Shown: positions 1-64,000 of the stretch, one piece after another
How the letters are laid out: each line of letters begins with the position of its first letter
Numbering within the stretch: position 1 is the stretch's first letter
Source: Yuukianura sp. NJ FZ-2021
Taxonomy: Eukaryota
NCBI GenBank assembly: GCA_046563655.1
Contig: CM102284.1
Coordinates: 1,674,001-1,738,000, forward strand
Reading direction: 5' to 3'
Length of the DNA: 64,000 nt
Notes under the pieces: model-generated
Databases searched by the model: none
The model's input: only the letters and a program-made list of their open reading frames with translations
Told to the model about the DNA's origin: nothing
Made by a program: the position numbers and the translations under genes

Positions 1-167
1 AATTCTAAATTCATTTCAATTCATACTTTTGGTACAATATCAGCATGAGTTCCGCGTAAGATTTAAACTCTGAATTTACAATTAAGTTCTACCCAAACCG
101 TACCATTTGCCTTCCGATGCATTACTTTGTAATTTCTTATTATTAAATACAAACCAATTTTGTAATA

Positions 168-412
168 GAAGCATCCGTTCAGACTATGTAAGGAACCAAC
201 AAATGGCGGACCTCCATTATGTGCAGGAAATACTTTTGTCCAACATGAAAATAGCTTCAAACGGATTTCAAAACATCTGTGATGCAATGATAAAATCCAG
301 AGTTCAACACAACAATTTAGTTCGAGAAGAGATTTTGGACAGCGCTAAGCTATTTCGAGAATTGGAAGAACTCAAAAATCTTATTCGCAAATCAAGTACT
401 GGTTCCCAGTAA
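168..412 (+). CDS. Possible terminal exon of an unknown small helical protein
   Basis: A GTAAG donor at ~56 and a TAG acceptor at ~166 precede an open, helical-looking frame (SIRSDYVRNQQMADLHYVQEILL...KSSTGSQ*). No family recognised. Confidence 0.3.
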
Positions 413-911
413 ATTTCACCTTAACTAACAAGATAATCGACTAAATTTACTCCAATGGTAACATAGACTCCAAACTGTAAAAATTTAGCTTAGAAACATT
501 CAGTAAAAATATTAAACGTAAAAAAACTTTTCCATTCATTTTTTGAATGAACCTTATGCGCTAGTCCGTAAATGTCAAATTCAAAAAAAAATTGTTTCAC
601 AGAACATTCACCTCGAGTCACACCTTTTTAAAGTTGTTCAATTTCTGTAACTTTATTCTGAAGTTTCACATGTTGAATTTAAACATCAATGTAAGTGCTA
701 ACATACATATTTAAATCATCTCATGTCATCTCGACCTGACATACCTCATGCAGCTAGTTCCTGTAATCGTTGTTGATTTAAGTAGATTATATTGAATCTT
801 CATTAAGCACAATGTTGCATTCAAACTGTCGGTTTGTTCTCACCCTGCCCAGCAACGTACCTTAAATTCATTTTTGTGTCTACTTTGACATGGTTAAAAG
901 CTTTGGTAGTT

Positions 912-1306
912 TTACAAAGCAATTAAAAGATCGATTATGGTAGAAACGACTATTTCTCCCCAAATAAATAAAATAAATTCCATGGATTCCGTGACACGTA
1001 ATGGCGTCATGGCTAGCCAAAACTTTTCTTCGTAGTTGGCCCTTTTTCGCGCTTGTCTTCTGGTAGCTCCAATGAATTCTTTTGACATTAGATGCTGATT
1101 GGTAGCGATGTGGAATATAATGTTAGTAGAAAGAATTGCTACAACATCAGCAACGCCAAGAGCAAATACAATCAGAAGTGGTATTGCAGCACTTCTAATC
1201 ATTACAAAAGTTAAGATAATAATAACAGCAGCTATGATGTTGGCAAACCAGATAGTAACTCCTAAACCGTAGGCTATATTGAATTCTTCGAGACTTTTGC
1301 ATTCCA
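912..1306 (-). pseudogene. C-terminal fragment of a gustatory-receptor-like 7TM chemoreceptor
   Basis: The frame extends upstream of the ORF call as LEEFNIAYGLGVTIWFANIIAAVIIILTFVMIRS...SKEFIGATRRQARK...KFWLAMTPLRV...STIIDLLIAL*. This TM-TM-basic loop-TM layout matches the C-terminus of the gene at 32658-33883. An in-frame TGA lies just upstream and no N-terminal half is visible. Confidence 0.5.
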
Positions 1307-1579
1307 GTCACAAAAAATACATTAATAAATTTGACGTAATTAAAACGTCGTGCAATGGGAATAGAAGGTTGATTAAAGCTTGCTAGAAGCAAAAAATCAA
1401 CTTCAAAGTTATAATTCAACTCGAAGTTAGGCGAAAGCTTCATAAAAAATTTCACTGTCTCAAATCATTTCAATGAAAGTAGGTAATAACTTTAGTACTA
1501 AAAACCAACCATTTTGAAAACAAAATTATGAGAAATGAAACTTTCTTTAATAAGCTGCCTTAAGAAAAAGTTGTTGCAT

Positions 1580-2202
1580 TTATTCATCTTCTTCGCTTTC
1601 AGTGGTTTCAAGTTCTTCAGAATCGGTTTCCGACATTGATGATTCCTCATAAGTTTCAGGGAATGGAGGTGAAGCGACTCCCGGGTTTACGCTTGAAATC
1701 AACGGTAATGATTGCGGTCTGAGCTGATTGGAGGGAAAGACGCCTGGAGTAGACAACCTTGGACCAAGATACTCTAAAACAAAATATCAAAAGAAAAAAT
1801 TAAAAATCAGTCCTATCAGTACGTTTTGTTAGTTGAGGGTCATGGCGAGGTTTTTTTTTACGCCTTTGAACAAATCTTGGAGACTGCATTCCTGGAGGCA
1901 TTGATGGCGGCATCATTCCTGGAGGTGGTGCTGGTGCTGGTGCTTGTAAGTAAGACCGCGGTGCAAAATGTCGTGCTCTCATTGCATATTCCGGTCTAAC
2001 TGCATATTCTGGTCTGAGGGACATTGACGGCATCCAATTCCCGAAACTGGATCCACGCAGCGGTGCATCAGCTCTTGTTGCCATTTGAGCTCCCGGGAAA
2101 CGCATTCCCCACGAGGAGCTCACAGTAGTTGGCCTTTGTCCATGTCCGGTACTTCGTGCCGGTGCCATGCCAAGGTTTTTGGAGCTTGTTAGGGTTCTAC
2201 AG
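1580..2202 (-). CDS. Pro/Met-rich low-complexity protein with acidic tail (last two exons; 5' end unresolved)
   Basis: Exon ~2202-1862 (RPEYAV-RPEYAM, PPPGMMPPSMPPGM) splices in phase 1 to exon ~1773-1580 (YLGPRLSTPGVFP...SETDSEELETTESEEDE*). Confidence 0.5.
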
Positions 2203-2822
2203 CTGAAATTCAAAAAAGAGCTAATTTGTAAACTGGAATTCAAAACAAAAAAGTAAAGACTTGATTTCAAAACACTCACAGCCAACAGAAAGGATATCAG
2301 CACGCCACAAAGTTAGGACCTTCAAAAGTAACTAAAACTAAAACAGAAAAATTGGATTCAAAAGCGTCGTAAAAGGTTTCTTTTCTCAAGGATATAAATT
2401 ACAGGCACTTTCAGAAGTGGAATGACAAAATCTAAAATTATCTGTTTTGCCCAGAAGGCAAAGGTTCCATTCCATTGTAGGTACAGTTAATTTTAGATTT
2501 CTGAAAAAAAAAACGGTTTCAAAAAAATGTTTTGAAAGATTAAGAAATAGGTGACTTTGAATTGAACTATTAATGATCAATAGAAGTAGATACTTTTTTA
2601 ATTCTAACAACTTAAATACAAAATTGCGAACTTAATTATAGCTTTGGCTTTGGCCCAAATTAGTTTTTAGAGCATTTGGTTATCAGAAGGTAGTTCAACT
2701 ACCGTAGTTGCAGTTACACTTGCAGAGTGTGCATAAAATAAGAAATCCAAAGATTTAAAGGCGTGGTTACAATGAGAATTGGCGGCATTTGCGGAATCAA
2801 TGTCCAGCATATCATTACTGGA

Positions 2823-3367
2823 TTACCCTTCATTAAGATTAGCATCACGTACTGTGTTGGAATGAACTGTGTCTTGAGAGACAGCACAAGCGTTAGCATT
2901 GGTTGCTTGATTTTCCTCCGGAGTAGATTTAGGACTAGAATATGACCGTACAAAATCAACTTTTGTTGGTGGAATGGTACTAAGCGGCGGAAATGGACCA
3001 GCAGTCATCATCGCTGCAGTTGGACCGGCATTTGTCGCGGGATGGACTGGATTGCTGGATATCCCGGGGTAGGCAACACGTTTGTTCAGTTTTGTTGGAA
3101 CTGACTTTGCAGTTTGGTTGACTTCGAGACTAAAGACTGGCGGATCATTCCATGCCCGATCGTGGTTTCCTTTGAAAAAACAAAAACACAAATCAATTAA
3201 ACACATTTGCTTGCATTGACTTTTAACTAACTAAGTTGACAGTTTCCAGTAAAGTGAATAGTACCTGCTCCAATACTTTGTGGTGGCAGAATTTGAGCCG
3301 AAGACGACATGTTGTTATTACTATTTCCAAGCTGCTGTTGCATAGATGGCATGCTGGCGGGGTCCAT
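2823..3367 (-). CDS. SRA1: Steroid receptor RNA activator 1 (SRA1/SRAP)-like protein, N-terminal part
   Basis: Exon 3367-3265 (MDPASMPS...IGA, donor CAG|GTACTA) joins exon 3169-2823 to give GNHDRAWNDPPVFS...LNKRVAYP. This matches the SRAP N-terminal signature GNxERGWNDPPxFS...LxKRVxxP and is followed by a Pro-rich linker. Confidence 0.75.
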
Positions 3368-4038
3368 GTTGATAAATTTAAAGTTCAGATCCAATCAAGT
3401 GTCCAGAAATTAGTTGATATTCCGATTCCGATTACCCGATTTCATCCGAACCTAACTAATGTATCACAATGGGTGTGACTGAATCACCGAGGAAATGAAC
3501 TAAAACAAAATTAATTGAAGCTATTGACTACGTTTCTCAATTGAAATGAATAACTGTTTCAGTTTAGTCGGTAATTCGTCCAGCCAAATATGTTTTCATG
3601 TGTGGAATTTCCTGTTGACTATAAAATCACCTGCTAAATTCTGCTTTGATATGGGAGAGAAACACGTCACGAAACTTTCCCTTAACGCCGTACGTCGGTT
3701 GAGTTAAGGCATAAGCGACTAATTGTGAGCTCACATGATAATCTACTTGGAAAAATCGTTAGTTAATTACTTTGCTAATTAACGTTTCAAAGATCTCAGC
3801 TCTCTTCTCTTTCAAATGCCACATTATTAAGTGTGTCCCTTTTATTTAATTGAAGTTATTCCTACGATCAGGCTAAAAACTAATATTAAGGAATGAGTTT
3901 AATGTTTGCAAATGTTTATGTGAGGTTAAGCAGCATTTAAAATATGTATTTTAGGGTAAATATAACAGGGTTTTATCAAAGATAAAAACTAAAATGTGTG
4001 TTAAGTTAAGTTTAAAACTAGGCTGCAGATTATAAAAG

Positions 4039-4502
4039 TTAATCCATCCGTGCTTCTGGTACGGTGATGGTGATAGGCGTTGCGATATTTGCAATACTGG
4101 AAGTCGTCGCCACATTGCTGGCATTTGTTGAGGTAGACGATACTTGTGAAGTCGTTCCAGCCGCGCCCTGCTCTTGCACGCTACCTAACGTGACGGCAAA
4201 AAAAAATGTAGCCTATTACTATTTGAGGTTATGCTATTATAACGTCATAAAAAATCATATTTCATGTCATCAAAAAGAATTCAAAAAACAAAAGAAAAAA
4301 GAAGGACTTCAAAAACATAAATTCTACTGCGCTCAAACTTTTTTTATGTATAAAACAAGTATTGGTTCATACTTCGACCTGCAGTTGCAGCGTTACTCTT
4401 ACGGCGAGCGACACTTTTCAACTTCAATTGATGCACAGGGGGCGGTGGTGGGGCTCCAGTGACGTACTTTCGAGAAGTTTGAGAAAAGAATGGAATTGCC
4501 AT
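4039..4502 (-). CDS. Small two-exon low-complexity protein (~90 aa)
   Basis: ATG at 4502 gives MAIPFFSQTSRKYVTGAPPPPPVHQLK...AATA; a phase-1 intron leads to GSVQEQGAAGTTSQVSSTSTNAS...PEARMD*. Splice sites are consistent, but no family is recognised. Confidence 0.45.
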
Positions 4503-5384
4503 TTTGAATTTCTAAGTCGGCCTTGAAATGTAAAAATTTCTTGCAATTTGATATCACGGCTTGTGCTCACGAAATTGTGTGTTTTCACTAGCGTACAAAC
4601 TTCAGAACAACGTGCTTGCATGTACTAAAAATGTTAATGAGGAATCACTATGGAATTATATCTTTCTTTTCCAGTATTATTTTTTAAACTTAGACTGAAT
4701 TTAAAATTGAAGAAACCAAAAGTTATTGACCTTACACTTTAAACAGTAAAGTTATGCCGCCAACCTAGTGAAATCGGAGACTTCTAGAATTGTATTAATA
4801 GAAAAGGAGGGTGTTAGGGTCAAGGGGCCTTTGGGTGACAATTGAAGTTACAACAAAGGAAAACAAATCGGAGCTTTTGAAAATAAGACTTATTTTTCAG
4901 AGTCCTTAAAGTTCCAAAGAAGATTTGGGACAAAAGAAGTTCACAAAAGAGGCAGACAGAAAGTTGGAACTTTTTTGAAATCGTGAGCTCAAAAAAAAAG
5001 AAATAATATTTCAATTCCAAATGGAATCTGAAAAAGGGTATTCGCTTTCAGGAACAAAATGCAGGCTGAGAAGTGTAAATGATGTGCCAACTGATCCAAT
5101 GTTGGAGTGACAACGCAGCAATTTGTCTAAAATCAAGGTTGCTACAGCGCCCATTTCATTACAAATGCGCTAACAGGTTAAGCCAACACTCCATTTTTTT
5201 TAAATCACTAAAAAACCTCTTTTGGACCACTCCTTTACCAATTTTGTTTTTTCACAACAATCTGTTGAAATCTTTTAATTTTCAAGTTTGAGTCATACTT
5301 TTGATTTCGGATTGCTAATGCAACGCAGCCGCGTCAAAGTGGAGTACACTTACAATGTTGAATTTTTAAAAATTTCAAATAATT

Positions 5385-6264
5385 TTAGAGATCCCTGTAC
5401 AAATTGGCGCTCATGGCGTATCGACGGTCATGTCCAGGAACTCCACGGTCGCGGAACACCAAATACGATACGGACTCTTCCCCGATGCTCCAGCGGATCG
5501 GGAAAACGATCCGACTAGTATGAATTTCCCCGCCTGTTCCAGCTTTGTACATATCCGAATGTCCACCAGCAGGAAATGCATATCGCTTATCTCCGCCAGA
5601 TTCATTGTCTCTAAACACAAGCGTTGAACCTTCGCTTCTTATAGTCCATCGACCAATTGTAAGCGAATCAGCGATCACACCCGAAACGGATTTTTTGGCG
5701 GCAACTTCAGTGTTTAATTTTGCAATTTGAGTTTCAAGTTCCGCAACCCTAGCGTTGAGTGCATCAATATTAAATATCTTCGTTTCCATTGCTATTATTT
5801 GGGCTTGAAGTTCTTCAAATTTTGAAAGCTTGGCTTCCAGTGCAGCCATTTTCGAATCGGTTGCATCGCATTTTGAACATTTTCTTTCGAGCTCTAGGAC
5901 TTTGAGTTTCTGTTCTTCAGAAAAAGTCGCCAATTTTGTTTCAATTGCAGCGTGCTTCAAATGCAGACTGTCAAGTTCATGGAACTTTGGAGTTGCGCAT
6001 GAGCTGATTTGTATTTCTGGCGAAGCAGGGATAATCTGCACAGTGAAGGTCGCCTGTTGTTGTGGCTTAACCTGAGTAGCATCTGTACAGAAAGTCAATA
6101 CTTAGTTTCTCAACAATGAAAAAAAATTATAAGAAGTTTTTGAACTTTACGAGCCTTTTTTTTAATTTTGAATTTCGGAAATTACCGTCGACTTCAGAAG
6201 TTGGACAACAACTGCAAAAGGCTAGCAGCGTCAATCCTAAAAAGAAACTCGAAGTTTTCCGCAT
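5385..6264 (-). CDS. Secreted coiled-coil protein with two C-terminal RW-x-I-x-x-E...LVFRD...D-x-RYA repeats
   Basis: Signal-peptide exon 6264-6186 (MRKTSSFFLGLTLLAFCSCC..., GTAAT donor) splices to exon 6082-5385. A heptad-rich segment precedes two ~45-aa repeats. A paralogue lies at 14633-15040. Confidence 0.8.
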
Positions 6265-6913
6265 TTTGTGTTAGTTTTATCTTAATACAAAAATTTAGAT
6301 TTTTTTTTCGTAAAACGAAGACTGCGAGCTGACTTGCGTCAAATGCATGCAAAACGGGAATAAAGTTCAACTGAATCTGAAGACAGGACCGGCAGTTTGA
6401 GCAATTAGGAAAGCAGTTTCACAATTTCGTTGTTCTGCAACTATTTAATGGCCTATTTATACAACTCGAATTAGCAAAGACAAGTTAGATCCGAGGTCAC
6501 AGGTTATACTGCACTGTGCGTCAAAGCTTCTTTCTCAGAAAACTTAAATTTAGTAATCATTTCCACTTAATCATCTGTCGGTTGCTGTGTGATTCAGTTT
6601 TTGTACAAACTCTTTGACCTGGAACAAAAAAAAAGTTTCTGCCACGAAAAAAATTCAAGCAAAAACTTTTTTTAGTCTGACGTTATAATCTAATCAAATG
6701 TTTCCAGTTTTTGTTTAATGCCATATTCTACAAATTCCGAACAAAATATTAGCATACAGTAACGCATTTGTGAATTATATTAACAAATGTTTCAGAAATT
6801 AAACTATTTGAAATGTCTGAATAACGTTGATTGTTAAGCTCGCTATAATGTTACTATCCCGGGGAAGAAATTTCTGGACGTAATTGTCGAAATCATTCGA
6901 GGACGAACTTTTT

Positions 6914-9900
6914 TCACGAAAATTGTCCAAAAGCAGAGTTGAATCGAAGGCCATGACTAAATTTTGGATGGCCTCTCTTATCATGTGAGTACGGAACAGG
7001 ACATACTCCTTCAAACTTAACTTTCAAATCTAAAAGTACAAGCAAAAAAACTATCAAAATCAAAATATGTTTAATCATATGCCGCAACTTAAAAAAACAA
7101 AATTTACCAGGATTTGTCATCTGCGCACACTGGAGATGACAAAGGTTATGGTATGTGGTGCCATCAGTACCGCAGAATGGCCGACGCTGTTTGTCACACG
7201 CACAGTTCACGCTATTACATTCTCCATTGTGCTTCAATTGAAGACCTAAAACCAAGGTCCGCAAACAAAAAAACATGATGTTTTTTCTACACCAGGTTGT
7301 CGAATAACTAGACGTATTTCGTTTTCTTAAAAAATTTGAGAAACTTTTTTCCTGTGGTAATTATTTTCTTGTAAAGCAATAGGAATTAGGGGAAAAAGTT
7401 ATTTAAAGCAAAATTTTTGCAAACCCCGAGTTATTAGACAACCTGTTGTAAGAAAAACAATTCCGTTGTCAATGAACCTTGCCTGAGACGTGTTTCAAAT
7501 TGTGTTGAAAGCAGTTTAAGAATTGTTTTTCTCTTTTTTTTTTTAATAATTTATGCAATTTAAAAACTGTTTTTTGAAAGAAATTTCGGTTACTTGGATT
7601 TTTCCTTTGTTCGCATTTGAGACCACACAGGTTTCCATATGTTTTACCATCAGTGCCACAGACAGGGTCATAGTTCAACGGGCAAATACAGTTACATTCA
7701 CCGTCGTGAGCTTTTTGCAAACCTGTAACGTAAAGGTTCCAATAAGTTTTAGGTGCTAATAAAAAATTTAGATTTTGTTTGATCTAAAAATTAGTAGAAA
7801 CTAAACGTACTCGGATTTTTCCTTTGAGCACATCTGAGTTCGCACTCGTTATCATACGTTGTCATATCCGTACCACAGACTGGGTTGTAGTTTGTTGTTC
7901 CCTTTGGACAAATGCAATTGTCACACTCTCCTTCGTACGCAAGGTGCAGATCTAACATTTGCAAAAATTTGAAACTTTAAAATTAAAATTAAAATATTTT
8001 AAAATTTTGCACATATGGAAGTTGTACAGGGTGTGTGAAGATTTAATGCAGCAACGCGGAGAGGTAATTTGAGATTTTTTGGGCGGGAAATCAAAATTTG
8101 AGCGGGTTTCGGCAACAACAACAATAGAGTTTGTTTACAACTGATCACGAAATCTTCTCCTGAGATTCAGCTCAGTTTTAGTTGGCAACCAGTTTCTAAG
8201 TTTTAATTGGTAACTTCTAATTTGTTAAAATCATCTTGGAGAGCCAGTCAACACACTACTTCATGCAGTAGGGTACTTTGTCTGTTGCTCATCAGCTGAA
8301 ATTGGCAAATCTAAAGGTGAGTGAAAAAAACGATTAACTTGATAACCAAAACCCATGAAAACCGGATAAAGTGTTGGTTCTTTAAGTGTGGCAGTAAATT
8401 CGCATGATATTTTTTTATATTTTAGGTTGAAAATGCCGAATAGGGTATTTTCATTGGCAGAACGTGTTTACGTTTAACAATGAAAACAACATAGGTTTAA
8501 AGTTTGTTCTATTTTTTTAAATTAAAGTGTAAAATTTTCCTAATAAAATTCTACGATGGTTCCGACAAGACCCCGAAGTGATCAATCGGATTTGGTGGTC
8601 AGACGAAGCCACATTCAATTTGGATTGAACCGTTAACCGGCACAACTGTGTCTACTACGGGAAGGAAAATCCAAACATTGAGGAATCTGTGAAAATGAAA
8701 TCGGTTGGACTGACAGTCTGGGCTGCGAATGAGGGAAATTCGTGTCCAAATTTGTGAAGTAGATTCGCTACAATGCTCTCTTTTTTGCCGACGTCAGCAC
8801 ACTCCTTTCACTCTCCCTTTTGCGCGGGGAAAGACCGCGGGCATTAAATCTTCACACACCCTGTACATTTAGAAATACGAGCATAGGTTTCATACACTGC
8901 TAATTTTGTACTGTAGTCTTAATTTTTCTTACTTGAATTTGTTTTCTGGGCGCATTCCAGCTCGCATTTGTTGTCATATGTCTTTCCATCTGTACCGCAA
9001 ACCGGGGCATAGATTAACGCGGCCTTTGGGCATGCGCAATTTGGGTCACATTCACCATTATAAGCAAGCTCCAATTCTATTAAGACATTCGCAAACTGAG
9101 TTTACACTAATGAAAATAATACATGTGACTTGCAATGTCATAGTCATAAGACCTACTTTTATCCATCCGTTGTGCACACTGTAGTTTACATTTGTTTGAG
9201 TAAGTTTTTCCATCGGTTCCGCAAACAGGTTGGTATTCCCCATTGCAAACACAATCACCACACCTTCCCTTGTAAGCTTCTTTAATTGCTACAAAGGAAA
9301 ATTTAAACTTCGTAGAATACCGAAGTACATGGTAAGAAAGTGAAGAATGAAATTTTACAATTAATTGTACACATATTTTGTATAAACTTACATGGATTTG
9401 TACGCTGTGTACATTCCAAGTCACATATATTTGGATACGTTTTTCCATCAGTTCCACATACTGGATCGTATACTGCTGGACAGAAACAGCCACATTCTCC
9501 CTTGTACTTTTCTCTAATTACTGAAATGCAAAAAATGTATGCAGTTTATCTACTTCAATTTGTCACAAACAGTTTGACCTTTGACCTTACATGGATTCCC
9601 AAGTTGGGCGCATCTCAAGTCACATTGATTGGAATAAGTGACATCGTCAGTTCCACATACTGGATCGAATATTGGTGGGCAGCCACAACCGCACTCCCCT
9701 TTGTGCAATTCCCTAATTGCTGAGAATTGTAAACAATTTTAAATAATAATGGAATACATGTGTATGTAAATAATTTGCATTTATATATAAATAATTCGTA
9801 AGTGTATATAAATAATTTTGCTTTTGGCCTAACATGGATTTTGTCGTTGTGCACATTTCAAAGTACAGAGATTTGGAAATGTCACTCCATTAGTTGCGCA

Positions 9901-11612
9901 TACCGGGTTCTTGTCGTGTGGACACTGGCAACATTCTCCGTCGCTCTGTTTCTTAAGTCCTGTGTGCAAAATTACAAATAAGTTCAGAAAATACAAGCAT
10001 TGGCAGCACAATGCTAAAAATTTTAAACAAAAATGTATAGTTGTTTTGAAGTTAAAAATTTCTGACCCGGAGTTTTCATTTGTTCGCATCTCAGTGCACA
10101 TGCGTTTCCATAACTTTTGTTGTCACTGCCACAGACTGGTTCGTAATTCAAAGGACAATTACAGTCACATTCACCAGCATGCAATTTGTGAAGGTCTAAA
10201 AAAATATAGGAGGAATCATAATACCAGTTTCGGAGTTCGGCTAATTTAGATATATTTAAGATTTGTACAAACTTGGATTTGATTTTTGTGCGCAATCCAG
10301 CAAACACTTATTTGCATATGTTTTTCTGTCGGATCCGCAAACGGGATTGTAGTTTGTTCTAGCACGCGGACATACACAATTGTCTCGACATTTGCCCTTG
10401 TACGCAAGCTTGAGTCCTGACATTGGACAAAGCAAAAGTTCAGATATAAAATTATCCCAAAAAAAAACGAAATCAAAATCTAAAATTTATCATTTTACCG
10501 GGATTTGAATTTTGGGCGCAGTTAAGGCGGCATAAATTTGAATATGTTGTACTGTCACTACCGCATACTGGATCGTACTCCTCTGAGCAAATGCAGTACA
10601 CTGAGCTGCTGTTAGGTCTACATTCGCCTACATATTGTACCTGTAGGGCTAAACAATTGGAAAGGCAAGGAAAATGTTATGTATAAAAGGTTTTCTAGAG
10701 CGTGATAAAATGATATTTTTTTAGACTGAAACAACTTTTGAACTTACAAGGGAACTTTTGTTTTTCACAGTTTAAGCCACATTCATTTGGATACGTTTTT
10801 CCATCCGTACCGCAAACGGGGTCATAAATATCAGCGCAGCTACAACCACATTCTCCATCATGTCTTTTCTTCAGCGCTTTAAATGATTCCAAGAATAAGT
10901 TGAAATGTATTTTAGTATCTTGAGGCGTAAAGGTCAGTACGCGATTTGAAAAAAAAAACGCGAGTTACAAACTAAATGGGAGCAAAATATGCTAGAATTC
11001 GTATTATGCTAAATATGCTATGAATATGAATATGCTAAAAGTGGTTTTAAGTCTACGTTTTAAGTTTGTAGTTAAGTTTAATAGAATATAATGTATAGTA
11101 TTACAGTAGTCGGTCTGTTGTGCACACTTCAAAAGACACTCGTTGTCATAAGTAATTCCATTAGTACCGCACACTGGTGCATAAATTTTGTACTTTTCAC
11201 ATGCACACTTCGAGCACACTCCGTAGTGGACCAGCTTCAACGCTGCAACATTAAACAGATTAAGGTTATATTTAACACATTAATAATTGTTTGATTTAAG
11301 AATTAATATAATAAAATAAAATATATTCATCACACGTAAGCGACAGCTATGGTTGATTTCCTATTTTGATTGCGTTTAGGTTATTTTTACCACACTACTG
11401 TTATGTATTACATATCATGTTAACGTGTCCTTACTTTTGTTGAAACGCTGAGCACATCCCAGGTCACATGTATGTGAGTACGTTTTACCATCGTTACCGC
11501 AAACCGGATCCGGAATTTGGTTGCAGTTGCAGGAATCTCTCCAGAAACTCCACTGCGCATGGCCAGTTCCAAGTAAAGTGACAAAAATTAAAATAACCTT
11601 AATAAATTCCAT
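6914..11612 (-). CDS. Multi-domain Kazal-type serine protease inhibitor (14 Kazal domains, 15 coding exons)
   Basis: Signal peptide [19 protein letters not shown], then 14 repeats of C-x-C-x(5-8)-P[VF]C[GA]xxxx[TS][YF]xxxCxLxC...GxC. Coding exons lie near 11612, 11242, 10877, 10648, 10416, 10195, 9959, 9719, 9520, 9288, 9076, 7951, 7722, 7245 and 7029. Confidence 0.95.
8027..8863. mobile_element. Tc1/mariner-type non-autonomous DNA transposon (MITE) in a Kazal intron
   Basis: Perfect 23-bp TIRs CAGGGTGTGTGAAGATTTAATGC (8027-8049) and GCATTAAATCTTCACACACCCTG (8841-8863), with TA on both flanks. Confidence 0.9.
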
Positions 11613-12457
11613 ACTAAACCAACCGCTTTTGAACAAGACAGCAACTGGTCGTTAAGCCTCGTTTACAATCGAGTAAATGCCAGTTTTGAATCCGTGTTTT
11701 ATGTCATAAAACAGCCTTGGTACAGGTCCATTACCCATCGCAACATCAAAACAACAGAGGCCAATGCTTGGGAACATTTAACCTGGAATAACCAGTTTTT
11801 AACAAAAGACACCAGTGAACGATAAAACTCCACCTTGTGTTTAAACAAAAGAGTTCAAAATACAAAAACACAATTACTGTACCAGACCTTTTTACAACTT
11901 TTCTCACGGGAAGTAATAAAAATTGTTTAAACTTTTTCGAAAAATTCCCGCGTTTAAAAACCTTAGCGTTCGGATTGGCGCATTTGCGTTTAAGAAATTC
12001 CAGTCAAGATTTTATGCCTTCCACGCGCCGGAGTTATAATTTTTCATAATTTTGATTTATTACTCTATTATGACTTAAAGTAGGTCAACTAATAAAACCA
12101 GAATTTATTATGCATAATAACTCCAATTATTCTAATTGAAAATTTTACATCCATGCGATTCTTGTGATAATCCAGAAAAATTTCACTGAGATTTTTTCCC
12201 TAGAAGCGTTATCTTGGAATCAAGGAATAAGTTTGGAATAAGTTTGAAAAACCAAGCGTTTGTGATCAACCGAAAACCAAAACAACCGAAATTGAAATTT
12301 TATTTACAAGAACCAAGTTATGATCGAATATGTGAAAAATTTGCTTAAACTTTCTAATAGAATTGAATACAAGGAGAAGAAAATGAAATGTATAGAATAA
12401 AATATAAACTTCTACTAACAGTTACTCATGCACACCGCGGGATCGTGGGTCCGTATA

Positions 12458-12699
12458 CAATAGACTTCCTATAACTTATGAATTGGGCAAAATACAAAAG
12501 AAATGGCAATTGCACAAACGGGGGTTTAAAAATTGCCTTACTTTTAGGTCCTATTGTCATTGCAAAATCCACCCAATTTGCAAAAGGGTAGATTTTGCAA
12601 TGGCAATAGGACCTCAGAGTAAGGAAATTTCCTAAACCCCGTTTCTGCAATTGCCATTTGTTTTGTATTTTGCGAATTCATAAGGTAGAAAGTCTACTG
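12458..12699. mobile_element. Palindromic (foldback) MITE with TA flanks
   Basis: Almost the whole element is an imperfect inverted repeat: CAATAGACTTCCTA...GCAATTGC...GGTCCTATTGTCATTGCAAAATC pairs with GATTTTGCAATGGCAATAGGACC...TAGAAAGTCTACTG. TA on both sides. Confidence 0.8.
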
Positions 12700-13025
12700 T
12701 AAATCACTAAAGGACTATCAGCATACAGCTCTGCCTAAACTATTGCGGCTGCAAGTATTACTGCAACACCATCCAGGATTGCTGCATCCAGCACCAGGTG
12801 GTCTACATGGTGGAGGCTAAAATAATACAGAATAAGTGTTACAATTTTTGAAACTGCGACAACACTACAACCTCTGTTTTTGCAACTCGTTGATTGGTTA
12901 GTTGCCTTGTATTAGCGTGAACTGTTGGTTAGTTCCGTTAGGAGTCCTAACTTTCGACTCCACTTTACAAACAACAAGTTGCACAAACGTCACTTTTAGT
13001 GTACAAGAGAAAATTTCAACGTTGA

Positions 13026-13943
13026 TTACGTTCTACTAACCGGTCTCAATTTGCAAACTCCGTTCTGGCATGTGTCGGTGGTATAACAACACCGGTCCAT
13101 TTTTCCACAGGATCCGCCCGTGTTTATACATGCTCGACAGTGTCCGTCGGAAGCACATATGTCACCTCTCTGTTTCAGCTTACAGAAGCTGTCAGAGGGA
13201 CAGCGATCTTCACAAGCACGACCCGAACTAAATGGTCCGCAAACTTTTCCTGATGGGCAATCACTGTCTTTTTTGCATTCTTTTGCATTGGTACATGTTG
13301 TCCCAACACAGTTGCAATTTTGACATGCGCAGCATTCTCGTTTGCTTGAACAGGGTCCTCCCATGCGCTGACATTCCACGCATTTCGGGCCTACGCAAAT
13401 TAAATTTGACGAGCCACAGTCGGAATCGGTTGTACAGCGTTTGCATTTTCCTTGGATACAAAGGTCACCACCCAAACACTCAAAGATTGAGATACATGTC
13501 TAAAATATGAGAGTGAAAAAAACTTTTAAAAACTTAAAACTTCTAAAAAATATACAGAATGTTCTCAGAAAAAGCTTTAGAAAAGCAGAAAATCTGAAAC
13601 CCTACAAAGCATCCAAAACCGTTACCCGAGTTTCACACTTCCCCTTCATGCATTTATCAGTTGAGCAACAGATCCGATCGGCATCACATGACTCCCCAGC
13701 ACCCGCACATTTCTTGCAGTGGCCTGTGGGACTACAGGAAACTCCCGGACCGAAACTTGGAGGGCAAACATTTTGGCATGCGGTGGTACATTTTCGCATT
13801 TCTTTAAAATTTTGACACACTTGGCCTCCTGGGCAGTCGGAGTCTTTGGTACAAGTTGTGTTCTTAGAACACCTCACTTCATTCTGTATCACCGCTGTTA
13901 CCAAAATCACAAAAAACACGTTTTTTGACACAACCACCATCAT
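13026..13943 (-). CDS. Secreted Cys-rich protein (~263 aa) with CxxDSDC modules and three knottin-like C-C-CC-C-C modules
   Basis: Signal peptide present. Exon 13943-13626 (donor CGG|GTAACG) splices in phase 0 to exon 13499-13026 (TTTTAG|ACATGT), joining the two Cys-rich ORFs of the track into one gene. Confidence 0.8.
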
Positions 13944-14632
13944 GAACAACTTTTCAGTATCTGATACGGTTGTGATATCTCCGTATGTTTAGTCCTCAGC
14001 TACCCCGCGACTCGTATTTGGGTCGCCAAAATTTCAAAAAAGTAAAAAAAAAAAAACTAACTCCCAATGTCTTTGCTAGAATTGTCGCTGAGCGTTCTGA
14101 ATTACAAACAATGCCAATTGATGGACGGTTCTCGGCTTTAAAAGCTTTGGTGAATTCAGTTATGGGTTTGATAGCTAATAGCTTTATAACTTACTAGGAG
14201 TGGAACAACCTGGTTATTTTAGATTTGGCTGAAAGTGGAAAGGTAACCTCAAACTGACAATATGACTGAAAGGCCGGAGTCGTTCAAGCAGAACAAAATT
14301 TTGAAAGCTAGTGGTTATGTTTTTGACTGCAGGAAATAAAATAATGATCAGCTTTTAACAAAAAGCACAATGGAACGATGATAGTTCCTTATGTTTCAAA
14401 ACCGGCAAAAATTGTCCCGTTGTCCAAACTTTCTGCCGAAATTGAATTTACGAAATAAAATTTATCTATAGAAGTATAAATAATAAGAATATCTTTCATA
14501 CTCAACAATAATTGATACTATTAATTTTAAAGTTTAACAAGTTGGGTATAATTAAGCGACTATGTTTACATGAACACAAAAGAAGTAATATGTTCAATGT
14601 TGAATTCTTTTAAAGATTTCATGTTGTAGATT

Positions 14633-15040
14633 TCAGAGGTCCGTGTACAAATTGGTACTCAAGGCGTACCGACGGTCGTGTCCCGGAACTCCACCGTCAC
14701 GGAACACTAAGAACGATACGGATTCTTAACCGATGCTCCACCGAATCGGGAAAACGATCCGACTAGTATGAATTTCACCGCCTGTTCCAGCCATGTACAT
14801 ACTTGGTCCTGGTACTGGTCCAGCCTTCCAGCATCACATTCTTTCCAGTTTTTGGCCTTTGAGTTTCTGTTCTTCTGAAAAAGTTGCAAATTTTGTTTCA
14901 ATCGCAGCTTGTTTCAAATGCAAGCCGTCAACTTCATCTCGGAATTTCAGCGTTGCGCATGAGCTGGTTCGTATTTCTGGCGAAGCAGGGATAGTCTGCA
15001 CAGTGAGGCTGGCAATATTCTGCGGCTTACCCTGACTTCT
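14633..15040 (-). pseudogene. Degenerate duplicate of the secreted coiled-coil/repeat gene at 5385-6264
   Basis: High nucleotide similarity to 5385-5550 and 5880-6090. About 300 bp are deleted, WSIG-E has become WSIG-TAA, another in-frame TGA is present, and no signal exon is visible. Confidence 0.9.
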
Positions 15041-16280
15041 ATACAAACAGAAATTCATCCTTAGTTGCTCTCATAAACGGGAAAAAATTGGAAACATTTT
15101 TGTCTTTGTATTTAATGAGATAAACTTTCCTACCGTATTTTAACGTAAATAATACGCATTAGAATTGCACCCACTTGATTCATGCCAATTTTATCTGGCC
15201 ATAAAAAGAAAGAATATGTTTTTAAAGAACAACAAAATTTATTACCAAGAACTTACTTGAATTTGAAAATTGACGGTGTCATATTTCCATAAAATTGTAA
15301 ATTTTGATTTATTTTTTTGTTAAAGTTGATCACTTTGGGCCGGATCTTCTTTGCGCTATTCATAAAATGGCAAAATTACTTTTTCCTAAACGGAATTCTC
15401 TGTAAAGAAGAACATGTTAATAATTTGTTAACCAATTTAAAATAGAGTAACCCAGAAAAGAGTTCAAAGAAATTGATAGAAAGTAGAAAACTAGAAAAAT
15501 AGGTGAATTTTATTGAAAAACGTGGTTGACATTATGGTTCGCCTAAAAGTTAAGACTACGTGGACATATCCGAGTAGCTACTTTTCCCCCTTTCCTCTTG
15601 TAAATAATTAATTTTCTACTGGACGATGAGGAAGGAAGGACACAAGTTCTCAAGTTCTATTTTTTGCATTAGGTAATTGTATATGTCCATGGACTTTTTA
15701 TTTTTTGCACTCCAACTGAACAGAAGCGAAAGCAAGCCACTTGTGGAACTGTCCGTAAAAATAGTGTAGGTCGCCCGGGTTATTCTTTCGCGGTTGGACG
15801 TTGGAGCGAACAGTGGACAGCTCATTACCCGGCCAAAAAAAGTTTAGTCAACTGTGAAGTTCTGCTTAGTACGCCACACAAAGACTAAATTTTATCGTCA
15901 TGTACAAAAATTTGTCCAAGTACAAAAATGTACTTTATAAGGTGCACAAAGTTCCAATTTCTAAGTGCATAAAAGCGTTTTTCATTTTTTGTTGTGAAAA
16001 TTTTTTGTAAACTGGAGAATCCTGTCTAAGGAGCTTTTTAACAAAGGCTGGTTTCGGGTTTTGGAGGTAACTTTGAATGCCAAAATGAAGATGAAGTCCA
16101 TGTCACAGAATGCTGAAACTTTACAAAATTCATTAAACACCTATCCGAGAATCCATAAAAAAAATTTTGGCATCCTGTGACATGGACGTCATGTCCAAAT
16201 GTGTCACCAAAGTACATGAAGTTTTGATGGATATCATCACAATTTTTTGATTAAAAAATCAAAAAAATCCACGGGAACAG

Positions 16281-16610
16281 GTTAATTTTTACCACACCAA
16301 TGTGCACAATTCCACAGTTTCGTTTTGTGAAGCTGCACAATTTCAACCTTCGAGCTTTGAGTTTTTATGTTGCACAAATTTTAACTTTTGAGCGTCTCCA
16401 CTACACATTTTCAATGTTTTAACGTTTTTGGGATGCACAATTCTAAATTTTGTGTTATTTGAAATGCACAATACCAAACTTTTATGTTCTAACATTGCAC
16501 AACTGCGTACCTTTTCTGTTCTGTACAGTGCACAAGATCAAACTTTCTGGTTCTGACAATGCACAGTTTCGAACCTTTTGTGTTTCTAAACTGCACATTT
16601 TCGAAAGTTA
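16281..16610. repeat. Degenerate minisatellite built on a TGCACAA(TT) core
   Basis: TGCACA(A) recurs about ten times at roughly 30-35-bp spacing, each time followed by T-rich spacers. Confidence 0.5.
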
Positions 16611-16635
16611 TGCCATTGCGAATAAACCGTATGTA

Positions 16636-16853
16636 CATAAGTAGCGAAAGCCCCATAGATATAATCCAAAAGTTAGCAAGAAACCCAAAATTGAAAGTGA
16701 ACCCTTTGACATAAAAATCCCGCAAAACTTGGCGTTTTCAATAGCAACCACCCCGGAAATGGTTTCACGTCCCAGGCGTAATTACGGATGGACGGCCATG
16801 CAGACAACCAGACAGATAGTCAGGGTCAAACCATGAAGTAGCTTTCGCTATGT
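16636..16853. mobile_element. HINE/DINE-1-like (Helentron-associated) short element
   Basis: Subterminal inverted repeats TAGCGAAAGC (~16642) and GCTTTCGCTA (~16841). An internal GGAC/AGAC-type degenerate microsatellite (GGATGGACGGCCATGCAGACAACCAGACAGA) and a 3' mini-hairpin TAGC-TTTC-GCTA are also present. Confidence 0.45.
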
Positions 16854-17188
16854 AGAAATAACAGGTGTTTCAAAATTTCGAGCTTTTTGAGTTTTGATGT
16901 TACACAAGGCCGAAAGAATTGTGCAACATTGTGCACATTTGTGAAAAAATCAGGCGATTTAAAACGTTATATAACGTTATTAATTGGGCCGGAGAAAATA
17001 CAAACAATCAAATGGCACTGGGCCGGTTTTTCTACAGAAACCCGAAACCACCCAATCAAAATTTTCAAAATTCTATTTTTCAATTCAAATTCCTTCCACA
17101 ACATTACTTCGTAACATATCAAACCAATATCACATTTCTAGAACTTTTCTTTGAAAAACTCAAGAAATTATTCCACAAAGTTTTGGAA

Positions 17189-20086
17189 ATGGACAAAAAA
17201 ACTGCTTTCGAAGATGATTTGGCCAAAGTCGAAAATCAGTTGAAGCTCAAACAGGGACAAACCGTGGTTTCCAAATTACGAAAACAGAAATTGCATCTTT
17301 TACTAAAACTGAAAAAATATGAAGCGGTTGTTGATACTGGTGTTATGTTCCTGGGAGCAGAAGGACGCTTGGATCTCTATGTTTTCAAACACATTGTTGC
17401 AGCATACTGTCATGAAAAAAAGGTTGGTCACTTACCATAAAATCCGTAACTCCGCAAAAACCTAACATATTTTTGTGCAACAAAATTTTTAGTTCCAGGA
17501 TGGTTTGGATTTGATTGAAAAGTGGAGCAAAAATCAGAAAGAAGAAGCCTGGAAACTGCAAGAAATTCGTCAAGTCGTTCACAAGTGTTTGACTGGTGCT
17601 GGAAATGCAGTTGAATCGGTTGATCAATTGCTTGGAGTCCAGGAATTTAGCAGCGATGATGATGGCATTGACCCCGGCCTATGGAGGTTTACATTTCTAA
17701 ACAAAGTTTTTTAAACAAAACTGAGTTTTCTAAATCCGAATTTTCATTTTAGGTATCGTCCTCCCCCTGCTCAAACTGCAACGTATTTCCTCTGCCCGCG
17801 AATTTCAGACTCCACTCCATGCCTGTTTGGCGACAGTTGCTTAGCGGCTCACAGCAAAGAAGAACTGGAAGAGTGGAAAGCGAGAGCCAAAGGAGTAAGT
17901 CCGAGGTAAGTAAAAATATTTTTGAAAATTTTTAAGCCAAGGTTGGCTTAAAATTGGTAATTTTTTTTAAATATCCTTGACTCACATTTTGACTAAAAAT
18001 TTCTAAATTTTTAATTCTTTTTAAATCCTGTGGTACAGAACTGCTTTTCTGGAGTTCTTGTTGTGTTTAATAATTAATTATAAACCAACTTATTTTGATG
18101 TTATAGGTCAGAATCATACTTAAAAGCCGTTGGAATGTCAGGTCAAGGACAACGTGAAGGTTGTGGACCACGGTTGTCAAATGGCACTTGTGGTCCATGG
18201 TTACCCGGACCACCACCAAATACTCCATACTTGAAACAACTTATACTGGACTACTCGGATTCAGCAAAAAGCAAAGATTTTTGCACCAGTGTCGACGGTG
18301 TTAAATTGATGTAAGCCAATACTTTGCAATGCGGTGAATTTTTTGCACTTTTTCTCTCCACAAGTTTGCACTTTTCAAAATTTTGAACTATTTTGAAACT
18401 GACTAGATGGTCCGGTCCGCTTCAAGTTCAAGCAAATACATGCGAACATGTTTGGATTGTTTTGATTCGTTCACAACGAAAAGACACTTTGCGCACGATC
18501 ACTCTGCTTCACGATTTTGATCGAATCAATTTCCGTATATCCGAGGCCTATTTTTGTGATGACGGAAGTTTTTCACAACCAATCAATCTCATTGAATTTA
18601 ATACTTGCAATCACAAAAATGCTGTAAGTGGGTCACACGACCTTGACCATTGACCTTGGAACTTGACATGCAATTTTTGATCTTACAGGGAAAACTTCAG
18701 GTGCTAAGTACTTTCATTCCACAAAAGTTCCTCAATCGGACGTGCTACTACTACAGAGTCGGTTTCACTTTTCGTTCCGTCGGTACCGGAAAATTTTCGC
18801 AAATGGTTATACTGGACTTTAAAGAAAAACCGAAACTTGTTCAAGAGTTGAGTGTGTAAGATAACGGATACAAAAATTTAACACTTTCGCACAAAAAAAT
18901 TGACAAAAAAGTGATGACGGCGTAAACTTTTGTTTGTTTTTCTAAAAGGCTGGTCAATATTGAAACTGCTCAACCACCGGTTCCTGCACAGGCGCAATCT
19001 CAAACAACAACTACTGCTACTCCTACTCAAGTAACTACCGTCGAACCTGCTAAATCCTGCCCAATTTCTAATTTAGCGCAACAAAGTAAAGTGAAAGTTG
19101 TTGGAGAAGGTAGGCCATTGACCTATACAACATCGCAACCGTTACAACAATCGTTAACAACGATGCAACCGCAATTCGTAACGTCGCAACTACCGCTACG
19201 TTTTCAGCAACCGCTGGCTTCACAACAGCTACCGACGCAACAACCAGCACAAATTCAGCAACCGCTGACGTCACAATCGTTGCAAATTCACCAGCCGATG
19301 ACGTCACAGGCGTTACAACTTCAGCAACCGCTGACGTCACTATCGTCACAAAGTCAGCAACCTATGACGTCACTAGCGCCACAAATTCAGCAACCGTTTA
19401 CCTCGCAACTGTTACATCACCTACCATTGACGTCACAGCCTTTACAACTTCAGCAGCCGATGATCTCGCAACCGTTACAACTTCAGCAACCGTTGACCTC
19501 GCAATCGTTACAACTTCAGCAACTATTAACCTCGCAACATAATCATTATCCGCAGCATTCCTCAGCATCTCAGCATCTTTCACATATCCAGCAATCGCTA
19601 CCGTCGCAACAAGCGATGCATCTTCACCAAATACGTCTTCAGCAACCGTTGTCATTACAACCACAACCTAGTTTGGCAACAACTACTACGACATGTCTGC
19701 ATTGCCCGGTAGTTAACCACGTTAGTGAGTCTGTACCATTTCGCTACTACTGCGCTGCTCCTAGTCTTAGTCACGTTCAGCGTATCGTTCGGCCTCCGGT
19801 TGGCCAAGTTCCTGCCCATTCGCAACTTCTACCAGCTCACTTTCTATTAAACGGCAACGGATGTCACGCCTGTTGCCACCGACATCACGAACTTGAAAGA
19901 AGTGACACACGGTTGCCACTCAGAGACGCTCCACGCATGACGCAAGCCCGTCACCCGCCTGGATTCTCTGGCCCAACACATGTAACACCACAAGAGGAAC
20001 AAAACCACTCAGCAGAGGCATCAAATTTGCTTGATTTGGAACAACATCTTATTGGAAACTTCATGCACGAAATGCTCAATGATTAA
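17189..20086 (+). CDS. HELZ (helicase with zinc finger)-like N-terminal protein with CCCH finger and Gln/Pro-rich tail, lacking a helicase domain
   Basis: Seven exons (~17189-17422, 17493-17686, 17753-17905, 18107-18310, 18408-18623, 18689-18855, 18949-20086). Motifs WRYRPPP...FLCPRISDSTPCLFGDSCLAAHSKEELEEW, VDGVKL, ITLLHDFDRINFRI and YRVGFTFRSVGTGKFSQMVILDFKEKPKLVQ are colinear with the HELZ N-terminus. Confidence 0.8.
19120..19540 (+). repeat. 36-bp coding minisatellite (12-aa unit QQPLTSQSLQLQ)
   Basis: About 11 degenerate copies of CAGCAACCG(C/T)TGACGTCACAATCGTTACAACTT in the last exon of the HELZ-like gene. Confidence 0.85.
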
Positions 20087-20775
20087 TTTTTAAAAACAAT
20101 TATTGATTTTCAACGGAAAAATGTGTTAAACAAACCGAGTGCTTCAACATTTGTCGGAAAATACTCGTAAAACCCAATGCCATTTCTCAATGTATTTTGA
20201 TTCTCATGTACTTGTAGATAATATTTAGGTATATGTATATAATATGCACATATCACAGATTTAAATATTATAAACATAGTGTAACACTGAAATTTCGCAA
20301 AATTCTCAACTAAAACAAGTTAAGGTATTACTGGTTTTCTTGTTTTTCAATTTTAGGTGGTTTATAGGCTAATTATGGTTTTGAATATTTCGCGGTTTTT
20401 ATTATTTTAATTACAACCACTCTTACGTTTTTAAATATTGCTTTATTTGTATAAGGCGTAGCAGTTTAGTTTATTAATTGTTAGAATAGGTTAACATTTT
20501 TAATCTAACTATCATTAATTTGATTGTTGTTAATAATACTTTCATGGCCTTGCCATTGTAGTTAACTGTAACTCACTGGGAGTTGCAAACATTACGTTAA
20601 CAAATTGTTTGTTTCGGTCAAATCCTTTTAAAGCGGAGATCGACGTTCATGTTAGTAAATATCCCTAAAACGTTTACCGACTGTAACAAAATTATTAACC
20701 TAACAAGGTGTAACATACCTTGTTCGAACGATGACTTAATTAAATTAGCATAACAATTCTAACGGAAAACAAATT

Positions 20776-23105
20776 TTATCCTAAAGATTGAGCATTCCAT
20801 CTTCCGAAGTGAAAATCACGAACTTTGTTTTCAACCGGAAAACATTCCTCTTGTGAATGAAATTTGTGACTCTGTAGGGGAAATCCGAGACCAACCAAAA
20901 GATCTTTCAAAATTTCCCGCAAACTCGGATCCAAAAATCTCGATCTACTCCAAATTCCAACAGTTTCCCAACGATATTTGTTTGATCCAAAGACACTGCA
21001 ACTATACAGCATAAACCACTTCTCATGAGCTTTGTCAATACTCAACACAACCATCTTCGTATCTCCTAAAACAGAAATAAAATTAAAAATTAAAAAAAAA
21101 ATATAGAAAAAAAAATACTTTTTTGATGTTAACCATTTAGTGTCACTGCGTCCCACATAGAAGACACTGGACTCATCATCTTCGGAACGGTAATTGGAAC
21201 TTCAAAATGTTCAATTTTTCCTGAAGTAGAGTTTTTATGACTGAAAAAAAAAATTAAACTAGTTAGAAATATTTTTAACTAGTCAATCCGTTGTACCGCG
21301 GAGCTTGTACAACAGGATGACAAAAACAACTCTTGTATCCCGTGTACCCACGGAGTGTAACTTCCGTTTTTGTATTTTTGTATCCACAGAATTTGTGATG
21401 GGTGGTTACAATCACAGTGTTGTGAAGAAGTTACAGTGTTGTAACAGTTTAGTTACAATTTTGTAACCACAAGATTGTAACTAGGTGGATAGATATAGCA
21501 GAGTGGCAGTTACACTGTGTTGGTACAACAGATTGAGGTATAGCTCACTCACACAACAAGGACAAAGTCATAATGTTTTTATGTGAATGATTGATGATTT
21601 GTTTAATTGGTTTGGTCTAAAAATATTTTCATCAAAATTTCATGTCCTTCATACTTCTGTGTGTCAAACTTTTTTAACATGTTTTTGGAGTGAATCAACT
21701 ATGCAAATGAGGGACGTGTTCAGGTAATCAATGAAATGAAAAGAATTGTTTTCATTTCCCTTCTTTTTCTCGTTTAAAAAATATTCTTGGAGTTCCCGAA
21801 AAAAAAATTGTTTTTATTACGCAACTTTTTAGTCCGCTGATTCAATTCGTGAAAAAATACGTTCTCCATTGAAAGCCAATTACGCTGAACAGGAACTAAT
21901 TTACGTTAGTGTGATTAAAAACCAATGTTTTCAAGATACGAGATAAAAATGATTTTGGAGACAAAATGAATTCTTTTTAAACTGCTACTGTACTTGTAAT
22001 AAACTGGTGCAAGCAACTATATACAGATCAAGCAAACTGTCTCACAGTACCCCAAGCTTCTTCCGCTAACGAGTTTGAACTATTTAGAGGTCGAAGGTCA
22101 AATCCGCTCAAACTACAAATCGGGGCAAATGCAGCAGTTGTAAATCTTTAGTGTAACAATTTATCGCATTTTAAGATATCCGCCTGTAACTCTATTGCTG
22201 ACAGCGTTACAAAGTTAGTAGTACAAACGTTTAATTTTGAAATTCATGGAACTTCTGTACACTTTTCTGCATGAGACGTCGACAGACGCCACGGGGTTTT
22301 TAATTCAAATGAATTAGATGACGCTGCAAATACATGAACAAATGAGTGATGACAATACAGATTTGACATTTTCCTTTGAATAAAAAGCCCAAGTCAACTT
22401 CTGGTTTTTGTTAACTTTCAACATGGATTTTCCATTCGATTAAACCAAACAACTAGAGTGCGTTCAAAACGTGGATTCAATGGAAATGTGCAAACAAGAA
22501 ACCGGACACACGCCTGCTATTTCGCAACTCAAAAAAAAATGTCCGTAAATCAAAGGATGCCGCAACTGGGTAAGTCTTGAATATAATATCGTAGTGCCAA
22601 CTTTTTAAAGATAGTTAGATGATTGTTTTTTTTTAATTCAAAATTTCTTACGATTCAAAAGATTTGAATTTCCCGCTTTTAGCAAAATCTGCATCAGGAA
22701 CGTAGTTGAGTTGATTGCACTTGAAATTGGGTTCGACGGGGTCAAATCCACGGTCGCTTGCTGCAAATTCATGGAGGTACCATTGACCCATGATCTGCAA
22801 AAAGTGGAACAAATTGAGCAATAAGTTACTTTGAAGTTACTTTGTGTACCAAAAACTGAAAAGTTAGCACAAGAAGTGAGAAAGTTGCCCAAAATTTGCA
22901 TAACAAAAGAAAGCAGTTTTGCAAACAAATCATGTTCCATGTGCAAAAAAAAATATTGCAAAAATTTACTGTTGCGTCTGACCTTGTTGAGGTTTAGGCC
23001 ATGTCTCGGCGTCAATCTTGGAAAGTGACACTGTGCATTTTCTTGAGCATGTGCGAATAAAGCAACGTAGTAAGTTAGGACAAGTAGAGTTAACCTGGTA
23101 ACCAT
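20776..23105 (-). CDS. Lipocalin / apolipoprotein D-like secreted protein
   Basis: Signal peptide plus QC...PRLTPRHGLNLNK (exon 23105-22984). Exon 2 carries IMGQWYLHE (lipocalin GxWY motif); exon 3 lies at ~21240-21135; the last exon has VVLSID...WFMLYSC...GIWSRSRFLD (SCR2/SCR3-like). Confidence 0.85.
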
Positions 23106-24711
23106 GGCAACGTAAAGTGTCAAATTCAATGGTTACTATAGTTATGGCGGTTACACTTTATCGTTACGACGACAGTTTATGTTGAATTACCTTGTCCAAG
23201 ATCAAGTTCAGACTGATCCTGAGCCAAGACCGTGACTTGGCATTTGTAGCTTGCTGAGCAGTGACGCTCCTGGTCAGTGCCAAATAGGTTCATGACGTCA
23301 TCTCCCATTAGTTACTCCCTTTAATGTTTAAGTTTCCATTTAGCGGGTATCAATTTGCGAAATTAATACTTTCCAAAACTCGCAAAAAAATTGCCAAAAT
23401 TTGCACGGAACCTCCTGCTTCTCATGCAATGATCTCTCCGCCCCCAAATTCCGACCCGAAATCGCGTGTAAACGAACTCTCTTAAACGTTTACCAATGTT
23501 TAAATTTTTTGCACAATTGCAAAAATTGCTTGCCAAAAAATTGCAATACAAGACAACGTTATGGAAACGAGCCGGCGGTATTAACTTGTTCCCGGATTTT
23601 CTACTACTTGGCACGTCTTTGCAAAAATGATCTCTCCCTCTTACCCCGCCCCCATTTTGTGCCAATAGGCTCGCAAACGTTGATCTTGAAAAAGATGAAC
23701 GGACAATAATTAAAACATCTGAGGGCGTCAAATTAACAAATTCCAAATTCATCAGCAGAACTATTCGGATCATGACACTTCTGTTGCATTCAAAAGCAGG
23801 TTTTTCTTTTCAGGAATCAGAAATTCAAAGAATACAAAAAACGAAGAGTAAATTTTCCAACGTTGTTCGGGAAAGCCATGAATTCTTTGAAACCTATTTC
23901 ACTTTAGTTTTTAGTTTAAAACAAGAAAAAAAATGAAATTAAATTTCGAATTCAGTTACTTTTCGTAGTGAAAATTAAGAGCACTTGGAGCTTCCATGTT
24001 TCACATTTAAAAATCGCCACTTTTCAAAAAAATATTTCAAAAAACTGAGCAACATTTACAATATGGAGTTTGTTGACGTTTAAACTTCTCATTTTTGAAA
24101 TCACTGAAATGCGTGTTGATGTTGAATTAAGAAAAATAACAATAAGAGGTTGCCCTTTGCCGGATGAAGAGTTTTTTTTTACACCTCCGTTTCCAATCAA
24201 AAACAGGATATTAAAGACGTAATTTTCTTGCAACTTCCAAAAAATGCGGAAGGAAACTGAAGTTATGTATTAGAAAGCAATTCCAGAATCAAAATTTTTT
24301 GTTGCTGTTTTTATGATAGAATCATTTTTTTTGTTATACTTTTATGTTGTGTTTATAATGAAACCTCAGCGCAGTTTGGTCGATTTCCTATGTACTTTAA
24401 AACAGCTTTCATACTAAACCCCAGTTCTCCATGCATTTATGTTATTACGTTAGTTGAATTTTGATGCACCATGTAAAATGCAATTACAACTTTCAACATC
24501 AATAAAAACAAGTTCAATCCACTTTCCATTGAGAAAGGTCAAGTTACAATTGAATGATGCCACACAACACAGTAACCAAAGGCGGGATTAGATACTATAG
24601 TTTGATTTTTTATTTCTGACCCTTTGTTTGCTGCAAAATAATTTCGATCTTTGTATTTATCGTTAGTTCTAAAAACTTTCGTCACTTCCGTAATAGAAAA
24701 CGACGGCAAAA

Positions 24712-27700
24712 CAGGGTTCGTAAAAAGACGTCAATTTCGGGGAAGTGACACAAATAACATAAATTAACTAAAATACGTAAGTTACACAACCTTGAAATAG
24801 TACTGTTGGACGCCGCATCATCACAAAATCAATAATAAATTAGCTACGTATAGAGGTTGGAATATAGTACACTGTTTTAAGGAATATGAAACAAAACAAC
24901 AAAAGGCGACAGAGAGGCGACAACTGACCTGTTTAAAAATTTACCTGTTCTCTAACTTTTTGACGTGACCAAATTTTTAAAAATTCACTTGTACACTTAC
25001 TTTTTGAGGATTTGGAATTTTGAAAAATTCAGCTGAAATTCAACTTTTGGATATATTTGCCTTGCCGAGGATTCACGCGTAACTCTACCCTCTTGAAATG
25101 TTGGTCTCGTGAAAAATTTACCTGTTCTCTAACTTTTTGACGTGACCAAATTTTTAAAAATTCACTTGTACACTTACTTTTTGAGGATTTGGAATTTTGA
25201 AAAATTCAGCTGAAATTCAACTTTTGGATATATTTGCCTTGCCGAGGATTCACGCGTAACTCTACCGTCTTGAAATGTTGGTCTCGTGAAAAATTGACCT
25301 GTTCTCTAACTTTTTGACGTGACCAAATTTTTAAAAATTCACTTGTACACTTACTTTTTGAGGATTTGGAATTTTGAAAAATTCAGCTGAAATTCAACTT
25401 TTGGATATATTTGCCTTGCCGAGGATTCACGCGTAACTCTACCCTCTTGAAATGTTGGTCTCGTGAAAAATTGACCTGTTCTCTAACTTTTTGACGTGAC
25501 CAAATTTTTAAAAATTCACTTGTACACTTACTTTTTGAGGATTTGGAATTTTGAAAAATTCAGCTGAAATTCAACTTTTGGATATATTTGCCTTGCCGAG
25601 GATTCACGCGTAACTCTACCCTCTTGAAATGTTGGTCTCGTGAAAAATTTACCTGTTCTCTAACTTTTTGACGTGACCAAATTTTTAAAAATTCACTTGT
25701 ACACTTACTTTTTGAGGATTTGGAATTTTGAAAAATTCAGCTGAAATTCAACTTTTGGATATATTTGCCTTGCCGAGGATTCACGCGTAACTCTACCCTC
25801 TTGAAATGTTGGTCTCGTGAAAAATTGACCTGTTCTCTAACTTTTTGACGTGACCAAATTTTTAAAAATTCACTTGTACACTTACTTTTTGAGGATTTGG
25901 AATTTTGAAAAATTCAGCTGAAATTCAACTTTTGGATATATTTGCCTTGCCGAGGATTCACGCGTAACTCTACCCTCTTGAAATGTTGGTCTCGTGAAAA
26001 ATTGACCTGTTCTCTAACTTTTTGACGTGACCAAATTTTTAAAAATTCACTTGTACACTTACTTTTTGAGGATTTGGAATTTTGAAAAATTCAGCTGAAA
26101 TTCAACTTTTGGATATATTTGCCTTGCCGAGGATTCACGCGTAACTCTACCCTCTTGAAATGTTGGTCTCGTGAAAAATTTACCTGTTCTCTAACTTTTT
26201 GACGTGACCAAATTTTTAAAAATTCACTTGTACACTTACTTTTTGAGGATTTGGAATTTTGAAAAATTCAGCTGAAATTCAACTTTTGGATATATTTGCC
26301 TTGCCGAGGATTCACGCGTAACTCTACCCTCTTGAAATGTTGGTCTCGTGAAAAATTGACCTGTTCTCTAACTTTTTGACGTGACCAAATTTTTAAAAAT
26401 TCACTTGTACACTTACTTTTTGAGGATTTGGAATTTTGAAAAATTCAGCTGAAATTCAACTTTTGGATATATTTGCCTTGCCGAGGATTCACGCGTAACT
26501 CTACCCTCTTGAAATGTTGGTCTCGTGAAAAATTGACCTGTTCTCTAACTTTTTGACGTGACCAAATTTTTAAAAATTCACTTGTACACTTACTTTTTGA
26601 GGATTTGGAATTTTGAAAAATTCAGCTGAAATTCAACTTTTGGATATATTTGCCTTGCCGAGGATTCACGCGTAACTCTACCGTCTTGAAATGTTGGTCT
26701 CGTGAAAAATTTACCTGTTCTCTAACGTTTTGACGTGACCAAATTTTTAAAAATTCACTTGTACACTTACTTTTTGAGGATTTGGAATTTTGAAAAATTC
26801 AGCTGAAATTCAACTTTTGGATATATTTGCCTTGCCGAGGATTCACGCGTAACTCTACCGTCTTGAAATGTTGGTCTCGTGAAAAATTGACCTGTTCTCT
26901 AACTTTTTGACGTGACCAAATTTTTAAAAATTCACTTGTACACTTACTTTTTGAGGATTTGGAATTTTGAAAAATTCAGCTGAAATTCAACTTTTGGATA
27001 TATTTGCCTTGCCGAGGATTCACGCGTAACTCTACCCTCTTGAAATGTTGGTCTCGTGAAAAATTGACCTGTTCTCTAACTTTTTGACGTGACCAAATTT
27101 TTAAAAATTCACTTGTACACTTACTTTTTGAGGATTTGGAATTTTGAAAAATTCAGCTGAAATTCAACTTTTGGATATATTTGCCTTGCCGAGGATTCAC
27201 GCGTAACTCTACCCTCTTGAAATGTTGGTCTCGTGAAAAATTGACCTGTTCTCTAACTTTTTGACGTGACCAAATTTTTAAAAATTCACTTGTACACTTA
27301 CTTTTTGAGGATTTGGAATTTTGAAAAATTCAGCTGAAATTCAACTTTTGGATATATTTGCCTTGCCGAGGATTCACGCGTAACTCTACCGTCTTGAAAT
27401 GTTGGTCTCGTGAAAAATTGACCTGTTCTCTAACTTTTTGACGTGACCAAATTTTTAAAAATTCACTTGTACACTTACTTTTTGAGGATTTGGAATTTTG
27501 AAAAATTCAGCTGAAATTCAACTTTTGGATATATTTGCCTTGCCGAGGATTCACGCGTAACTCTACCCTCTTGAAATGTTGGTCTCGTGAAAAATTTACC
27601 TGTTCTCTAACTTTTTGACGTGACCAAATTTTTAAAAATTCACTTGTACACTTACTTTTTGAGGATTTGGAATTTTGAAAAATTCAGCTGAAATTCAACT

Positions 27701-27859
27701 TTTGGATTATTTGTTTTCAGTGGAAGGCGCCATCACATGTGTGTACGGAAGGAATAGTTGAAAATGACATAAATTACATCCCCTTTGAATATGACGTATA
27801 TGACTTATGTAATTTACGTAACTTACATTAGGTACATAAATTACAATTTACGAACCCTG
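24712..27859. mobile_element. hAT-like non-autonomous transposon enclosing a satellite array
   Basis: 13-bp TIRs CAGGGTTCGTAAA (24712) and TTTACGAACCCTG (ending 27859). 8-bp flanking duplication CGGCAAAA / CGGCAGAA with one mismatch. Subterminal ACATAAATTA and TACGTAA motifs occur near both ends. Confidence 0.8.
24935..27707. repeat. 177-bp tandem satellite, ~15.7 nearly identical copies
   Basis: AAAAATT(T/G)ACCTGTTCTCTAAC recurs at 24935, 25112, 25289 ... 27590. I saw only three variable positions. Confidence 0.98.
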
Positions 27860-28278
27860 CGGCAGAATATTTAGCGTGTTAGTTTAACGTAATGAAATTG
27901 GTAGACTAGAAGCACCACAATTTATTTATTTTTTATCCCTAAATGAAATTTTTTGGCAAGAGTAACACAATTTATGAGAATAATTCGAAAAAAAAACTGC
28001 GTAACTTAAGCCGACTGGTTTTGGAAACTAAACTGCTAAGTATTCCCTATGTCAGTTTTAGTCCCTATTATTGTCTGACACTCGAAGATTCTATGAAGAA
28101 GACTGTAGAATGGCTGGTTTGGAATTTGTGACACGCGTTCCAACATTAACTAATTGATGATTCAAGGAACTAATCATTGCGTCACCTTGACCTGCCCCCT
28201 GGAGGTTACTTGCACCATGGCAACTTGCTGCTACGTTAAGTACTACTGTTTTGAGATTCAAAAGTCGTTTTTATCCCA

Positions 28279-30405
28279 TTACAAGCCCTTGTTGTAGTAG
28301 ACGACCGATGGGGCATTTGGAGATTGTCGAATTCGCTCCTGCAAGGACACAAAAACATCTTTGAATGAATTTTTGAGAAAATTTTCATTTTTTTTGGAAA
28401 ACTACTTATGTTTTTGGAAATTAGTTCGGACGTACCTGCAATTCTGGTTCCAACTTGGACACTGCGATTGAAGACTTCTGTGGAAAGAGGGCACAGCACA
28501 TGGGCGTGGCAAATGTTAAACAGAATCCACAGAGTAGAACTTGAAGTGGAGCCCCCAACATTGGGTAACGCGCAAGCGTCCCGCGACGTTCAAGTCGATC
28601 CATCAAAATTGGCGGGAAAACTAAAACAAAAATATTTTTTTACCAAAAGTGAAGCCAAAAATATGAAAGTATCACCAAAGTTAAAGCAACTAAACAACAT
28701 AAAATAAAGGGTGTCCCGACATTAGGAAAATGATGCTAAATGCTAATTCGACCCAGTATTAATGGCAAATTAGCACACAGTTACAAAAGCACAAAAGTTA
28801 GAAGTAAATTGTGTTAAATTGCTAAAGTTAATTAAATAGTAATTAATTGTTAGTGATTAAGTGAACAGTCCTAGAGCAGCGTGAGTGATATTGGTTGTGT
28901 CATGTACTCATGCTGGGTATAGCCATGGCTATGCGAGACAGCACCACTTGAGTAATGCCCGACTGTGCTGCCACCACGGAATTTCCAAAGCGATTCCCTT
29001 CAGCGTCACTAACCAGCGTCCCATCGTTTAATTCCCTGGAAGCAGATAAGCAAACATGGAAAAATAAAAAATAGCCCCGTTAGCTACTTAAAACAAAAAA
29101 AAAATTTTGTACTCATTCCCGGTGCGGCCATCAGAATACGACTGAGGACGACTGAGGCAATGCCAATTTGAGCGGCAACTTTTGAGTCTCCCAACCTCTC
29201 GCCAGTTTCATTTACCACTGGAATTCCACCTGACAGCTCTCTAACACCCAGTTCAATAGTAGAAATTAATCAATCGATTACTCTGGATTGTTTACGTTAT
29301 GCTCACTCCATGGAGGAAATTCCAACTGACATTAAATCGTAACCCTGATTTCAAAAAAATACTTTCTGGAAAATACTAAACCTGACTCAGGTTGTCTATT
29401 TGATAATGTGGAAACATTAAACTGAAAACCCATGTTAACATTTTCGCAAAAGGACTCACTTCATTCGCATCATTGGGATATTGACACAGTTGGCAGCGGC
29501 TACTGCAGCAAATGGAACCCATCTTCCAATCAACGGAGGAGCTTTCTGAAAAGTGTAAACAGAAATATTGAGTTCATGAATGTGGAACAATCAAACCTAA
29601 CCAAGATTTTTAAGTTTCAAGTTAGAAAAAGTACCTTGACTAAACTGTTGAGTCCAAGGGCGGTTGCCAGAGCTCCACCAGTAGCTAGTACGTAAGAAGT
29701 TCCCAGTTGCCTAAGTTGAAAAATTAAAAAAATTCGGCAGCTTAAGAATTTTATTTGAAAACAGAATCTGAAACTTGAACTTACGCTACGCTGATAGGAG
29801 AATCTCCGCTGCGATTGGAGTAATTCACAACGGCATTGAAGGACTGGTTAAACCATTGCCAGAAAACGACCGCCTGAGTGGACCTACCGATCATACATAA
29901 AAACCGTGCCATGACAAAAGCGGAACGAGACCAAATCACGGTGCTGGACGAAATCTTACTTGTAGAACGTAAGCATGCATCCAGTAATTGACATGTTCAT
30001 AGGAACTTGAGCTGACATTCGTCCAATCAAAACCATCTTCTCTCCAGTGTCCGGATGAAAGGCAGAGTCATAGACACTTTTTGCTCTCCAGAGATCATCT
30101 TCGGACAGATCCAACTTCTCTCCCTTCCTAAAATACAAATATCAATAAAACATCAATCAAAACAAATCCGGCAATTTGAATTATTGAATTACTGTCCAGG
30201 TAGAATAACAAATCGTAGATATTCGTTATCTTAAATTGCACACTCGCCTGTATCTCGTCACAATATCTTTGGACCTGTCCAATTCAGCTGACGAACACAG
30301 CAGGTTCATTGGATTGGTAGTGACAAAAAAGTGTTTAGCCCGTCCCCAGTAAGTGCTCTGATCCCATCGTGGTTCGTCGATGTTAATTCGCTTTTCCGTT
30401 GACAT
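28279..30405 (-). CDS. Sfxn1-3: Sideroflexin (SFXN1/3-like mitochondrial carrier)
   Basis: [101 protein letters not shown] and YNKGL* are all sideroflexin signatures. Non-coding exons probably extend upstream to ~30790. Confidence 0.97.
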
Positions 30406-31480
30406 GACTGCTTAATACTGTTGTCAATCTTTCGCAATCGAAATCTAATCGTCTATTCTCTCCTCTCGTACAGCGTCTGGGTCCGAAACAATCAAACCGC
30501 TCTAGCAAATCCTGTATTTGCACAGTGAAAGGAACGGGATTATTCTGAATCTATAAGTCAAAATACAAGTTATTAAAATCATATTGACTTAATCAGCGAA
30601 TCAGCCGATTAACCATGAAATACCTTGGACAATGGACAAGCATACACACAGCAATCAATCCACGCAGCTGTTCACCTTCTGCGTTGCTTACATAACTACT
30701 ATAGCTAAAATACTGTTAATCCAATACTATTCGACCTAAATTAATCGACTACAGAAGTGTCAATTAATTAGGAATTTTAACGATTTACTCGCCAATAAAT
30801 GGCGAATATCCCTTCCTCCTCTCCGGTTGATTTTTTGTGTAGATTTGACGATTGATTTGAGAGTTCAATAATTTTTAGCTGAGTTCGCGCGTTTCATCTT
30901 TTTGGGGCGTGAATGTCGCTAAGTTCCAAACTCAATAGCGTGAAGCAATAGTTTGAAACAAAATAAGAATAATATATTTATATGTTATTACATAAATACT
31001 ATCTATAGAAAAATGTATATTAATGTAACCTTATGAAGCTTCCAGTTCAATCTTATGGGGCCAACGTGGCAACTGACACTGTCTATCAAAGAATGTCAAG
31101 CACTGTGATGCTGATACATTTCTTGTTCTTTAGAAAAGTGGACCAAGTTGAAAGCCAAGACCTTGAAAGTTCATTTGAGTCAAACTTTATCCAAAGTTAA
31201 CGTGACCTTTGACATGGTCGAATCTAATCACTCAATTCCTGCCTACTTTCATCCGTTTCTGCAGTTGAAATTCTGTTTCAAACGTTTCTGGCTTAAAAAT
31301 TGTGCAGAGATTTCATCAAATGAAAATAATTCTTGCGCTCACTCCGTTTCCCCGAAAAATTAATTTTTATTTCCAGTCTACTTTTGCATTTATTTTTTTC
31401 AATTTTAGTTTTTTTGAAACTTCAGAATCTGTGTTAAAATGAAGCCATTTTTTGAGCTGTAAGCAATTGAATAGTGGATC

Positions 31481-31754
31481 TCATGCTGAACTTGTGTCAA
31501 CACATTCGTATTGAGCAGGACAAGGAGCCCGGAAGCAGTTGACAGTTTTTTGTCGACAAATTTTTCCAGCATCGCATTTCACAGAAGCACATCCGTCCTT
31601 TTCTGAAAAAAAAATTAAATTTACTTTACAGCTTAAATTTTTACGACCCTCAGCCCTCAAATTTTTAGAGCGAAAATTAATTTATACCTGAATTAGTTGC
31701 CATTGAAATTCCAATAAGCAGTACAAAAAATAATACTACTGTTGCACACTTCAT
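31481..31754 (-). CDS. Small secreted Cys-rich peptide (62 aa), protease-inhibitor-like
   Basis: Two exons (31754-31688, 31602-31481) encode MKCATVVLFFVLLIGISMATNS-EKDGCASVKCDAGKNCRQKTVNCFRAPCPAQYECVDTSSA*, with canonical splice sites and six Cys in the mature part. Confidence 0.8.
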
Positions 31755-32657
31755 TTTTTGTGAATGTAAAAATTTCGACAACCGAAAAAATTTTAGCTTC
31801 CTTTGCACAGAAAAATCAATTTACTGTGACAAATTTATGAATTTATGAACTTTATCAACGTCAAATTATATCCAGAAAGTGTACAGTAATTGGATAGTCG
31901 AAACTAATTGACACGAAATGGGTTTCGTGAGAGATTAAACCTAATTTAACAATTACTTTGTATGCTTCCGCGCTCTGATCATTTTCCAAAGACTCAAAAC
32001 CTCAATTTTGTTTTTCATATTATTCCTTACTTGCACGATTAATAAGATAGGGAGAGAGGCACGAAAACCTGGAAAAAAAGTCAGCATTAAAAAAATTTGC
32101 TCTAACTCAATTGTGAATCGAAAAAATGAGCCCACAAAAGAGCCCGAAAAAATTGCCCACACTCTCTTAGAAATTTCATCATTTTTTTAATCGATGGTTT
32201 TCAAATTGCATCAAACTTGCTGCTTTTCTGGTTTGTAGCGTCGGTTAATATGCGAAACTACTAGTGAAGTAGTGATATTCATCAACGAAGTTATCGCTCA
32301 ATTCACTAGAATCTTAAATTAACCTCACAGCTCAGTCCAATAGAATCCAAATTAAATTTTTTTTACTACTTTTCCATATTGAACTGAAGACAAACACACA
32401 CAGTTAATTTTTTATTACTCACCTGAAACAAACTTAACTTCTCACTGAGTAGAAATGAAATTCTTTCTTCCAATTTTCCGTTTTTGTTGAAATGTAATTT
32501 TGAAAACGATCCCATAATAGAATCATTTCAAATCAAAATTGCCCCGAACCAAAATGGAATTGAATTGGTTTTCTACCGTCACTACTCTTCGATGAATCTG
32601 TTCGTAAAGTTGAGTTGCTTATTTGTAAAGGTTTTGCACGGACGTTTTTGTAACTTT

Positions 32658-33883
32658 ATGAGAAAATTTGCAAAACCGAATACAATGGTGGTCTGTGAAC
32701 ATACTCGGGTTGTGACCTTGTATTCCAAATTGTTCAAAATTTTGAAAACTTTTGGTACAATGATTTTTGAATTTGACCCTAAATGCTGTACTGTCGTACC
32801 AGCTCAATCAAGGTTGTTCAAAATTTACTTTTTCGTGAATTTCTTTATCGTGGCATCCATTGGCGTTAAACAACTTGTCTTGATTGGTAGAAATATTTTC
32901 ACAAACTTCCAATATGATACAATTCGAAATGGCTATTTGTTTCAAATTTTGTGGATTTTTGGATTTTGTACTATCAACTTGTTCTTCATCAACCAGAGTC
33001 TAATGTACAAAAGAATTTCAGAAACAACAACAATGTGGATTCAAATTGAGAAGCTTCTCACAGGTAAAACGAAAATACAAAAATAGCAATTATTTAAACT
33101 AATTAAATAATATTTTTTTAAGACAAATTTAATTTCAACGTCAATTGGAAAAGAGATCTCCTATTGTTGAAAATTCGGTTTGGATTTTATGCCGTTGGCG
33201 GAATCGGAATTATGTTTACACTGAGTGCACTCAATGCTTGGATGCCAAATTTCCCGCCATTTTTGAATTCTCTGATTTCCTGCTGCGCAACTCCAACACA
33301 AATGCTGCTGCGTTTGGTCTTATGCATGTTAGAAATTTACGGGATTCTGGTTGGATGGACCATCCTATCGGGTTACGACATTCTAATTTGCACAATGTGC
33401 GTTAGCATTGCCAATTCACTGTCGCTGATACAAGGTCACCGAACAAGAGTGACCTTTGACCTTGACCAGTTCAACGACTACAAACGCCTAGAGCTACTCG
33501 TTGTACAACTAAATGCAACTTTTGGATCAATCATATTTTGGGACGACGTGCTTAGTTTTGGAATCAATGTGTTCCTCATCTACGGCGCAATTCAGCAGCG
33601 ACATTCTATTATTTTGGTGCTATTTTTCACAGCGGCTGGACTTGCAATGAGCGGACGCGTTTTCCTAAGATTTTTGCCAATGGCACAAGTTTTTGCAAAA
33701 TCGAAACAATTCCGGACGAAAATACGAAGTGGACTGAGTCGCCGTGACATTGGCTGGAAACGGATTCACGCCTGTCGTGGATTCCGTATTCGTCCTTTGC
33801 AGACTCACACTGTCACGCACATCACTCTACTAGAGTATCTTCTGTTCACATTTTCATATGTGATTGCAATTTTACAAATTTAG
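32658..33883 (+). CDS. Gustatory-receptor-like 7TM chemoreceptor
   Basis: Two exons (to 33063, CAG|GTAAAA; from 33123) give ~390 aa with multiple TM segments, YKRLELLVVQLNATF and a basic loop before the last TM. The start codon could also be 32592 or 32684. Confidence 0.75.
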
Positions 33884-34195
33884 GAGAGCAGCTTAGCATC
33901 ATACGTTTTTTGGGAGTGACAGCGCACAAAAGAAGTAGATATCATGGTTGAGATGGTTTCCTTTAATATGGTCAACAACAATTTGGTCAAAAAGTGAAAA
34001 GGTAAAAGCAAAAACTGAGGATCACATATACAAAAATCTACCTTACCCAAACCTAAAGTGCTATTTGTAGCGGTTGGCCTTTTCACATTTTGATCACATT
34101 ATTTTGACCATGTCACCTGCGACGGTTGAGAAGGTGGAATTCCAATTCATTTTATTTTAATTCCAAAATAAGTAGAAATGAATTTGCGAAAATTT

Positions 34196-35919
34196 TCAGT
34201 TAAATTCTTTACAGAGTTGTTGAAATTCGGCATTCATTTTTTCACGAGTTGTGTCCACGAGGGAATTAATTTCTTCCAACTTCAATCCTTCAGTTGGAAC
34301 TGGATCCAGAATTGACACAGCAATTTTTCCTTTTCAAGGAAACAAAACAACACATGATTAGTAAAACGTGAACTCTTTTTAACTATAGACTCAACTTTGT
34401 TTTAAATTGTGCAGTTATAAAATTTTTAACTTCTAAAAAATCATAAAAACATCGTAAGTACCGGTTCCGAATATTTTTTGTTCATGGTCTACGAAGTTTG
34501 CTGGTGAAATCACAATTGGCACAATTGGTAGTTTGTTTTCATGGGCAATGTGAAAAGCGCCTTTTTTAAATGGAAGCAACGACGTTCCTTTGTTTCGGGT
34601 TCCTTCAGGAAAAATGAGTATTTTCACCTGCATTTATCAAGCATCCATATATCAATATACTATATTATGTATGGTATTAATACTATATTGAGTATTTATA
34701 TTACATACTATTACATATATTATATACTATTATGCATTCTACTTATATTAATTTAAATAATTTAACTTTTAAGTTAATTATAATTAAGCAGACCAAGTCC
34801 ACAACAAGTTGTTCTGCTCTTTACATTAGTATTGTCCTCTGAGAATTTTGCCAATTTGTCAGCAATTTCCTGTTGAGCTTTAGGTCCATTCGATCGGTCA
34901 ATAAAAATGACACGACAGAGCCAACCAGTAGGAAACATGTACATCAAAATTTTCTTGGCAATGAACGTTAGGCTTCTGTTTTTGCATACACCGACGACAG
35001 CCACAACAGCTGAAACCAACAGAACCCAATACCTTGAAATAAGTTTACGTAACATCCAAATTTAGTAATGTTAAAATTCGGTCGAAGTAAACGCAGGCTC
35101 CCCTCCTGTACCCACCAGTTCAAATTTTCGCACAGTTCTACCAACCCACTGTGCCCATCTGATGGGTACATTTGCACCCACCACTACTCATCCGATCTTG
35201 CGAAAAGCGCCTTCACAATTAACTGACGTCTCAAAATGACATGCGTCAGCGATTTTGGTATGACGCATAACCGGTTCACACGTTTTCAGTGCGAATTCAG
35301 ATGCTGCGTCCAAATTTCATTCGATTGCAGTCATTGGGAATCAGACTCTTTCCACCTGGCGCTAGATGGACGTATGCTTTTGGATTTTGGTGGGTATAAA
35401 TGCCATCCGATGCATACAATTAGAGCAGCTTGAAAATTTGAACGGATGGGAATACGCAGCGAGCCGAATATTACTTTAATCGAAATTTCAGTTTTAAATT
35501 GCCTGTTTTCCAACTTACCCAAAGCATCTAAGCAAGTTTGGTGATTGAAAATCATGACACACGAAAAGTCAGTTTCCAGTACATTTTTCCCGCGTACCTC
35601 CCATTCTATCCCAAGTATTTTTGACAGTGGCAAAAGATACGGATAAAACACACTAAGATAAAAAATATACAAAGTCATAAAATGTATTTTTAAAATAAAC
35701 AGAATTAGAAGATTAGAAAATGAAAAGAAAGCTTTACCCAACATTCCGTTTCTTTTTTGGCATCAACAAAATGATTGGCAAAGCAATTGCTCCGAGGACG
35801 ATAAAGTAGATTTGAAAAAACACAAATTTTGCGTAGTAGTACACAACACTCGAATTCCGTTTGAAACTAACCCAACTCAGGAAAAGAACCAATATCCAAA
35901 TCCAAGTTGACAATTCCAT
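34196..35919 (-). CDS. 1-acyl-sn-glycerol-3-phosphate acyltransferase (AGPAT/LPAAT), copy A
   Basis: Five exons carrying motifs NHQTCLD, FIDR, FPEGTRN and LLPFKKGAFH. Confidence 0.93.
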
Positions 35920-36065
35920 TTCCTTTCAAAAAGCGTCTAAATTTTCGAAATGATACAGTTGAACTGAATCCCTACTGACACAACTTCGGTAGAATTTTGC
36001 GAGCTACTTTGGGAAAAATAGAGAAAAGGGTGATTTTATGATTTTAGTAGACTTGTCAAATGAAC

Positions 36066-36247
36066 CAACTGGGAAAAGATATTGAAAAATTACCACACGC
36101 TCCTGGAAATAGTAAGATTTGTACGTCAACTGTTGAATCTGACATAAAGTTTGCTACAAGCGAACTCAACTGTTAGATGCAACAGTTGACGTAGAAGTCC
36201 TATTATTTCCAGGACCGTGTAGTAATTTTTTAATATTTTCCCAGTTG
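36066..36247. repeat. Long imperfect inverted repeat (foldback) upstream of AGPAT copy A
   Basis: CAACTGGGAAAA...CCTGGAAATAGTA...TACGTCAACTGTTG pairs with CAACAGTTGACGTA...TATTATTTCCAGG...TTTTCCCAGTTG. Confidence 0.75.
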
Positions 36248-36638
36248 TTGTACTGTGCACTTTTACACCAAGTTAAAAAAAGGGGAATCGAGTACTAGTA
36301 TTTAAGTTCATTTTAAAACTCAAATTAGCACTTTAACTCACGCATGCGAGTTTGAGTAGCTTGAAACTTGGACACTTTAGCAAATTTTAACTTTTGATTA
36401 ACTTAAATTATAATCAGTTTTTAATTTGGACGGTTTTGGAATTGTCGACTTTTGAAATTGTCGTCTTTTGGATTGTCGGCTCTGACCAGGAACCGACCAA
36501 CTTAGGACTAATTCCTTTTTCCCGAGTGACAACGGGCAAAAAGGTAATATGATTGTTGAGAAGATGCGATTCTACTTTGTTTTACTTTAATTACAAAATA
36601 ATGATAAACTTTTTTTTTGCTCGCAAGGAACAAAATTT

Positions 36639-37881
36639 TCAGTTAAACTCTTTACAGAGTTTTTGAAATTCGGTATTCATTTTTTCACGAGTCGTGTCTA
36701 CAAGGGAATTAATATCTTCCAACTTCAATCCTTCAGTTGGAATAGGATCCAGAATTGACACTGCAATTTTTCCTATTCAAAGAAAAAATACAACACAGGA
36801 TTACTAAAACGTCAAATCTTTTTAACTTTACACTCAACTTTTTTAAAAATTATGTAGATATAAAATTTTTAACTTGTAAAAAAATCATAAAATATTGTAA
36901 GTACCAGTTCCAAATATTTTTTGTTCATGGTTGACGAAGTTTGTTGGTGAAATCACAATTGGTACAATTGGTAACTTGTTTTGATGGGCAATGTGGAAAG
37001 CGCCTTTTTTAAATGGAAGCAACGACGTTCCTTTGTTACGGGTTCCTTCAGGAAAAATGACTATTTTCATCTGCATTATAAATCAATAAAAGTATATTAA
37101 TATATTATACATTGATTTAAATATTTCAACTTTGTTAATTATAATTTAAATAGACCATATCCACAACAAATTTTTGTGTTCTTTACATTGACATTGTCTT
37201 CTGCGAATTTTGCCAATTTGTCAGCAATTTCCTGTTGCGCTTTAGGTCCATTAGATCTGTCTATAAAAATGACATGACAAAGCCAACCTGCATATCCTGG
37301 AGGAAATACGTACATCAATATTTTCTTGGCAATGAACGTTAAGTTTTTGCCTTTCGATGCATTTATGACTTCCACAACAGCTGAAACCAACAGAACTCAA
37401 TACCTTGAAATAAGCTTACATTAAAAAAGTTTTTGTAAAATTTCAGATTCTGTAGTTTTAAATTTCAATTTTAATTACCTGTGTTTTCCAACTTACCCAA
37501 AGCGTCTAAGCAAGTTTGATGATTGAAAATGATGACACACGGGAAGTCAGTTTCCAGAACATTTTTACCGCGTATCTCCCATTCGATACCGAGAATCTTC
37601 GATAGTGGCAGAAGATACGGAAAAAACACTCTAAAATGAAAAAAACACAATTATCAAATGCATTTTCAGAATTTTTTGAAATAAAATACTTGAAACTTTT
37701 ACCCAACATTCCGTTTCTTTTTTGGCGTCAAGAAAATGATGGGTAAAGCAACTGCTCCGAGTACGATAAAGTAGATTTGAAAAAACACAAATTTTGCGTA
37801 GTACACAACACTCGAGTTCCGTTTGAAACTAACCCAAGTCACGAGAAGAACCAATATCCAAATCCAACTTGAAAATTCCAT
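36639..37881 (-). CDS. 1-acyl-sn-glycerol-3-phosphate acyltransferase (AGPAT/LPAAT), copy B
   Basis: Same five-exon structure and motifs as copy A; tandem duplicate. Confidence 0.93.
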
Positions 37882-39193
37882 TTTCGTTTCAAAAAATGCC
37901 TAAATTTTGGAAATGACACAAATCAACTGAATCTCATCCGATGCAACTTTGGTAGAACTTTGTGTACCACTTTTGGAAAAATAGAAAAATCCAAGAGGTT
38001 TTTATCATTTCAATATTCAATGCACCAACTGGAGAGAGATAATAAAAAACAACCACATGATTTTGGAAGTGTGTGTCTGGAAATGGTACGACGTCTAGGT
38101 CATCTGTAGAATCTAACACAAAGTTTGTGGCTTATGTACTTTCTAAACTCCAAATAGAAAAAAAAACACGGGGCGTATTTCATTTCATGTTAAAGTTTCA
38201 AAATGCAACTTCAAATTAGCACTAAATCACGAATGAGAGCTTGAGTAATTTTAAACTAGGAATTTTCAGCCAATTTTCACTGTTTGGTTGAAGATATAAA
38301 AAAAATATGGTGGTAAATATTGTGTATTTTTTGTGGAGTTGTTGCATAATACGTAGTACAGTCATCCAAACCAAGGCCAACCTTCTCTATTAACAAGTGA
38401 GCTACACTTTGATGTTATTTAGTACAATAATCTTGTAAGTTGTAACTTTATTCATAAGATTTCATCACTTATATAATCATCACATCATACTTGCTCCCCA
38501 CATGTACTTTAATTCAAATAGTAATTAAATGAACTTCCATAATTCTATAACATGACAACTAAACTCCTTCGTAAGAAATTAACACTATAACTCAAGTTTT
38601 CCTATGTTTTCAGTCTCGAAAACAACATTTCATGTTACAGCGCCGTGTTAAAATGAATTCTTAAACTCTTAACAATTTGTTTTCAATGGTAGTTTTTTCG
38701 AACATAAAGTAACATTTCAACCATTATAGTACTGGCATTCTTCGATTCTTTCTGGCTTTCGTATACTAATTTTTCATAATTTAAAGCAGAAGTTGAAATA
38801 AGTTAACAATTTTATAATTTTAACTATTATGATTGTGACTCTAAGCTCCAAGCCCTATTTTCGATTTTTTTTTAAATTAGACTATTTAAATGTCACGGTT
38901 CATGCGGTTTGACTAGTTAATTAATTAATACTGATGAGATAAATCAGATTAAAATTTTTTTTCAGTTTTCGATTAAATAGACTTTATGTTGAACTTGGAA
39001 TTCTCCGATTCAATCCCAACATAAAATTGAAGCTCAATACTAGTATGTAACAGGAAAAGCTTATAGGAGACGCCTGAGTTGCGTTTGAAATCTACAGTGA
39101 CTGATGAGTGATGACCAAAAATGTTTTTTTTTACCTACTTCTGAATAGATGCCAAAGCCTGCTTCGGTTTGCTTTAAAATTTCACTTGATTTG

Positions 39194-39877
39194 CTAGTTG
39201 AGTCTGTTGAATCGTCGACCTCTCATTTGCATTTGATGCATCAGCTGAGTTCCACTGCTGACTCCAAGCAGTGTTTTGCAAACGGAGCACCGATGCTGAA
39301 TATCCGTGCACATTCTGGCAGCAGTTGAATTTGCTTTGCTCATCACAAAGAAGCCAACGAGAAAAACGATGAGAAAGACAGGCATGACAGCCAGTGGAAT
39401 AAATGTTTCTCCGATGAGGGTTAGCAGGATGAAGAAAACAATAAAGACAACTGCTGCCATTCCATAACAGGCATACACTTTCTGGGATACTCCTTGTCGG
39501 ATGTTCCGGTTCTCCACTTCTGTTAACTGAGTAACTGCCGTGTTCTTGCATGTGGGACAGACAACAATGACTGGATTCCGTCCATTTTGACTGATGGCGG
39601 CATTAACTGCCTGAGCAGCTAGTATAGATTCGCCTACACCGCCTGCTTGATTTGAGAATGGTATAGGTTGCATTTCCATTCCAAAGTTGTATGGCGGAAG
39701 AGCCATTTGATTCAATGGCATTTGGAACTCTCCAAAGTTGGATGATCGTAAGAAACCGGACTCCGAATGACTCGAAGCACTAGGACCGGTATAAGGTGGT
39801 GGTGGTTGATTGGTGATGCTATCAGTGAGTTCATGTTGACCTCTTGATGGACCCGCAATTTCGTTTTCGGTATCCAT
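39194..39877 (-). CDS. LITAF-domain protein, paralogue 1
   Basis: N-terminal PPPPY and LPPY motifs; VVCPTC...hydrophobic segment...DIQHRCSVCKTLLG. Probable 5'UTR exons at ~40262-40364 and from ~40541. Confidence 0.88.
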   Translation of the reverse strand: MDTENEIAGPSRGQHELTDSITNQPPPPYTGPSASSHSESGFLRSSNFGEFQMPLNQMALPPYNFGMEMQPIPFSNQAGGVGESILAAQAVNAAISQNGRNPVIVVCPTCKNTAVTQLTEVENRNIRQGVSQKVYACYGMAAVVFIVFFILLTLIGETFIPLAVMPVFLIVFLVGFFVMSKANSTAARMCTDIQHRCSVCKTLLGVSSGTQLMHQMQMRGRRFNRLN

Positions 39878-39942
39878 TCTACAAAAAAATATGTGAACAT
39901 TTACATCGAAGCTATCAATGAAGTGAAAAACACTGGTTTAAA

Positions 39943-40237
39943 TGCAGTATCGCGGCGCAGCATGGATTTGGCCGCCATTTTCTTTCTAGTCTAATTTGAG
40001 TAATGCTGAATCCGAATCTGAAAGAATTTCTTTTCCAGAAATGTACGGAAAGTATTTTTTTGAATTTTTAAAATTGACGTTTCCCCATAAGAAAGCATTA
40101 GGTTTTCGCTTCTATTTTCCTACGTTAGGTTAAAAAAGTCAGTTCCGGAGAAAAATTCTTTCAGATTCGGATTTCAGCATACTCAAATAAGTCTAGAAAA
40201 AAAAGGCTGCCAAATCCATGCTGCTGCCGATACTGCA
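39943..40237. mobile_element. Foldback MITE in the intron upstream of LITAF paralogue 1 CDS
   Basis: ~95-bp imperfect TIRs: TGCAGTATCG...GCAGCATGGATTTGGC...AATCCGAATCTGAAAGAATTT and AAATTCTTTCAGATTCGGATT...GCCAAATCCATGCTGC...CGATACTGCA. Confidence 0.8.
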
Positions 40238-41593
40238 ATTTTTCCAAAACACTTTCACTGACCTTAAGGTCCTTCCGTTTGGATGAAATTGGGACAATAA
40301 ACTCAATTGCTAATCATCCTCTGGATCTGGCTCTTGCTGAAATTTCTAACCATGGAGATGGAACTGAAAATATAAAAATACTTGAAGCAAAAGCAATCGG
40401 GGATGATAAATATGGATTTAAATAGAATGACTAAATAATTTCTGTTAAAATCATCATGAATTACTAATTAGTATTGGTAAATCTTTCCAATTAAACGCTT
40501 TTGTAAAAAGTACTACTGAAAATAATTAGTTTCAACTTACCAATCAATCTTTTGTATACCAGCCTTGGCACCGTCGCACCGTTGTGGTTCTGTCCGAATA
40601 ATCCCCGGAATTCGGAATGGACAAGTAACCTACAGAGGCAGAATCGGAGATCAAGGTCATTCAACTTATGAACAGAACAAACGTGAGACAACACTCTCTA
40701 TGAATGCTGAATGTTTTTGGTATAGGCAGATCTTAATACTTCTTACATACACAAACACCATTCGGTTGAAATGAATCGAAATCGGCTCCATTGTACCCAG
40801 CATGACTGGTCCATTTCTTGTGAATGTTGCGGAAATTGAAACAACGAAACATGATCGACCTTAAACTTGAGTACATCTCCAGACTAACTTTTATTCAAGC
40901 AGTATTTACTTAATTACTATGAATTGCAAATCATTCATTTAAATTTAATATTCACTAATAAGCACTAATATTCACTAAAATAGCCATTAAATATTCACTA
41001 GTACTAGAAATAAACATTTCATTAAAACAAGGAGACCATTTTTCTGAGCACTTTGTTCCGTTCCTTGGAAGCTCTTTGGATGGAAGTAATTACTACAAGT
41101 ATTTTTTCAAAGTAAAAGATAATTATTGTTACAATTATTGTCATATTTGGTTAGTGTAAAATGGTGAGGGAATCCGCACAATACCCTCCCCTTGCGCCCC
41201 CGCCGCCATGCCAGGCGACGTAATTATTATTACATTTGTTTGGCAAAACACTTTACGCCGACTGAGTTTTGTTTTAAAATAAGGTTATTTTACCACTAAA
41301 ATTATCGCAAGCACAGAAGTTATCATACAGGTACAATTGTTAATTAGTGTTTGAATTCGTTGTTAAATTTCATAGGGTTGTTAATGGCGCAACGTCTTGT
41401 TGTCCTGCGAGGTTATTACATGAAAGGATTATTATGGAAATGAAGGAGTCACAATAATGCTAAACTTTCAATAGATTAATAGGTAAGCGCTCTAACTAGG
41501 AATAAAATTTTATGGAAGACAAGCGAAATCTCACTAACTTTCCTAAAATCTGCTTTACCTTTCATACAACATTGTGACCTTTCACATTTTTAT

Positions 41594-42253
41594 TTAAAAC
41601 AAGCTGTGTTGGAATCCGTAGTTGAAACGGAAACGTGGCATCTCCTGAACTCCATTGCTGACTCCAAGGAGTGTCCGGCAGACAGAGCAGTGGTGCTGAA
41701 TATCCTTGCACATCGCCGCTTGCGCCGTTGCTGTTTTGCGCATGCCATAGTACCCCCAATACAGAACCAAAAGAAAGATGGGCAATATGAACAAAGGAGC
41801 GAAACTTTCACTGATGATGCTATCTCCAATGAAGAATACAAAGACGATAACAGCAAACCAACGAATCCTGTTCTCGGCATTTGACCATGTCTGAGTCATT
41901 GTAGTATTTTCAATTTCCGTAATCTGCGAGACTGTGGTGTTCATGCATTTTGGGCAGACGACAGTAACAGGATTCCTTCCGTTTTGGCTAATAACTGCTG
42001 CGGCAGCTTGGGCTGCAAGAATCGGATTGACACCTCCGTGACCTTGTTCTGATCCTGGTGGTGGATTGAACCCAACAGGATTTGGGTTGTATGGAGCCTG
42101 ATCCTGTTGCATCTGAAACTGGGGATTGTAAGGTTGCGGCTGCGCTGGTGGAGCTTCTGGGTTGTAATTGAATTGCCCTACACCAGGATACTGCGGAGGC
42201 TGCTGCTGATTTTCGTTGTCACCGACGGAATTTGAAGTTTTCTCGGGAATCAT
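41594..42253 (-). CDS. LITAF-domain protein, paralogue 2
   Basis: Starts MIPEK just after a TTAG acceptor; PPQY motif; CPKC...DIQHHCSVCRTLLG. Confidence 0.88.
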   Translation of the reverse strand: MIPEKTSNSVGDNENQQQPPQYPGVGQFNYNPEAPPAQPQPYNPQFQMQQDQAPYNPNPVGFNPPPGSEQGHGGVNPILAAQAAAAVISQNGRNPVTVVCPKCMNTTVSQITEIENTTMTQTWSNAENRIRWFAVIVFVFFIGDSIISESFAPLFILPIFLLVLYWGYYGMRKTATAQAAMCKDIQHHCSVCRTLLGVSNGVQEMPRFRFNYGFQHSLF

Positions 42254-42305
42254 GCTTTCTAAATGAAAAATACTATGTAAGTACACCGGAAACCGGATTT
42301 GAACC

Positions 42306-42455
42306 AATATTTGGCTGAAGTTGCAGTTTCATTCTGCAGTTCGATGTGGTGGGAGATGGATGTGTAGGTGGTGGAAAGTGGTGAAAGTTAGTTACATTAC
42401 ATCCACCACCCACCACATCTAATTGCAGAACGAAACTGCAATTTAGCCCAATATT
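42306..42455. mobile_element. Small palindromic MITE in the 5' intron of LITAF paralogue 2
   Basis: AATATTTGGCTGAAGTTGCAGTTTCATTCTGCAGTTCGATGTGGTGG pairs with CCACCACATCTAATTGCAGAACGAAACTGCAATTTAGCCCAATATT. It is absent from the equivalent intron of paralogue 3. Confidence 0.7.
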
Positions 42456-43789
42456 TTCACGAAACAAAAATTTACTGAATTTGAGTCCTAAATCTACGAA
42501 AGCCTTAAAAACCTAGGGAACTTAGGGTAAACTTACTGAGCAGTAGGAACATTCCTAGTGTGCATGAGTGGTGTCAAGGACGCGGTGTGTCCAATTGGGT
42601 CAATCCTGTGTATATTCTAGTAGGATCAATACTACCAATTAAATTTCAAACCACCCTACTAAAACGAAAATGGAATGCAAATGGTCGAATAGGGTAAATA
42701 CTCGGTAAAGAACACAAGAACTGTTCTGAAGATGAGATGGAATTTGCGAAAAACGGGACACATCTTATGCTGCTGCTGGTGGCGCTGGTCATTTCCATGT
42801 AACTACAGGGATTATTGATCTAGTAACCCTGATATACTCCGACCTTGATCTTTTCGGATGCTGCAATATATCGGCTTGCCGATACCACTCCATCTTTTTA
42901 ACTTGCGCACTCTGTAGGAGTTGATTTTTGGAGAAAGTGCAAAATCAAAAAATCTCCCTGTTTTCAAAATTTCATAAAAAGTTAAGGTCGGTTCAGACAC
43001 TACTTACAAGTGAATCGGAATCGGCTCCATCGTAGCCACCATGACTCGTCCATTTCGTCGGAATGTTGTGGAAATTGAAACAACGAAACATACTCGATCT
43101 TAAACTTGAGTACATCTCCACCTCGAGAGTAACTTTTATTAAAGCATGATTTACCTAATTACTATGAATTTCAAATTCCGTAACGCGTGCTAATTAAATG
43201 TGAACAGTATTTAGAAATAAAATAAACATTTCATTAAAAAGAAGCCACAAATTCTTAGCACTTTGTTCTTAAAGCTCTTTGGAAGTAAAGTACTTTTACA
43301 CATTAAACACCATCATTAACATTACATATTTGTTTGGTAAAGCACTTTAGGTTGATTATTTTTTTGAAAATAAAGTTACAAGTAAAGATCACAATCACAG
43401 CTCCATAAGGTATGATTGTCAAATATTTGAAACAAGTATGGTTAGATTTCATAGGGCCGTTACAGGCCATGCAACAACGCCTTGTTGCACTCCAAGTTTA
43501 CCTGGAAAGATATTATGTAAACGAAAATTCACAATAATGCTATCTAAGCCTAACTTTGATTTAATAATAACAGTACTTTAACTGCTTTCAAATCTACTAG
43601 AATTTAGATAATGGTAGTAAGGCAAGATGCATTCTGCTAAGCAGCCTAAGTTACGAGAATAAAATTGGTTCATAACCTTAGTTAGTGCAAATTCCGTTCT
43701 AGTTTCACCGATTCATAGAGGATAAGCGAAATCTCATTAACTTTGCTTAAATCTCATTTACCTTTCCTTTAGCGTTATGATCTTTGATT

Positions 43790-44452
43790 TTAAGAGCTGT
43801 GATAGTATCGACGGTTGCGACTTTGCATCTGCTGCATCATCTGAGCTCCACTGCTGACTCCAAGGAGTGCCTTACAGACAGAGCAGTGGTGCTGGATATC
43901 CTTGCACATCGCTGCTTGCATCGAAACCACTTTCCGCATGATACAGAAGCCCATTAGCAGAAACAGAAGAATGACGGGCATCACGAACAACGGAACGAAA
44001 CTTCCACTGATGAAGCTCACTGCAGTGAACAAGGCGATGAAGAGAACAGCAGTTCCACCAAAGAACATGTGTGCGATATTCGACGTTCCTTGTCTCACGG
44101 CAGTATTTTCAACTTCCGTAATTTGCGTGACAGTGGTGTTCTTGCATGTTGGGCACACAACAGTAACAGGGTTCCTTCCGTTTTGGCTAATGGCTGCTGT
44201 GACAGCTTGGGCTGCAAGAATGGATTCACTGACCCCTCCTTGACCTTGGGCTGCAGGATTGAATCCAACAGGATTTGGGTTGTATGGAGCCGCATTCTGT
44301 TGCATCTGAAACTGTGGATTGTAAGGCATCGGTTGCGGCTGTGCTGGTGGAGCCTGTGGATTGTAATTGAATTGCCCAGCACCAGGATATGGCGGAGGCG
44401 GATGCTGATTACCGTCGTCACTGGCGGTCATCGGAGTTTTCTCGGGATCCAT
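43790..44452 (-). CDS. LITAF-domain protein, paralogue 3
   Basis: MDPEK start; PPPPY motif; CPTC...DIQHHCSVCKALLG. Confidence 0.88.
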   Translation of the reverse strand: MDPEKTPMTASDDGNQHPPPPYPGAGQFNYNPQAPPAQPQPMPYNPQFQMQQNAAPYNPNPVGFNPAAQGQGGVSESILAAQAVTAAISQNGRNPVTVVCPTCKNTTVTQITEVENTAVRQGTSNIAHMFFGGTAVLFIALFTAVSFISGSFVPLFVMPVILLFLLMGFCIMRKVVSMQAAMCKDIQHHCSVCKALLGVSSGAQMMQQMQSRNRRYYHSS

Positions 44453-45427
44453 GTTAGCTAATAAAAAAAAATACTCATTAGTGTACTGCATATGAAACAA
44501 AGTTTTCATAAAACAAACATTTACTAGCGTATTGAATTTACTAAACTAGGTAAGGCAAGCAGGCAAGGGTAAACTTACTGATTGCTGTTTGTTGTGAATG
44601 TGAAAGAATACTGTCAAGAAAGATCAAGACGCGATGTTTTGTATTGGGTCAATCTTGTGTTTATGCAAGATCGATCAACAGTAAAACGAACCAAAGTTAA
44701 AACGAATTAGACTAATGAAATGCAATGATCGAATTGGATTAAGGATAAACTCGGAAAACAAGGCAACAAGGATCTTGCAGATGGAATTTGCGAAAAAACG
44801 GGACACGACACATCCTAGGAATTCCTAACCAATTATAGCCGAGGCGTTTTCCCTGGTATTACTGGTTGGTGCTGATAATTTCCTTATACCAATACCCTAA
44901 CATTTGCCTGTCTTTGTTCTTTCTTATAGCTGCTCCGTTTCCTTGTTTTTTTGCTTATTCGGTGGTTATGGTGACCTCGACCGCAACAAGTGGATTGAAG
45001 TAAGGAAAAACTTGCTCATTGCAACCTCTCACTTTCAAATGTTTCAAAATATTTATTTGGAGATTCTGCAAATATTCAAAAATATTTCATTGGAAATCTT
45101 TTAAGTATTTCGATACTTATCTTACATGTACCTGCCCAACCAATACTCAAGAAATCTTAATTCTTAATTAGCTAATACCAGAGTTACACCATTTCCTGCC
45201 AGTCAATTTAAATTTCAAACGCATTTGAAAGGAGTTAAAGCTGTTCCCAAATTTTTGAAAACTAAATCGTATGAAAAGACGACTAAATGGCACCCTGGTT
45301 TGTATAGCGGGCGTTATAATGAAACGGACTATACTTCTATTATAAGACTAAGGCATCCGCTAATTGTAAAGTGAAGGGTTTTCAAAAATATGCGCGTAAC
45401 ATACATTATCTTAACTTCCACTTGTAT

Positions 45428-45967
45428 CTAAAATAGGCCACTGCTTGGTTGCATATCTTGAAACGTTTTGACTCCGTAGTTTACTCCAAGGAGAGTCCGA
45501 CAGACTGAGCAGTGATGCTGAATGTCGTTGGCTAGCGGTGCCAGGCCTAGGAATATTTTTCTCATGAAGAAGTAGACGATCAGACCGATGAACCAAAACA
45601 GTGGGATAGCAAATAATGGAGAAAAACTATTGGCGATAATGGCCACAATGATGAAGAACACGACGACGATAACCAATATAATTACGAAGAAACGTTCAAA
45701 GGCTCCGTACTTCGCTTGGGTCTCCACAGTATTCTGAATGACTGTGACTTCCGTCATACCGACACTCCTGCAGTTCGGACAGACAACCGAAACGGGTTGA
45801 CGCCCATTTTGAGCGATTGCACCCGTTGCCAACTGAGCCGCCAAAATCGTTTCAGTGACATTTCCATTACCTGGATCCAGTTGTGTACTGAATCCAGTGG
45901 AAGTTCCTGGATATGGCGGCGGTGGGTCTGATTCGTCGGCAGTGGTGGAAGCCTTTGCCACATCCAT
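45428..45967 (-). CDS. LITAF-domain protein, paralogue 4
   Basis: PPPPY motif; CPNC...DIQHHCSVCRTLLG. Confidence 0.88.
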   Translation of the reverse strand: MDVAKASTTADESDPPPPYPGTSTGFSTQLDPGNGNVTETILAAQLATGAIAQNGRQPVSVVCPNCRSVGMTEVTVIQNTVETQAKYGAFERFFVIILVIVVVFFIIVAIIANSFSPLFAIPLFWFIGLIVYFFMRKIFLGLAPLANDIQHHCSVCRTLLGVNYGVKTFQDMQPSSGLF

Positions 45968-46467
45968 TTTCCTACTCAGAAAAAAAAAACAAAAAACAAA
46001 AACAAATTGTCAAATTTTCATGAAGTGTCAAGAATAAGGTAAACAAATGAAAGCTACCGTAACGGTACAAACAAATATCAATTGTTAAAGTCTCCTGATT
46101 ATAAAATATAAAATAATAACTTACCAGTTAACCGTTTCACTGTGAAAGTGTTTTTTAGTGTACGGTGGTTTCCAGTTGCTTTAAAATCCGATTAAAAAAC
46201 CCACCCCTCGTCACAACAACCACAAATTATGATAGCATGTGTTTTTGTTATAATCCATCCTCTCCTTCACTTGCGAATTGCGATTTGCGAATCGCAGATT
46301 AACACAAAAGAAGTGGGGTTGAAGTACGGCCACTGAGATGCCTGTACCCATTTGACTACAGTTAGGCTAGTCGTAATAAGTTTGTTTTTTATTGTTATTA
46401 ATAAATATTTTTATTGGTTGTTTTTTTTCAGTACTGGATGTAAAAAATATTTATTCTACTTTTTTTT

Positions 46468-46600
46468 CAGTGCTGGATGGGTAAAATAATTATTCCACTT
46501 ATATAAAATTGGGTGGAAGTGTCCATTTTATATCCGCTTTATCCAACCCCATTTCTTCCGGATAAAACCGGATGAAATATAGCATCCACTGGACGAAACC
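46468..46600. mobile_element. Degraded inverted copy of the element at 52361-52541
   Basis: CCATTTCTTCCGGATAAAACCGGATGAAATATA...ATCCACTGGA is the reverse complement of the core at ~52405-52450. Confidence 0.6.
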
Positions 46601-46750
46601 GAATATAAGTAACACAGCAAAGTTTCATTAACATTTTTTAAGTTAGACTAAATATGTATTGCACATGTAATTAACATTTGTGACATGCACTCAATTTACT
46701 AAATGTTTTTTGTACCACATACCATACAAACCGTAAGACCGTAACGGTCT

Positions 46751-46926
46751 CGTAGCAGGTGATATGGTCAGAAATATTTGGTCAGAAGTGAAATGATCAG
46801 AAGTGAAAAGGTCAGAATTCAAAAGATCTCAGGTTAGGTTTGGTTACGTTCCTTCCTTTTCTGACCTTTTTTTTCTGACCATTTCACTTTTGATCTTTTC
46901 ACTTTCTGACCAAATCACATGGAACC
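46751..46926. mobile_element. MULE/Foldback-like MITE with GGTCAGAAGTGAAA subrepeats
   Basis: Ends CGTAGCAGGT...ACATGGAACC, flanking duplication AACGGTCT, inverted arms made of ~15-bp repeats, and a central GGTTAGGTT. Confidence 0.8.
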
Positions 46927-47313
46927 AACGGTCTACCTTGACTTATTATAGTAATTAATTTTAAAGGTAATTTACTTATTTTAGTCAAAAGTCTAACAAG
47001 CTTGGCTTCCTGTACCAGAATTTGTTGTAATAAGAGCTTTGGAAAAAAAAAACATCTTTTTGTAAAGGTAATTTTGACTATGGTATTTGGTGCATAGCAA
47101 TAAAGTAAACTGAAAATCACAGTTTGCAGTCGTTTGACCTACAAATCGTTTGAATTGTTGTTGTCAATCAGCTTATGCTAATTTTCCTGTGGTTAGTTGT
47201 GAGTGAATAAGTAATGCAGAAGTGAACCATAAGTTTAATTAAAATCAATGCATCTGACGATGAACAGTTTTTAGTGTAATTTTCAAGTTCAGAAAGTAAA
47301 GAACATTTTCAAA

Positions 47314-48740
47314 ATGGCTGCTACTAACGGAGAACCAATTCGATTCAACTGCTGGCGCCCTGAGGAAACTGGGCGTCTTACGCTGAAATTCAATTTAGGC
47401 GCCTTTTCTCATCCAGCATACGGATCTTCGGCAGGAAATTTGTGCGGGGAGTACGAACTGTTCAATACTGCTGGGTATGTTCTAAAAACTTAGATTAGAA
47501 CAAATTTATACTAAAATCCTTGATTTTCTTAATTCTGCATTGCATCTCAAACGGATTACACAAAATTCCGAATCTACATAGCTTTAGCTAATAAATGTAT
47601 TAAATAGCAAACTTTAAATCAGCATTTTAATCATCATCCAATTTCATAATTATTTTTTTCAGAACTTACAGAATTTCAAACTACTTTGAACTGAGCGCCG
47701 CCGAACAACGCAGCATTCTTGAAGACACGAAAGTGCGTCTGCGCGGGTATGCCGAAACTCTGGACGAAGACGACTACGTCCATCTATGCAATGAAAGCAT
47801 TCTTAGTGCTGCCGCTTGTTTCCCGCGTCTTGATGCCAGAACTCCAAAATTTGAAATGGGCATAGACGGAATCCCATTTGCATTTCTGTCAGAAGATTCA
47901 TTTGAACCCGAATTCCTGGAAGATGTGCCTCTAATTTACCGAAAAGTGTATGAAGAACCGGGAAAACCCAAGTATGCCAAGTACCGTAACCAGCATTGGA
48001 CGACATACTTGAATCGCAGGGAAGCGGAAGTTTATGAGGACAAATCTCGATATATAGCGGAAGTAGTTGAGTCAATGCCAGAAGTGGAAACGGTTCTCAA
48101 GGCAATGGAGTCTATTGGGAACAAGGCCAAGGCTCAACTTCCTCAAGGCCTTCCAAAATCAATCAAATTTGTAGTTGGCGCCATTTTTCATAAAGGAGAA
48201 CAAGTTATTTTGACCAATCAGAAAGCTGGCGGAGAATTCAGTTTAAGCGACAAAAGAATGAAAAATGTTAGAGCAAGCAACTCGGCACTTGAAGTGCTTT
48301 TGGAAATGTATCTTCTGGTACAAGAAATTTCTGTTCCGGTTCGTATCAGAACGACTTTGGTATTTCAAATGTTAGTGACATGCGTAAAAGAATTTGGAGT
48401 TTTAAGTGACGAAATTCTCGGTATTCAGAGAGATGCTAAGGATGATGAGTTTGACAAAAACTCGATTCTGCGCAGAGTTCGAAAAGGAGTTTCGGTTGAC
48501 CAGAGTTTTACTAAGGGGCTAAAGGCTCTTCATGATATAATTTCTGACATGCGCAAAATTATGAATATTCTAATGAAATCGTATCCGGATGAACAGGGAG
48601 TTGCACAGTTCGTGCAAAGTGTGAAGGATTTTTGCGATGGACTTAGTATCGGTGTTGTACTTTTTGCAGAACGAAAACTAAAACTGCAAGGTGACGCGAA
48701 AATTGGAATTTTTCCGGTATCGAATACCGATACTGAGTGA
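47314..48740 (+). CDS. Uncharacterised 412-aa protein (two exons)
   Basis: ATG at 47314. Exon 1 ends at 47474 (GG|GTATGT) and exon 2 starts at 47663 (TTTCAG|A), in frame with the 335-aa ORF. No family recognised. Confidence 0.8.
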
Positions 48741-49189
48741 CGGTACCGAATACCGATACTGAGTCACGATACCGGTTTTGAACAGAAAAATTTCATGCAT
48801 CAACCGTTTTTGACAGTAGCTTAGTTAATTTTGGTTGACATTTTTTGAAAAATTTATTTTCCGAATAAAATTCATGGTTGCTTTGTGTTAATTTTTAGAA
48901 GTTTTTTAATTTCTCCAAGCTTCTATTTAACTGCAATTTAGTCACAAGGTTAACCTTCGGATTCTTTTCACTTTCAACCTACGTTTGAACCTTGGAAATT
49001 TCAATTCCTTTCATCTCCCGATTGCGCAAACTCTGACGTCATAATAGTCGGTATAAGTCTATTGTTTTACCTTAGTTTCCTATTGTTATCCGAACTTGTT
49101 TAATTGGTGAGGTAGGTGCCAATTTCAACTTCATTTCTACTCTGATTGCTGATCACTTCAACCGAGGAGTTGGGCATATCCTGCGCACA

Positions 49190-50484
49190 ATGAAGTTCCT
49201 AATTACCATTTCCATGTGCCTCTGCGCACTGAACATAGCCTCGGCGGAAAAAGACAAGTTAGAAAAGATATGTAAGGATAAGGCAGAAGTGCCAATAGTA
49301 GACGACCTGGTGAAAGACGGATTCAAGAATGGTTGGTATATTTCTATGGTCAAGAAGGCAGACCATGCCAAGAAGCTGCTTACCAACAACATCCCAGAAG
49401 ACAAACGGAAGTGGAATGAGAAGATCTGCTATGAGGGCAATGCAAACAGTCCTTTGGGAGACCGTAAGTAAAATAGTAGTTCACATTCAGCCATATCAGG
49501 TAAGTATACAGGGTGTGGCACGTAAAAGTGTACACTTCTAATTAGTTGCTATTGGTTACAAGTTCTGGATATCCGACTTTCCCATGGAAGGTTGGGAGTT
49601 GGACCATGAATTTTTACTTTCCTTGATCTAAACCATGATATTACATTCATAAAACTTTAATTTTTCCAACATACCAAGTCAAATTCCGAAAAATAAACAA
49701 GTTGTTTATTGTTCAAGTGTATACTTTTACGTGCCACACCCTGTACATACCTTAATTATACCAATAATACCATAACCTTATATAAATATAACTAAATTAT
49801 ATTTTAATATCATTGTATTTATATCGTGTAGTCGATACAGTTGGAATCTGCAAGTTCAACCGAACGTCGTACATGACCTGTGTCATAGTTGGGACTCCAA
49901 CAAAGACTTCAGCTGGCAATTCAGCAGGCGGACTCGGTGTTGCGGACTTACAAGGTAATATCAAGGTTGTAAAATCCCGCTTCCTACCTCAACTTAACAA
50001 AGGTTCTACATTTTCCATTAGGTTACGGAGACACATGGGTTACCAAGTCAGACAACCAGACGTACGTCGTTTTCGTAGGATGTGTGACAAACAAATATCC
50101 ATTTTGGGAGGTTATGTCCACAGTACCCGAATTGGAAGAAAGCGTTCAGGAAGAAATTTTTGTTCACTTGGAGGAAATGGGTAAAACGGAGTATATTACT
50201 GAATATTAGCAGAATTTTTTTGTAGCTACTCCAAATTTTACAGCAGGGAACTTCAAATTTGAATGTAGTTGCGCCATAATTTGTATATTATTCATAAATA
50301 TAGTGGATTAATATTGGAATGCATAGGTTTTAAGAGGGAGGATGCGGCTGAAAAGGGTAAGGACGTACAAGGAACATACTTGAAGGAGAAAGAGTGCGGC
50401 AAAGACGAGGGCGGTACGAAGAAAAAGAAAACGGTGGGAAAACCACCCGTTGCCCAGACGGATGTTGCGGGTGGTCTTGTGTAA
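49190..50484 (+). CDS. Divergent lipocalin-like secreted protein, copy A
   Basis: Four exons (~49190-49463, 49832-49953, 50022-50180, 50326-50484). Signal peptide, C...PIV...GWYIS, WVTKSDNQTYVVFVGC, WEVMSTVPEL...LEEMGF and a terminal Cys follow the lipocalin SCR1-3 order. Confidence 0.7.
49509..49743. mobile_element. Tc1/mariner-type MITE in intron 1 of lipocalin-like copy A
   Basis: 29-bp TIRs CAGGGTGTGGCACGTAAAAGTGTACACTT and AAGTGTATACTTTTACGTGCCACACCCTG (one mismatch), with TA flanks. Confidence 0.9.
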
Positions 50485-51642
50485 CAACAAATTCAAAAAA
50501 AAAAACATCACTGCAGTAATTCGACAATTAAAGTTAACTGGTTTTAAATACCAAAACACCTTCGTACAGCAGTTGATTGACACTATTCTTATTAATTTTG
50601 AAACAAAACGTGATGCAAAAATAAACAAACTCGATGTTCAAAAAATCTGGAAACGTTGATTAAGTTTTTGTATAGTGTTATTTAGTTAAAATAGTACACA
50701 AGTTTCGTTTAGTCTGGTCATATTACCGTACTCATGCAAAACAACTGTTTCGTTTTGATTGAATCGAATTACAAAATTTTTGGAGCAAATTCCCTTCATA
50801 AAAATCGTCAAAAACTTAGTTACATGTGCCAAATTAATTTTTCCCACTGAAGTATTTTTAACGTTAAGAATTTTGTAATTATTTCGAAACCAGTTTTTTC
50901 AGCTAGTGAGATTTCTAGAACCAACTCACAATCATAGATTGTCAGTAGAAGCAAAATATGCATTCTGCAAGGCAAGGTATGCACGGCAAAAAAAAAAATC
51001 GAAAAAAAAAAGTAGAAGCAAAAATAAGAAAAAAAAATATACAAAAAATGGCGGTTGTCAAAAGTAAAACAACTTCATTCAACTGCCGACTTTCATTAAC
51101 AATTAAGTTAAAGTTTTAACTGCATTCAGGCAAAAATGTCTTGCTTTGTGAATAAAACTGCAAGGTGATACAAAACTTGAAGTTGTTTTCTGTACCGAAT
51201 ACCGAAACTCATTAGCGATACCGATTTTGAACAGCAAAATTTCATGTAGCATCAGTTTTTTAACTGTAATTTACGATTTGTTAATTTTGGTTGATATTTT
51301 TTTAAAAAAGCTATTTTCTGAATAAATTACATATGGTTGTATATTGTTTTAATTTTTAGAAATTTTTAACTACTCCACGCTTTTAGCTATAAATTTAGTT
51401 ACTGTGTTAACCTTCGAATTGTTTTCACTTTCAACCTACGTATGAAACCTTGGAAATTTCAATTCCTTTCATCTCCCGATTGCGCTAACTCTGACGTCAT
51501 ATTAGTCGGTATAAGTCTATTGTTTTACCTTAGTTTGCCATTGTTATCCGAACTTGTTTAGTTGGTGAAGTAGTTTCCAATTTCGATTTCTACTCTGGTT
51601 GCTGATCACTTCAATCGAGGAATTGGGCATATCCTGCGTACA

Positions 51643-53440
51643 ATGAAGCTCCTAATTACCGTTTCCATCTGCCTCTGCGCAGTGACCCTGGTGGCCTCGG
51701 CGAAAGAGAAAAACAAATTAGAAAAGATCTGCAAAGATAAGGCGGAAGTGCCGGTAGACGACGATGTGCTGAAAGAGGGATTTAAGGCGGGTATTTACAT
51801 TTCGATGGTCAAGAAGGCGGACTCTGCGGGCCTAGCTGCCAAAAACCCACCAGAAGACAAACGCAAGTGGAATGAAAAGATTTGCTTTGACGTCACTGCA
51901 GATGGTCCATTGGGGGAACGTAAGTAGAATTGCCCACATAAAAACTTCACATACATGCATGAATTCAACCTGCATTGAATGATAAACCAATTTAACACAA
52001 ATTGAATACATAGCCCAAAGTAACTTACGTTGCAGAGATACACTAGTGTAACCTACAGTGGGAGTTATACCATACCAGATACATGCAATACAATCGAGAT
52101 ACATACGACACATACACGCACCAATATGTAGCATGTTGAATACACATACCAATATCACAATATGCATATATTATATACATTATATACAAAACAAACATCA
52201 TTGACAAGAAACAACATATGGAAAGTATATCCTGCCCATGTACAGATACTGCTACCATTCATTTTACATAGTACATGAAAACGTATATAATACAAACCTA
52301 CACATGATCCACGTTGTTCAAACATAAATAACTCATATCACATAAATATACATACGTATTCAGTGTTGCTGGATATCCACTTTTTTGACATTTCGTCCAC
52401 TGGATATCCAGTGGATAATATATTTCATCCGGTTTTATCCTGAAGAAATGGATGGATAAAATGGATTTAATGGATACTTCCGGATACTTCCACCTAATTT
52501 GAAGTAGATGGTAGAAACGTTTTATCCATCCAGCAACACTGTGCGTATTAATACCGATTACGAAGCAAATCATACCCTTATACAAAACTAAATCACATTT
52601 TTAATACCATTGCATGTATTTTGTGTAGTCCACACAGTTGGAGTTTGCAAATTCAACCGAACGTCGTACCTGAGCTGTGTTATAGTAGGACCAGACAGCA
52701 GAGGTCAGCTCAAAACTGTAAAATACCCCGCTTGTTACAACTTAAAACAGGAACTATCTTTTCCCAATAGGTTCCGGAGACAAATGGGTTACCAAGTCAG
52801 ACAACCAAACGTACGCGGTTTTCATAGGATGTGTGTCAAATAAAACTCCGTTTTGGCAGGTGATGTCCACGGTACCAGAATTGGAAGAAGGCACTGAGGA
52901 AGAAATTTTGGTTCACTTGGAGGGAATGGGTAATAGATATTACAGTAAACTTTCTCAAATTGTACCAATCCTTTTTTCTCGCTCAAACACCGTAAAACGC
53001 AGATTTTGGAGAGAGATTTTTGAGATAATTGTATTTCACCACGTGTTGGACGGACCACCGAACGCCTCAAGATTAAAGTTACTTAAAGTTGAGTTCCATC
53101 CAAAAACTGAAGGTTTTACTGTGTTTCTGCGAGAAAAGAGGATCAATTTAAGAAAGTGTACCGCATGTTACTGAATTTTATCACGTTTTCTTTTCTTTCG
53201 ACTTTAAATTCTACGACAAAGACCAAGGAATGTAGCTGTATCATGATTTATGCGTCATAAATATACGGTATTTAGTAATATTTGGTATGCATAGGGTTTA
53301 AGAGGGCGGATGCTGCTGAAAAGGGTGAGGACATACGAGGGACATTAATGAAGGAGAAAGACTGCGGCAAAGACGATGGCGGTGTTAATAAGAAAAAACC
53401 GGCTACTCCCGTGGGGGATCTTACAGATGGTCTTGTGTAA
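51643..53440 (+). CDS. Divergent lipocalin-like secreted protein, copy B
   Basis: Tandem duplicate of 49190-50484 with the same four-exon layout (to ~51919, 52629-52702, 52770-52928, 53295-53440). Confidence 0.7.
52361..52541. mobile_element. MITE with 14-bp TIRs and GGATA subrepeats in intron 1 of lipocalin-like copy B
   Basis: TIRs CAGTGTTGCTGGAT and ATCCAGCAACACTG; a related copy lies at ~46468-46600. Confidence 0.75.
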
Positions 53441-54330
53441 CACCAAATTCCGAAAACAAGCATTATTGCAGTAGTAACTCGACAATATTCGAATTACTGC
53501 AAAAAATTACTTGAAAACTCTGATAATTAGAGTTAACAATCAGAGGTAAAATAAAGACAAACTCAATTGCTCAAAAAAATTGGGCACTTTAAATTTTTGC
53601 ATTTGGTATTTATTTTTTATGAAATACAAATTTTCTTTTTTAGCATTATTTCTGCACACATCTAGCGTTTTTTTTCGTTTTTATAAAAAATGTTTGATTG
53701 AAAAGATTAGCTTAGATTAATTTTTTTTTTGCGAAAATTTCCGAAACAACTCCGGAAAAATTCCTCCATAAAAATGGTCCTATCTCCCTCGAAGAGCAAG
53801 TGAAATTTGCTCACCGAAAAATTCCTGAATTTTACCAACTGGCCGACAGAATTAAAACAAAATCAATGAAACGTGAATTTCAAATTTTTGAAAATATAAA
53901 AATTTTTGAAGTAATCTAACAATTAAAAATTTTTGCACTTAAAAGCTGAAGGATAAACACAGCCGAGAAAAATATGGAATGGAAATATTTGCCGCAAACA
54001 TTTGACAAAATTGTTTTATTGTTCAAAATTAAAATTAACTTGCCCTTAAGCTAATTACAATAAAGTTAATCACAAACTTAATACTTCATAATTGTAAAAT
54101 ACGTGGCAGGGTGTTCGTAAATGTGCCAAACTCAAACGTATTTTTCCCGCCACCGTATTTGAATTTAACAGCAATATGTCTAGACAAACCTCATGGCGAG
54201 TGTGACACAATGTTTAAAGAAAAATAGCTCTGAATTTCTCCAAAATCAAAGCGACACTCCAGCAGCCAATTTTTAGAATTGAATGTGGCGGGAAAAAGCA
54301 ATTGCTTGTGGAATACACCGTAGCACCTTA

Positions 54331-54870
54331 CTACGTTAGCATGCCAATTTTCTGATGAGCTCCACTGCTTACTCCCAGTAGTTTGTTACACATTGAGCAA
54401 TGGTGTCTCACATCCTTGTACTTCTCAAGTGACCTTGACCTTGACTCTGCCGACATTCGTTTGAACCGAATACAAAATGGAACAAGTAGTACAGGTATGA
54501 TGACGAATGGCAAAAGGCTTTCAGAAAAAGCAGAAATTATGAAGAACACTAAAAACAGGAACACCGACACCGCCATAAGCAACACAACCTTGTTGCATGA
54601 CATTTTATCTTCGTCTACATTGTATATGTTAACAGTTCTGGTCAACATGATGGCTCTGCAAAATGGACAAACGACAGTCACTGGATGTTGGCCATTTTGG
54701 GCAATTGCGGTATTTACTGTCTGTGCTGCAACTATCGCTTCACTCAAACTTCCCGCTGTCACTTGTGCATTGTTAAACATGACGTTCAGTGGAACTGATA
54801 CTCCGATAGGATCTTCCAGTGGACCAGGATATGGTGGGAGATTTGAAACATCGATGTTATGTGCTTCCAT
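54331..54870 (-). CDS. LITAF-domain protein, paralogue 5
   Basis: LPPY motif; AIVAAQTVNTAIAQNGQHPVTVVCPFC...DVRHHCSMCNKLLG. Confidence 0.85.
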   Translation of the reverse strand: MEAHNIDVSNLPPYPGPLEDPIGVSVPLNVMFNNAQVTAGSLSEAIVAAQTVNTAIAQNGQHPVTVVCPFCRAIMLTRTVNIYNVDEDKMSCNKVVLLMAVSVFLFLVFFIISAFSESLLPFVIIPVLLVPFCIRFKRMSAESRSRSLEKYKDVRHHCSMCNKLLGVSSGAHQKIGMLT

Positions 54871-56012
54871 TTTTGAAATTCTCAACTTGAAATATCACGT
54901 TTGTAAATTTCCGATCGAGTTTTCAAATATGGTTGGTAAGCCGAAAACTCAACAGTTTGGTCCTGGTCCTGGTTTGCCTTTTGATGTGATTTTGAATTTT
55001 GAGTCAATTACTGAACTTTAACTTTTCTTAATTAGTGTTGAAATTGCTTAGGTTTCGTTGCACTAGGATATGAATACTTGTGAACGCGTAAGATTGTGTT
55101 TTAAGCAAAAATTAACCAATTTTGAAACTAAAGTTTAGCTTATTTTGGCACTATATGTAGCAACATTTTGTGTTATTGATTTCCTGTAATCTTGCACTTG
55201 TAGCTTATTCGTCCTCTAAATTCGGAACCGGAGTTGCGCAAACTTTTGCTATGCCATACCTTTCTCAAGATTGTATCAAAGTGTGACAAAAAAAATTCAC
55301 AGAAACATGAATTTCTAACAAATCGAATAAAAGAATATTTTAAATTGTCATACTCATGCCGAAAATAATATTATTGTCAAAAATTGAAGTGGAGACGTCA
55401 CTATTAAGGAAAATTACAAATTTTTTTTTCATAAAACCTAGGCCATTTGGTTTTATTGTTCGGAATTTAAGCTAATATGTCGCTATCTTAATCAAAATCA
55501 AAACTTAACCACAACATTAGCGTTTCTAAATAAAATCGTTATGTAAATAAAACGTTGCTGCAATTTGAACAATTCGCTTCGAAAAAACTTTTTGAAAAAA
55601 AAACGGCAATTTTCGAAACAAAGGAAAATCTTCTACCAATTTAACAAAAAAAAAGACAAGTTGAAATATTTTGGGCATTCCGTTTCATGTCAAGTAACTT
55701 TTTACACCAGTTTCGTTTCCAATTGTCATTAAAAGTTGCATTTATTAGGTTAAGTGCAAGAATTCTTTCAGACTTATTGTTTTGAATTGGAATAAGTGCA
55801 GCTTCATGATTTAAGCCTTCCTTTAACATAAATAAGAAGGTTGTAAAAACTTAAAAAAAAGGAGTGGAGACAAACCCACCTGAACAAAAATAGTATGTAA
55901 ATGAAAAACCTGTTATGATAAAGCAAAGTTGAATATAATTTCAGTGTATATCGAAAAGTTAAGTGGAAAGGGTTGAGCGAGCATACTAAAAAGTAAAAGT
56001 ATTAGTCAACAC

Positions 56013-57844
56013 ATGGAAACTCATGTAAAATTCGCCAATGGCCAAAAACTGCCACTTCTTGGTTTTGGAACGGCCTTCGTGAGTGCACAACATTTTGAAA
56101 CAATTTGGAAAACTTCTTTTATTTTCAATTTTGTGCATATTTTTGGAATTTTGGTTTTAGCCTCCAGACGACACATCTAAACTTGAGGCAGCCTTAAATT
56201 CTGCTCTGAGTCAAGGTTACCGCCATTTTGACACGGCCTATCACTACAGGACAGAAAAAACACTCGGAAAAGTTTTCGCGGAATGGATTTCGGCGGGAAA
56301 ATTAGCACGGGAAGAACTATTTGTTACTACCAAGGTATGAACTAGGCATTAATGGTTGGAGAGTAGATCCGCAGTCTGTTTTTCTTTTAGTGCGAGTTAG
56401 GTTATCAAATCAGGACACAGTGCACGCTGTTGAAGGTGAGGGTGCCGTGCACTGTGTCCTGATTTGATAACCTAACTAAAAGAACTAAAAAGAAAAACAG
56501 ACTGCGGATCTACTCTCCAACCGCATTAATTCCTAACGTACTACTCAAATTCGCCTCGTTTAACCTTTGGTCAAATGGAATACGCATGACCTCTGGTAAC
56601 CTTGAACGAATGATGTAATACGCATGACTCCTCGTGACATTGGATGAGTATTGGAGTCTACGCATAATACACATGACTCTCGTGACCTTTTGACCTCACC
56701 TAACAAAGTGTTTATTCTATCTGACAGTTTATGATTTTTGACCATAGCTACCAGCGATTGGCATGGACGAGAATCTGGTTGAACATTTTCTGAACAAATC
56801 GCTTGAAGCGCTGCAGCTGGAGTTCGTTGACCTCTACCTCATTCACTGGCCAGTTGGATTCAAGTATATTGACGACAACACTTTGTTTCCAATGACAGAA
56901 GATGGAAAATCGGTGGATTTCAACCTCAACTCTGACTTCATTTCCGTGTGGAAGAAAATGGAAGGTCAAGTGAAAGCGGGAAAAGCAAAAGCCATTGGGA
57001 TTTCAAATTTTAACGAATCTCAAATTGAACGGCTTTTGGAAAAAGCGGAAATCCTGCCGGCAAATCTTCAAGTGGAAATAACTGTATACTTTCAACAAAA
57101 ACCTTTGAGACAACTTTGTCAAAAGCATGGCATCACAGTAACTGCATATTCACCACTTGGGAGTCCAGGACGCGGTGAAAAGTATGAATTCAAAAAAAAA
57201 GCTCAAATTTTCAATTTCTCAAAATTTTCAAAATTCTAATATAGAAAAAAAAATCTGTTCTTGCAGGCAAGGCTACTCTAATCCAAATCTTCTTGAAGAT
57301 CATGTGTTATGTTCAATTGCTGAAGGAAAAGGAAAAAGTTCAGCACAAATTGCTCTACAGTTTTTAACTCAACAAGGAATTGCCGTTATTCCAAAAAGCA
57401 GCAACACACAACGAATAGTTCAAAACTCAGATGTAAAATCACTTACTTTTTTTTCTTCAAATGCCTTTTCAAAATTTTAGACTCTTGTTTGTTACAGATT
57501 TTTGATATTGCGTTAACCTCTGAAGAAATGCAACAACTGGAGAACTTGGACAAGGGAGAGGCCGGTCGAAAATTTATCACGGCGGTGATTCCTGGGTAAG
57601 CTGAAAAGCAACAATTAAGTTAAAGTTTTAACTCGATGAGCCAAGAACGTAGTCCGTTTTGAAGCCTAAGACAACAACCAGAAAACTATTATTTCGCACC
57701 GTATCAAAATTGCACTGTTAAATAAATATATGAATAATTCTTATGAATATAATAATATAATAAAGAATAAATATAATAATAATTCTTTTGTTTGGAAATT
57801 TCAGTGCTGCAACTGCAAACCATCCCGAACGCCCGTTCCACTGA
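56013..57844 (+). CDS. Aldo-keto reductase (AKR1-like)
   Basis: Six exons: PLLGFGT, GYRHFDTAYHY, REELFVTTK, LQLEFVDLYLIHWP, KAIGISNFN, AYSPLGSP, IPKSS, ending HPERPFH*. The catalytic D/Y/K/H residues are present. Confidence 0.95.
56343..56535. mobile_element. Palindromic MITE in an AKR intron
   Basis: GGTTGGAGAGTAGATCCGCAGTCTGTTTTTCTTTT...AGTTAGGTTATCAAATCAGGACACAGTGCACG is mirrored as CGTGCACTGTGTCCTGATTTGATAACCTAACT...AAAAGAAAAACAGACTGCGGATCTACTCTCCAACC. Confidence 0.85.
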
Positions 57845-57932
57845 CGACTTCTGCTTGATTTCTCTTCCTAACCGACGGCTTTGCTTTGAAGTAAACGTCT
57901 TCAAAGAAACGTAAATTCAGGTCCATCGTTAA

Positions 57933-59906
57933 CTACAAACTCGACAACTCGGTGTCGTGCCAGAAGATTTGCTCGGCAGGCTTCAGAAATCTGATAAATA
58001 GAACAATAGAATTCAAATTAGATGTGCTGATGTGCATTAAAGCGTAAAAATTCATTGCTTTTCGTATTGGGAGCCTTACGTCAGCAACGCCACAAAGTTC
58101 CAAATAGTCCAATCGAGGCAGGAGAGAAAACAAAATGGCAGAAGACTCAGAAAATGTGTTCAACGGTGAGTCTGCAGCAGTCGTAATCACAAACATTCTG
58201 AGGCCTGTTGAGCAAAATATAATTTCAAAACTAAATAAATATCTCCTTGTAGCTTAAATAGATGAAGGAAATACCAAACTTTACTTTTAGTACTTCTAAA
58301 AAAGTATTCATCAATACTTATTGATTCATGTTAGATGTTACAAACTTTACCTAAGAAGGTTCTTGACGGCTTCTTGAAATACTGAAACAAAGCCAAGTTG
58401 ACGTCTACTTCTGACTGAAACTTAAGGCGGACAGTCAGTTCCGAAAATGTATTTCCTTCCCTGAAAATTTCTTCCAAACATCTTGGCTCGTTTACAGTTG
58501 CATCCAGGATTTTAAGATTCGGGAAAAGCATTTTCCAGTTATCACCGACGTTGTAGGATTCTACAGTCAAGTTGACTACTTTAGAGAATTCCGCCCCTGA
58601 ATTAGAATAGAAGATGTGACGGAAGTCGACTGATTCAGTTAGTGATGTGGAGGTGAGGTGTACCTCCTTAAGAACTGGAAAATCCTGTGACGAAATGTTC
58701 ATACTTTTCATTGGAAAGGCAACTCTGGGGCGTTGGGGTGGCAACAATCCTTGCCAACCAGCTACACCACCAGGAGGTAAATCATAGTCCAAGTAAAGTA
58801 CTTCCAAGCGTCGCGTTGAAGGAAGGTTTAGAAGTCCAGCCGACAATAGTACTTGTAAGTCACTGGACCAATTCAGACTAAGCGTCTGTAGTTGTGCACA
58901 GTTAGTAATAAACTTCTCCAAATGTTCAAAATGCGTTGGAGTTGGATTGGAGTTGCGTCTGCTGTACATGATATCGACACTCAAATCTCGTATATTTGAA
59001 CGTTGATGTTGACACAACTTTTCCCAGAATCGGATTCCCTTTGCAGAAGGATAGTAGCTTAGATCCAATGAAACACTTCGAATGTTCTTTAGCAGTTCTA
59101 GGAATTTTAGAAAACATGGCAGGTTGTCACTGTCATCAACTTTGAGGGTAAACGAGTCCAAACAATTCTCCGTCTTTGTAAGAATAAATTCCAAGAAGCC
59201 CAGAGAAATGGTGGAAAGACAAAAGTCCACTTCTATTTTGTGAAGCTTGGGAAGTGTGACTATACCCTTGGTCGGTGGAAAGAAAAAAAGGTGGCTCATT
59301 TCGTTCAAAAAATCATCAGTCCCACTCTCAAGGTGGATTGTTCTTGGATTGTTAGCTTGAGAGATCACGAAGACTCGTAGATTGGGCATACGGCCGAGTA
59401 TGTAAGAAATATTGTCGTAATTATCTTCCGGAAGATGTACTTCAAGTACAAAAATGGAGTCTCCATATACATCTGCAATATGCCGATTAACACTTGATCC
59501 CTGATAGCCGGTTGAGATGAAGAGTGAGATGGCAGACCATGGCAAGTTTTGCTTGTCAGGAAATGCAGTCATCACGGTGGATGGATATTTGTAGAATCTG
59601 TCGGAAGTGACCTTGTTAAAGCGATTTCGGCAAGAATCCCCAGCTGCTTCATAGAATCGCTTTGACACGAGACGACAAATATTCAGCACATCCGGCACTG
59701 GTAAGTAGCTAAAGCACTCACGAAGGAGCTGTAATTCAAAAGCATAAAAAATGAAGACAGAGTGGTTGCACAAATGAGGCAAGAACGTTTAACTATCCGG
59801 TCAATTCTAGTAAAGTATAATTAATCAACTGTTGAGTTTCAGTTACCTCATTTGGCAGATGATTCATTCCAACTTGGTGTGTGAGAACTGCAGAGTTCAT
59901 TGCCAT
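57933..59906 (-). CDS. F-box / leucine-rich-repeat (RNI-like) protein
   Basis: Three exons (59906-59847, 59728-58351, 58204-57933). The spliced F-box reads HLPNE|LLRECFSYLPVPDVLNICRLVSKRFYEAA, followed by degenerate LRRs (MPNLRVFVI, LPKLHKIEV, FPNLKILD, LPRLDYLEL). Confidence 0.9.
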
Positions 59907-60343
59907 TTTGACCCTTGAAAAGTCTTCTCGGATTGTGCTTGGAGGCGGAGGCTGGAAGTTTAGTACAGGGTTCAATTTAATTAACAATTAGGCTGATTAA
60001 AGTTACAACTTTTTCATAAATAAGTTACTTATGTATTTCAGTTTTCACGACGGGTTTTGAGGCAAAGAATTTATTTATAGAATGCCGAGACTCCCTCGTG
60101 TTCATAGAGTGATTTTGGGTCACCCTAATCGTCGGAAAGACAGATTTGGAGCCGCATATTAACTACAGTCTGCGTCACATAGCTAAATATGGCCATCCGA
60201 AAGTTTAAGTATAGGTGACCAACACTTAAAACTTTCGTGCAGTCACTGGCTACATGGTACCCACCCATGTGTGGTTAAACAGCCATTTTTCTCTCCGGTC
60301 GATCATTTAGAGTATATGTTTCATTGCTCGGTCGTGTTAAATA

Positions 60344-60930
60344 CGTAGCAGGTCATAAGAGCTAAACCAAAAAGAGCTAATCCAATAAGAGCTACTCAAT
60401 AAGAGCTAAAAAAAATAAGAGCTACTCCAAAAAGAGCTACTCCAATAAGAGCTAATTTAAATAAGGGCTACTTTCAATAAGGGCTACTCCAATAAGAGCT
60501 ACTTTCCATAAGGGCTACTTTAATTAAAGCAAATTCCCTGTTATTTTCCCGCGCCGAAGGCGCGGCGTTAGGTTATTTAATTGACAATAGTGATTCGTGC
60601 TTTCAATACCAAAGCTTTAGGGCATCTGTGATGCCCTTATGCAAATTAGGAATGTGTCTTTAAATTTCGTGTGATGTATTCTCTTAAACGATTAGGTTAG
60701 GGTTGTTGGCCATGTTTAAAAGCGGGAAGATAGCAGTTAATTTGCACTAATTACAGTAGCCCTTATGGAAAGTAGCTCTTATTGGAGTAGCCCTTATTGA
60801 AAGTAGCCCTTATTTAAATTAGCTCTTATTGGAGTAGCTCTTTTTGGAGTAGCTCTTATTTTTTTTAGCTCTTATTGAGTAGCTCTTATTGGATTAGCCC
60901 TTTTTGGTTTAGCTCTTATGACATGGAACC
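60344..60930. mobile_element. MULE/Foldback-like element with AATAAGAGCTACTCC subrepeats
   Basis: Perfect 9-bp flanking duplication TGTTAAATA (60335-60343, 60931-60939). Ends CGTAGCAGGT...ACATGGAACC. ~170-bp inverted arms are built from ~15-bp tandem repeats, with an internal TTAGGTTAG motif. Confidence 0.92.
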
Positions 60931-61749
60931 TGTTAAATAAGGAGGTTGTAATCCCCAGAGTTTGCCTACATTTAATCGTGAAAGCCACATTTGAAACCTC
61001 TGTCAATTACAACTTTAATAAATGTGAAATACAATCTTAAGTGTGTCTGGGTATGTAATGCAGTACATAAATATACTTGCCATTTTAACACGTAATTTAC
61101 GTATTTCGTACCGGTATTTTTGTATGTTTTCACTGTGCACTACCTTGGTACACTTGGCCCGCCAAATTGGCACATGCGTCTTTCTCTATTTTCCGTAGAA
61201 AAAACAAATCACTCACGAACCAGAGTTTTCCTTCCTTTTCTCTGTATTAGTGTCCACAAAACACGAAATAGAGTTGCGGTACGGCATAATTTACATAGTT
61301 GTAACCGAGCAATTGTAGAAGCCACTCTGGCTAACCATTATAAAAGTAAATTATAGAATTATAACATTATAGTGACTACAATGCCACTTTGGCTTATCTT
61401 GGGTTAGAATTAAGTGGCTATTGCATAAGGTTCTATTCAGGCGTAGCTGCTATTGTAGGCGAACAGGATGGAAAGAGTGGGTAGGGTTGGCGGTTACAAT
61501 GCTAATCGTAAATCCTTACCTCCATTTGAAATAATAAACAAACTTCGTAAATCAGCCGTGAATCTGGACGAGATGAGTTAACGTAAAAATTTTGTCTGTT
61601 TGTCATGTTACAGAAATAATCCATTCAAACGACACGTTTTCTCCAGTATTTCGGGGCACTGTAATCTGGAATGGTACAGATTCATGTTCAAGTAAAGTAG
61701 GATATCGTTTTATTACGTTGAATTGTGACGTAAATTAAAAAGCCAGAAA

Positions 61750-64000
61750 ATGGAGGTCTACGGTGTAAATAGTTCAGCAGCAATCCTGACCAAGGAGGAT
61801 CTAGCGAAAGGAAACTGCTGCAGGTTGTGTGGAGTCAAGTCCCGTGACCCCTTTGAAATTTCGATTTCCTTCATTCCACTTTTTGAAGATTGTGATAAGG
61901 CTGCAAAGTATGGAATGCCACTTTTTAAGTTGGTCAACTCATGGCTACCGTTGACAGTAATTTACTTTCAACTATTTATGAAAACGTTGTGCTCGACGTA
62001 ATGAGTATCTAATATTCAGTTTGATTTATAAAGCTATCACCGGAGGATTCCTATTACCCCAGAAGTATTTGTGCCACTTGTTTCTACAGGATGGAAGACA
62101 CCATTTCCTTCTTCCAGCAGATCTTGATTGGGCAGCGGCAGTTAGTGGATGCTATTAACAAGAAGTCAGTGTTCAAAGAACAACCATCGTTGAAGTATGA
62201 CACACAGAACGAAATGACGAAATTAGCCAGGCCTAGGGGACGTCCACGGAAAGACAAGTCGTTGATTGATAACAAGCCGAAAGTGAGCCCCGTGGAAGTG
62301 AATCTAAGCCTTGACATGAACTCCTTATCCGTTGCAGCTAGAAAACAGAAAAGGTGTCCTAAGCCCCCTCAACGTTTTGGAGAATTGTACGTAAATCAAT
62401 TTTCAAAGAATGCAAAAGAAGATACAGAAGACTTAGAAGAGAATGGTAACACTGACGCCCCTGCTAAACCAGAAGACACCCCCGTGAGAACTGGAACCAA
62501 ACCGGTAAGTTGCTGTAAAGCATAAATCAGAAAAGTTTTCAGTGAAAAATTTTTCTGGGATCAGGATGTGAAGCGGTGTGTTTTTGGTAAAATCTTTTTA
62601 CCGTTTAATTTTTTTGAATTCCAGGAAACAGTTTCTTTTGCCGCACGCGAGTTTACGACCGTAAGACGATTGGATTTCCAGTTGGATCTAAACAAACTGG
62701 ACGTCCTCATGGATGGGGATGAGGAGACCGTGGCAGAAACAGTTGAAGTTGAAGTCGTGCAAGCACCAGTTTCTGTCGAAACCGAATTACAGTCAGAACC
62801 ACAACCAGTACAAAACCCACCAGAATCGACCCCTCCCGAAACCGCTCTCGTTTCTCAAGAGGACACGGATGGATTGGACTTTGAGGAAGAAGTTAAAAAG
62901 CGAAGACGACGGAAACGCCACCGTCGGAGAAGAGTTAATCTTAACGTTACTAAGCGTCATCCTTGTTCCTATGACCTTTGCTCCAAGGCCTTCACAACGA
63001 TCTCTGCTCGTCGATATCATATCGAACGCGAGCACGAACCCAAAATACGCCACTTCTGTCCTACATGCCAAAAGGGATTCACACACACCAGATTACTGAA
63101 GTACCACATTCAAACCCACGCACCTCAACCAACATTTTGCTGCAAACAGTGTCCAAAAGTTTTTAAATCTGCGTAAGTCTTTTTGTTTAAAACTATTTTT
63201 TGGTTCATGGTATGGTCTCCGACATTCTCAAAAGTTTTGAATTGTTCACTTCCTGCACTGCGTTTTTGATGTCTCTAAAGTTGAATAACCTTGGCGTTTT
63301 TTTTTAAAACCAGATCGAGCCTGTTTACGCATAGGAAAACATGTCACGCTGCAGTTGTAGAACGAATCCATTGCGAAGTTGAGAATTGTACGGAATCGTT
63401 CACGTTGAAATCTTCATTGAAAGCTCACATGCGCATTCACGAAGGTATTCGACCACACGTTTGTGCCGTTTGCGAAAAAGCGTTCACTCAGATGAGCAAT
63501 TTGAAAGCCCATGAGCGGATTCACAACGGACTTCGCCCGTTCCAGTGTTCAATGCCGGCTTGTTCGAAGTCGTTCAAAACGAGAACACAACTCAAAATCC
63601 ATGAAGGGTAATAAAAATAATAATACTAATAAATAATATAATAAAAATATATAATATAAGATATAATGTATAACAAATATAACACTATAAATCATGAGAT
63701 TTGATTAGGAACTTTGAGGTTACTGATCAACTATTTTTTTTTCTATAGATCTCATACAGAATCGAAGCCTCACCTTTGTCCAACTTGCGGGAAGGGATTC
63801 CGGACACAAAGCAGTTTCAGATCTCATATGTCTAGTCACATGGAGGTCAAAGCACATGGTTGTACTATCTGCGAGAAGAGGTCAGAAGTTATCGAATAGT
63901 GGATTGAGTATTTTTAGTATTCGGCAGTTTATGACAAGTTATGTTTGATTTCAGATTTTCGACTCCTCGGGCACTACGACTGCACACAGCGATTCACGGC
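61750..64000 (+). CDS. ZAD (zf-AD) + AT-hook + C2H2 zinc-finger transcription factor (3' end beyond the window)
   Basis: CCRLCG...YPRSICATCFYRMEDTISF (ZAD), RPRGRPRK (AT-hook) and at least seven C2H2 fingers (e.g. CAVCEKAFTQMSNLKAHERIHNGLRPF) spread over several exons. Confidence 0.93.

Follow-up and report, generated by a model that had tools for sequence, protein, structure and literature searches.

A probable helicase-less gene of the HELZ/HELZ2 family combining the pre-helicase module with a low-complexity tail

The 64-kb stretch of DNA analysed here (the window) contains what is very probably a genuine stand-alone gene of the HELZ/HELZ2 family that encodes no helicase. What is new is the domain architecture, which is a helicase-less variant of the known HELZ family. 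As read from sequence, the locus is probably a functional gene that codes for a protein in an invertebrate, and a helicase-less member of the HELZ/HELZ2 superfamily, an assessment that covers the whole explanation including an adaptor or scaffold mechanism.

As described in the cited passages of PMC6769256, HELZ is a UPF1-like SF1 helicase whose disordered C-terminal half contains a PAM2 motif and, in human, LxxLAP motifs, and recruits CCR4-NOT and PABP; according to the same passages, an N-terminal fragment with the finger and the helicase did not bind CCR4-NOT and did not trigger the decay of a tethered reporter. In HELZ2, as set out in the cited part of PMC10516660, two UPF1-like helicase cores flank an RNB exoribonuclease, and the N-terminus has alternating C2H2/CCCH fingers.

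Gene structure and coding potential

The reading frame lies at positions 17189-20086 of the + strand and has seven exons, which when joined give 768 codons with one terminal stop. The start ATG is at 17189 and the stop TAA at 20084-20086, and the six introns (65-201 nt) are each bounded by GT-AG. Exon 1 (17189-17422, 78 codons, ending in phase 0) contains the start codon and the first part of a helical N-terminal region. Exon 2 (17493-17686) encodes the remainder of this region and, at its 3' end, the W and the split R codon of a WRYRPPP motif that is interrupted by intron 2; its acceptor at 17493 was backed by the alignment to an orthologue on the metagenome contig L001 (FQDGLDLIEKWSK versus YQESLEILERWSK). 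Exon 3 (17753-17905) continues with YRPPP, a CCCH finger (17793-17852, C-x8-C-x5-C-x3-H) ending in AHSKEELEEW, and the AHSKEELEEWKARAK helix. A G/P-rich spacer, a helix (PNTPYLKQLI...VDGVKL) and the beginning of a beta domain follow in exon 4 (18107-18310). The two halves of the Ig-like beta-sandwich are encoded by exon 5 (18407-18623, 72 full codons) and exon 6 (18689-18855), the latter containing GKFSQMVILDF...LVQ with the signature G-x-F-x-Q-x-V-I-x-D-F. Exon 7 (18949-20086, 379 codons including the stop) encodes a low-complexity tail without a helicase. The coordinates and N-terminal motifs of the original prediction (WRYRPPP, the CCCH finger with AHSKEELEEW, and GKFSQMVILDF...LVQ) were thus all present when the translation was read. 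The predicted junction between exons 6 and 7 (18855|18949) is the sole phase-compatible one, and the same junction was predicted in L001.

The frame of exon 7 stays open over 379 codons despite a GC content of 36-43%. Since this open frame coincides with profile E-values of 2.5e-20, 2.6e-8 and 6e-4 for the N-terminal exons in a search of 2559 six-frame ORFs, the gene lies far beyond chance expectation.

The N-terminal module and its relation to HELZ and HELZ2

A profile search with exon 3 against 1.84 billion proteins gave 173 matches at E<=1e-3. Pfam was run on 17 of them, namely those also collinear with exon 5 or 6 plus five others, given as P0110, P0095, P0128, P0019 and the top multi-finger matches P0002 and P0003. 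The pair AAA_11 and AAA_12 was found in 6 of the 17, and RNB and OB_HELZ2 with two helicase cores in two (P0120 and P0110); the remainder were fragments or multi-finger proteins. Two helicase-bearing matches carry the NCBI name "probable helicase with zinc finger domain".

An HMM built from 13 HELZ/HELZ2 N-terminal modules matched exons 3, 5 and 6 in order, both in the window gene and in the L001 gene. The E-values in the window gene were 2.5e-20 for exon 3, 6e-4 for exon 5 and 2.6e-8 for exon 6, the support for exons 5 and 6 being somewhat inflated by the choice of source proteins, which were picked partly for a match to one of these exons. Exons 1-2 and exon 4 had no match of their own to this HMM. 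When the joined product of exons 1-6 was compared with HELZ by blastp, residues 116-388 aligned to 290-525 of one protein (E 2e-18) and residues 125-388 to 205-428 of a second (E 3e-14), and the aligned span with proteins named "probable helicase with zinc finger domain" was about 270 residues. These long alignments also cover exon 4. The match to HELZ2 was weaker (E 1e-10). Exon 5 alone matched a HELZ fragment (P0147, E 1.7e-4). Within a set of 150 proteins chosen through exon 3, exons 1-2 aligned weakly but in collinear order with residues 1-105 of HELZ from a scallop (E 0.009), and marginally with the fragment P0148 (E 0.006-0.05). The motif W-x-[YFH]-R-x-P-P is common to 24 retrieved proteins, and the exon 6 signature, in the form G-x-[FY]-x-[QE]-x-[ILV][ILV]-x-[DN]-F, to 10 HELZ/HELZ2 proteins. 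Hence, the profile search, the HMM and blastp of the spliced protein bore out the homology of the N-terminal ~390 residues to the N-terminal module of HELZ.

The spacing of the finger (C-x8-C-x5-C-x3-H) is exact, and homologous fingers in P0126, P0130 and P0147 passed the Pfam threshold. The sole Pfam match in exon 3 of the window gene was zf-CCCH_DUS3L, at 18.6 bits below its cut-off of 30, and zf-CCCH (PF00642) was not reported at E<=1 in the Pfam search of the exon translations. A word-index protein search, which is weak evidence of absence, gave 28 candidates for exon 3 with none aligning at E<=0.1; for exon 5 the same weak search found, among 3 candidates, only the read-through ORF of L001 itself (P0001). 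The ESM Atlas gave no usable match to exon 5.

The beta-sandwich fold was seen in the model of a homologue, a HELZ-like fragment covering the homologous region, for which AF2 predicted a confident beta-sandwich (pLDDT about 90). The window gene was mapped onto this model through the blastp alignment of exons 1-6, because a MAFFT alignment placed the short exon rows badly. The structures closest to the model were ASH/PapD-like Ig domains, with 7ptb at a Z of 9.8 and an rmsd of 2.6 over 112 residues. The fold searches returned only generic Ig-like/ASH/PapD-like sandwiches, among which no helicase accessory domain stood out, although the result is compatible with a relationship to one; since these matches are generic, they say nothing on function. 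When PDB sequences were searched with P0149, a HELZ-like fragment, nothing matched at E<=0.1.

The order of elements in front of the helicase is that of HELZ: a helical N-terminus (a weak match), W-x-[YFH]-R-x-P-P, a single CCCH finger, AHS-x-EEL-x-EW, a helix and a beta-sandwich with the end G-x-F-x-Q-..-DF-...-P-x-L-x-Q, and both proteins have a long low-complexity region at the C-terminus. Unlike HELZ (about 1700-1950 residues), the window protein of 768 residues has no AAA_11/AAA_12 core, about 45 extra G/P-rich residues are present in exon 4, and the tail has neither PAM2 nor LxxLAP motifs and no detectable similarity to HELZ tails. The C2H2 "jaz" finger that precedes the CCCH finger in the molluscan HELZ match P0126 is also missing. 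HELZ2 shares W-x-Y-R-x-P-P, the CCCH finger and the beta-sandwich, with the signature G-x-Y-E-Q-W-x-V-x-D-F, and keeps this finger and beta-sandwich unit immediately before helicase 1, but unlike HELZ2 the window protein has only one finger and no RNB, OB_HELZ2 or helicase domains.

In a tree of the shared module, the window and L001 proteins formed a long branch with a stem of 1.35 substitutions per site. They fell outside both the HELZ clade (81/91) and the HELZ2 clade (94/98) and attached near the split between the two, beside a long-branch cnidarian sequence (80/85). The description of the gene as derived from HELZ therefore held for the homology of its module, and a position inside HELZ or HELZ2 did not emerge from this tree. 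Such a placement would be expected if the module did not come from HELZ at all, and was instead HELZ2-derived or a third ancient branch, possibly in a form that predates the fusion to a helicase. We consider this origin improbable, since blastp scored better against HELZ than against HELZ2, the weak match of the helical N-terminus was to HELZ only, and the placement looks like long-branch attraction. Few members are known, and word search found none among annotated proteomes, which points instead to a gene that is young and restricted to its lineage. In everything searched, the helicase-less family has two members, the window gene and the L001 gene, the word-index searches being weak evidence of absence. 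No description of a helicase-less HELZ relative was found in a full-text literature search, judged mostly from abstracts.

The helicase-less layout, its orthologue and the terminal exon

In line with the original prediction, no helicase is encoded in the window. A six-frame scan of the 64 kb for Walker A and DEAx-type motifs found a single G.GK[TS], inside an aldo-keto-reductase ORF. Pfam found no AAA_11/AAA_12, RNB or OB_HELZ2 in the seven exon translations, and tblastn with five HELZ helicase cores did no better than E 0.67 against the window and E 0.15 against L001. The 44 kb from the gene to the downstream end of the window are filled by unrelated ORFs (LITAF-like, aldo-keto reductase, F-box and C2H2 finger) and satellite. 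In the C2H2 gene at 61729-62522, a suspected ZAD domain was not detected by Pfam.

The L001 orthologue (a 959-residue model) has six introns whose positions and phases are identical to those of the window gene, and the helicase-less layout is thus kept in a second, deeply diverged species. Exons 1, 3, 5 and 6 are of equal length in the two genes. The amino acid identity is 41% in exon 1 (234 nt in both), 71% in exon 3, 38% in exon 4, 66% in exon 5 and 67% in exon 6 (167 nt in both), and the module measured from motif to motif is 62% identical over 211 aligned columns. Outside the gene, no ORF of L001 matched the window. At silent sites pS was at least 0.76, which is saturated, while pN was 0.19 in exons 3, 5 and 6 and 0.31 in exons 1-6; pS exceeds the Jukes-Cantor limit, so the divergence is expressed as pS and pN and no dN/dS ratio is given. 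Since pN in exons 3, 5 and 6 is low despite the saturated silent sites, the N-terminal module is under purifying selection across two deeply diverged species.

In both species the tail exon starts 82-93 nt past exon 6 and in the same phase. This bears on the possibility that exon 7 is an alternative terminal exon of a full-length HELZ gene that includes exons 1-6 and has its helicase exons beyond the window. More distant exons are formally possible, as the window stops 44 kb downstream, but they would have to be reached across unrelated ORFs and satellite, in a gene-dense region and from a gene with introns of 65-201 nt. Besides, tblastn found no helicase similarity in the window, nor on L001 over the 7.2 kb that follow the gene. 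Together with the shared position and phase of the tail exon, this makes an alternative 3' end very improbable.

The constant tail exon also argues against gene fission, according to which the lineage would have no intact HELZ, and the module gene and a separate helicase gene would be the ancestral halves cooperating as a complex. The entire pre-helicase module of HELZ is retained, the break falls exactly at the start of the helicase-proximal region of HELZ, and the first residues of exon 7 still align with the end of the module, all of which a fission would explain. However, exon 6 is followed in both species by a long tail exon conserved in position and not by a short end. The length of the branch (stem 1.35), set against all HELZ sequences, is also more in keeping with a paralogue whose constraint has relaxed or shifted than with the conserved half of a single-copy gene. 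We therefore regard fission as unlikely, and a stand-alone helicase-less gene as the preferred reading.

Exon 7 begins with about 60 T/Q/P-rich residues, followed by an array of 11-residue repeats and a stretch rich in H and Q; the last ~170 residues are non-repetitive, contain a Cys/His cluster and finish in a helix. The tandem array (19249-19523, + strand) consists of 33-nt units that encode Q/P/T/S repeats (QQPLTSQSLQL-like); TRF reported a period of 33, 8.4 copies, 74% matches and a score of 249. As read from the translation, weaker copies from about position 19130 onwards bring the total to roughly 9-11 units. The exon had been described as running straight into about 11 repeats and then stopping, and of this the 11-residue repeats stood, while the preceding ~60 residues and the following ~170 did not fit. 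Across 19068-19667 the repeat also keeps other frames open (142 residues on the + strand, 97 and 89 residues on the - strand).

The composition of the tail is 17.7% Q, 13.2% L, 11.1% P and 10.3% S. Single-sequence AF2 gave a mean pLDDT of 39 for exon 7, and the only structure predicted in the tail is a putative C-terminal amphipathic helix (...NLLDLEQHLIGNFMHEMLND; exon 7 residues 348-377, 19991-20080, + strand). This helix (pLDDT 52-70) is the sole tail element with raised AF2 confidence, and it aligns just loosely to SHELLEHLIQGIIDSF of L001. Pfam found no family in exon 7 at E<=1, blastp of exon 7 against the 150 exon-3 matches, HELZ tails included, gave a best E of 0.37, and the word-index search, weak evidence of absence, scored 8000 candidates with none at E<=1e-3. 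Regular expressions for PAM2-like (a pattern written from recall) and LxxLAP motifs matched neither the window protein nor the L001 protein.

The long last exon of L001 likewise encodes a disordered tail, which is about 190 residues longer, S/P/G/R-rich and without the 11-residue Q repeat. At its C-terminus is a UBA domain (PF00627) that scores 29.2 bits, above the cut-off of 22.4. UBA was found by Pfam neither in exon 7 nor in 46 downstream + strand ORFs of the window (20107-24764), and tblastn of the L001 tail against the window gave a best E of 2.2. Because the two tails show no significant similarity (E 0.18 and 0.29) and the window has no UBA, no tail function is demonstrably conserved. 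The idea that a Gln/Pro repeat has replaced the helicase is consequently not supported, as the repeat is limited to the lineage of the window and the tail of the orthologue is P/S/G-rich and ends in UBA.

The other frames opened by the repeat (142, 97 and 89 residues) and the lack of annotated proteins matching exon 7 in the word-index search would also suit a pseudogene in decay after part of HELZ was duplicated, or a frame that owes its openness to chance and the repeat. Yet the frame of exon 7 is also open for about 60 codons upstream of the repeat and for about 190 downstream, and splice sites and frames are intact in two species with saturated silent sites and a pN of 0.19-0.31, which leaves this explanation with hardly any credibility.

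Possible role and implications

The protein appears to be built from a helical TPR-like N-terminus, W-x-Y-R-P-P-P, one CCCH finger, a helix and an Ig-like beta-sandwich, which together seem to make up the whole of what lies ahead of the SF1 helicase core in HELZ. The module runs directly into a long disordered tail that evolves fast and within which, in the lineage of the window, an 11-residue Q/P/T/S unit has expanded in tandem. Without an ATPase, the protein presumably cannot remodel RNA. The CCCH finger, and possibly the beta-sandwich, may bind RNA or a protein partner, RNA binding being assumed from the type of finger. The disordered tail could supply an effector function through multivalent contacts, with the terminal helix as a possible docking motif, and the UBA of the L001 orthologue would bind ubiquitin. 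An RNA-binding adaptor or scaffold is accordingly the role we tentatively favor as the most likely one, though at somewhat less than even confidence. The roles put forward in the original prediction (adaptor, decoy or condensate-forming protein) are all hypothetical, and so is its label of paralogue.

A bolder and improbable version holds that the gene represents an old third branch of HELZ/HELZ2, in which the module alone would act as an adaptor from RNA to ubiquitin, through the UBA, or from RNA to an effector. Such a protein may represent the stand-alone state that gave rise to the proteins with a fused helicase; alternatively, it may be an antagonist, competing with HELZ for whatever the N-terminal module of HELZ binds.

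The gene appears to be lineage-restricted, and its wider impact is moderate. The region in front of the helicase in HELZ has no assigned function. A natural protein in which the pre-helicase module alone is under purifying selection indicates that this module does something for which the ATPase is not needed, and the window gene offers a small construct for finding its ligand. The gene would also illustrate how a helicase gene can yield an adaptor that is no longer an enzyme and whose disordered tail changes rapidly, with Q-rich repeats in one lineage and a UBA domain in the other. If the third-branch interpretation were true, it would provide a first handle on the role of the uncharacterised N-terminal module of HELZ.

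Gene structure and an orthologue on a metagenome contig

Reading of the DNA and of its stop-to-stop frames over 16800-20600 gave a model of seven exons on the forward strand, at 17189-17422, 17493-17686, 17753-17905, 18107-18310, 18407-18623, 18689-18855 and 18949-20086 for exons 1 to 7, respectively. All six introns are GT-AG and 65-201 nt long, and a scripted join of the exons yielded one frame of 768 codons with its sole stop at the end. The motifs listed in the original prediction were all found on re-reading: WRYRPPP, which is split by intron 2, a C-x8-C-x5-C-x3-H finger in exon 3 with AHSKEELEEW at its end, and GKFSQMVILDFKEKPKLVQ, encoded by exon 6. No above-threshold Pfam domain was detected in the translation of any single exon.

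A word-index protein search with exon 5 returned a single protein, a read-through ORF of the metagenome contig L001 (14,110 bp). Exons 1-6 were collinear on this contig by tblastn, with identities of 45, 30, 71, 55, 67 and 67%. The gene model of the orthologue is a 959-codon frame with six GT-AG introns, whose codon positions and phases match those of the window gene; an in-phase alternative for the exon 4 acceptor exists at 4395. Exons 1, 3, 5 and 6 have equal lengths in the two genes (234, 153, 217 and 167 nt, respectively). No match to the window was found among the remaining L001 ORFs, and hence synteny does not extend beyond the gene.

Nei-Gojobori counts between the two genes gave saturated pS values of 0.76-0.95 in all exons, and therefore the two species are far apart. 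The replacement differences were 0.19 for exons 3, 5 and 6 and 0.31 for exons 1-6 as a whole, and rose to 0.53 for exon 7. Set against the saturated silent sites, these values point to strong purifying selection on the N-terminal module, the part preceding the SF1 helicase in HELZ, and to a fast-evolving tail.

Relationship to HELZ and HELZ2

Scoring of 1.84 billion representative proteins with an exon 3 profile made from the window and L001 sequences gave 173 matches at E ≤ 1e-3. Many of the top matches are multi-finger CCCH proteins, which score via several fingers. In blastp with the other exons against the 150 listed of these 173 matches, a subset also matched exon 6 or 5, 3' of the finger and with consistent spacing. 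Pfam was run on 17 matches, namely this subset together with P0110, P0095, P0128, P0019, P0002 and P0003. AAA_11 and AAA_12 were found downstream of the finger in six (P0054, P0064, P0095, P0123, P0126 and P0134), RNB, OB_HELZ2 and two helicase cores in two (P0110 and P0120), and the rest are N-terminal fragments or multi-finger proteins. P0064 (scallop) and P0123 (periwinkle) carry the source name "probable helicase with zinc finger domain"; P0054 is a millipede protein and P0134 a hydrozoan one.

In blastp, the joined exons 1-6 gave alignments of about 250-280 residues to HELZ proteins. The E values were 2e-18 for the frog fragment P0130, and 3e-14 (window) and 8.5e-19 (L001) for P0064, which bore out the expected HELZ similarity of the spliced protein; the match to the HELZ2 protein P0120 was weaker than those to HELZ (E 1e-10). 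Exons 1-2 alone gave marginal but correctly placed matches, to residues 1-105 of scallop HELZ (E 0.009) and to the fragment P0148 (E 0.006-0.05). Two motifs occurring as a pair, W-x-[YFH]-R-x-P-P with G-x-[FY]-x-[QE]-..-[DN]-F, are common to the HELZ matches, the HELZ2 matches and both query genes. An HMM of 13 HELZ/HELZ2 N-terminal modules, run on all 2559 ORFs of 20 aa or more in the six frames of the window and L001, matched exon 3 (E 2.5e-20 and 2.1e-18), exon 6 (E 2.6e-8 and 5.3e-9) and exon 5 (E 6e-4 and 1.5e-3) of the two genes, although the picking of HMM members via exon 3, and partly via exon 6 or 5, makes the exon 3 value circular and somewhat favours the values of exons 5 and 6. 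These matches were collinear in the profile in both genes, and no other ORF among the 2559 fell below E 0.1.

A maximum-likelihood tree was built from the motif-to-motif module (216 columns in 14 rows). The window gene and its L001 orthologue formed a sister pair in it (100/97) on a long stem of 1.35, adjoining a long-branch hydrozoan sequence (80/85) and lying outside both the HELZ2 clade (94/98) and the main HELZ clade (81/91). HELZ as the putative donor family is favoured only by its better pairwise scores and the weak N-terminal match. The finger regions closest to those of the two genes belong to short read-through ORFs, P0019 (116 aa; finger 54% identical, E 1.6e-14 by tblastn) and P0055 (144 aa). 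P0055 seems to end at the position of window intron 4, and P0019 seems to start at that of intron 2; they may be HELZ exons or additional helicase-less family members.

As a proxy for the fold, the HELZ-like fragment P0149 (467 aa; residues 23-283 aligned to 142-389 of the window protein) was modelled from a 21-row alignment. The model (mean pLDDT 71) contains the finger and a long helix at about 20-85, together with a beta-sandwich that spans 133-286 at a pLDDT of about 90. Ig-like ASH/PapD-like sandwiches are its best neighbours both by Foldseek and by an all-against-representatives structural search. The CEP192 SPD-2 domain 7ptb scores Z 9.8 with an rmsd of 2.6 over 112 aligned residues, ciliary central-pair proteins score Z 8.1-8.7, and Z is 6.8 for the HYDIN PapD-like domain. 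Numerous unrelated Ig-like domains score just below the top neighbours, and the modelled sandwich is a common fold, uninformative on function.

Helicase search, tail and neighbourhood

The original statement that no Walker A or DEAx motif follows held throughout the window, where a six-frame regex scan found a lone G.GK[TS], inside an aldo-keto-reductase ORF, and tblastn with five HELZ helicase cores gave a best E of 0.67 (0.15 in L001). The window covers 17 kb 5' and 44 kb 3' of the gene, and these surroundings contain short introns and numerous unrelated ORFs. With intron 6 retained, the reading frame would end within 1 codon in the window gene and within 8 codons in L001, so that this product, too, would lack a helicase.

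Exon 7 had been described as going straight into repeats and then stopping. The repeats are present, but non-repeat sequence flanks them on both sides. About 60 T/Q/P-rich residues open the exon ahead of a tandem array at 19249-19523 (period 33 nt, 8.4 copies, 74% matches), which is preceded by fainter copies of the unit, and 3' of the array an H/Q-rich stretch is followed by about 170 non-repetitive residues including a Cys/His cluster. Single-sequence AF2 gave exon 7 a mean pLDDT of 39 and predicted a single structured element, a helix at the end of the tail (residues 348-377, pLDDT 52-70). The tail is rich in Q (17.7%), L (13.2%) and P (11.1%), and that of L001, about 190 residues longer, in S (11.9%), P (11.7%) and G (10.6%). 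The two tails showed no significant similarity (best E 0.18 and 0.29), though the alignments were collinear, and PAM2-like and LxxLAP motifs were found in neither protein. The L001 tail closes with a UBA domain (PF00627, 29.2 bits against a cut-off of 22.4) at L001 6753-6842 on the plus strand, residues 556-585 of the 5088-6869 translation; no counterpart was found in the window by tblastn or in 46 plus-strand ORFs at 20107-24764.

A very homogeneous satellite lies 4.8 kb 3' of the gene at 24935-27713 (177-bp unit, internal sub-period about 44 bp, 15.7 copies, 99% matches). On the minus strand, at least ten short ORFs at 7472-11651, each with C..Y.PVCG[TS]DG.TY.N.C.L.CAQ, are probably a multi-Kazal protease-inhibitor gene or tandem family; the one checked by Pfam (10259-10486) scored 36 bits for Kazal_1. 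Five similar minus-strand ORFs (39197-39937, 41597-42328, 43793-44545, 45431-46009 and 54334-54894), whose N-terminus is rich in proline (PPPPY(P/T)G), look like a tandem family, and the two checked gave LITAF-like zinc-ribbon scores of 21.4 and 22.5 bits, just under the Pfam cut-off of 23.8. Two adjacent plus-strand gene copies at 49076-50206 and 51574-53171 share near-identical signal-peptide-like starts (HFNRG[VI]GHILRTMK[FL]LIT...) and similar 3' exons, indicating a local tandem duplication. ORFs on both strands at 5414-6101 and 14710-15070, about 9 kb apart, have similar translations (e.g., ISPPVPA[LM]YI... and ...KQAAIETK...) and represent a dispersed repeat or duplicated gene fragment. 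Also present are an aldo-keto-reductase exon (56748-57236, plus; PF00248, 90 bits), a single-exon F-box ORF of 485 aa (58334-59788, minus; 26 bits) and a C2H2 zinc-finger gene (61729-63945, plus; zf-C2H2 57 bits at 63285-63608). The opening two ORFs of the last show a CRLCG ... ICATC pattern, which is ZAD-like; Pfam found no ZAD in this gene. A genuine ZAD here would suggest that the DNA comes from an arthropod.

Proposed role

The window gene encodes a conserved protein that consists of the HELZ pre-helicase module and a disordered tail. Since it has no ATPase, helicase action would be impossible, and the most economical reading is that it serves as an adaptor or scaffold. CCCH fingers in general bind RNA, and the finger would do so here; the beta-sandwich may contribute a protein contact. 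The tail would make lineage-specific effector contacts, through multivalent Q-rich repeats and the terminal helix in the window species and through ubiquitin binding in the L001 species. In the fragment experiments described in PMC6769256, the effector activity of HELZ (CCR4-NOT binding, decay) maps to the C-terminal half, and no binding to NOT1, NOT3 or PABPC1 was seen with the N-terminal fragment on its own. The module kept in the window gene therefore has a function that does not depend on the ATPase. A decoy role, in which the protein competes with HELZ for ligands of the N-terminal module, is possible. A full-text literature search found no report of a helicase-less HELZ relative, and word-index protein searches and an ESM Atlas look-up gave no further helicase-less family members. 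The window gene represents a new domain architecture within a known family.

Follow-up and report, generated by a model that had tools for sequence, protein, structure and literature searches.

The DNA analysed here is a stretch of 64 kb, called the window below. It is gene-dense animal DNA and AT-rich, with a GC fraction of 0.32–0.43 in 2-kb bins and of 0.33 at the element described here. Pfam domains in the window mark Kazal inhibitors, five tandem LITAF-like genes, an F-box protein, an aldo-keto reductase and a C2H2 zinc-finger gene. The last exon of a sideroflexin gene matched two Allacma fusca proteins at 91% and 89% identity, Orchesella at 82–85% and Folsomia candida at 75%, and the aldo-keto reductase exon was 54–57% identical to springtail, Daphnia and ostracod proteins, the closest among the named matches. 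A search for relatives of the 485-aa F-box ORF found none, and a LITAF-like ORF yielded no informative taxon. The exon matches make the host a springtail or a close relative, distinct from the species to which the matches belong. Beside the sideroflexin gene lies a 3,148-bp element, in which an array of 177-bp units stands between two unique arms. Its parts, and the neighbouring gene, are as follows.

24704..24711, no strand: left 8-bp flanking direct repeat CGGCAAAA, the putative target-site duplication, 7 of 8 positions identical to the right copy
24712..24724, plus strand: left terminal inverted repeat (TIR) CAGGGTTCGTAAA, 13 bp, exact
24712..24934, plus strand: left arm of 223 bp; unique sequence, in which the subterminal motifs ACATAAATTA and ACGTAAGTTAC lie at 24757 and 24775, respectively
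24935..27713, plus strand: tandem array of 15 full 177-bp monomers and a final partial one of ~120 bp
27714..27859, plus strand: right arm of 146 bp; ACATAAATTAC lies at 27767 and 27834 and, inverted, at 27807, and GTAACTTAC lies at 27818
27797–27838: local palindrome in the right arm
27847..27859, minus strand: right TIR, the exact reverse complement of the left one
27860..27867, no strand: right 8-bp flanking direct repeat CGGCAGAA, abutting the right TIR
28421–30411, minus strand: sideroflexin gene

Tandem Repeats Finder (TRF) placed the array at 24935–27713, which is 2,779 bp as assembled, with a period of 177 bp and 15.7 copies (99% matches, 0% indels, score 5474). The monomers run head to tail at high identity, as is asked of a satellite, and within the 64-kb window the monomer was confined to this one 2.8-kb array. 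The two TIRs agree at 13 of 13 positions, and CAGGGTTCGTAAA together with its reverse complement had only these two exact matches within the 64 kb. Directly outside them, CGGCAAAA and CGGCAGAA are identical at 7 of 8 positions. The initial annotation had described this array, 13-bp TIRs around it and an 8-bp flanking duplication with one mismatch, and TRF and the exact TIR matches bore out every coordinate that it gave. Because the sideroflexin stop codon is 553 bp from the right flanking repeat, the insertion is intergenic or 3′-flanking. With the array taken away, the two arms total 369 bp. The element as assembled (3,148 bp) exceeds the few hundred base pairs of a MITE, and is a MITE-like cassette inflated by its array.

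The arms carry recurrent short motifs. Counting both orientations, eighteen eight-mers recurred inside an arm or from one arm to the other, compared with 3.9 ± 2.4 in shuffled arms; none of 1000 shuffles reached 18, and the TIR itself accounts for six of the eighteen. The motif ACATAAATTA(C) lies at 24757, 27767 and 27834 and, in inverted form, at 27807, and its distribution is asymmetric: it occurs once in the left arm, and as two direct copies and one inverted copy in the right. A quasi-palindrome, GTAA[G/C]TTAC, is present in both arms (24777 and 27818). Several motifs are concentrated here relative to the whole window. Three of the four window sites of CATAAATTA, counted on both strands, fall inside the 369 bp of the arms, as do both window sites of ACATAAATTAC and two of the three of GTAAGTTAC. 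Such subterminal repeats would be the sites to which a transposase binds.

The ends were compared with chance expectation by means of the 600 bp that flank the array on each side; the comparison sets were 5000 shuffled flank pairs and 537 equally spaced pairs of real sequence taken from elsewhere in the window. Taken alone, an exact inverted repeat of at least 13 bp was found in about 1% of pairs (48 of 5000 shuffled; 6 of 537 real). This rate, and the fact that only one copy is available, would allow for a free-standing intergenic tandem array beside which the inverted repeat and the flanking repeat arose by coincidence. Against that account, no pair in either set (0/5000 shuffled; 0/537 real) combined an inverted repeat of this length with an 8-bp direct repeat beside it that agrees at 7 or more of 8 positions. 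Among 40 block-shuffled windows, the mean was 0.6 structures at a TIR length of at least 10, and none was found at a TIR length of at least 13. The arms are, in addition, independently enriched in the common subterminal motifs described above. We consider a coincidental pairing of the repeats very improbable. The combination of TIR and flanking repeat is far beyond chance. As to the initial annotation's description of a satellite array inside a non-autonomous transposon, the controls uphold the placement of this one array within the ends of a class II TIR transposon; the further assignment to hAT is a matter of the ends only and is taken up below.

The whole window was also scanned for TIRs of at least 8 bp that start with YARNG and are flanked by an 8-bp repeat matching at 7 or more of 8 positions, with an element length of 40–6000 bp. 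Two structures were returned, the present element and a 181-bp element at 52361–52541. When the start motif was dropped and a TIR of at least 10 bp was demanded, three further rows appeared. Two of these (56354–56522 and 60463–60811) lie inside palindromic elements, and the third (5242–7102) is an 11-nt T-rich repeat. A search for the TIR allowing up to two mismatches gave one additional site in the window, at 48473. It was dismissed as a third TIR, being at chance level (three sites found against 1.75 expected; at least three in 24 of 100 shuffles). The window also holds a second hAT-like MITE, unrelated to the present element, with a partial relative. Since both lie in the same window, hAT-like elements do occur in this genome.

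A short TIR beginning with CAG, an 8-bp duplication and asymmetric subterminal repeats form the classical hAT combination, and the consensus for the start of a hAT TIR is YARNG. An 8-bp duplication is not exclusive to hAT, and the same architecture could belong to another TIR superfamily with duplications of about 8 bp (P, some Mutator-like, Merlin-like or less common groups), a reading that we regard as unlikely. The present element has an exact 13-bp TIR starting with CAGGG, an 8-bp duplication that abuts the TIRs and whose copies agree in 7 of their 8 positions, and subterminal repeats placed asymmetrically in arms of 146–223 bp. In the published description of Hermes and other hAT ends, 8-bp target-site duplications and short TIRs go together with asymmetric subterminal repeats over 150–450 bp, Hermes and Tol2 being the examples given for the latter (PMC10368747). 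The 8-bp duplication also serves as the hAT criterion for MITEs in the source consulted (PMC7385995). It is this combination of CAG-initial TIR, 8-bp duplication and subterminal repeats that argues against another superfamily. What can be said for one is that the assignment draws on the 13-bp TIR and the 8-bp repeat, that no transposase is encoded by the 46 ORFs of the window, and that the target site departs at position 2 from a Hermes-type preference. The Hermes-type preference, nTnnnnAn, is described as not strictly defining (PMC10368747). At this single site, position 7 is A in both copies, and position 2 is G rather than T. A Helitron or a foldback architecture was rejected, as short TIRs and a flanking duplication are present and long inverted arms are absent. 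We conclude that the element most likely belongs to the hAT superfamily, judged by its ends; the hAT-like label of the initial annotation fits those ends and reaches as far as they do.

The monomers are close to uniform. The 15 full monomers differed from their consensus at 11 of 2655 positions, and all of these differences fell at three sites of the unit: G/T at position 8, a single T>G at position 23, and C/G at position 156. The mean pairwise difference was 0.58%, and monomers at the edges of the array were as clean as those in its centre. The T variant at position 8 occurred in monomers 1, 2, 5, 8, 11 and 16. A higher-order pattern of 531 bp (three monomers) was considered and rejected, the lag-3 excess of this variant being not significant (P = 0.16).

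The 177-bp unit is itself composite. It consists of four diverged subunits of ~44 bp, a detail that the initial annotation did not contain. Circular autocorrelation of the monomer was 0.54 at a shift of 44 and 0.44 at a shift of 88, compared with a maximum of 0.41 in 500 shuffles. The subunits were pairwise identical at 23–31 of 44–47 aligned columns, three of them start with AAAAATT, and a row at 44 bp (57% matches) was separately reported by TRF. Every monomer carries a 14-nt palindrome, AATTTTTAAAAATT, at the first boundary between subunits. The monomer had been remarked upon as nucleosome-sized; the resemblance in size holds as such, and the unit is better described as four subunits of ~44 bp. 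Where the left arm meets the array, it closes with 15 bp (ACAACTGACCTGTTT) that mimic the beginning of the monomer (AAAATTGACCTGTTC-like). On the right, resemblance to the monomer is lost gradually across ~15 bp and has no sharp end. Given the subunit structure and these similarities at the junctions, the array reads as an old, diverged 44-bp minisatellite of which a four-subunit block was recently amplified.

We found no sign of a product encoded by the array. A coding or RNA function was rejected: the longest open frame in the array is 58 codons, no array reading frame being open beyond that length, and the window contained 0 Rfam families and 0 tRNAs by ARAGORN. The array is probably neutral or selfish DNA. 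All 46 ORFs of at least 110 aa in the window lacked a transposase domain. BLAST of the arms, the monomer and the flanks returned only self matches as copies within the 64-kb window, and the best matches there outside the element were 14–40 nt long, with E values of 0.002 or worse. Elsewhere, neither a 29-nt string of the monomer nor a 28-nt string from the left end had a match in a collection of prokaryote genomes, an outcome that was to be expected and has no bearing on the host genome, and literature text gave no match to the TIR string or to six monomer strings of 20–21 nt.

Taking the ends and the interior together, we think it likely that the element is a hAT-like TIR transposon of the non-autonomous kind, and that a minisatellite inside it was amplified in the form of a 177-bp higher-order unit. 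The history that we propose would begin when a non-autonomous transposon of the cut-and-paste type (TIR, class II) inserted once and, in doing so, duplicated its 8-bp target. Without its array this transposon would have measured ~370–550 bp, the size of a MITE, and it may have been mobilised in trans by a transposase supplied from elsewhere that recognised the TIRs and the subterminal repeats. Its interior would originally have been a minisatellite of ~44 bp, and four diverged subunits would then have become the 177-bp higher-order unit. This unit would have been raised to 15.7 copies, perhaps by replication slippage, by unequal sister-chromatid exchange or by gap repair. The amplification is taken to be recent because the copies differ by only 0.6%.

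On balance, we lean towards most of the amplification having taken place at the present locus after insertion, an estimate based on published families, whose internal repeats vary in number and are usually few. The ends give a further hint on timing. One mismatch in 21 terminal positions (8 of the duplication and 13 of the TIR) was set against 11 in 2655 array positions (Fisher p = 0.09), and the probability of at least one mismatch in 8 bp at the array's own diversity is 0.046. The initial annotation had taken the mismatched duplication beside near-identical monomers as a sign of expansion after insertion; on these two figures the sign is suggestive and weak. It is conceivable, if somewhat doubtful, that the long array was already carried at insertion, in which case a ready-made composite of 3.1 kb would have transposed and the family would transport the array. 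A length of 3.1 kb is within the natural size of hAT elements, Hermes being given as ~3 kb (PMC10368747). The equal cleanness of edge and central monomers is consistent with this account, and the evidence for an insertion older than the array is weak (p = 0.09). Against it stand the variable and usually small repeat numbers of described elements, miDNA4 being reported to range from a single monomer to arrays (PMC12628747) and DTC84 to have up to five core repeats (PMC3879986). The mismatch in the duplication, compared with the monomer diversity of 0.58%, also points weakly to the array being the younger of the two.

We see little likelihood that the 177-bp unit is a genome-wide satellite of the springtail lineage, perhaps associated with centromeres or heterochromatin, for which the hAT-like cassette is the dispersal vehicle. 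If that reading were true, the locus would be an array freshly seeded in gene-rich euchromatin, and one element would show the 44-bp minisatellite, the 177-bp higher-order unit and the homogeneous array.

Transposons with internal satellite-like arrays are already well documented, hAT-derived MITEs included. As listed in the sources consulted, the class includes miDNA4, Xstir, pearl/DTC84, DINE, CgHINE and Tetris (PMC9659126, PMC12628747, PMC3879986), and a Tribolium repeat family is described with partial similarity to a hAT element (PMC5844308). The nearest in kind are gadMor-hAT-1784 as well as gadMor-hAT-8043 of Atlantic cod, described as hAT-derived non-autonomous elements with tandem units of 167–169 bp (PMC12368964). 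Compared by description rather than by sequence, they resemble the present element in being non-autonomous, in having no ORF and a body of tandem repeats, and in a unit length close to 177 bp. They differ in that the cod units are arranged as long inverted arms (~600 bp) or as a body like a simple repeat, whereas the present element has a unidirectional central array, short unique arms and 13-bp TIRs. The cod copies, as reported, also accumulate in tandem at inversion breakpoints, unlike the element described here.

The Xenopus tropicalis MITE miDNA4, of the Tc1/mariner superfamily, is described as having a satellite in its interior (Scalvenzi and Pollet 2014, as reviewed in PMC9659126 and PMC12628747). 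Its copies are documented to vary in the copy number of the repeat, and the proposed route leads from internal expansion to free satellite arrays, with a part given to short direct repeats where the repeats border on their surroundings (PMC9659126, PMC12628747). The likeness lies in a MITE-type interior with repeat monomers, of which miDNA4 is described with one copy or with arrays of variable length. The counterpart of its border repeats here may be the 15-bp imitation of the monomer start at the left junction. Superfamily and host are different, miDNA4 being a Tc1/mariner element with a TA target. DTC84 and other pearl-type MITEs of bivalves share with the present element a cassette in which flanks with short inverted repeats surround a central array of core repeats. 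They are also described with palindromes inside the repeats (PMC3879986), as AATTTTTAAAAATT is found here. DTC84 itself is reported to contain no more than five core repeats, to have a microsatellite at one of its ends and to show AA as its putative duplication (PMC3879986), whereas the present element has 15.7 repeats, no microsatellite and an 8-bp duplication. Among Helitron/Helentron elements, DINE of Drosophila and CgHINE of the Pacific oyster are likewise non-autonomous with satellite-like central repeats, which they are described as spreading in euchromatin (PMC9659126). Unlike the present element, which has both TIRs and a target duplication, these rolling-circle elements are described as having neither (PMC9659126). 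A long, unidirectional central array of 15.7 copies, short unique arms, intact ends and the host group set the present element apart from those described.

Springtail repeats are little studied, and a literature search combining Collembola with transposable elements, hAT or satellite returned nothing on the subject by title or abstract opening. With the principle established in frogs, bivalves, flies, beetles and fish, the value of this element would lie in a well-preserved instance and in an aid to annotation rather than in a new mechanism. Both of its termini are preserved whole, and the way in which a 44-bp unit grew into one of 177 bp can be read in it. If other copies with different monomer numbers exist, the element would be a clean case from an arthropod of satellite-like DNA growing in, and being moved by, a DNA transposon.

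The window also holds a second hAT-like MITE, of 181 bp (52361-52541), which is unrelated to the hAT-like element carrying the 177-bp array (24712-27859). It has 14-bp terminal inverted repeats (TIRs) and an 8-bp flanking repeat matching at seven of eight positions. On the opposite strand, 46471-46593 holds a partial relative that retains one end and shows 76% identity over 131 bp. The foldback-like element at 60337-60940, with tandem repeats inside, is a further transposon-like, tandem-repeat-bearing structure of the window. Its inverted arms consist of about 11 tandem 15-bp subrepeats (ATAAGAGCTACTCCA) and enclose a unique core of ~170 bp. Five palindromic, MITE-like elements of 150-301 bp were observed as well; each matches its own reverse complement at 71-84%, and the one at 56343-56535 may be flanked by a TA duplication.

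Repeat features of the mobile-element-like structures
52361-52541: 181-bp MITE; 14-bp TIR, CAGTGTTGCTGGAT; 8-bp flanking repeat, TACGTATT/TGCGTATT (7/8 match)
60349-60552 and 60722-60925: inverted arms of the foldback-like element, 95.6% identity
60337-60344 and 60933-60940: exact 8-bp direct repeat at the foldback-like element, GTTAAATA
12456-12701: palindromic MITE-like element
36066-36247: palindromic MITE-like element
39940-40240: palindromic MITE-like element
42306-42455: palindromic MITE-like element
56343-56535: palindromic MITE-like element

Two local segmental duplications were found, one at 34125-38127 (79-85% identity, 34.1-36.2 kb versus 36.6-38.1 kb) and the other at 48743-53486 (72-81%, 48.7-50.5 kb versus 51.2-53.5 kb); the latter includes a pair of small, secreted-looking ORFs (49076-49471 and 51574-51927). 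On the minus strand, a tandem run of five LITAF-like zinc-ribbon genes, each apparently single-exon, occupies 39194-54894. Their Pfam scores are equal to or slightly below the curated cut-off, and they are related in part through recent duplication (for example, 76% between 41509-42274 and 43712-44475).

An open frame of 386 aa with a high content of Q, P, L, T and S spans 18926-20086 and had no Pfam match; beneath it, Tandem Repeats Finder detected a coding tandem repeat of 33-bp/129-bp units (19249-19538). The minus strand also carries an uninterrupted 485-aa F-box ORF at 58331-59788 (Pfam F-box, E = 7e-6). No relative of this ORF was detected at E <= 0.001 among the 266-849-aa proteins of a 5.8-billion-protein set, and it appears to be lineage-specific.

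Follow-up and report, generated by a model that had tools for sequence, protein, structure and literature searches.

Five genes on the minus strand of the 64,000-nt window (the whole stretch of DNA that was analysed), at positions 39194–54870, very probably encode members of a LITAF subfamily whose helical hairpin is doubled. All five genes are intact, with stop-free reading frames and products of 179–227 aa, which bears out the preliminary description of a five-paralogue cluster in this interval. The fuller reading, according to which the proteins form a distinct long-hairpin LITAF subfamily that carries a zinc ribbon, passes the membrane twice and recruits ubiquitin ligases, is favoured with some reserve. 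The coordinates of all five coding sequences, listed here with the other features, include the stop codons.

39194..39877, minus strand: coding sequence of paralogue 1, 227 aa, with PPPY at 26, LPPY at 60, CPTC at 107 and HRCSVC at 195; PF10601 score 21.7 bits (cut-off 23.8)
39296..39547, minus strand: spacer of paralogue 1, 84 residues between the knuckles, with a hydrophobic hairpin of 23 + 23 residues
41594..42253, minus strand: coding sequence of paralogue 2, 219 aa, with PPQY at 19, CPKC at 100 and HHCSVC at 187; spacer 83 residues; 22.3 bits
43790..44452, minus strand: coding sequence of paralogue 3, 220 aa, starting MDPEK; PF10601 score 30.2 bits; folded with AlphaFold2
43937..44068, minus strand: hydrophobic run of paralogue 3, residues 129–172, 44 uncharged residues
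45428..45967, minus strand: coding sequence of paralogue 4, 179 aa, with PPPY at 16, CPNC at 63 and HHCSVC at 151; spacer 84 residues; 26.6 bits
54331..54870, minus strand: coding sequence of paralogue 5, 179 aa, with LPPY at 11, CPFC at 68 and HHCSMC at 156; spacer 84 residues; 30.3 bits
40769..44806, no strand assigned: tandem unit of ~2.2 kb in two copies, 40769–42761 and 43008–44806, with 68–85% nucleotide identity in self-blastn

An upstream in-frame ATG at 44509 appears a less likely start for paralogue 3, because a pyrimidine tract and an AG separate it from the downstream ATG, and it is with the downstream methionine that the starts of the remaining paralogues align. An intron in the 5'-UTR is presumed. 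The two copies of the tandem unit found by self-blastn contain paralogues 2 and 3 together with their flanks. The number of copies in the window is exactly five according to tblastn, and two further matches are at chance level (E 0.25–0.40). Unrelated plus-strand genes stand between paralogue 5 and the other four paralogues.

Each of the five proteins contains a CxxC knuckle followed, 83–84 residues downstream, by an HxCxxC knuckle. The spacers between them are 84, 83, 84, 84 and 84 residues long in paralogues 1–5, so that the approximately 84 residues claimed for paralogue 1 are its measured length. The second knuckle has the form HxCS[VM]C in all five, in agreement with the HxCSxC proposed earlier, and the IL/IVAAQ...QNGxxPVxVVC block is likewise present in every paralogue, with VISQNG instead of AISQNG in paralogue 2. 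None of the 29 aligned rows of the wider family departs from the ligands C, C, H, C and C, and their sharing by the five paralogues is far beyond chance. We infer that the conserved cysteine ligands bind zinc.

The assignment to the LITAF family, another point of the preliminary description, holds when the paralogues are compared with the zf-LITAF-like profile PF10601, which matches all five with E values of 5e-7 to 2.3e-4. Recognition by Pfam is marginal: three paralogues score above the gathering score of 23.8 bits (30.2, 26.6 and 30.3) and two just under it (21.7 and 22.3). Profile positions 2–68 are stretched across 105–106 residues of the paralogues, and the insert exceeds what the profile of 70 positions allows by ~38–39 residues. 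In the wider family, 28 of 29 rows match PF10601 at E <= 0.01, the best at 4.5e-12. The non-canonical spacing of 83–84 residues is a variant architecture and no argument against homology.

The insert contains about 44 hydrophobic residues divided by a short turn. In paralogue 1, for which ~40 hydrophobic residues broken by a short turn had been described, there are two uncharged runs of 23 residues each, separated by a single Glu within G-E-T-F-I-P. The other four paralogues have uncharged runs of 12–22 and 17–22 residues, or one run of 44 residues; the clean run of just 12 belongs to the first arm of paralogue 2, which has an Asp inside. Kyte–Doolittle means over 19 residues reach 2.3–3.9 in all five paralogues, and two non-overlapping 17-residue windows with a mean above 1.6 are present in 28 of the 29 family rows. 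The flanks of the hairpin contain 0.16 and 0.20 Lys and Arg per residue, whereas the turn contains 0.04. This distribution agrees with a hairpin that spans the membrane and keeps its two ends cytosolic.

AlphaFold2 models of paralogues 3 and 5, with a domain pLDDT of ~90, consist of a zinc ribbon bearing an antiparallel hairpin of two helices of 30–33 residues each, with additional N- and C-terminal helices; paired beta-hairpins flank the helices on either side in both models. The order of elements in paralogue 3 is a helix at 74–91, two strands, helices at 117–149 and 153–182, two strands and a helix at 202–219, with pLDDT of 83–97 per 10-residue block from residue 71 onward; paralogue 5 has the same order and a mean pLDDT of 84. 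The uncharged residues 129–172 of paralogue 3 make up the membrane-proximal halves of the two long model helices. The two-helix hairpin put forward in the preliminary description is predicted with high confidence, with ~20 hydrophobic residues per arm, in models that take no account of a bilayer. In VIA-align, residues ~115–183 fit generic antiparallel helical hairpins with an rmsd of 1.4–2.6 Å over 62–74 residues (top ten rows), and the wide search returned generic helical hairpins only, its top Z of 8.6 being a value that long helices in a common arrangement can reach. A sequence search of the PDB gave no significant match (best E 0.36) and Foldseek gave none at E <= 0.001, so that neither search of the PDB provided a solved LITAF structure for comparison. 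An amphipathic N-terminal helix was considered and rejected: its hydrophobic moment of 0.09–0.21 is not above that of shuffles.

Among the five paralogues, the mean pairwise identity is 0.73 and 0.77 in the knuckle blocks and 0.25–0.34 in the polar part, both hydrophobic arms and the linker. The insert had been called the most divergent part of the proteins. The arms do have low identity; equally divergent, however, are the C tail, at 0.19, and the N-terminal region, at 0.38, and the turn (0.47) is better kept. The tip of the hairpin has the conserved motif S-F-x-P-L-x-x-x-P. The knuckle blocks, with pN of 0.14–0.18 and pS of 0.62–0.78, are under purifying selection. The estimates are no evidence for positive selection in the insert: synonymous sites are saturated in most paralogue pairs by the Nei–Gojobori method, and in the sole usable pair, paralogues 2 and 3, pS climbs along with pN in the first arm. 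The ratios of 0.83 and 1.25 for the arms of this pair are based on 18–19 codons with pS raised too, and could reflect patchy gene conversion. The suggestion of a diversifying membrane segment is not upheld by this test, in which the pairs are saturated or inflated in pS, nor by the conservation of the tip.

The long-insert form has also been described as lineage-specific, a view that its distribution weakens. A HMMER profile search of 1.84 billion representatives returned only 22 relatives, each a sequence cluster, and the spacer is 80–99 residues long in 25 of 25 relatives retrieved. None of the 22 has a functional name, and one cluster includes a "hypothetical protein" of Folsomia candida. 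By the sequences found, the long-hairpin subfamily is wider than this genome, and only the expansion of paralogues 2, 3 and 4 looks local. A metagenome pattern scan with the family alignment gave 286 pattern matches and one confirmed locus. Word-index protein searches, which found 1, 3 and 1 proteins, made no additions to the HMMER scan. In the ESM Atlas, the nearest cluster is a nematode LITAF-like one of 179 aa, with scores of 0.89 (paralogue 3) and 0.90 (P0004); it is a lead only. The long-hairpin proteins, hypothetical in public records, would gain a name.

The motifs of the N-terminal region suggest how such proteins might act. Strict PPxY motifs are present in paralogues 1–4 (PPPY, PPQY, PPPY and PPPY), and the aligned position in paralogue 5 is LPPY, so that the motif thought to be common to all five is strict in four. 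In clade A, to which the genes of the window belong, 11 of 14 rows have PPxY. The PSAP/PTAP motif, which serves TSG101 binding in LITAF, is found in none of the five paralogues, unlike in canonical LITAF/CDIP1. Binding of ITCH/NEDD4 ligases by LITAF via PPXY is described in passages of PMC5095921. The putative role as ubiquitin-ligase adaptors derives from the PPxY motifs and from published LITAF biology; for the membrane-damage sensors that the preliminary description also suggested, the analysis gave no support.

In the proposed architecture, the CxxC and HxCxxC knuckles would assemble, as in canonical LITAF, into a zinc ribbon at the cytosolic surface of the membrane, and closure of the ribbon would lock the hydrophobic segment into the membrane. 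This segment would be doubled, ~44 residues against 22 in human LITAF, and form two antiparallel helices joined by a turn of 3–6 residues. Each arm, with ~20 hydrophobic residues and a length of ~30 Å, would span the bilayer, and the hairpin would thereby pass the membrane twice and leave the two ends in the cytosol; they should lie on the same side because the zinc ribbon requires it. The tiny conserved tip S-F-x-P-L-x-x-x-P would be on the luminal or outer side, and ~10–12 polar helical residues per arm would hold the zinc ribbon at a distance from the membrane. The disordered proline-rich N-terminus, with its PPxY (LPPY in paralogue 5), would, by analogy with LITAF and CDIP1, bring NEDD4-family ubiquitin ligases to membranes, endosomal or not, where cargo is to be sorted. 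The chances that the proteins are PPxY-dependent ligase adaptors appear evenly balanced.

It is possible, although improbable, that the doubled segment turned a monotopic anchor into a two-pass one and provided soil arthropods, and possibly other invertebrates, with LITAF-derived sensors or receptors, the tandem paralogues differing in membrane or ligand specificity. The tip S-F-x-P-L-x-x-x-P of such a sensor would reach the luminal or outer leaflet, and an event on the far side (a lipid state, a pore-forming toxin or a partner protein) would be coupled to PPxY-dependent recruitment of ubiquitin ligases in the cytosol.

The long hairpin of a LITAF subfamily might instead be a deeper monotopic wedge that does not cross the bilayer, like the hairpins of caveolin, reticulon, oleosin and lipid-droplet proteins. 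It would increase the generation of curvature or permit residence on a monolayer such as that of lipid droplets, and the conserved prolines of its tip would act as a proline knot. Canonical LITAF is monotopic (passages of PMC5095921 and PMC5142333), and a passage of PMC8353527 reports that it supports membranes of high curvature. The tips of the five paralogues, of 3–6 residues, are weakly polar and proline-rich, with P-[LIF]-x-x-x-P conserved in 10 of 14 clade-A rows. However, arms of ~20 hydrophobic residues suffice to span a bilayer, the turns of distant members carry several charges that are hard to bury (EEE, KDNN, AEDK), and the depletion of the turn in Lys and Arg relative to the flanks is as in a translocated loop. 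A wedge is considered rather unlikely, and a truly membrane-spanning hairpin is held to be moderately probable.

Two other explanations concern the function of the genes. Conservation of the tip motif while the arms vary, and the arrangement of the genes as a tandem multigene cluster, would agree with an oligomer that forms a channel or pore-like bundle, or with a tip that binds a ligand or toxin from outside; the specificity would then differ between paralogues. Mammalian LITAF and CDIP1 are host receptors of the Bacillus cereus haemolysin BL, according to passages of PMC9558359. The arms are nearly purely hydrophobic, without a polar face to line a pore, and the exposed tip would be just 3–6 residues long, which makes this explanation very unlikely. 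The genes would be redundant decaying duplicates without distinct function, and the long insert a tolerated expansion of the membrane anchor, if the identity of 19–38% to which arms, linker and tails fall were a sign of decay. This is extremely unlikely, given five intact frames, invariant ligand residues, pN far under pS in the knuckle blocks, a spacer whose length is tightly kept at 83–84 residues here and 80–99 in distant relatives, and a fold predicted with confidence for two paralogues.

Among monotopic membrane anchors locked by a zinc ribbon, LITAF is the founding example. The variant of this anchor with a doubled hydrophobic segment is undescribed in the full-text literature searched, in which no paper was found to report a LITAF domain whose hydrophobic region is doubled. 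The doubled segment probably lets the protein cross the membrane and return rather than dip into it, a topology inferred from models and sequence. The practical weight of the finding is modest for now; a natural subfamily with exactly doubled hydrophobic length, fixed spacer and conserved tip provides a comparison that could reveal what determines whether such anchors dip into the membrane or cross it.

The paralogues share with canonical LITAF/CDIP1 the knuckles that flank a hydrophobic membrane segment, the proline-rich N-terminus with PPxY (strict in four of five), the match to PF10601 (above the gathering score in three of five), an Asp three residues ahead of the His and a Leu-Gly following the last Cys. 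Passages of PMC5095921 and PMC5142333 give 22 residues for the hydrophobic region of human LITAF, and in a canonical moth LITAF, CPSC at 15–18 and HYCPNC from 64 are separated by a spacer of 45 residues (a passage of PMC13113599). By contrast, the paralogues have 83–84 residues in place of a canonical spacer of ~45, ~44 hydrophobic residues in two helices in place of 22, and a predicted two-pass instead of monotopic topology. Unlike canonical LITAF/CDIP1, they are also predicted to have an extra conserved helix (the ILAAQ...QNG block) before the first knuckle and a helix after the last. The best match in the viral model library BFVD is the LITAF domain-containing protein Q5YFC9 of Singapore grouper iridovirus (rank 1, probability 0.91, weak E of 0.11), with a TM-score of 0.43 on the target and an rmsd of 10.6 Å over 107 columns; unlike the paralogues, the iridovirus protein is 104 residues long, and its hydrophobic segment is short.

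NDFIP1 and NDFIP2 are small membrane proteins whose cytosolic PPxY motifs bring WW-domain NEDD4-family ligases to endomembranes; they have three transmembrane helices and lack a zinc ribbon. These PY-motif adaptors provide a working model for the function of the paralogues, the likeness being one of described features. Caveolin, reticulon-homology proteins and oleosin, with its proline knot, have two hydrophobic arms, a proline-containing turn and termini that face the same side of the membrane; their hairpins do not cross the bilayer and are without a zinc ribbon clamp. By contrast, a zinc ribbon clamp is predicted for the paralogues, and crossing of the bilayer is judged more likely.

The five minus-strand LITAF-domain genes of the window (paralogues 1–5, p1–p5, numbered by rising coordinate) are long frames located between 38 and 56 kb by stop-to-stop reading. 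The spacer between the first CxxC knuckle and the HxCxxC knuckle is 84, 83, 84, 84, and 84 residues long in p1–p5, which bears out the long insert of about 84 residues attributed to p1 in the preliminary description. The ILAAQ/IVAAQ...QNGxxPVxVVC block and HxCS[VM]C are common to all five proteins, as had also been described. A PPxY motif had been ascribed to all of them and is present in its strict form in four; in p5 the aligned residues read LPPY, and p1 carries an extra LPPY besides its strict motif. PSAP or PTAP occurs in none of the five.

LITAF-domain genes of the window (lengths from the first aligned methionine; stop codon included in coordinates)
39194–39877, minus strand, p1, 227 amino acids
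41594–42253, minus strand, p2, 219 amino acids
43790–44452, minus strand, p3, 220 amino acids
45428–45967, minus strand, p4, 179 amino acids
54331–54870, minus strand, p5, 179 amino acids

An AG-terminated pyrimidine-rich tract lies 1–5 nucleotides 5′ of the ATG in p1–p4, and upstream in-frame stops occur within about 25 codons in all five genes, which suggests a 5′-UTR intron followed by one coding exon. A second in-frame ATG of p3 is located upstream at 44509; the start was placed at 44452 because the aligned methionine starts the other paralogues and a pyrimidine tract with AG separates the two ATGs. In the window, tblastn recovered the five genes and no further copy; two other matches were at chance level (E 0.25–0.40). 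Genes p2 and p3 are each carried by one copy of a tandem unit about 2.2 kb long (40769–42761 versus 43008–44806). The adjacent aldo-keto reductase, F-box, Kazal, and C2H2 zinc-finger genes are unrelated to the cluster. Overall, the window resembles animal DNA, probably from an arthropod.

Features on the high-side flank of the LITAF cluster
56748–57480, plus strand, aldo-keto reductase exons
58331–59788, minus strand, F-box protein gene
62526–63176, plus strand, C2H2 zinc-finger exon

A second tandem duplication, located between p4 and p5 (48743–50528 and 51192–53486, plus strand, 73–81% nucleotide identity), matched no Pfam family; each copy begins with a small signal-peptide-like ORF (49190–49471; 51646–51927). 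For the stop-to-stop ORF at 47631–48740 (plus strand, 369 amino acids), nothing better than a Terpene_syn_C_2 match below threshold was obtained (E 0.0022; 18.2 bits versus a cut-off of 23.7). A repetitive Gln/Pro/Thr/Ser-rich ORF with QQPLTSQ-like repeats (18926–20086, plus strand, 386 amino acids) sits at the GC maximum of the window, 0.43, and matched no Pfam family. The minus-strand segments 6914–7360, 9107–9517, and 13026–13988 comprise Kazal-type inhibitor domain exons (E 1e-7 for the first) and two secreted-looking cysteine-rich ORFs.

The assignment of the five proteins to the LITAF domain stands in that zf-LITAF-like (PF10601) is the best Pfam family for each, with 21.7, 22.3, 30.2, 26.6, and 30.3 bits for p1–p5; however, p1 and p2 fall under the cut-off of 23.8 bits. 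Single-stretch matches cover profile positions 2–68 over 105–106 residues, about 38–39 beyond the profile. The best stretch of p4 links the first knuckle with the first hydrophobic arm of the spacer, and that of p3 links the second arm with the second knuckle; therefore, either arm can replace the single canonical hydrophobic region. In the 29-row alignment of the wider family, 28 rows match PF10601 at E ≤ 0.01, residues G, C, C, H, C, C, and G are invariant, and R, D, and L nearly so.

The spacer contains uncharged runs of 23 and 23 residues in p1, 20 and 22 in p4, 22 and 17 in p5, and 12 and 22 in p2; that of p3 has one run of 44 residues, not two. The zinc ribbon would require both ends of the spacer to lie on one membrane side, and arms of about 20 hydrophobic residues would each be long enough for about 30 Å. 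Two separate 17-residue windows with a Kyte-Doolittle mean above 1.6 are present in 28 of the 29 rows, the Lys and Arg content per residue is 0.16 and 0.20 in the 10-residue flanks versus 0.04 in the turn, and the turn is strongly charged in some distant members. Together with the arm length, these features favour a two-pass membrane hairpin. A serious rival is a deep monotopic hairpin that stays inside the membrane, because all five paralogues have short tips of weak polarity.

The AlphaFold2 model of p3, calculated from the 29-row alignment, has a mean pLDDT of 79.4, with 83–97 per 10-residue block from residue 71 on. It contains, in order, helix 74–91, strands 97–99 and 106–114, helices 117–149 and 153–182, strands 185–190 and 196–200, and helix 202–219; the model of p5 (mean pLDDT 84.2) has the same order. 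The hydrophobic run 129–172 of p3 corresponds to the 21 and 20 residues nearest the turn in the two hairpin helices; the rest of each helix (10–12 residues) is polar. In VIA-align (48,161 chains), residues ~115–183 fit many unrelated antiparallel helical hairpins (top Z 8.6), a result that says no more than that the model places the two helices in a straight hairpin. Foldseek found no match in the PDB at E ≤ 0.001; the first match in a viral model library was an iridovirus LITAF-domain protein, with a probability of 0.91 but an E of 0.11 and an rmsd of 10.6 Å.

Confidently predicted subfamily-specific helices (p3 and p5)
44180–44233, minus strand, helix ahead of the first knuckle (p3 residues 74–91)
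43796–43849, minus strand, helix past the last knuckle (p3 residues 202–219)

The N-terminal helix is the most conserved block; it was computed as not amphipathic.

A HMMER search of 1.84 billion representatives, mostly from microbial and metagenomic libraries, with a profile of the five paralogues and one further match yielded 22 relatives at E ≤ 0.001, 12 at ≤ 1e-10, and 5 at ≤ 1e-30. No short-spacer LITAF reached the threshold in this search, and the spacer measures 80–99 residues in every one of the 25 retrieved relatives. The 20 representatives looked up come from metagenome or run assemblies and are nameless or "hypothetical protein", except that the cluster of relative P0018 includes a Folsomia candida "hypothetical protein". 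ESM Atlas flags a nematode LITAF-like cluster (179 amino acids). The maximum-likelihood tree, midpoint-rooted, separates the rows into two groups (support 90/97). Of the 14 rows in the window's group, 11 have PPxY, as does 1 of the 15 in the other. Paralogues p1–p5 group with relatives P0001, P0002, P0003, and P0005 in a set of nine with poor resolution (86/79), within which p2–p4 make up a clade with support (96/89). Thus, only some of the five genes look like products of a local expansion, and the lineage-specific subfamily proposed earlier is weakened, as the long spacer also occurs elsewhere, including the Folsomia candida cluster.

Mean pairwise identity among p1–p5
N-terminal region, 0.38
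First knuckle block, 0.73
Polar part of spacer, 0.28
First hydrophobic arm, 0.29
Turn, 0.47
Second hydrophobic arm, 0.34
Linker, 0.25
Second knuckle block, 0.77
C tail, 0.19

The insert, described as the most divergent part, has low identity in its arms, polar part, and linker, but the C tail is lower and the turn is better kept. In the knuckle blocks, pN of 0.14–0.18 versus pS of 0.62–0.78 indicates purifying selection. Diversifying selection on the insert was not upheld: synonymous sites are saturated in most paralogue pairs, and the low identity in the first arm of p2/p3 (4/19 identical residues versus 22/26 in the first block) comes with raised pS (0.46 versus 0.20). Given the raised pS, patchy homogenisation may account for the p2/p3 difference in place of selection. 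A motif at the hairpin tip, P-[LIF]-x-x-x-P, occupies insert position 50–52 in 10/14 rows of the window's group but in 0/15 others; therefore, the insert is not uniformly free to vary. A longer form, S-[FWY]-x-P-[LIF]-x-x-x-P, at insert positions 50–52 of the paralogues and relatives P0001–P0007, has the same distribution (10/14 versus 0/15).

LITAF is reported to bind ITCH/NEDD4 ligases via PPXY and TSG101 via PSAP, with a role in multivesicular-body sorting (PMC5095921). LITAF and CDIP1 have been reported as membrane-curvature proteins (PMC8353527) and as host receptors of haemolysin BL (PMC9558359). By analogy, the window proteins are most likely PPxY-bearing membrane adaptors. Human LITAF is described as monotopic and zinc-binding, with both ends cytosolic (PMC5095921, PMC5142333); in a canonical moth LITAF, CPSC is at 15–18 and HYCPNC starts at 64 (PMC13113599). 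A 2010 paper lists the SMART LITAF model only as having a motif inserted in the membrane and no transmembrane segment (PMC2912341). The full-text literature searched does not describe any LITAF domain whose hydrophobic segment is doubled, and we rate the long-hairpin LITAF as a variant, undescribed there, of an already known kind. The hydrophobic region of canonical LITAF is 22 residues long (PMC5095921, PMC5142333), whereas the hydrophobic segment of the window paralogues is doubled.
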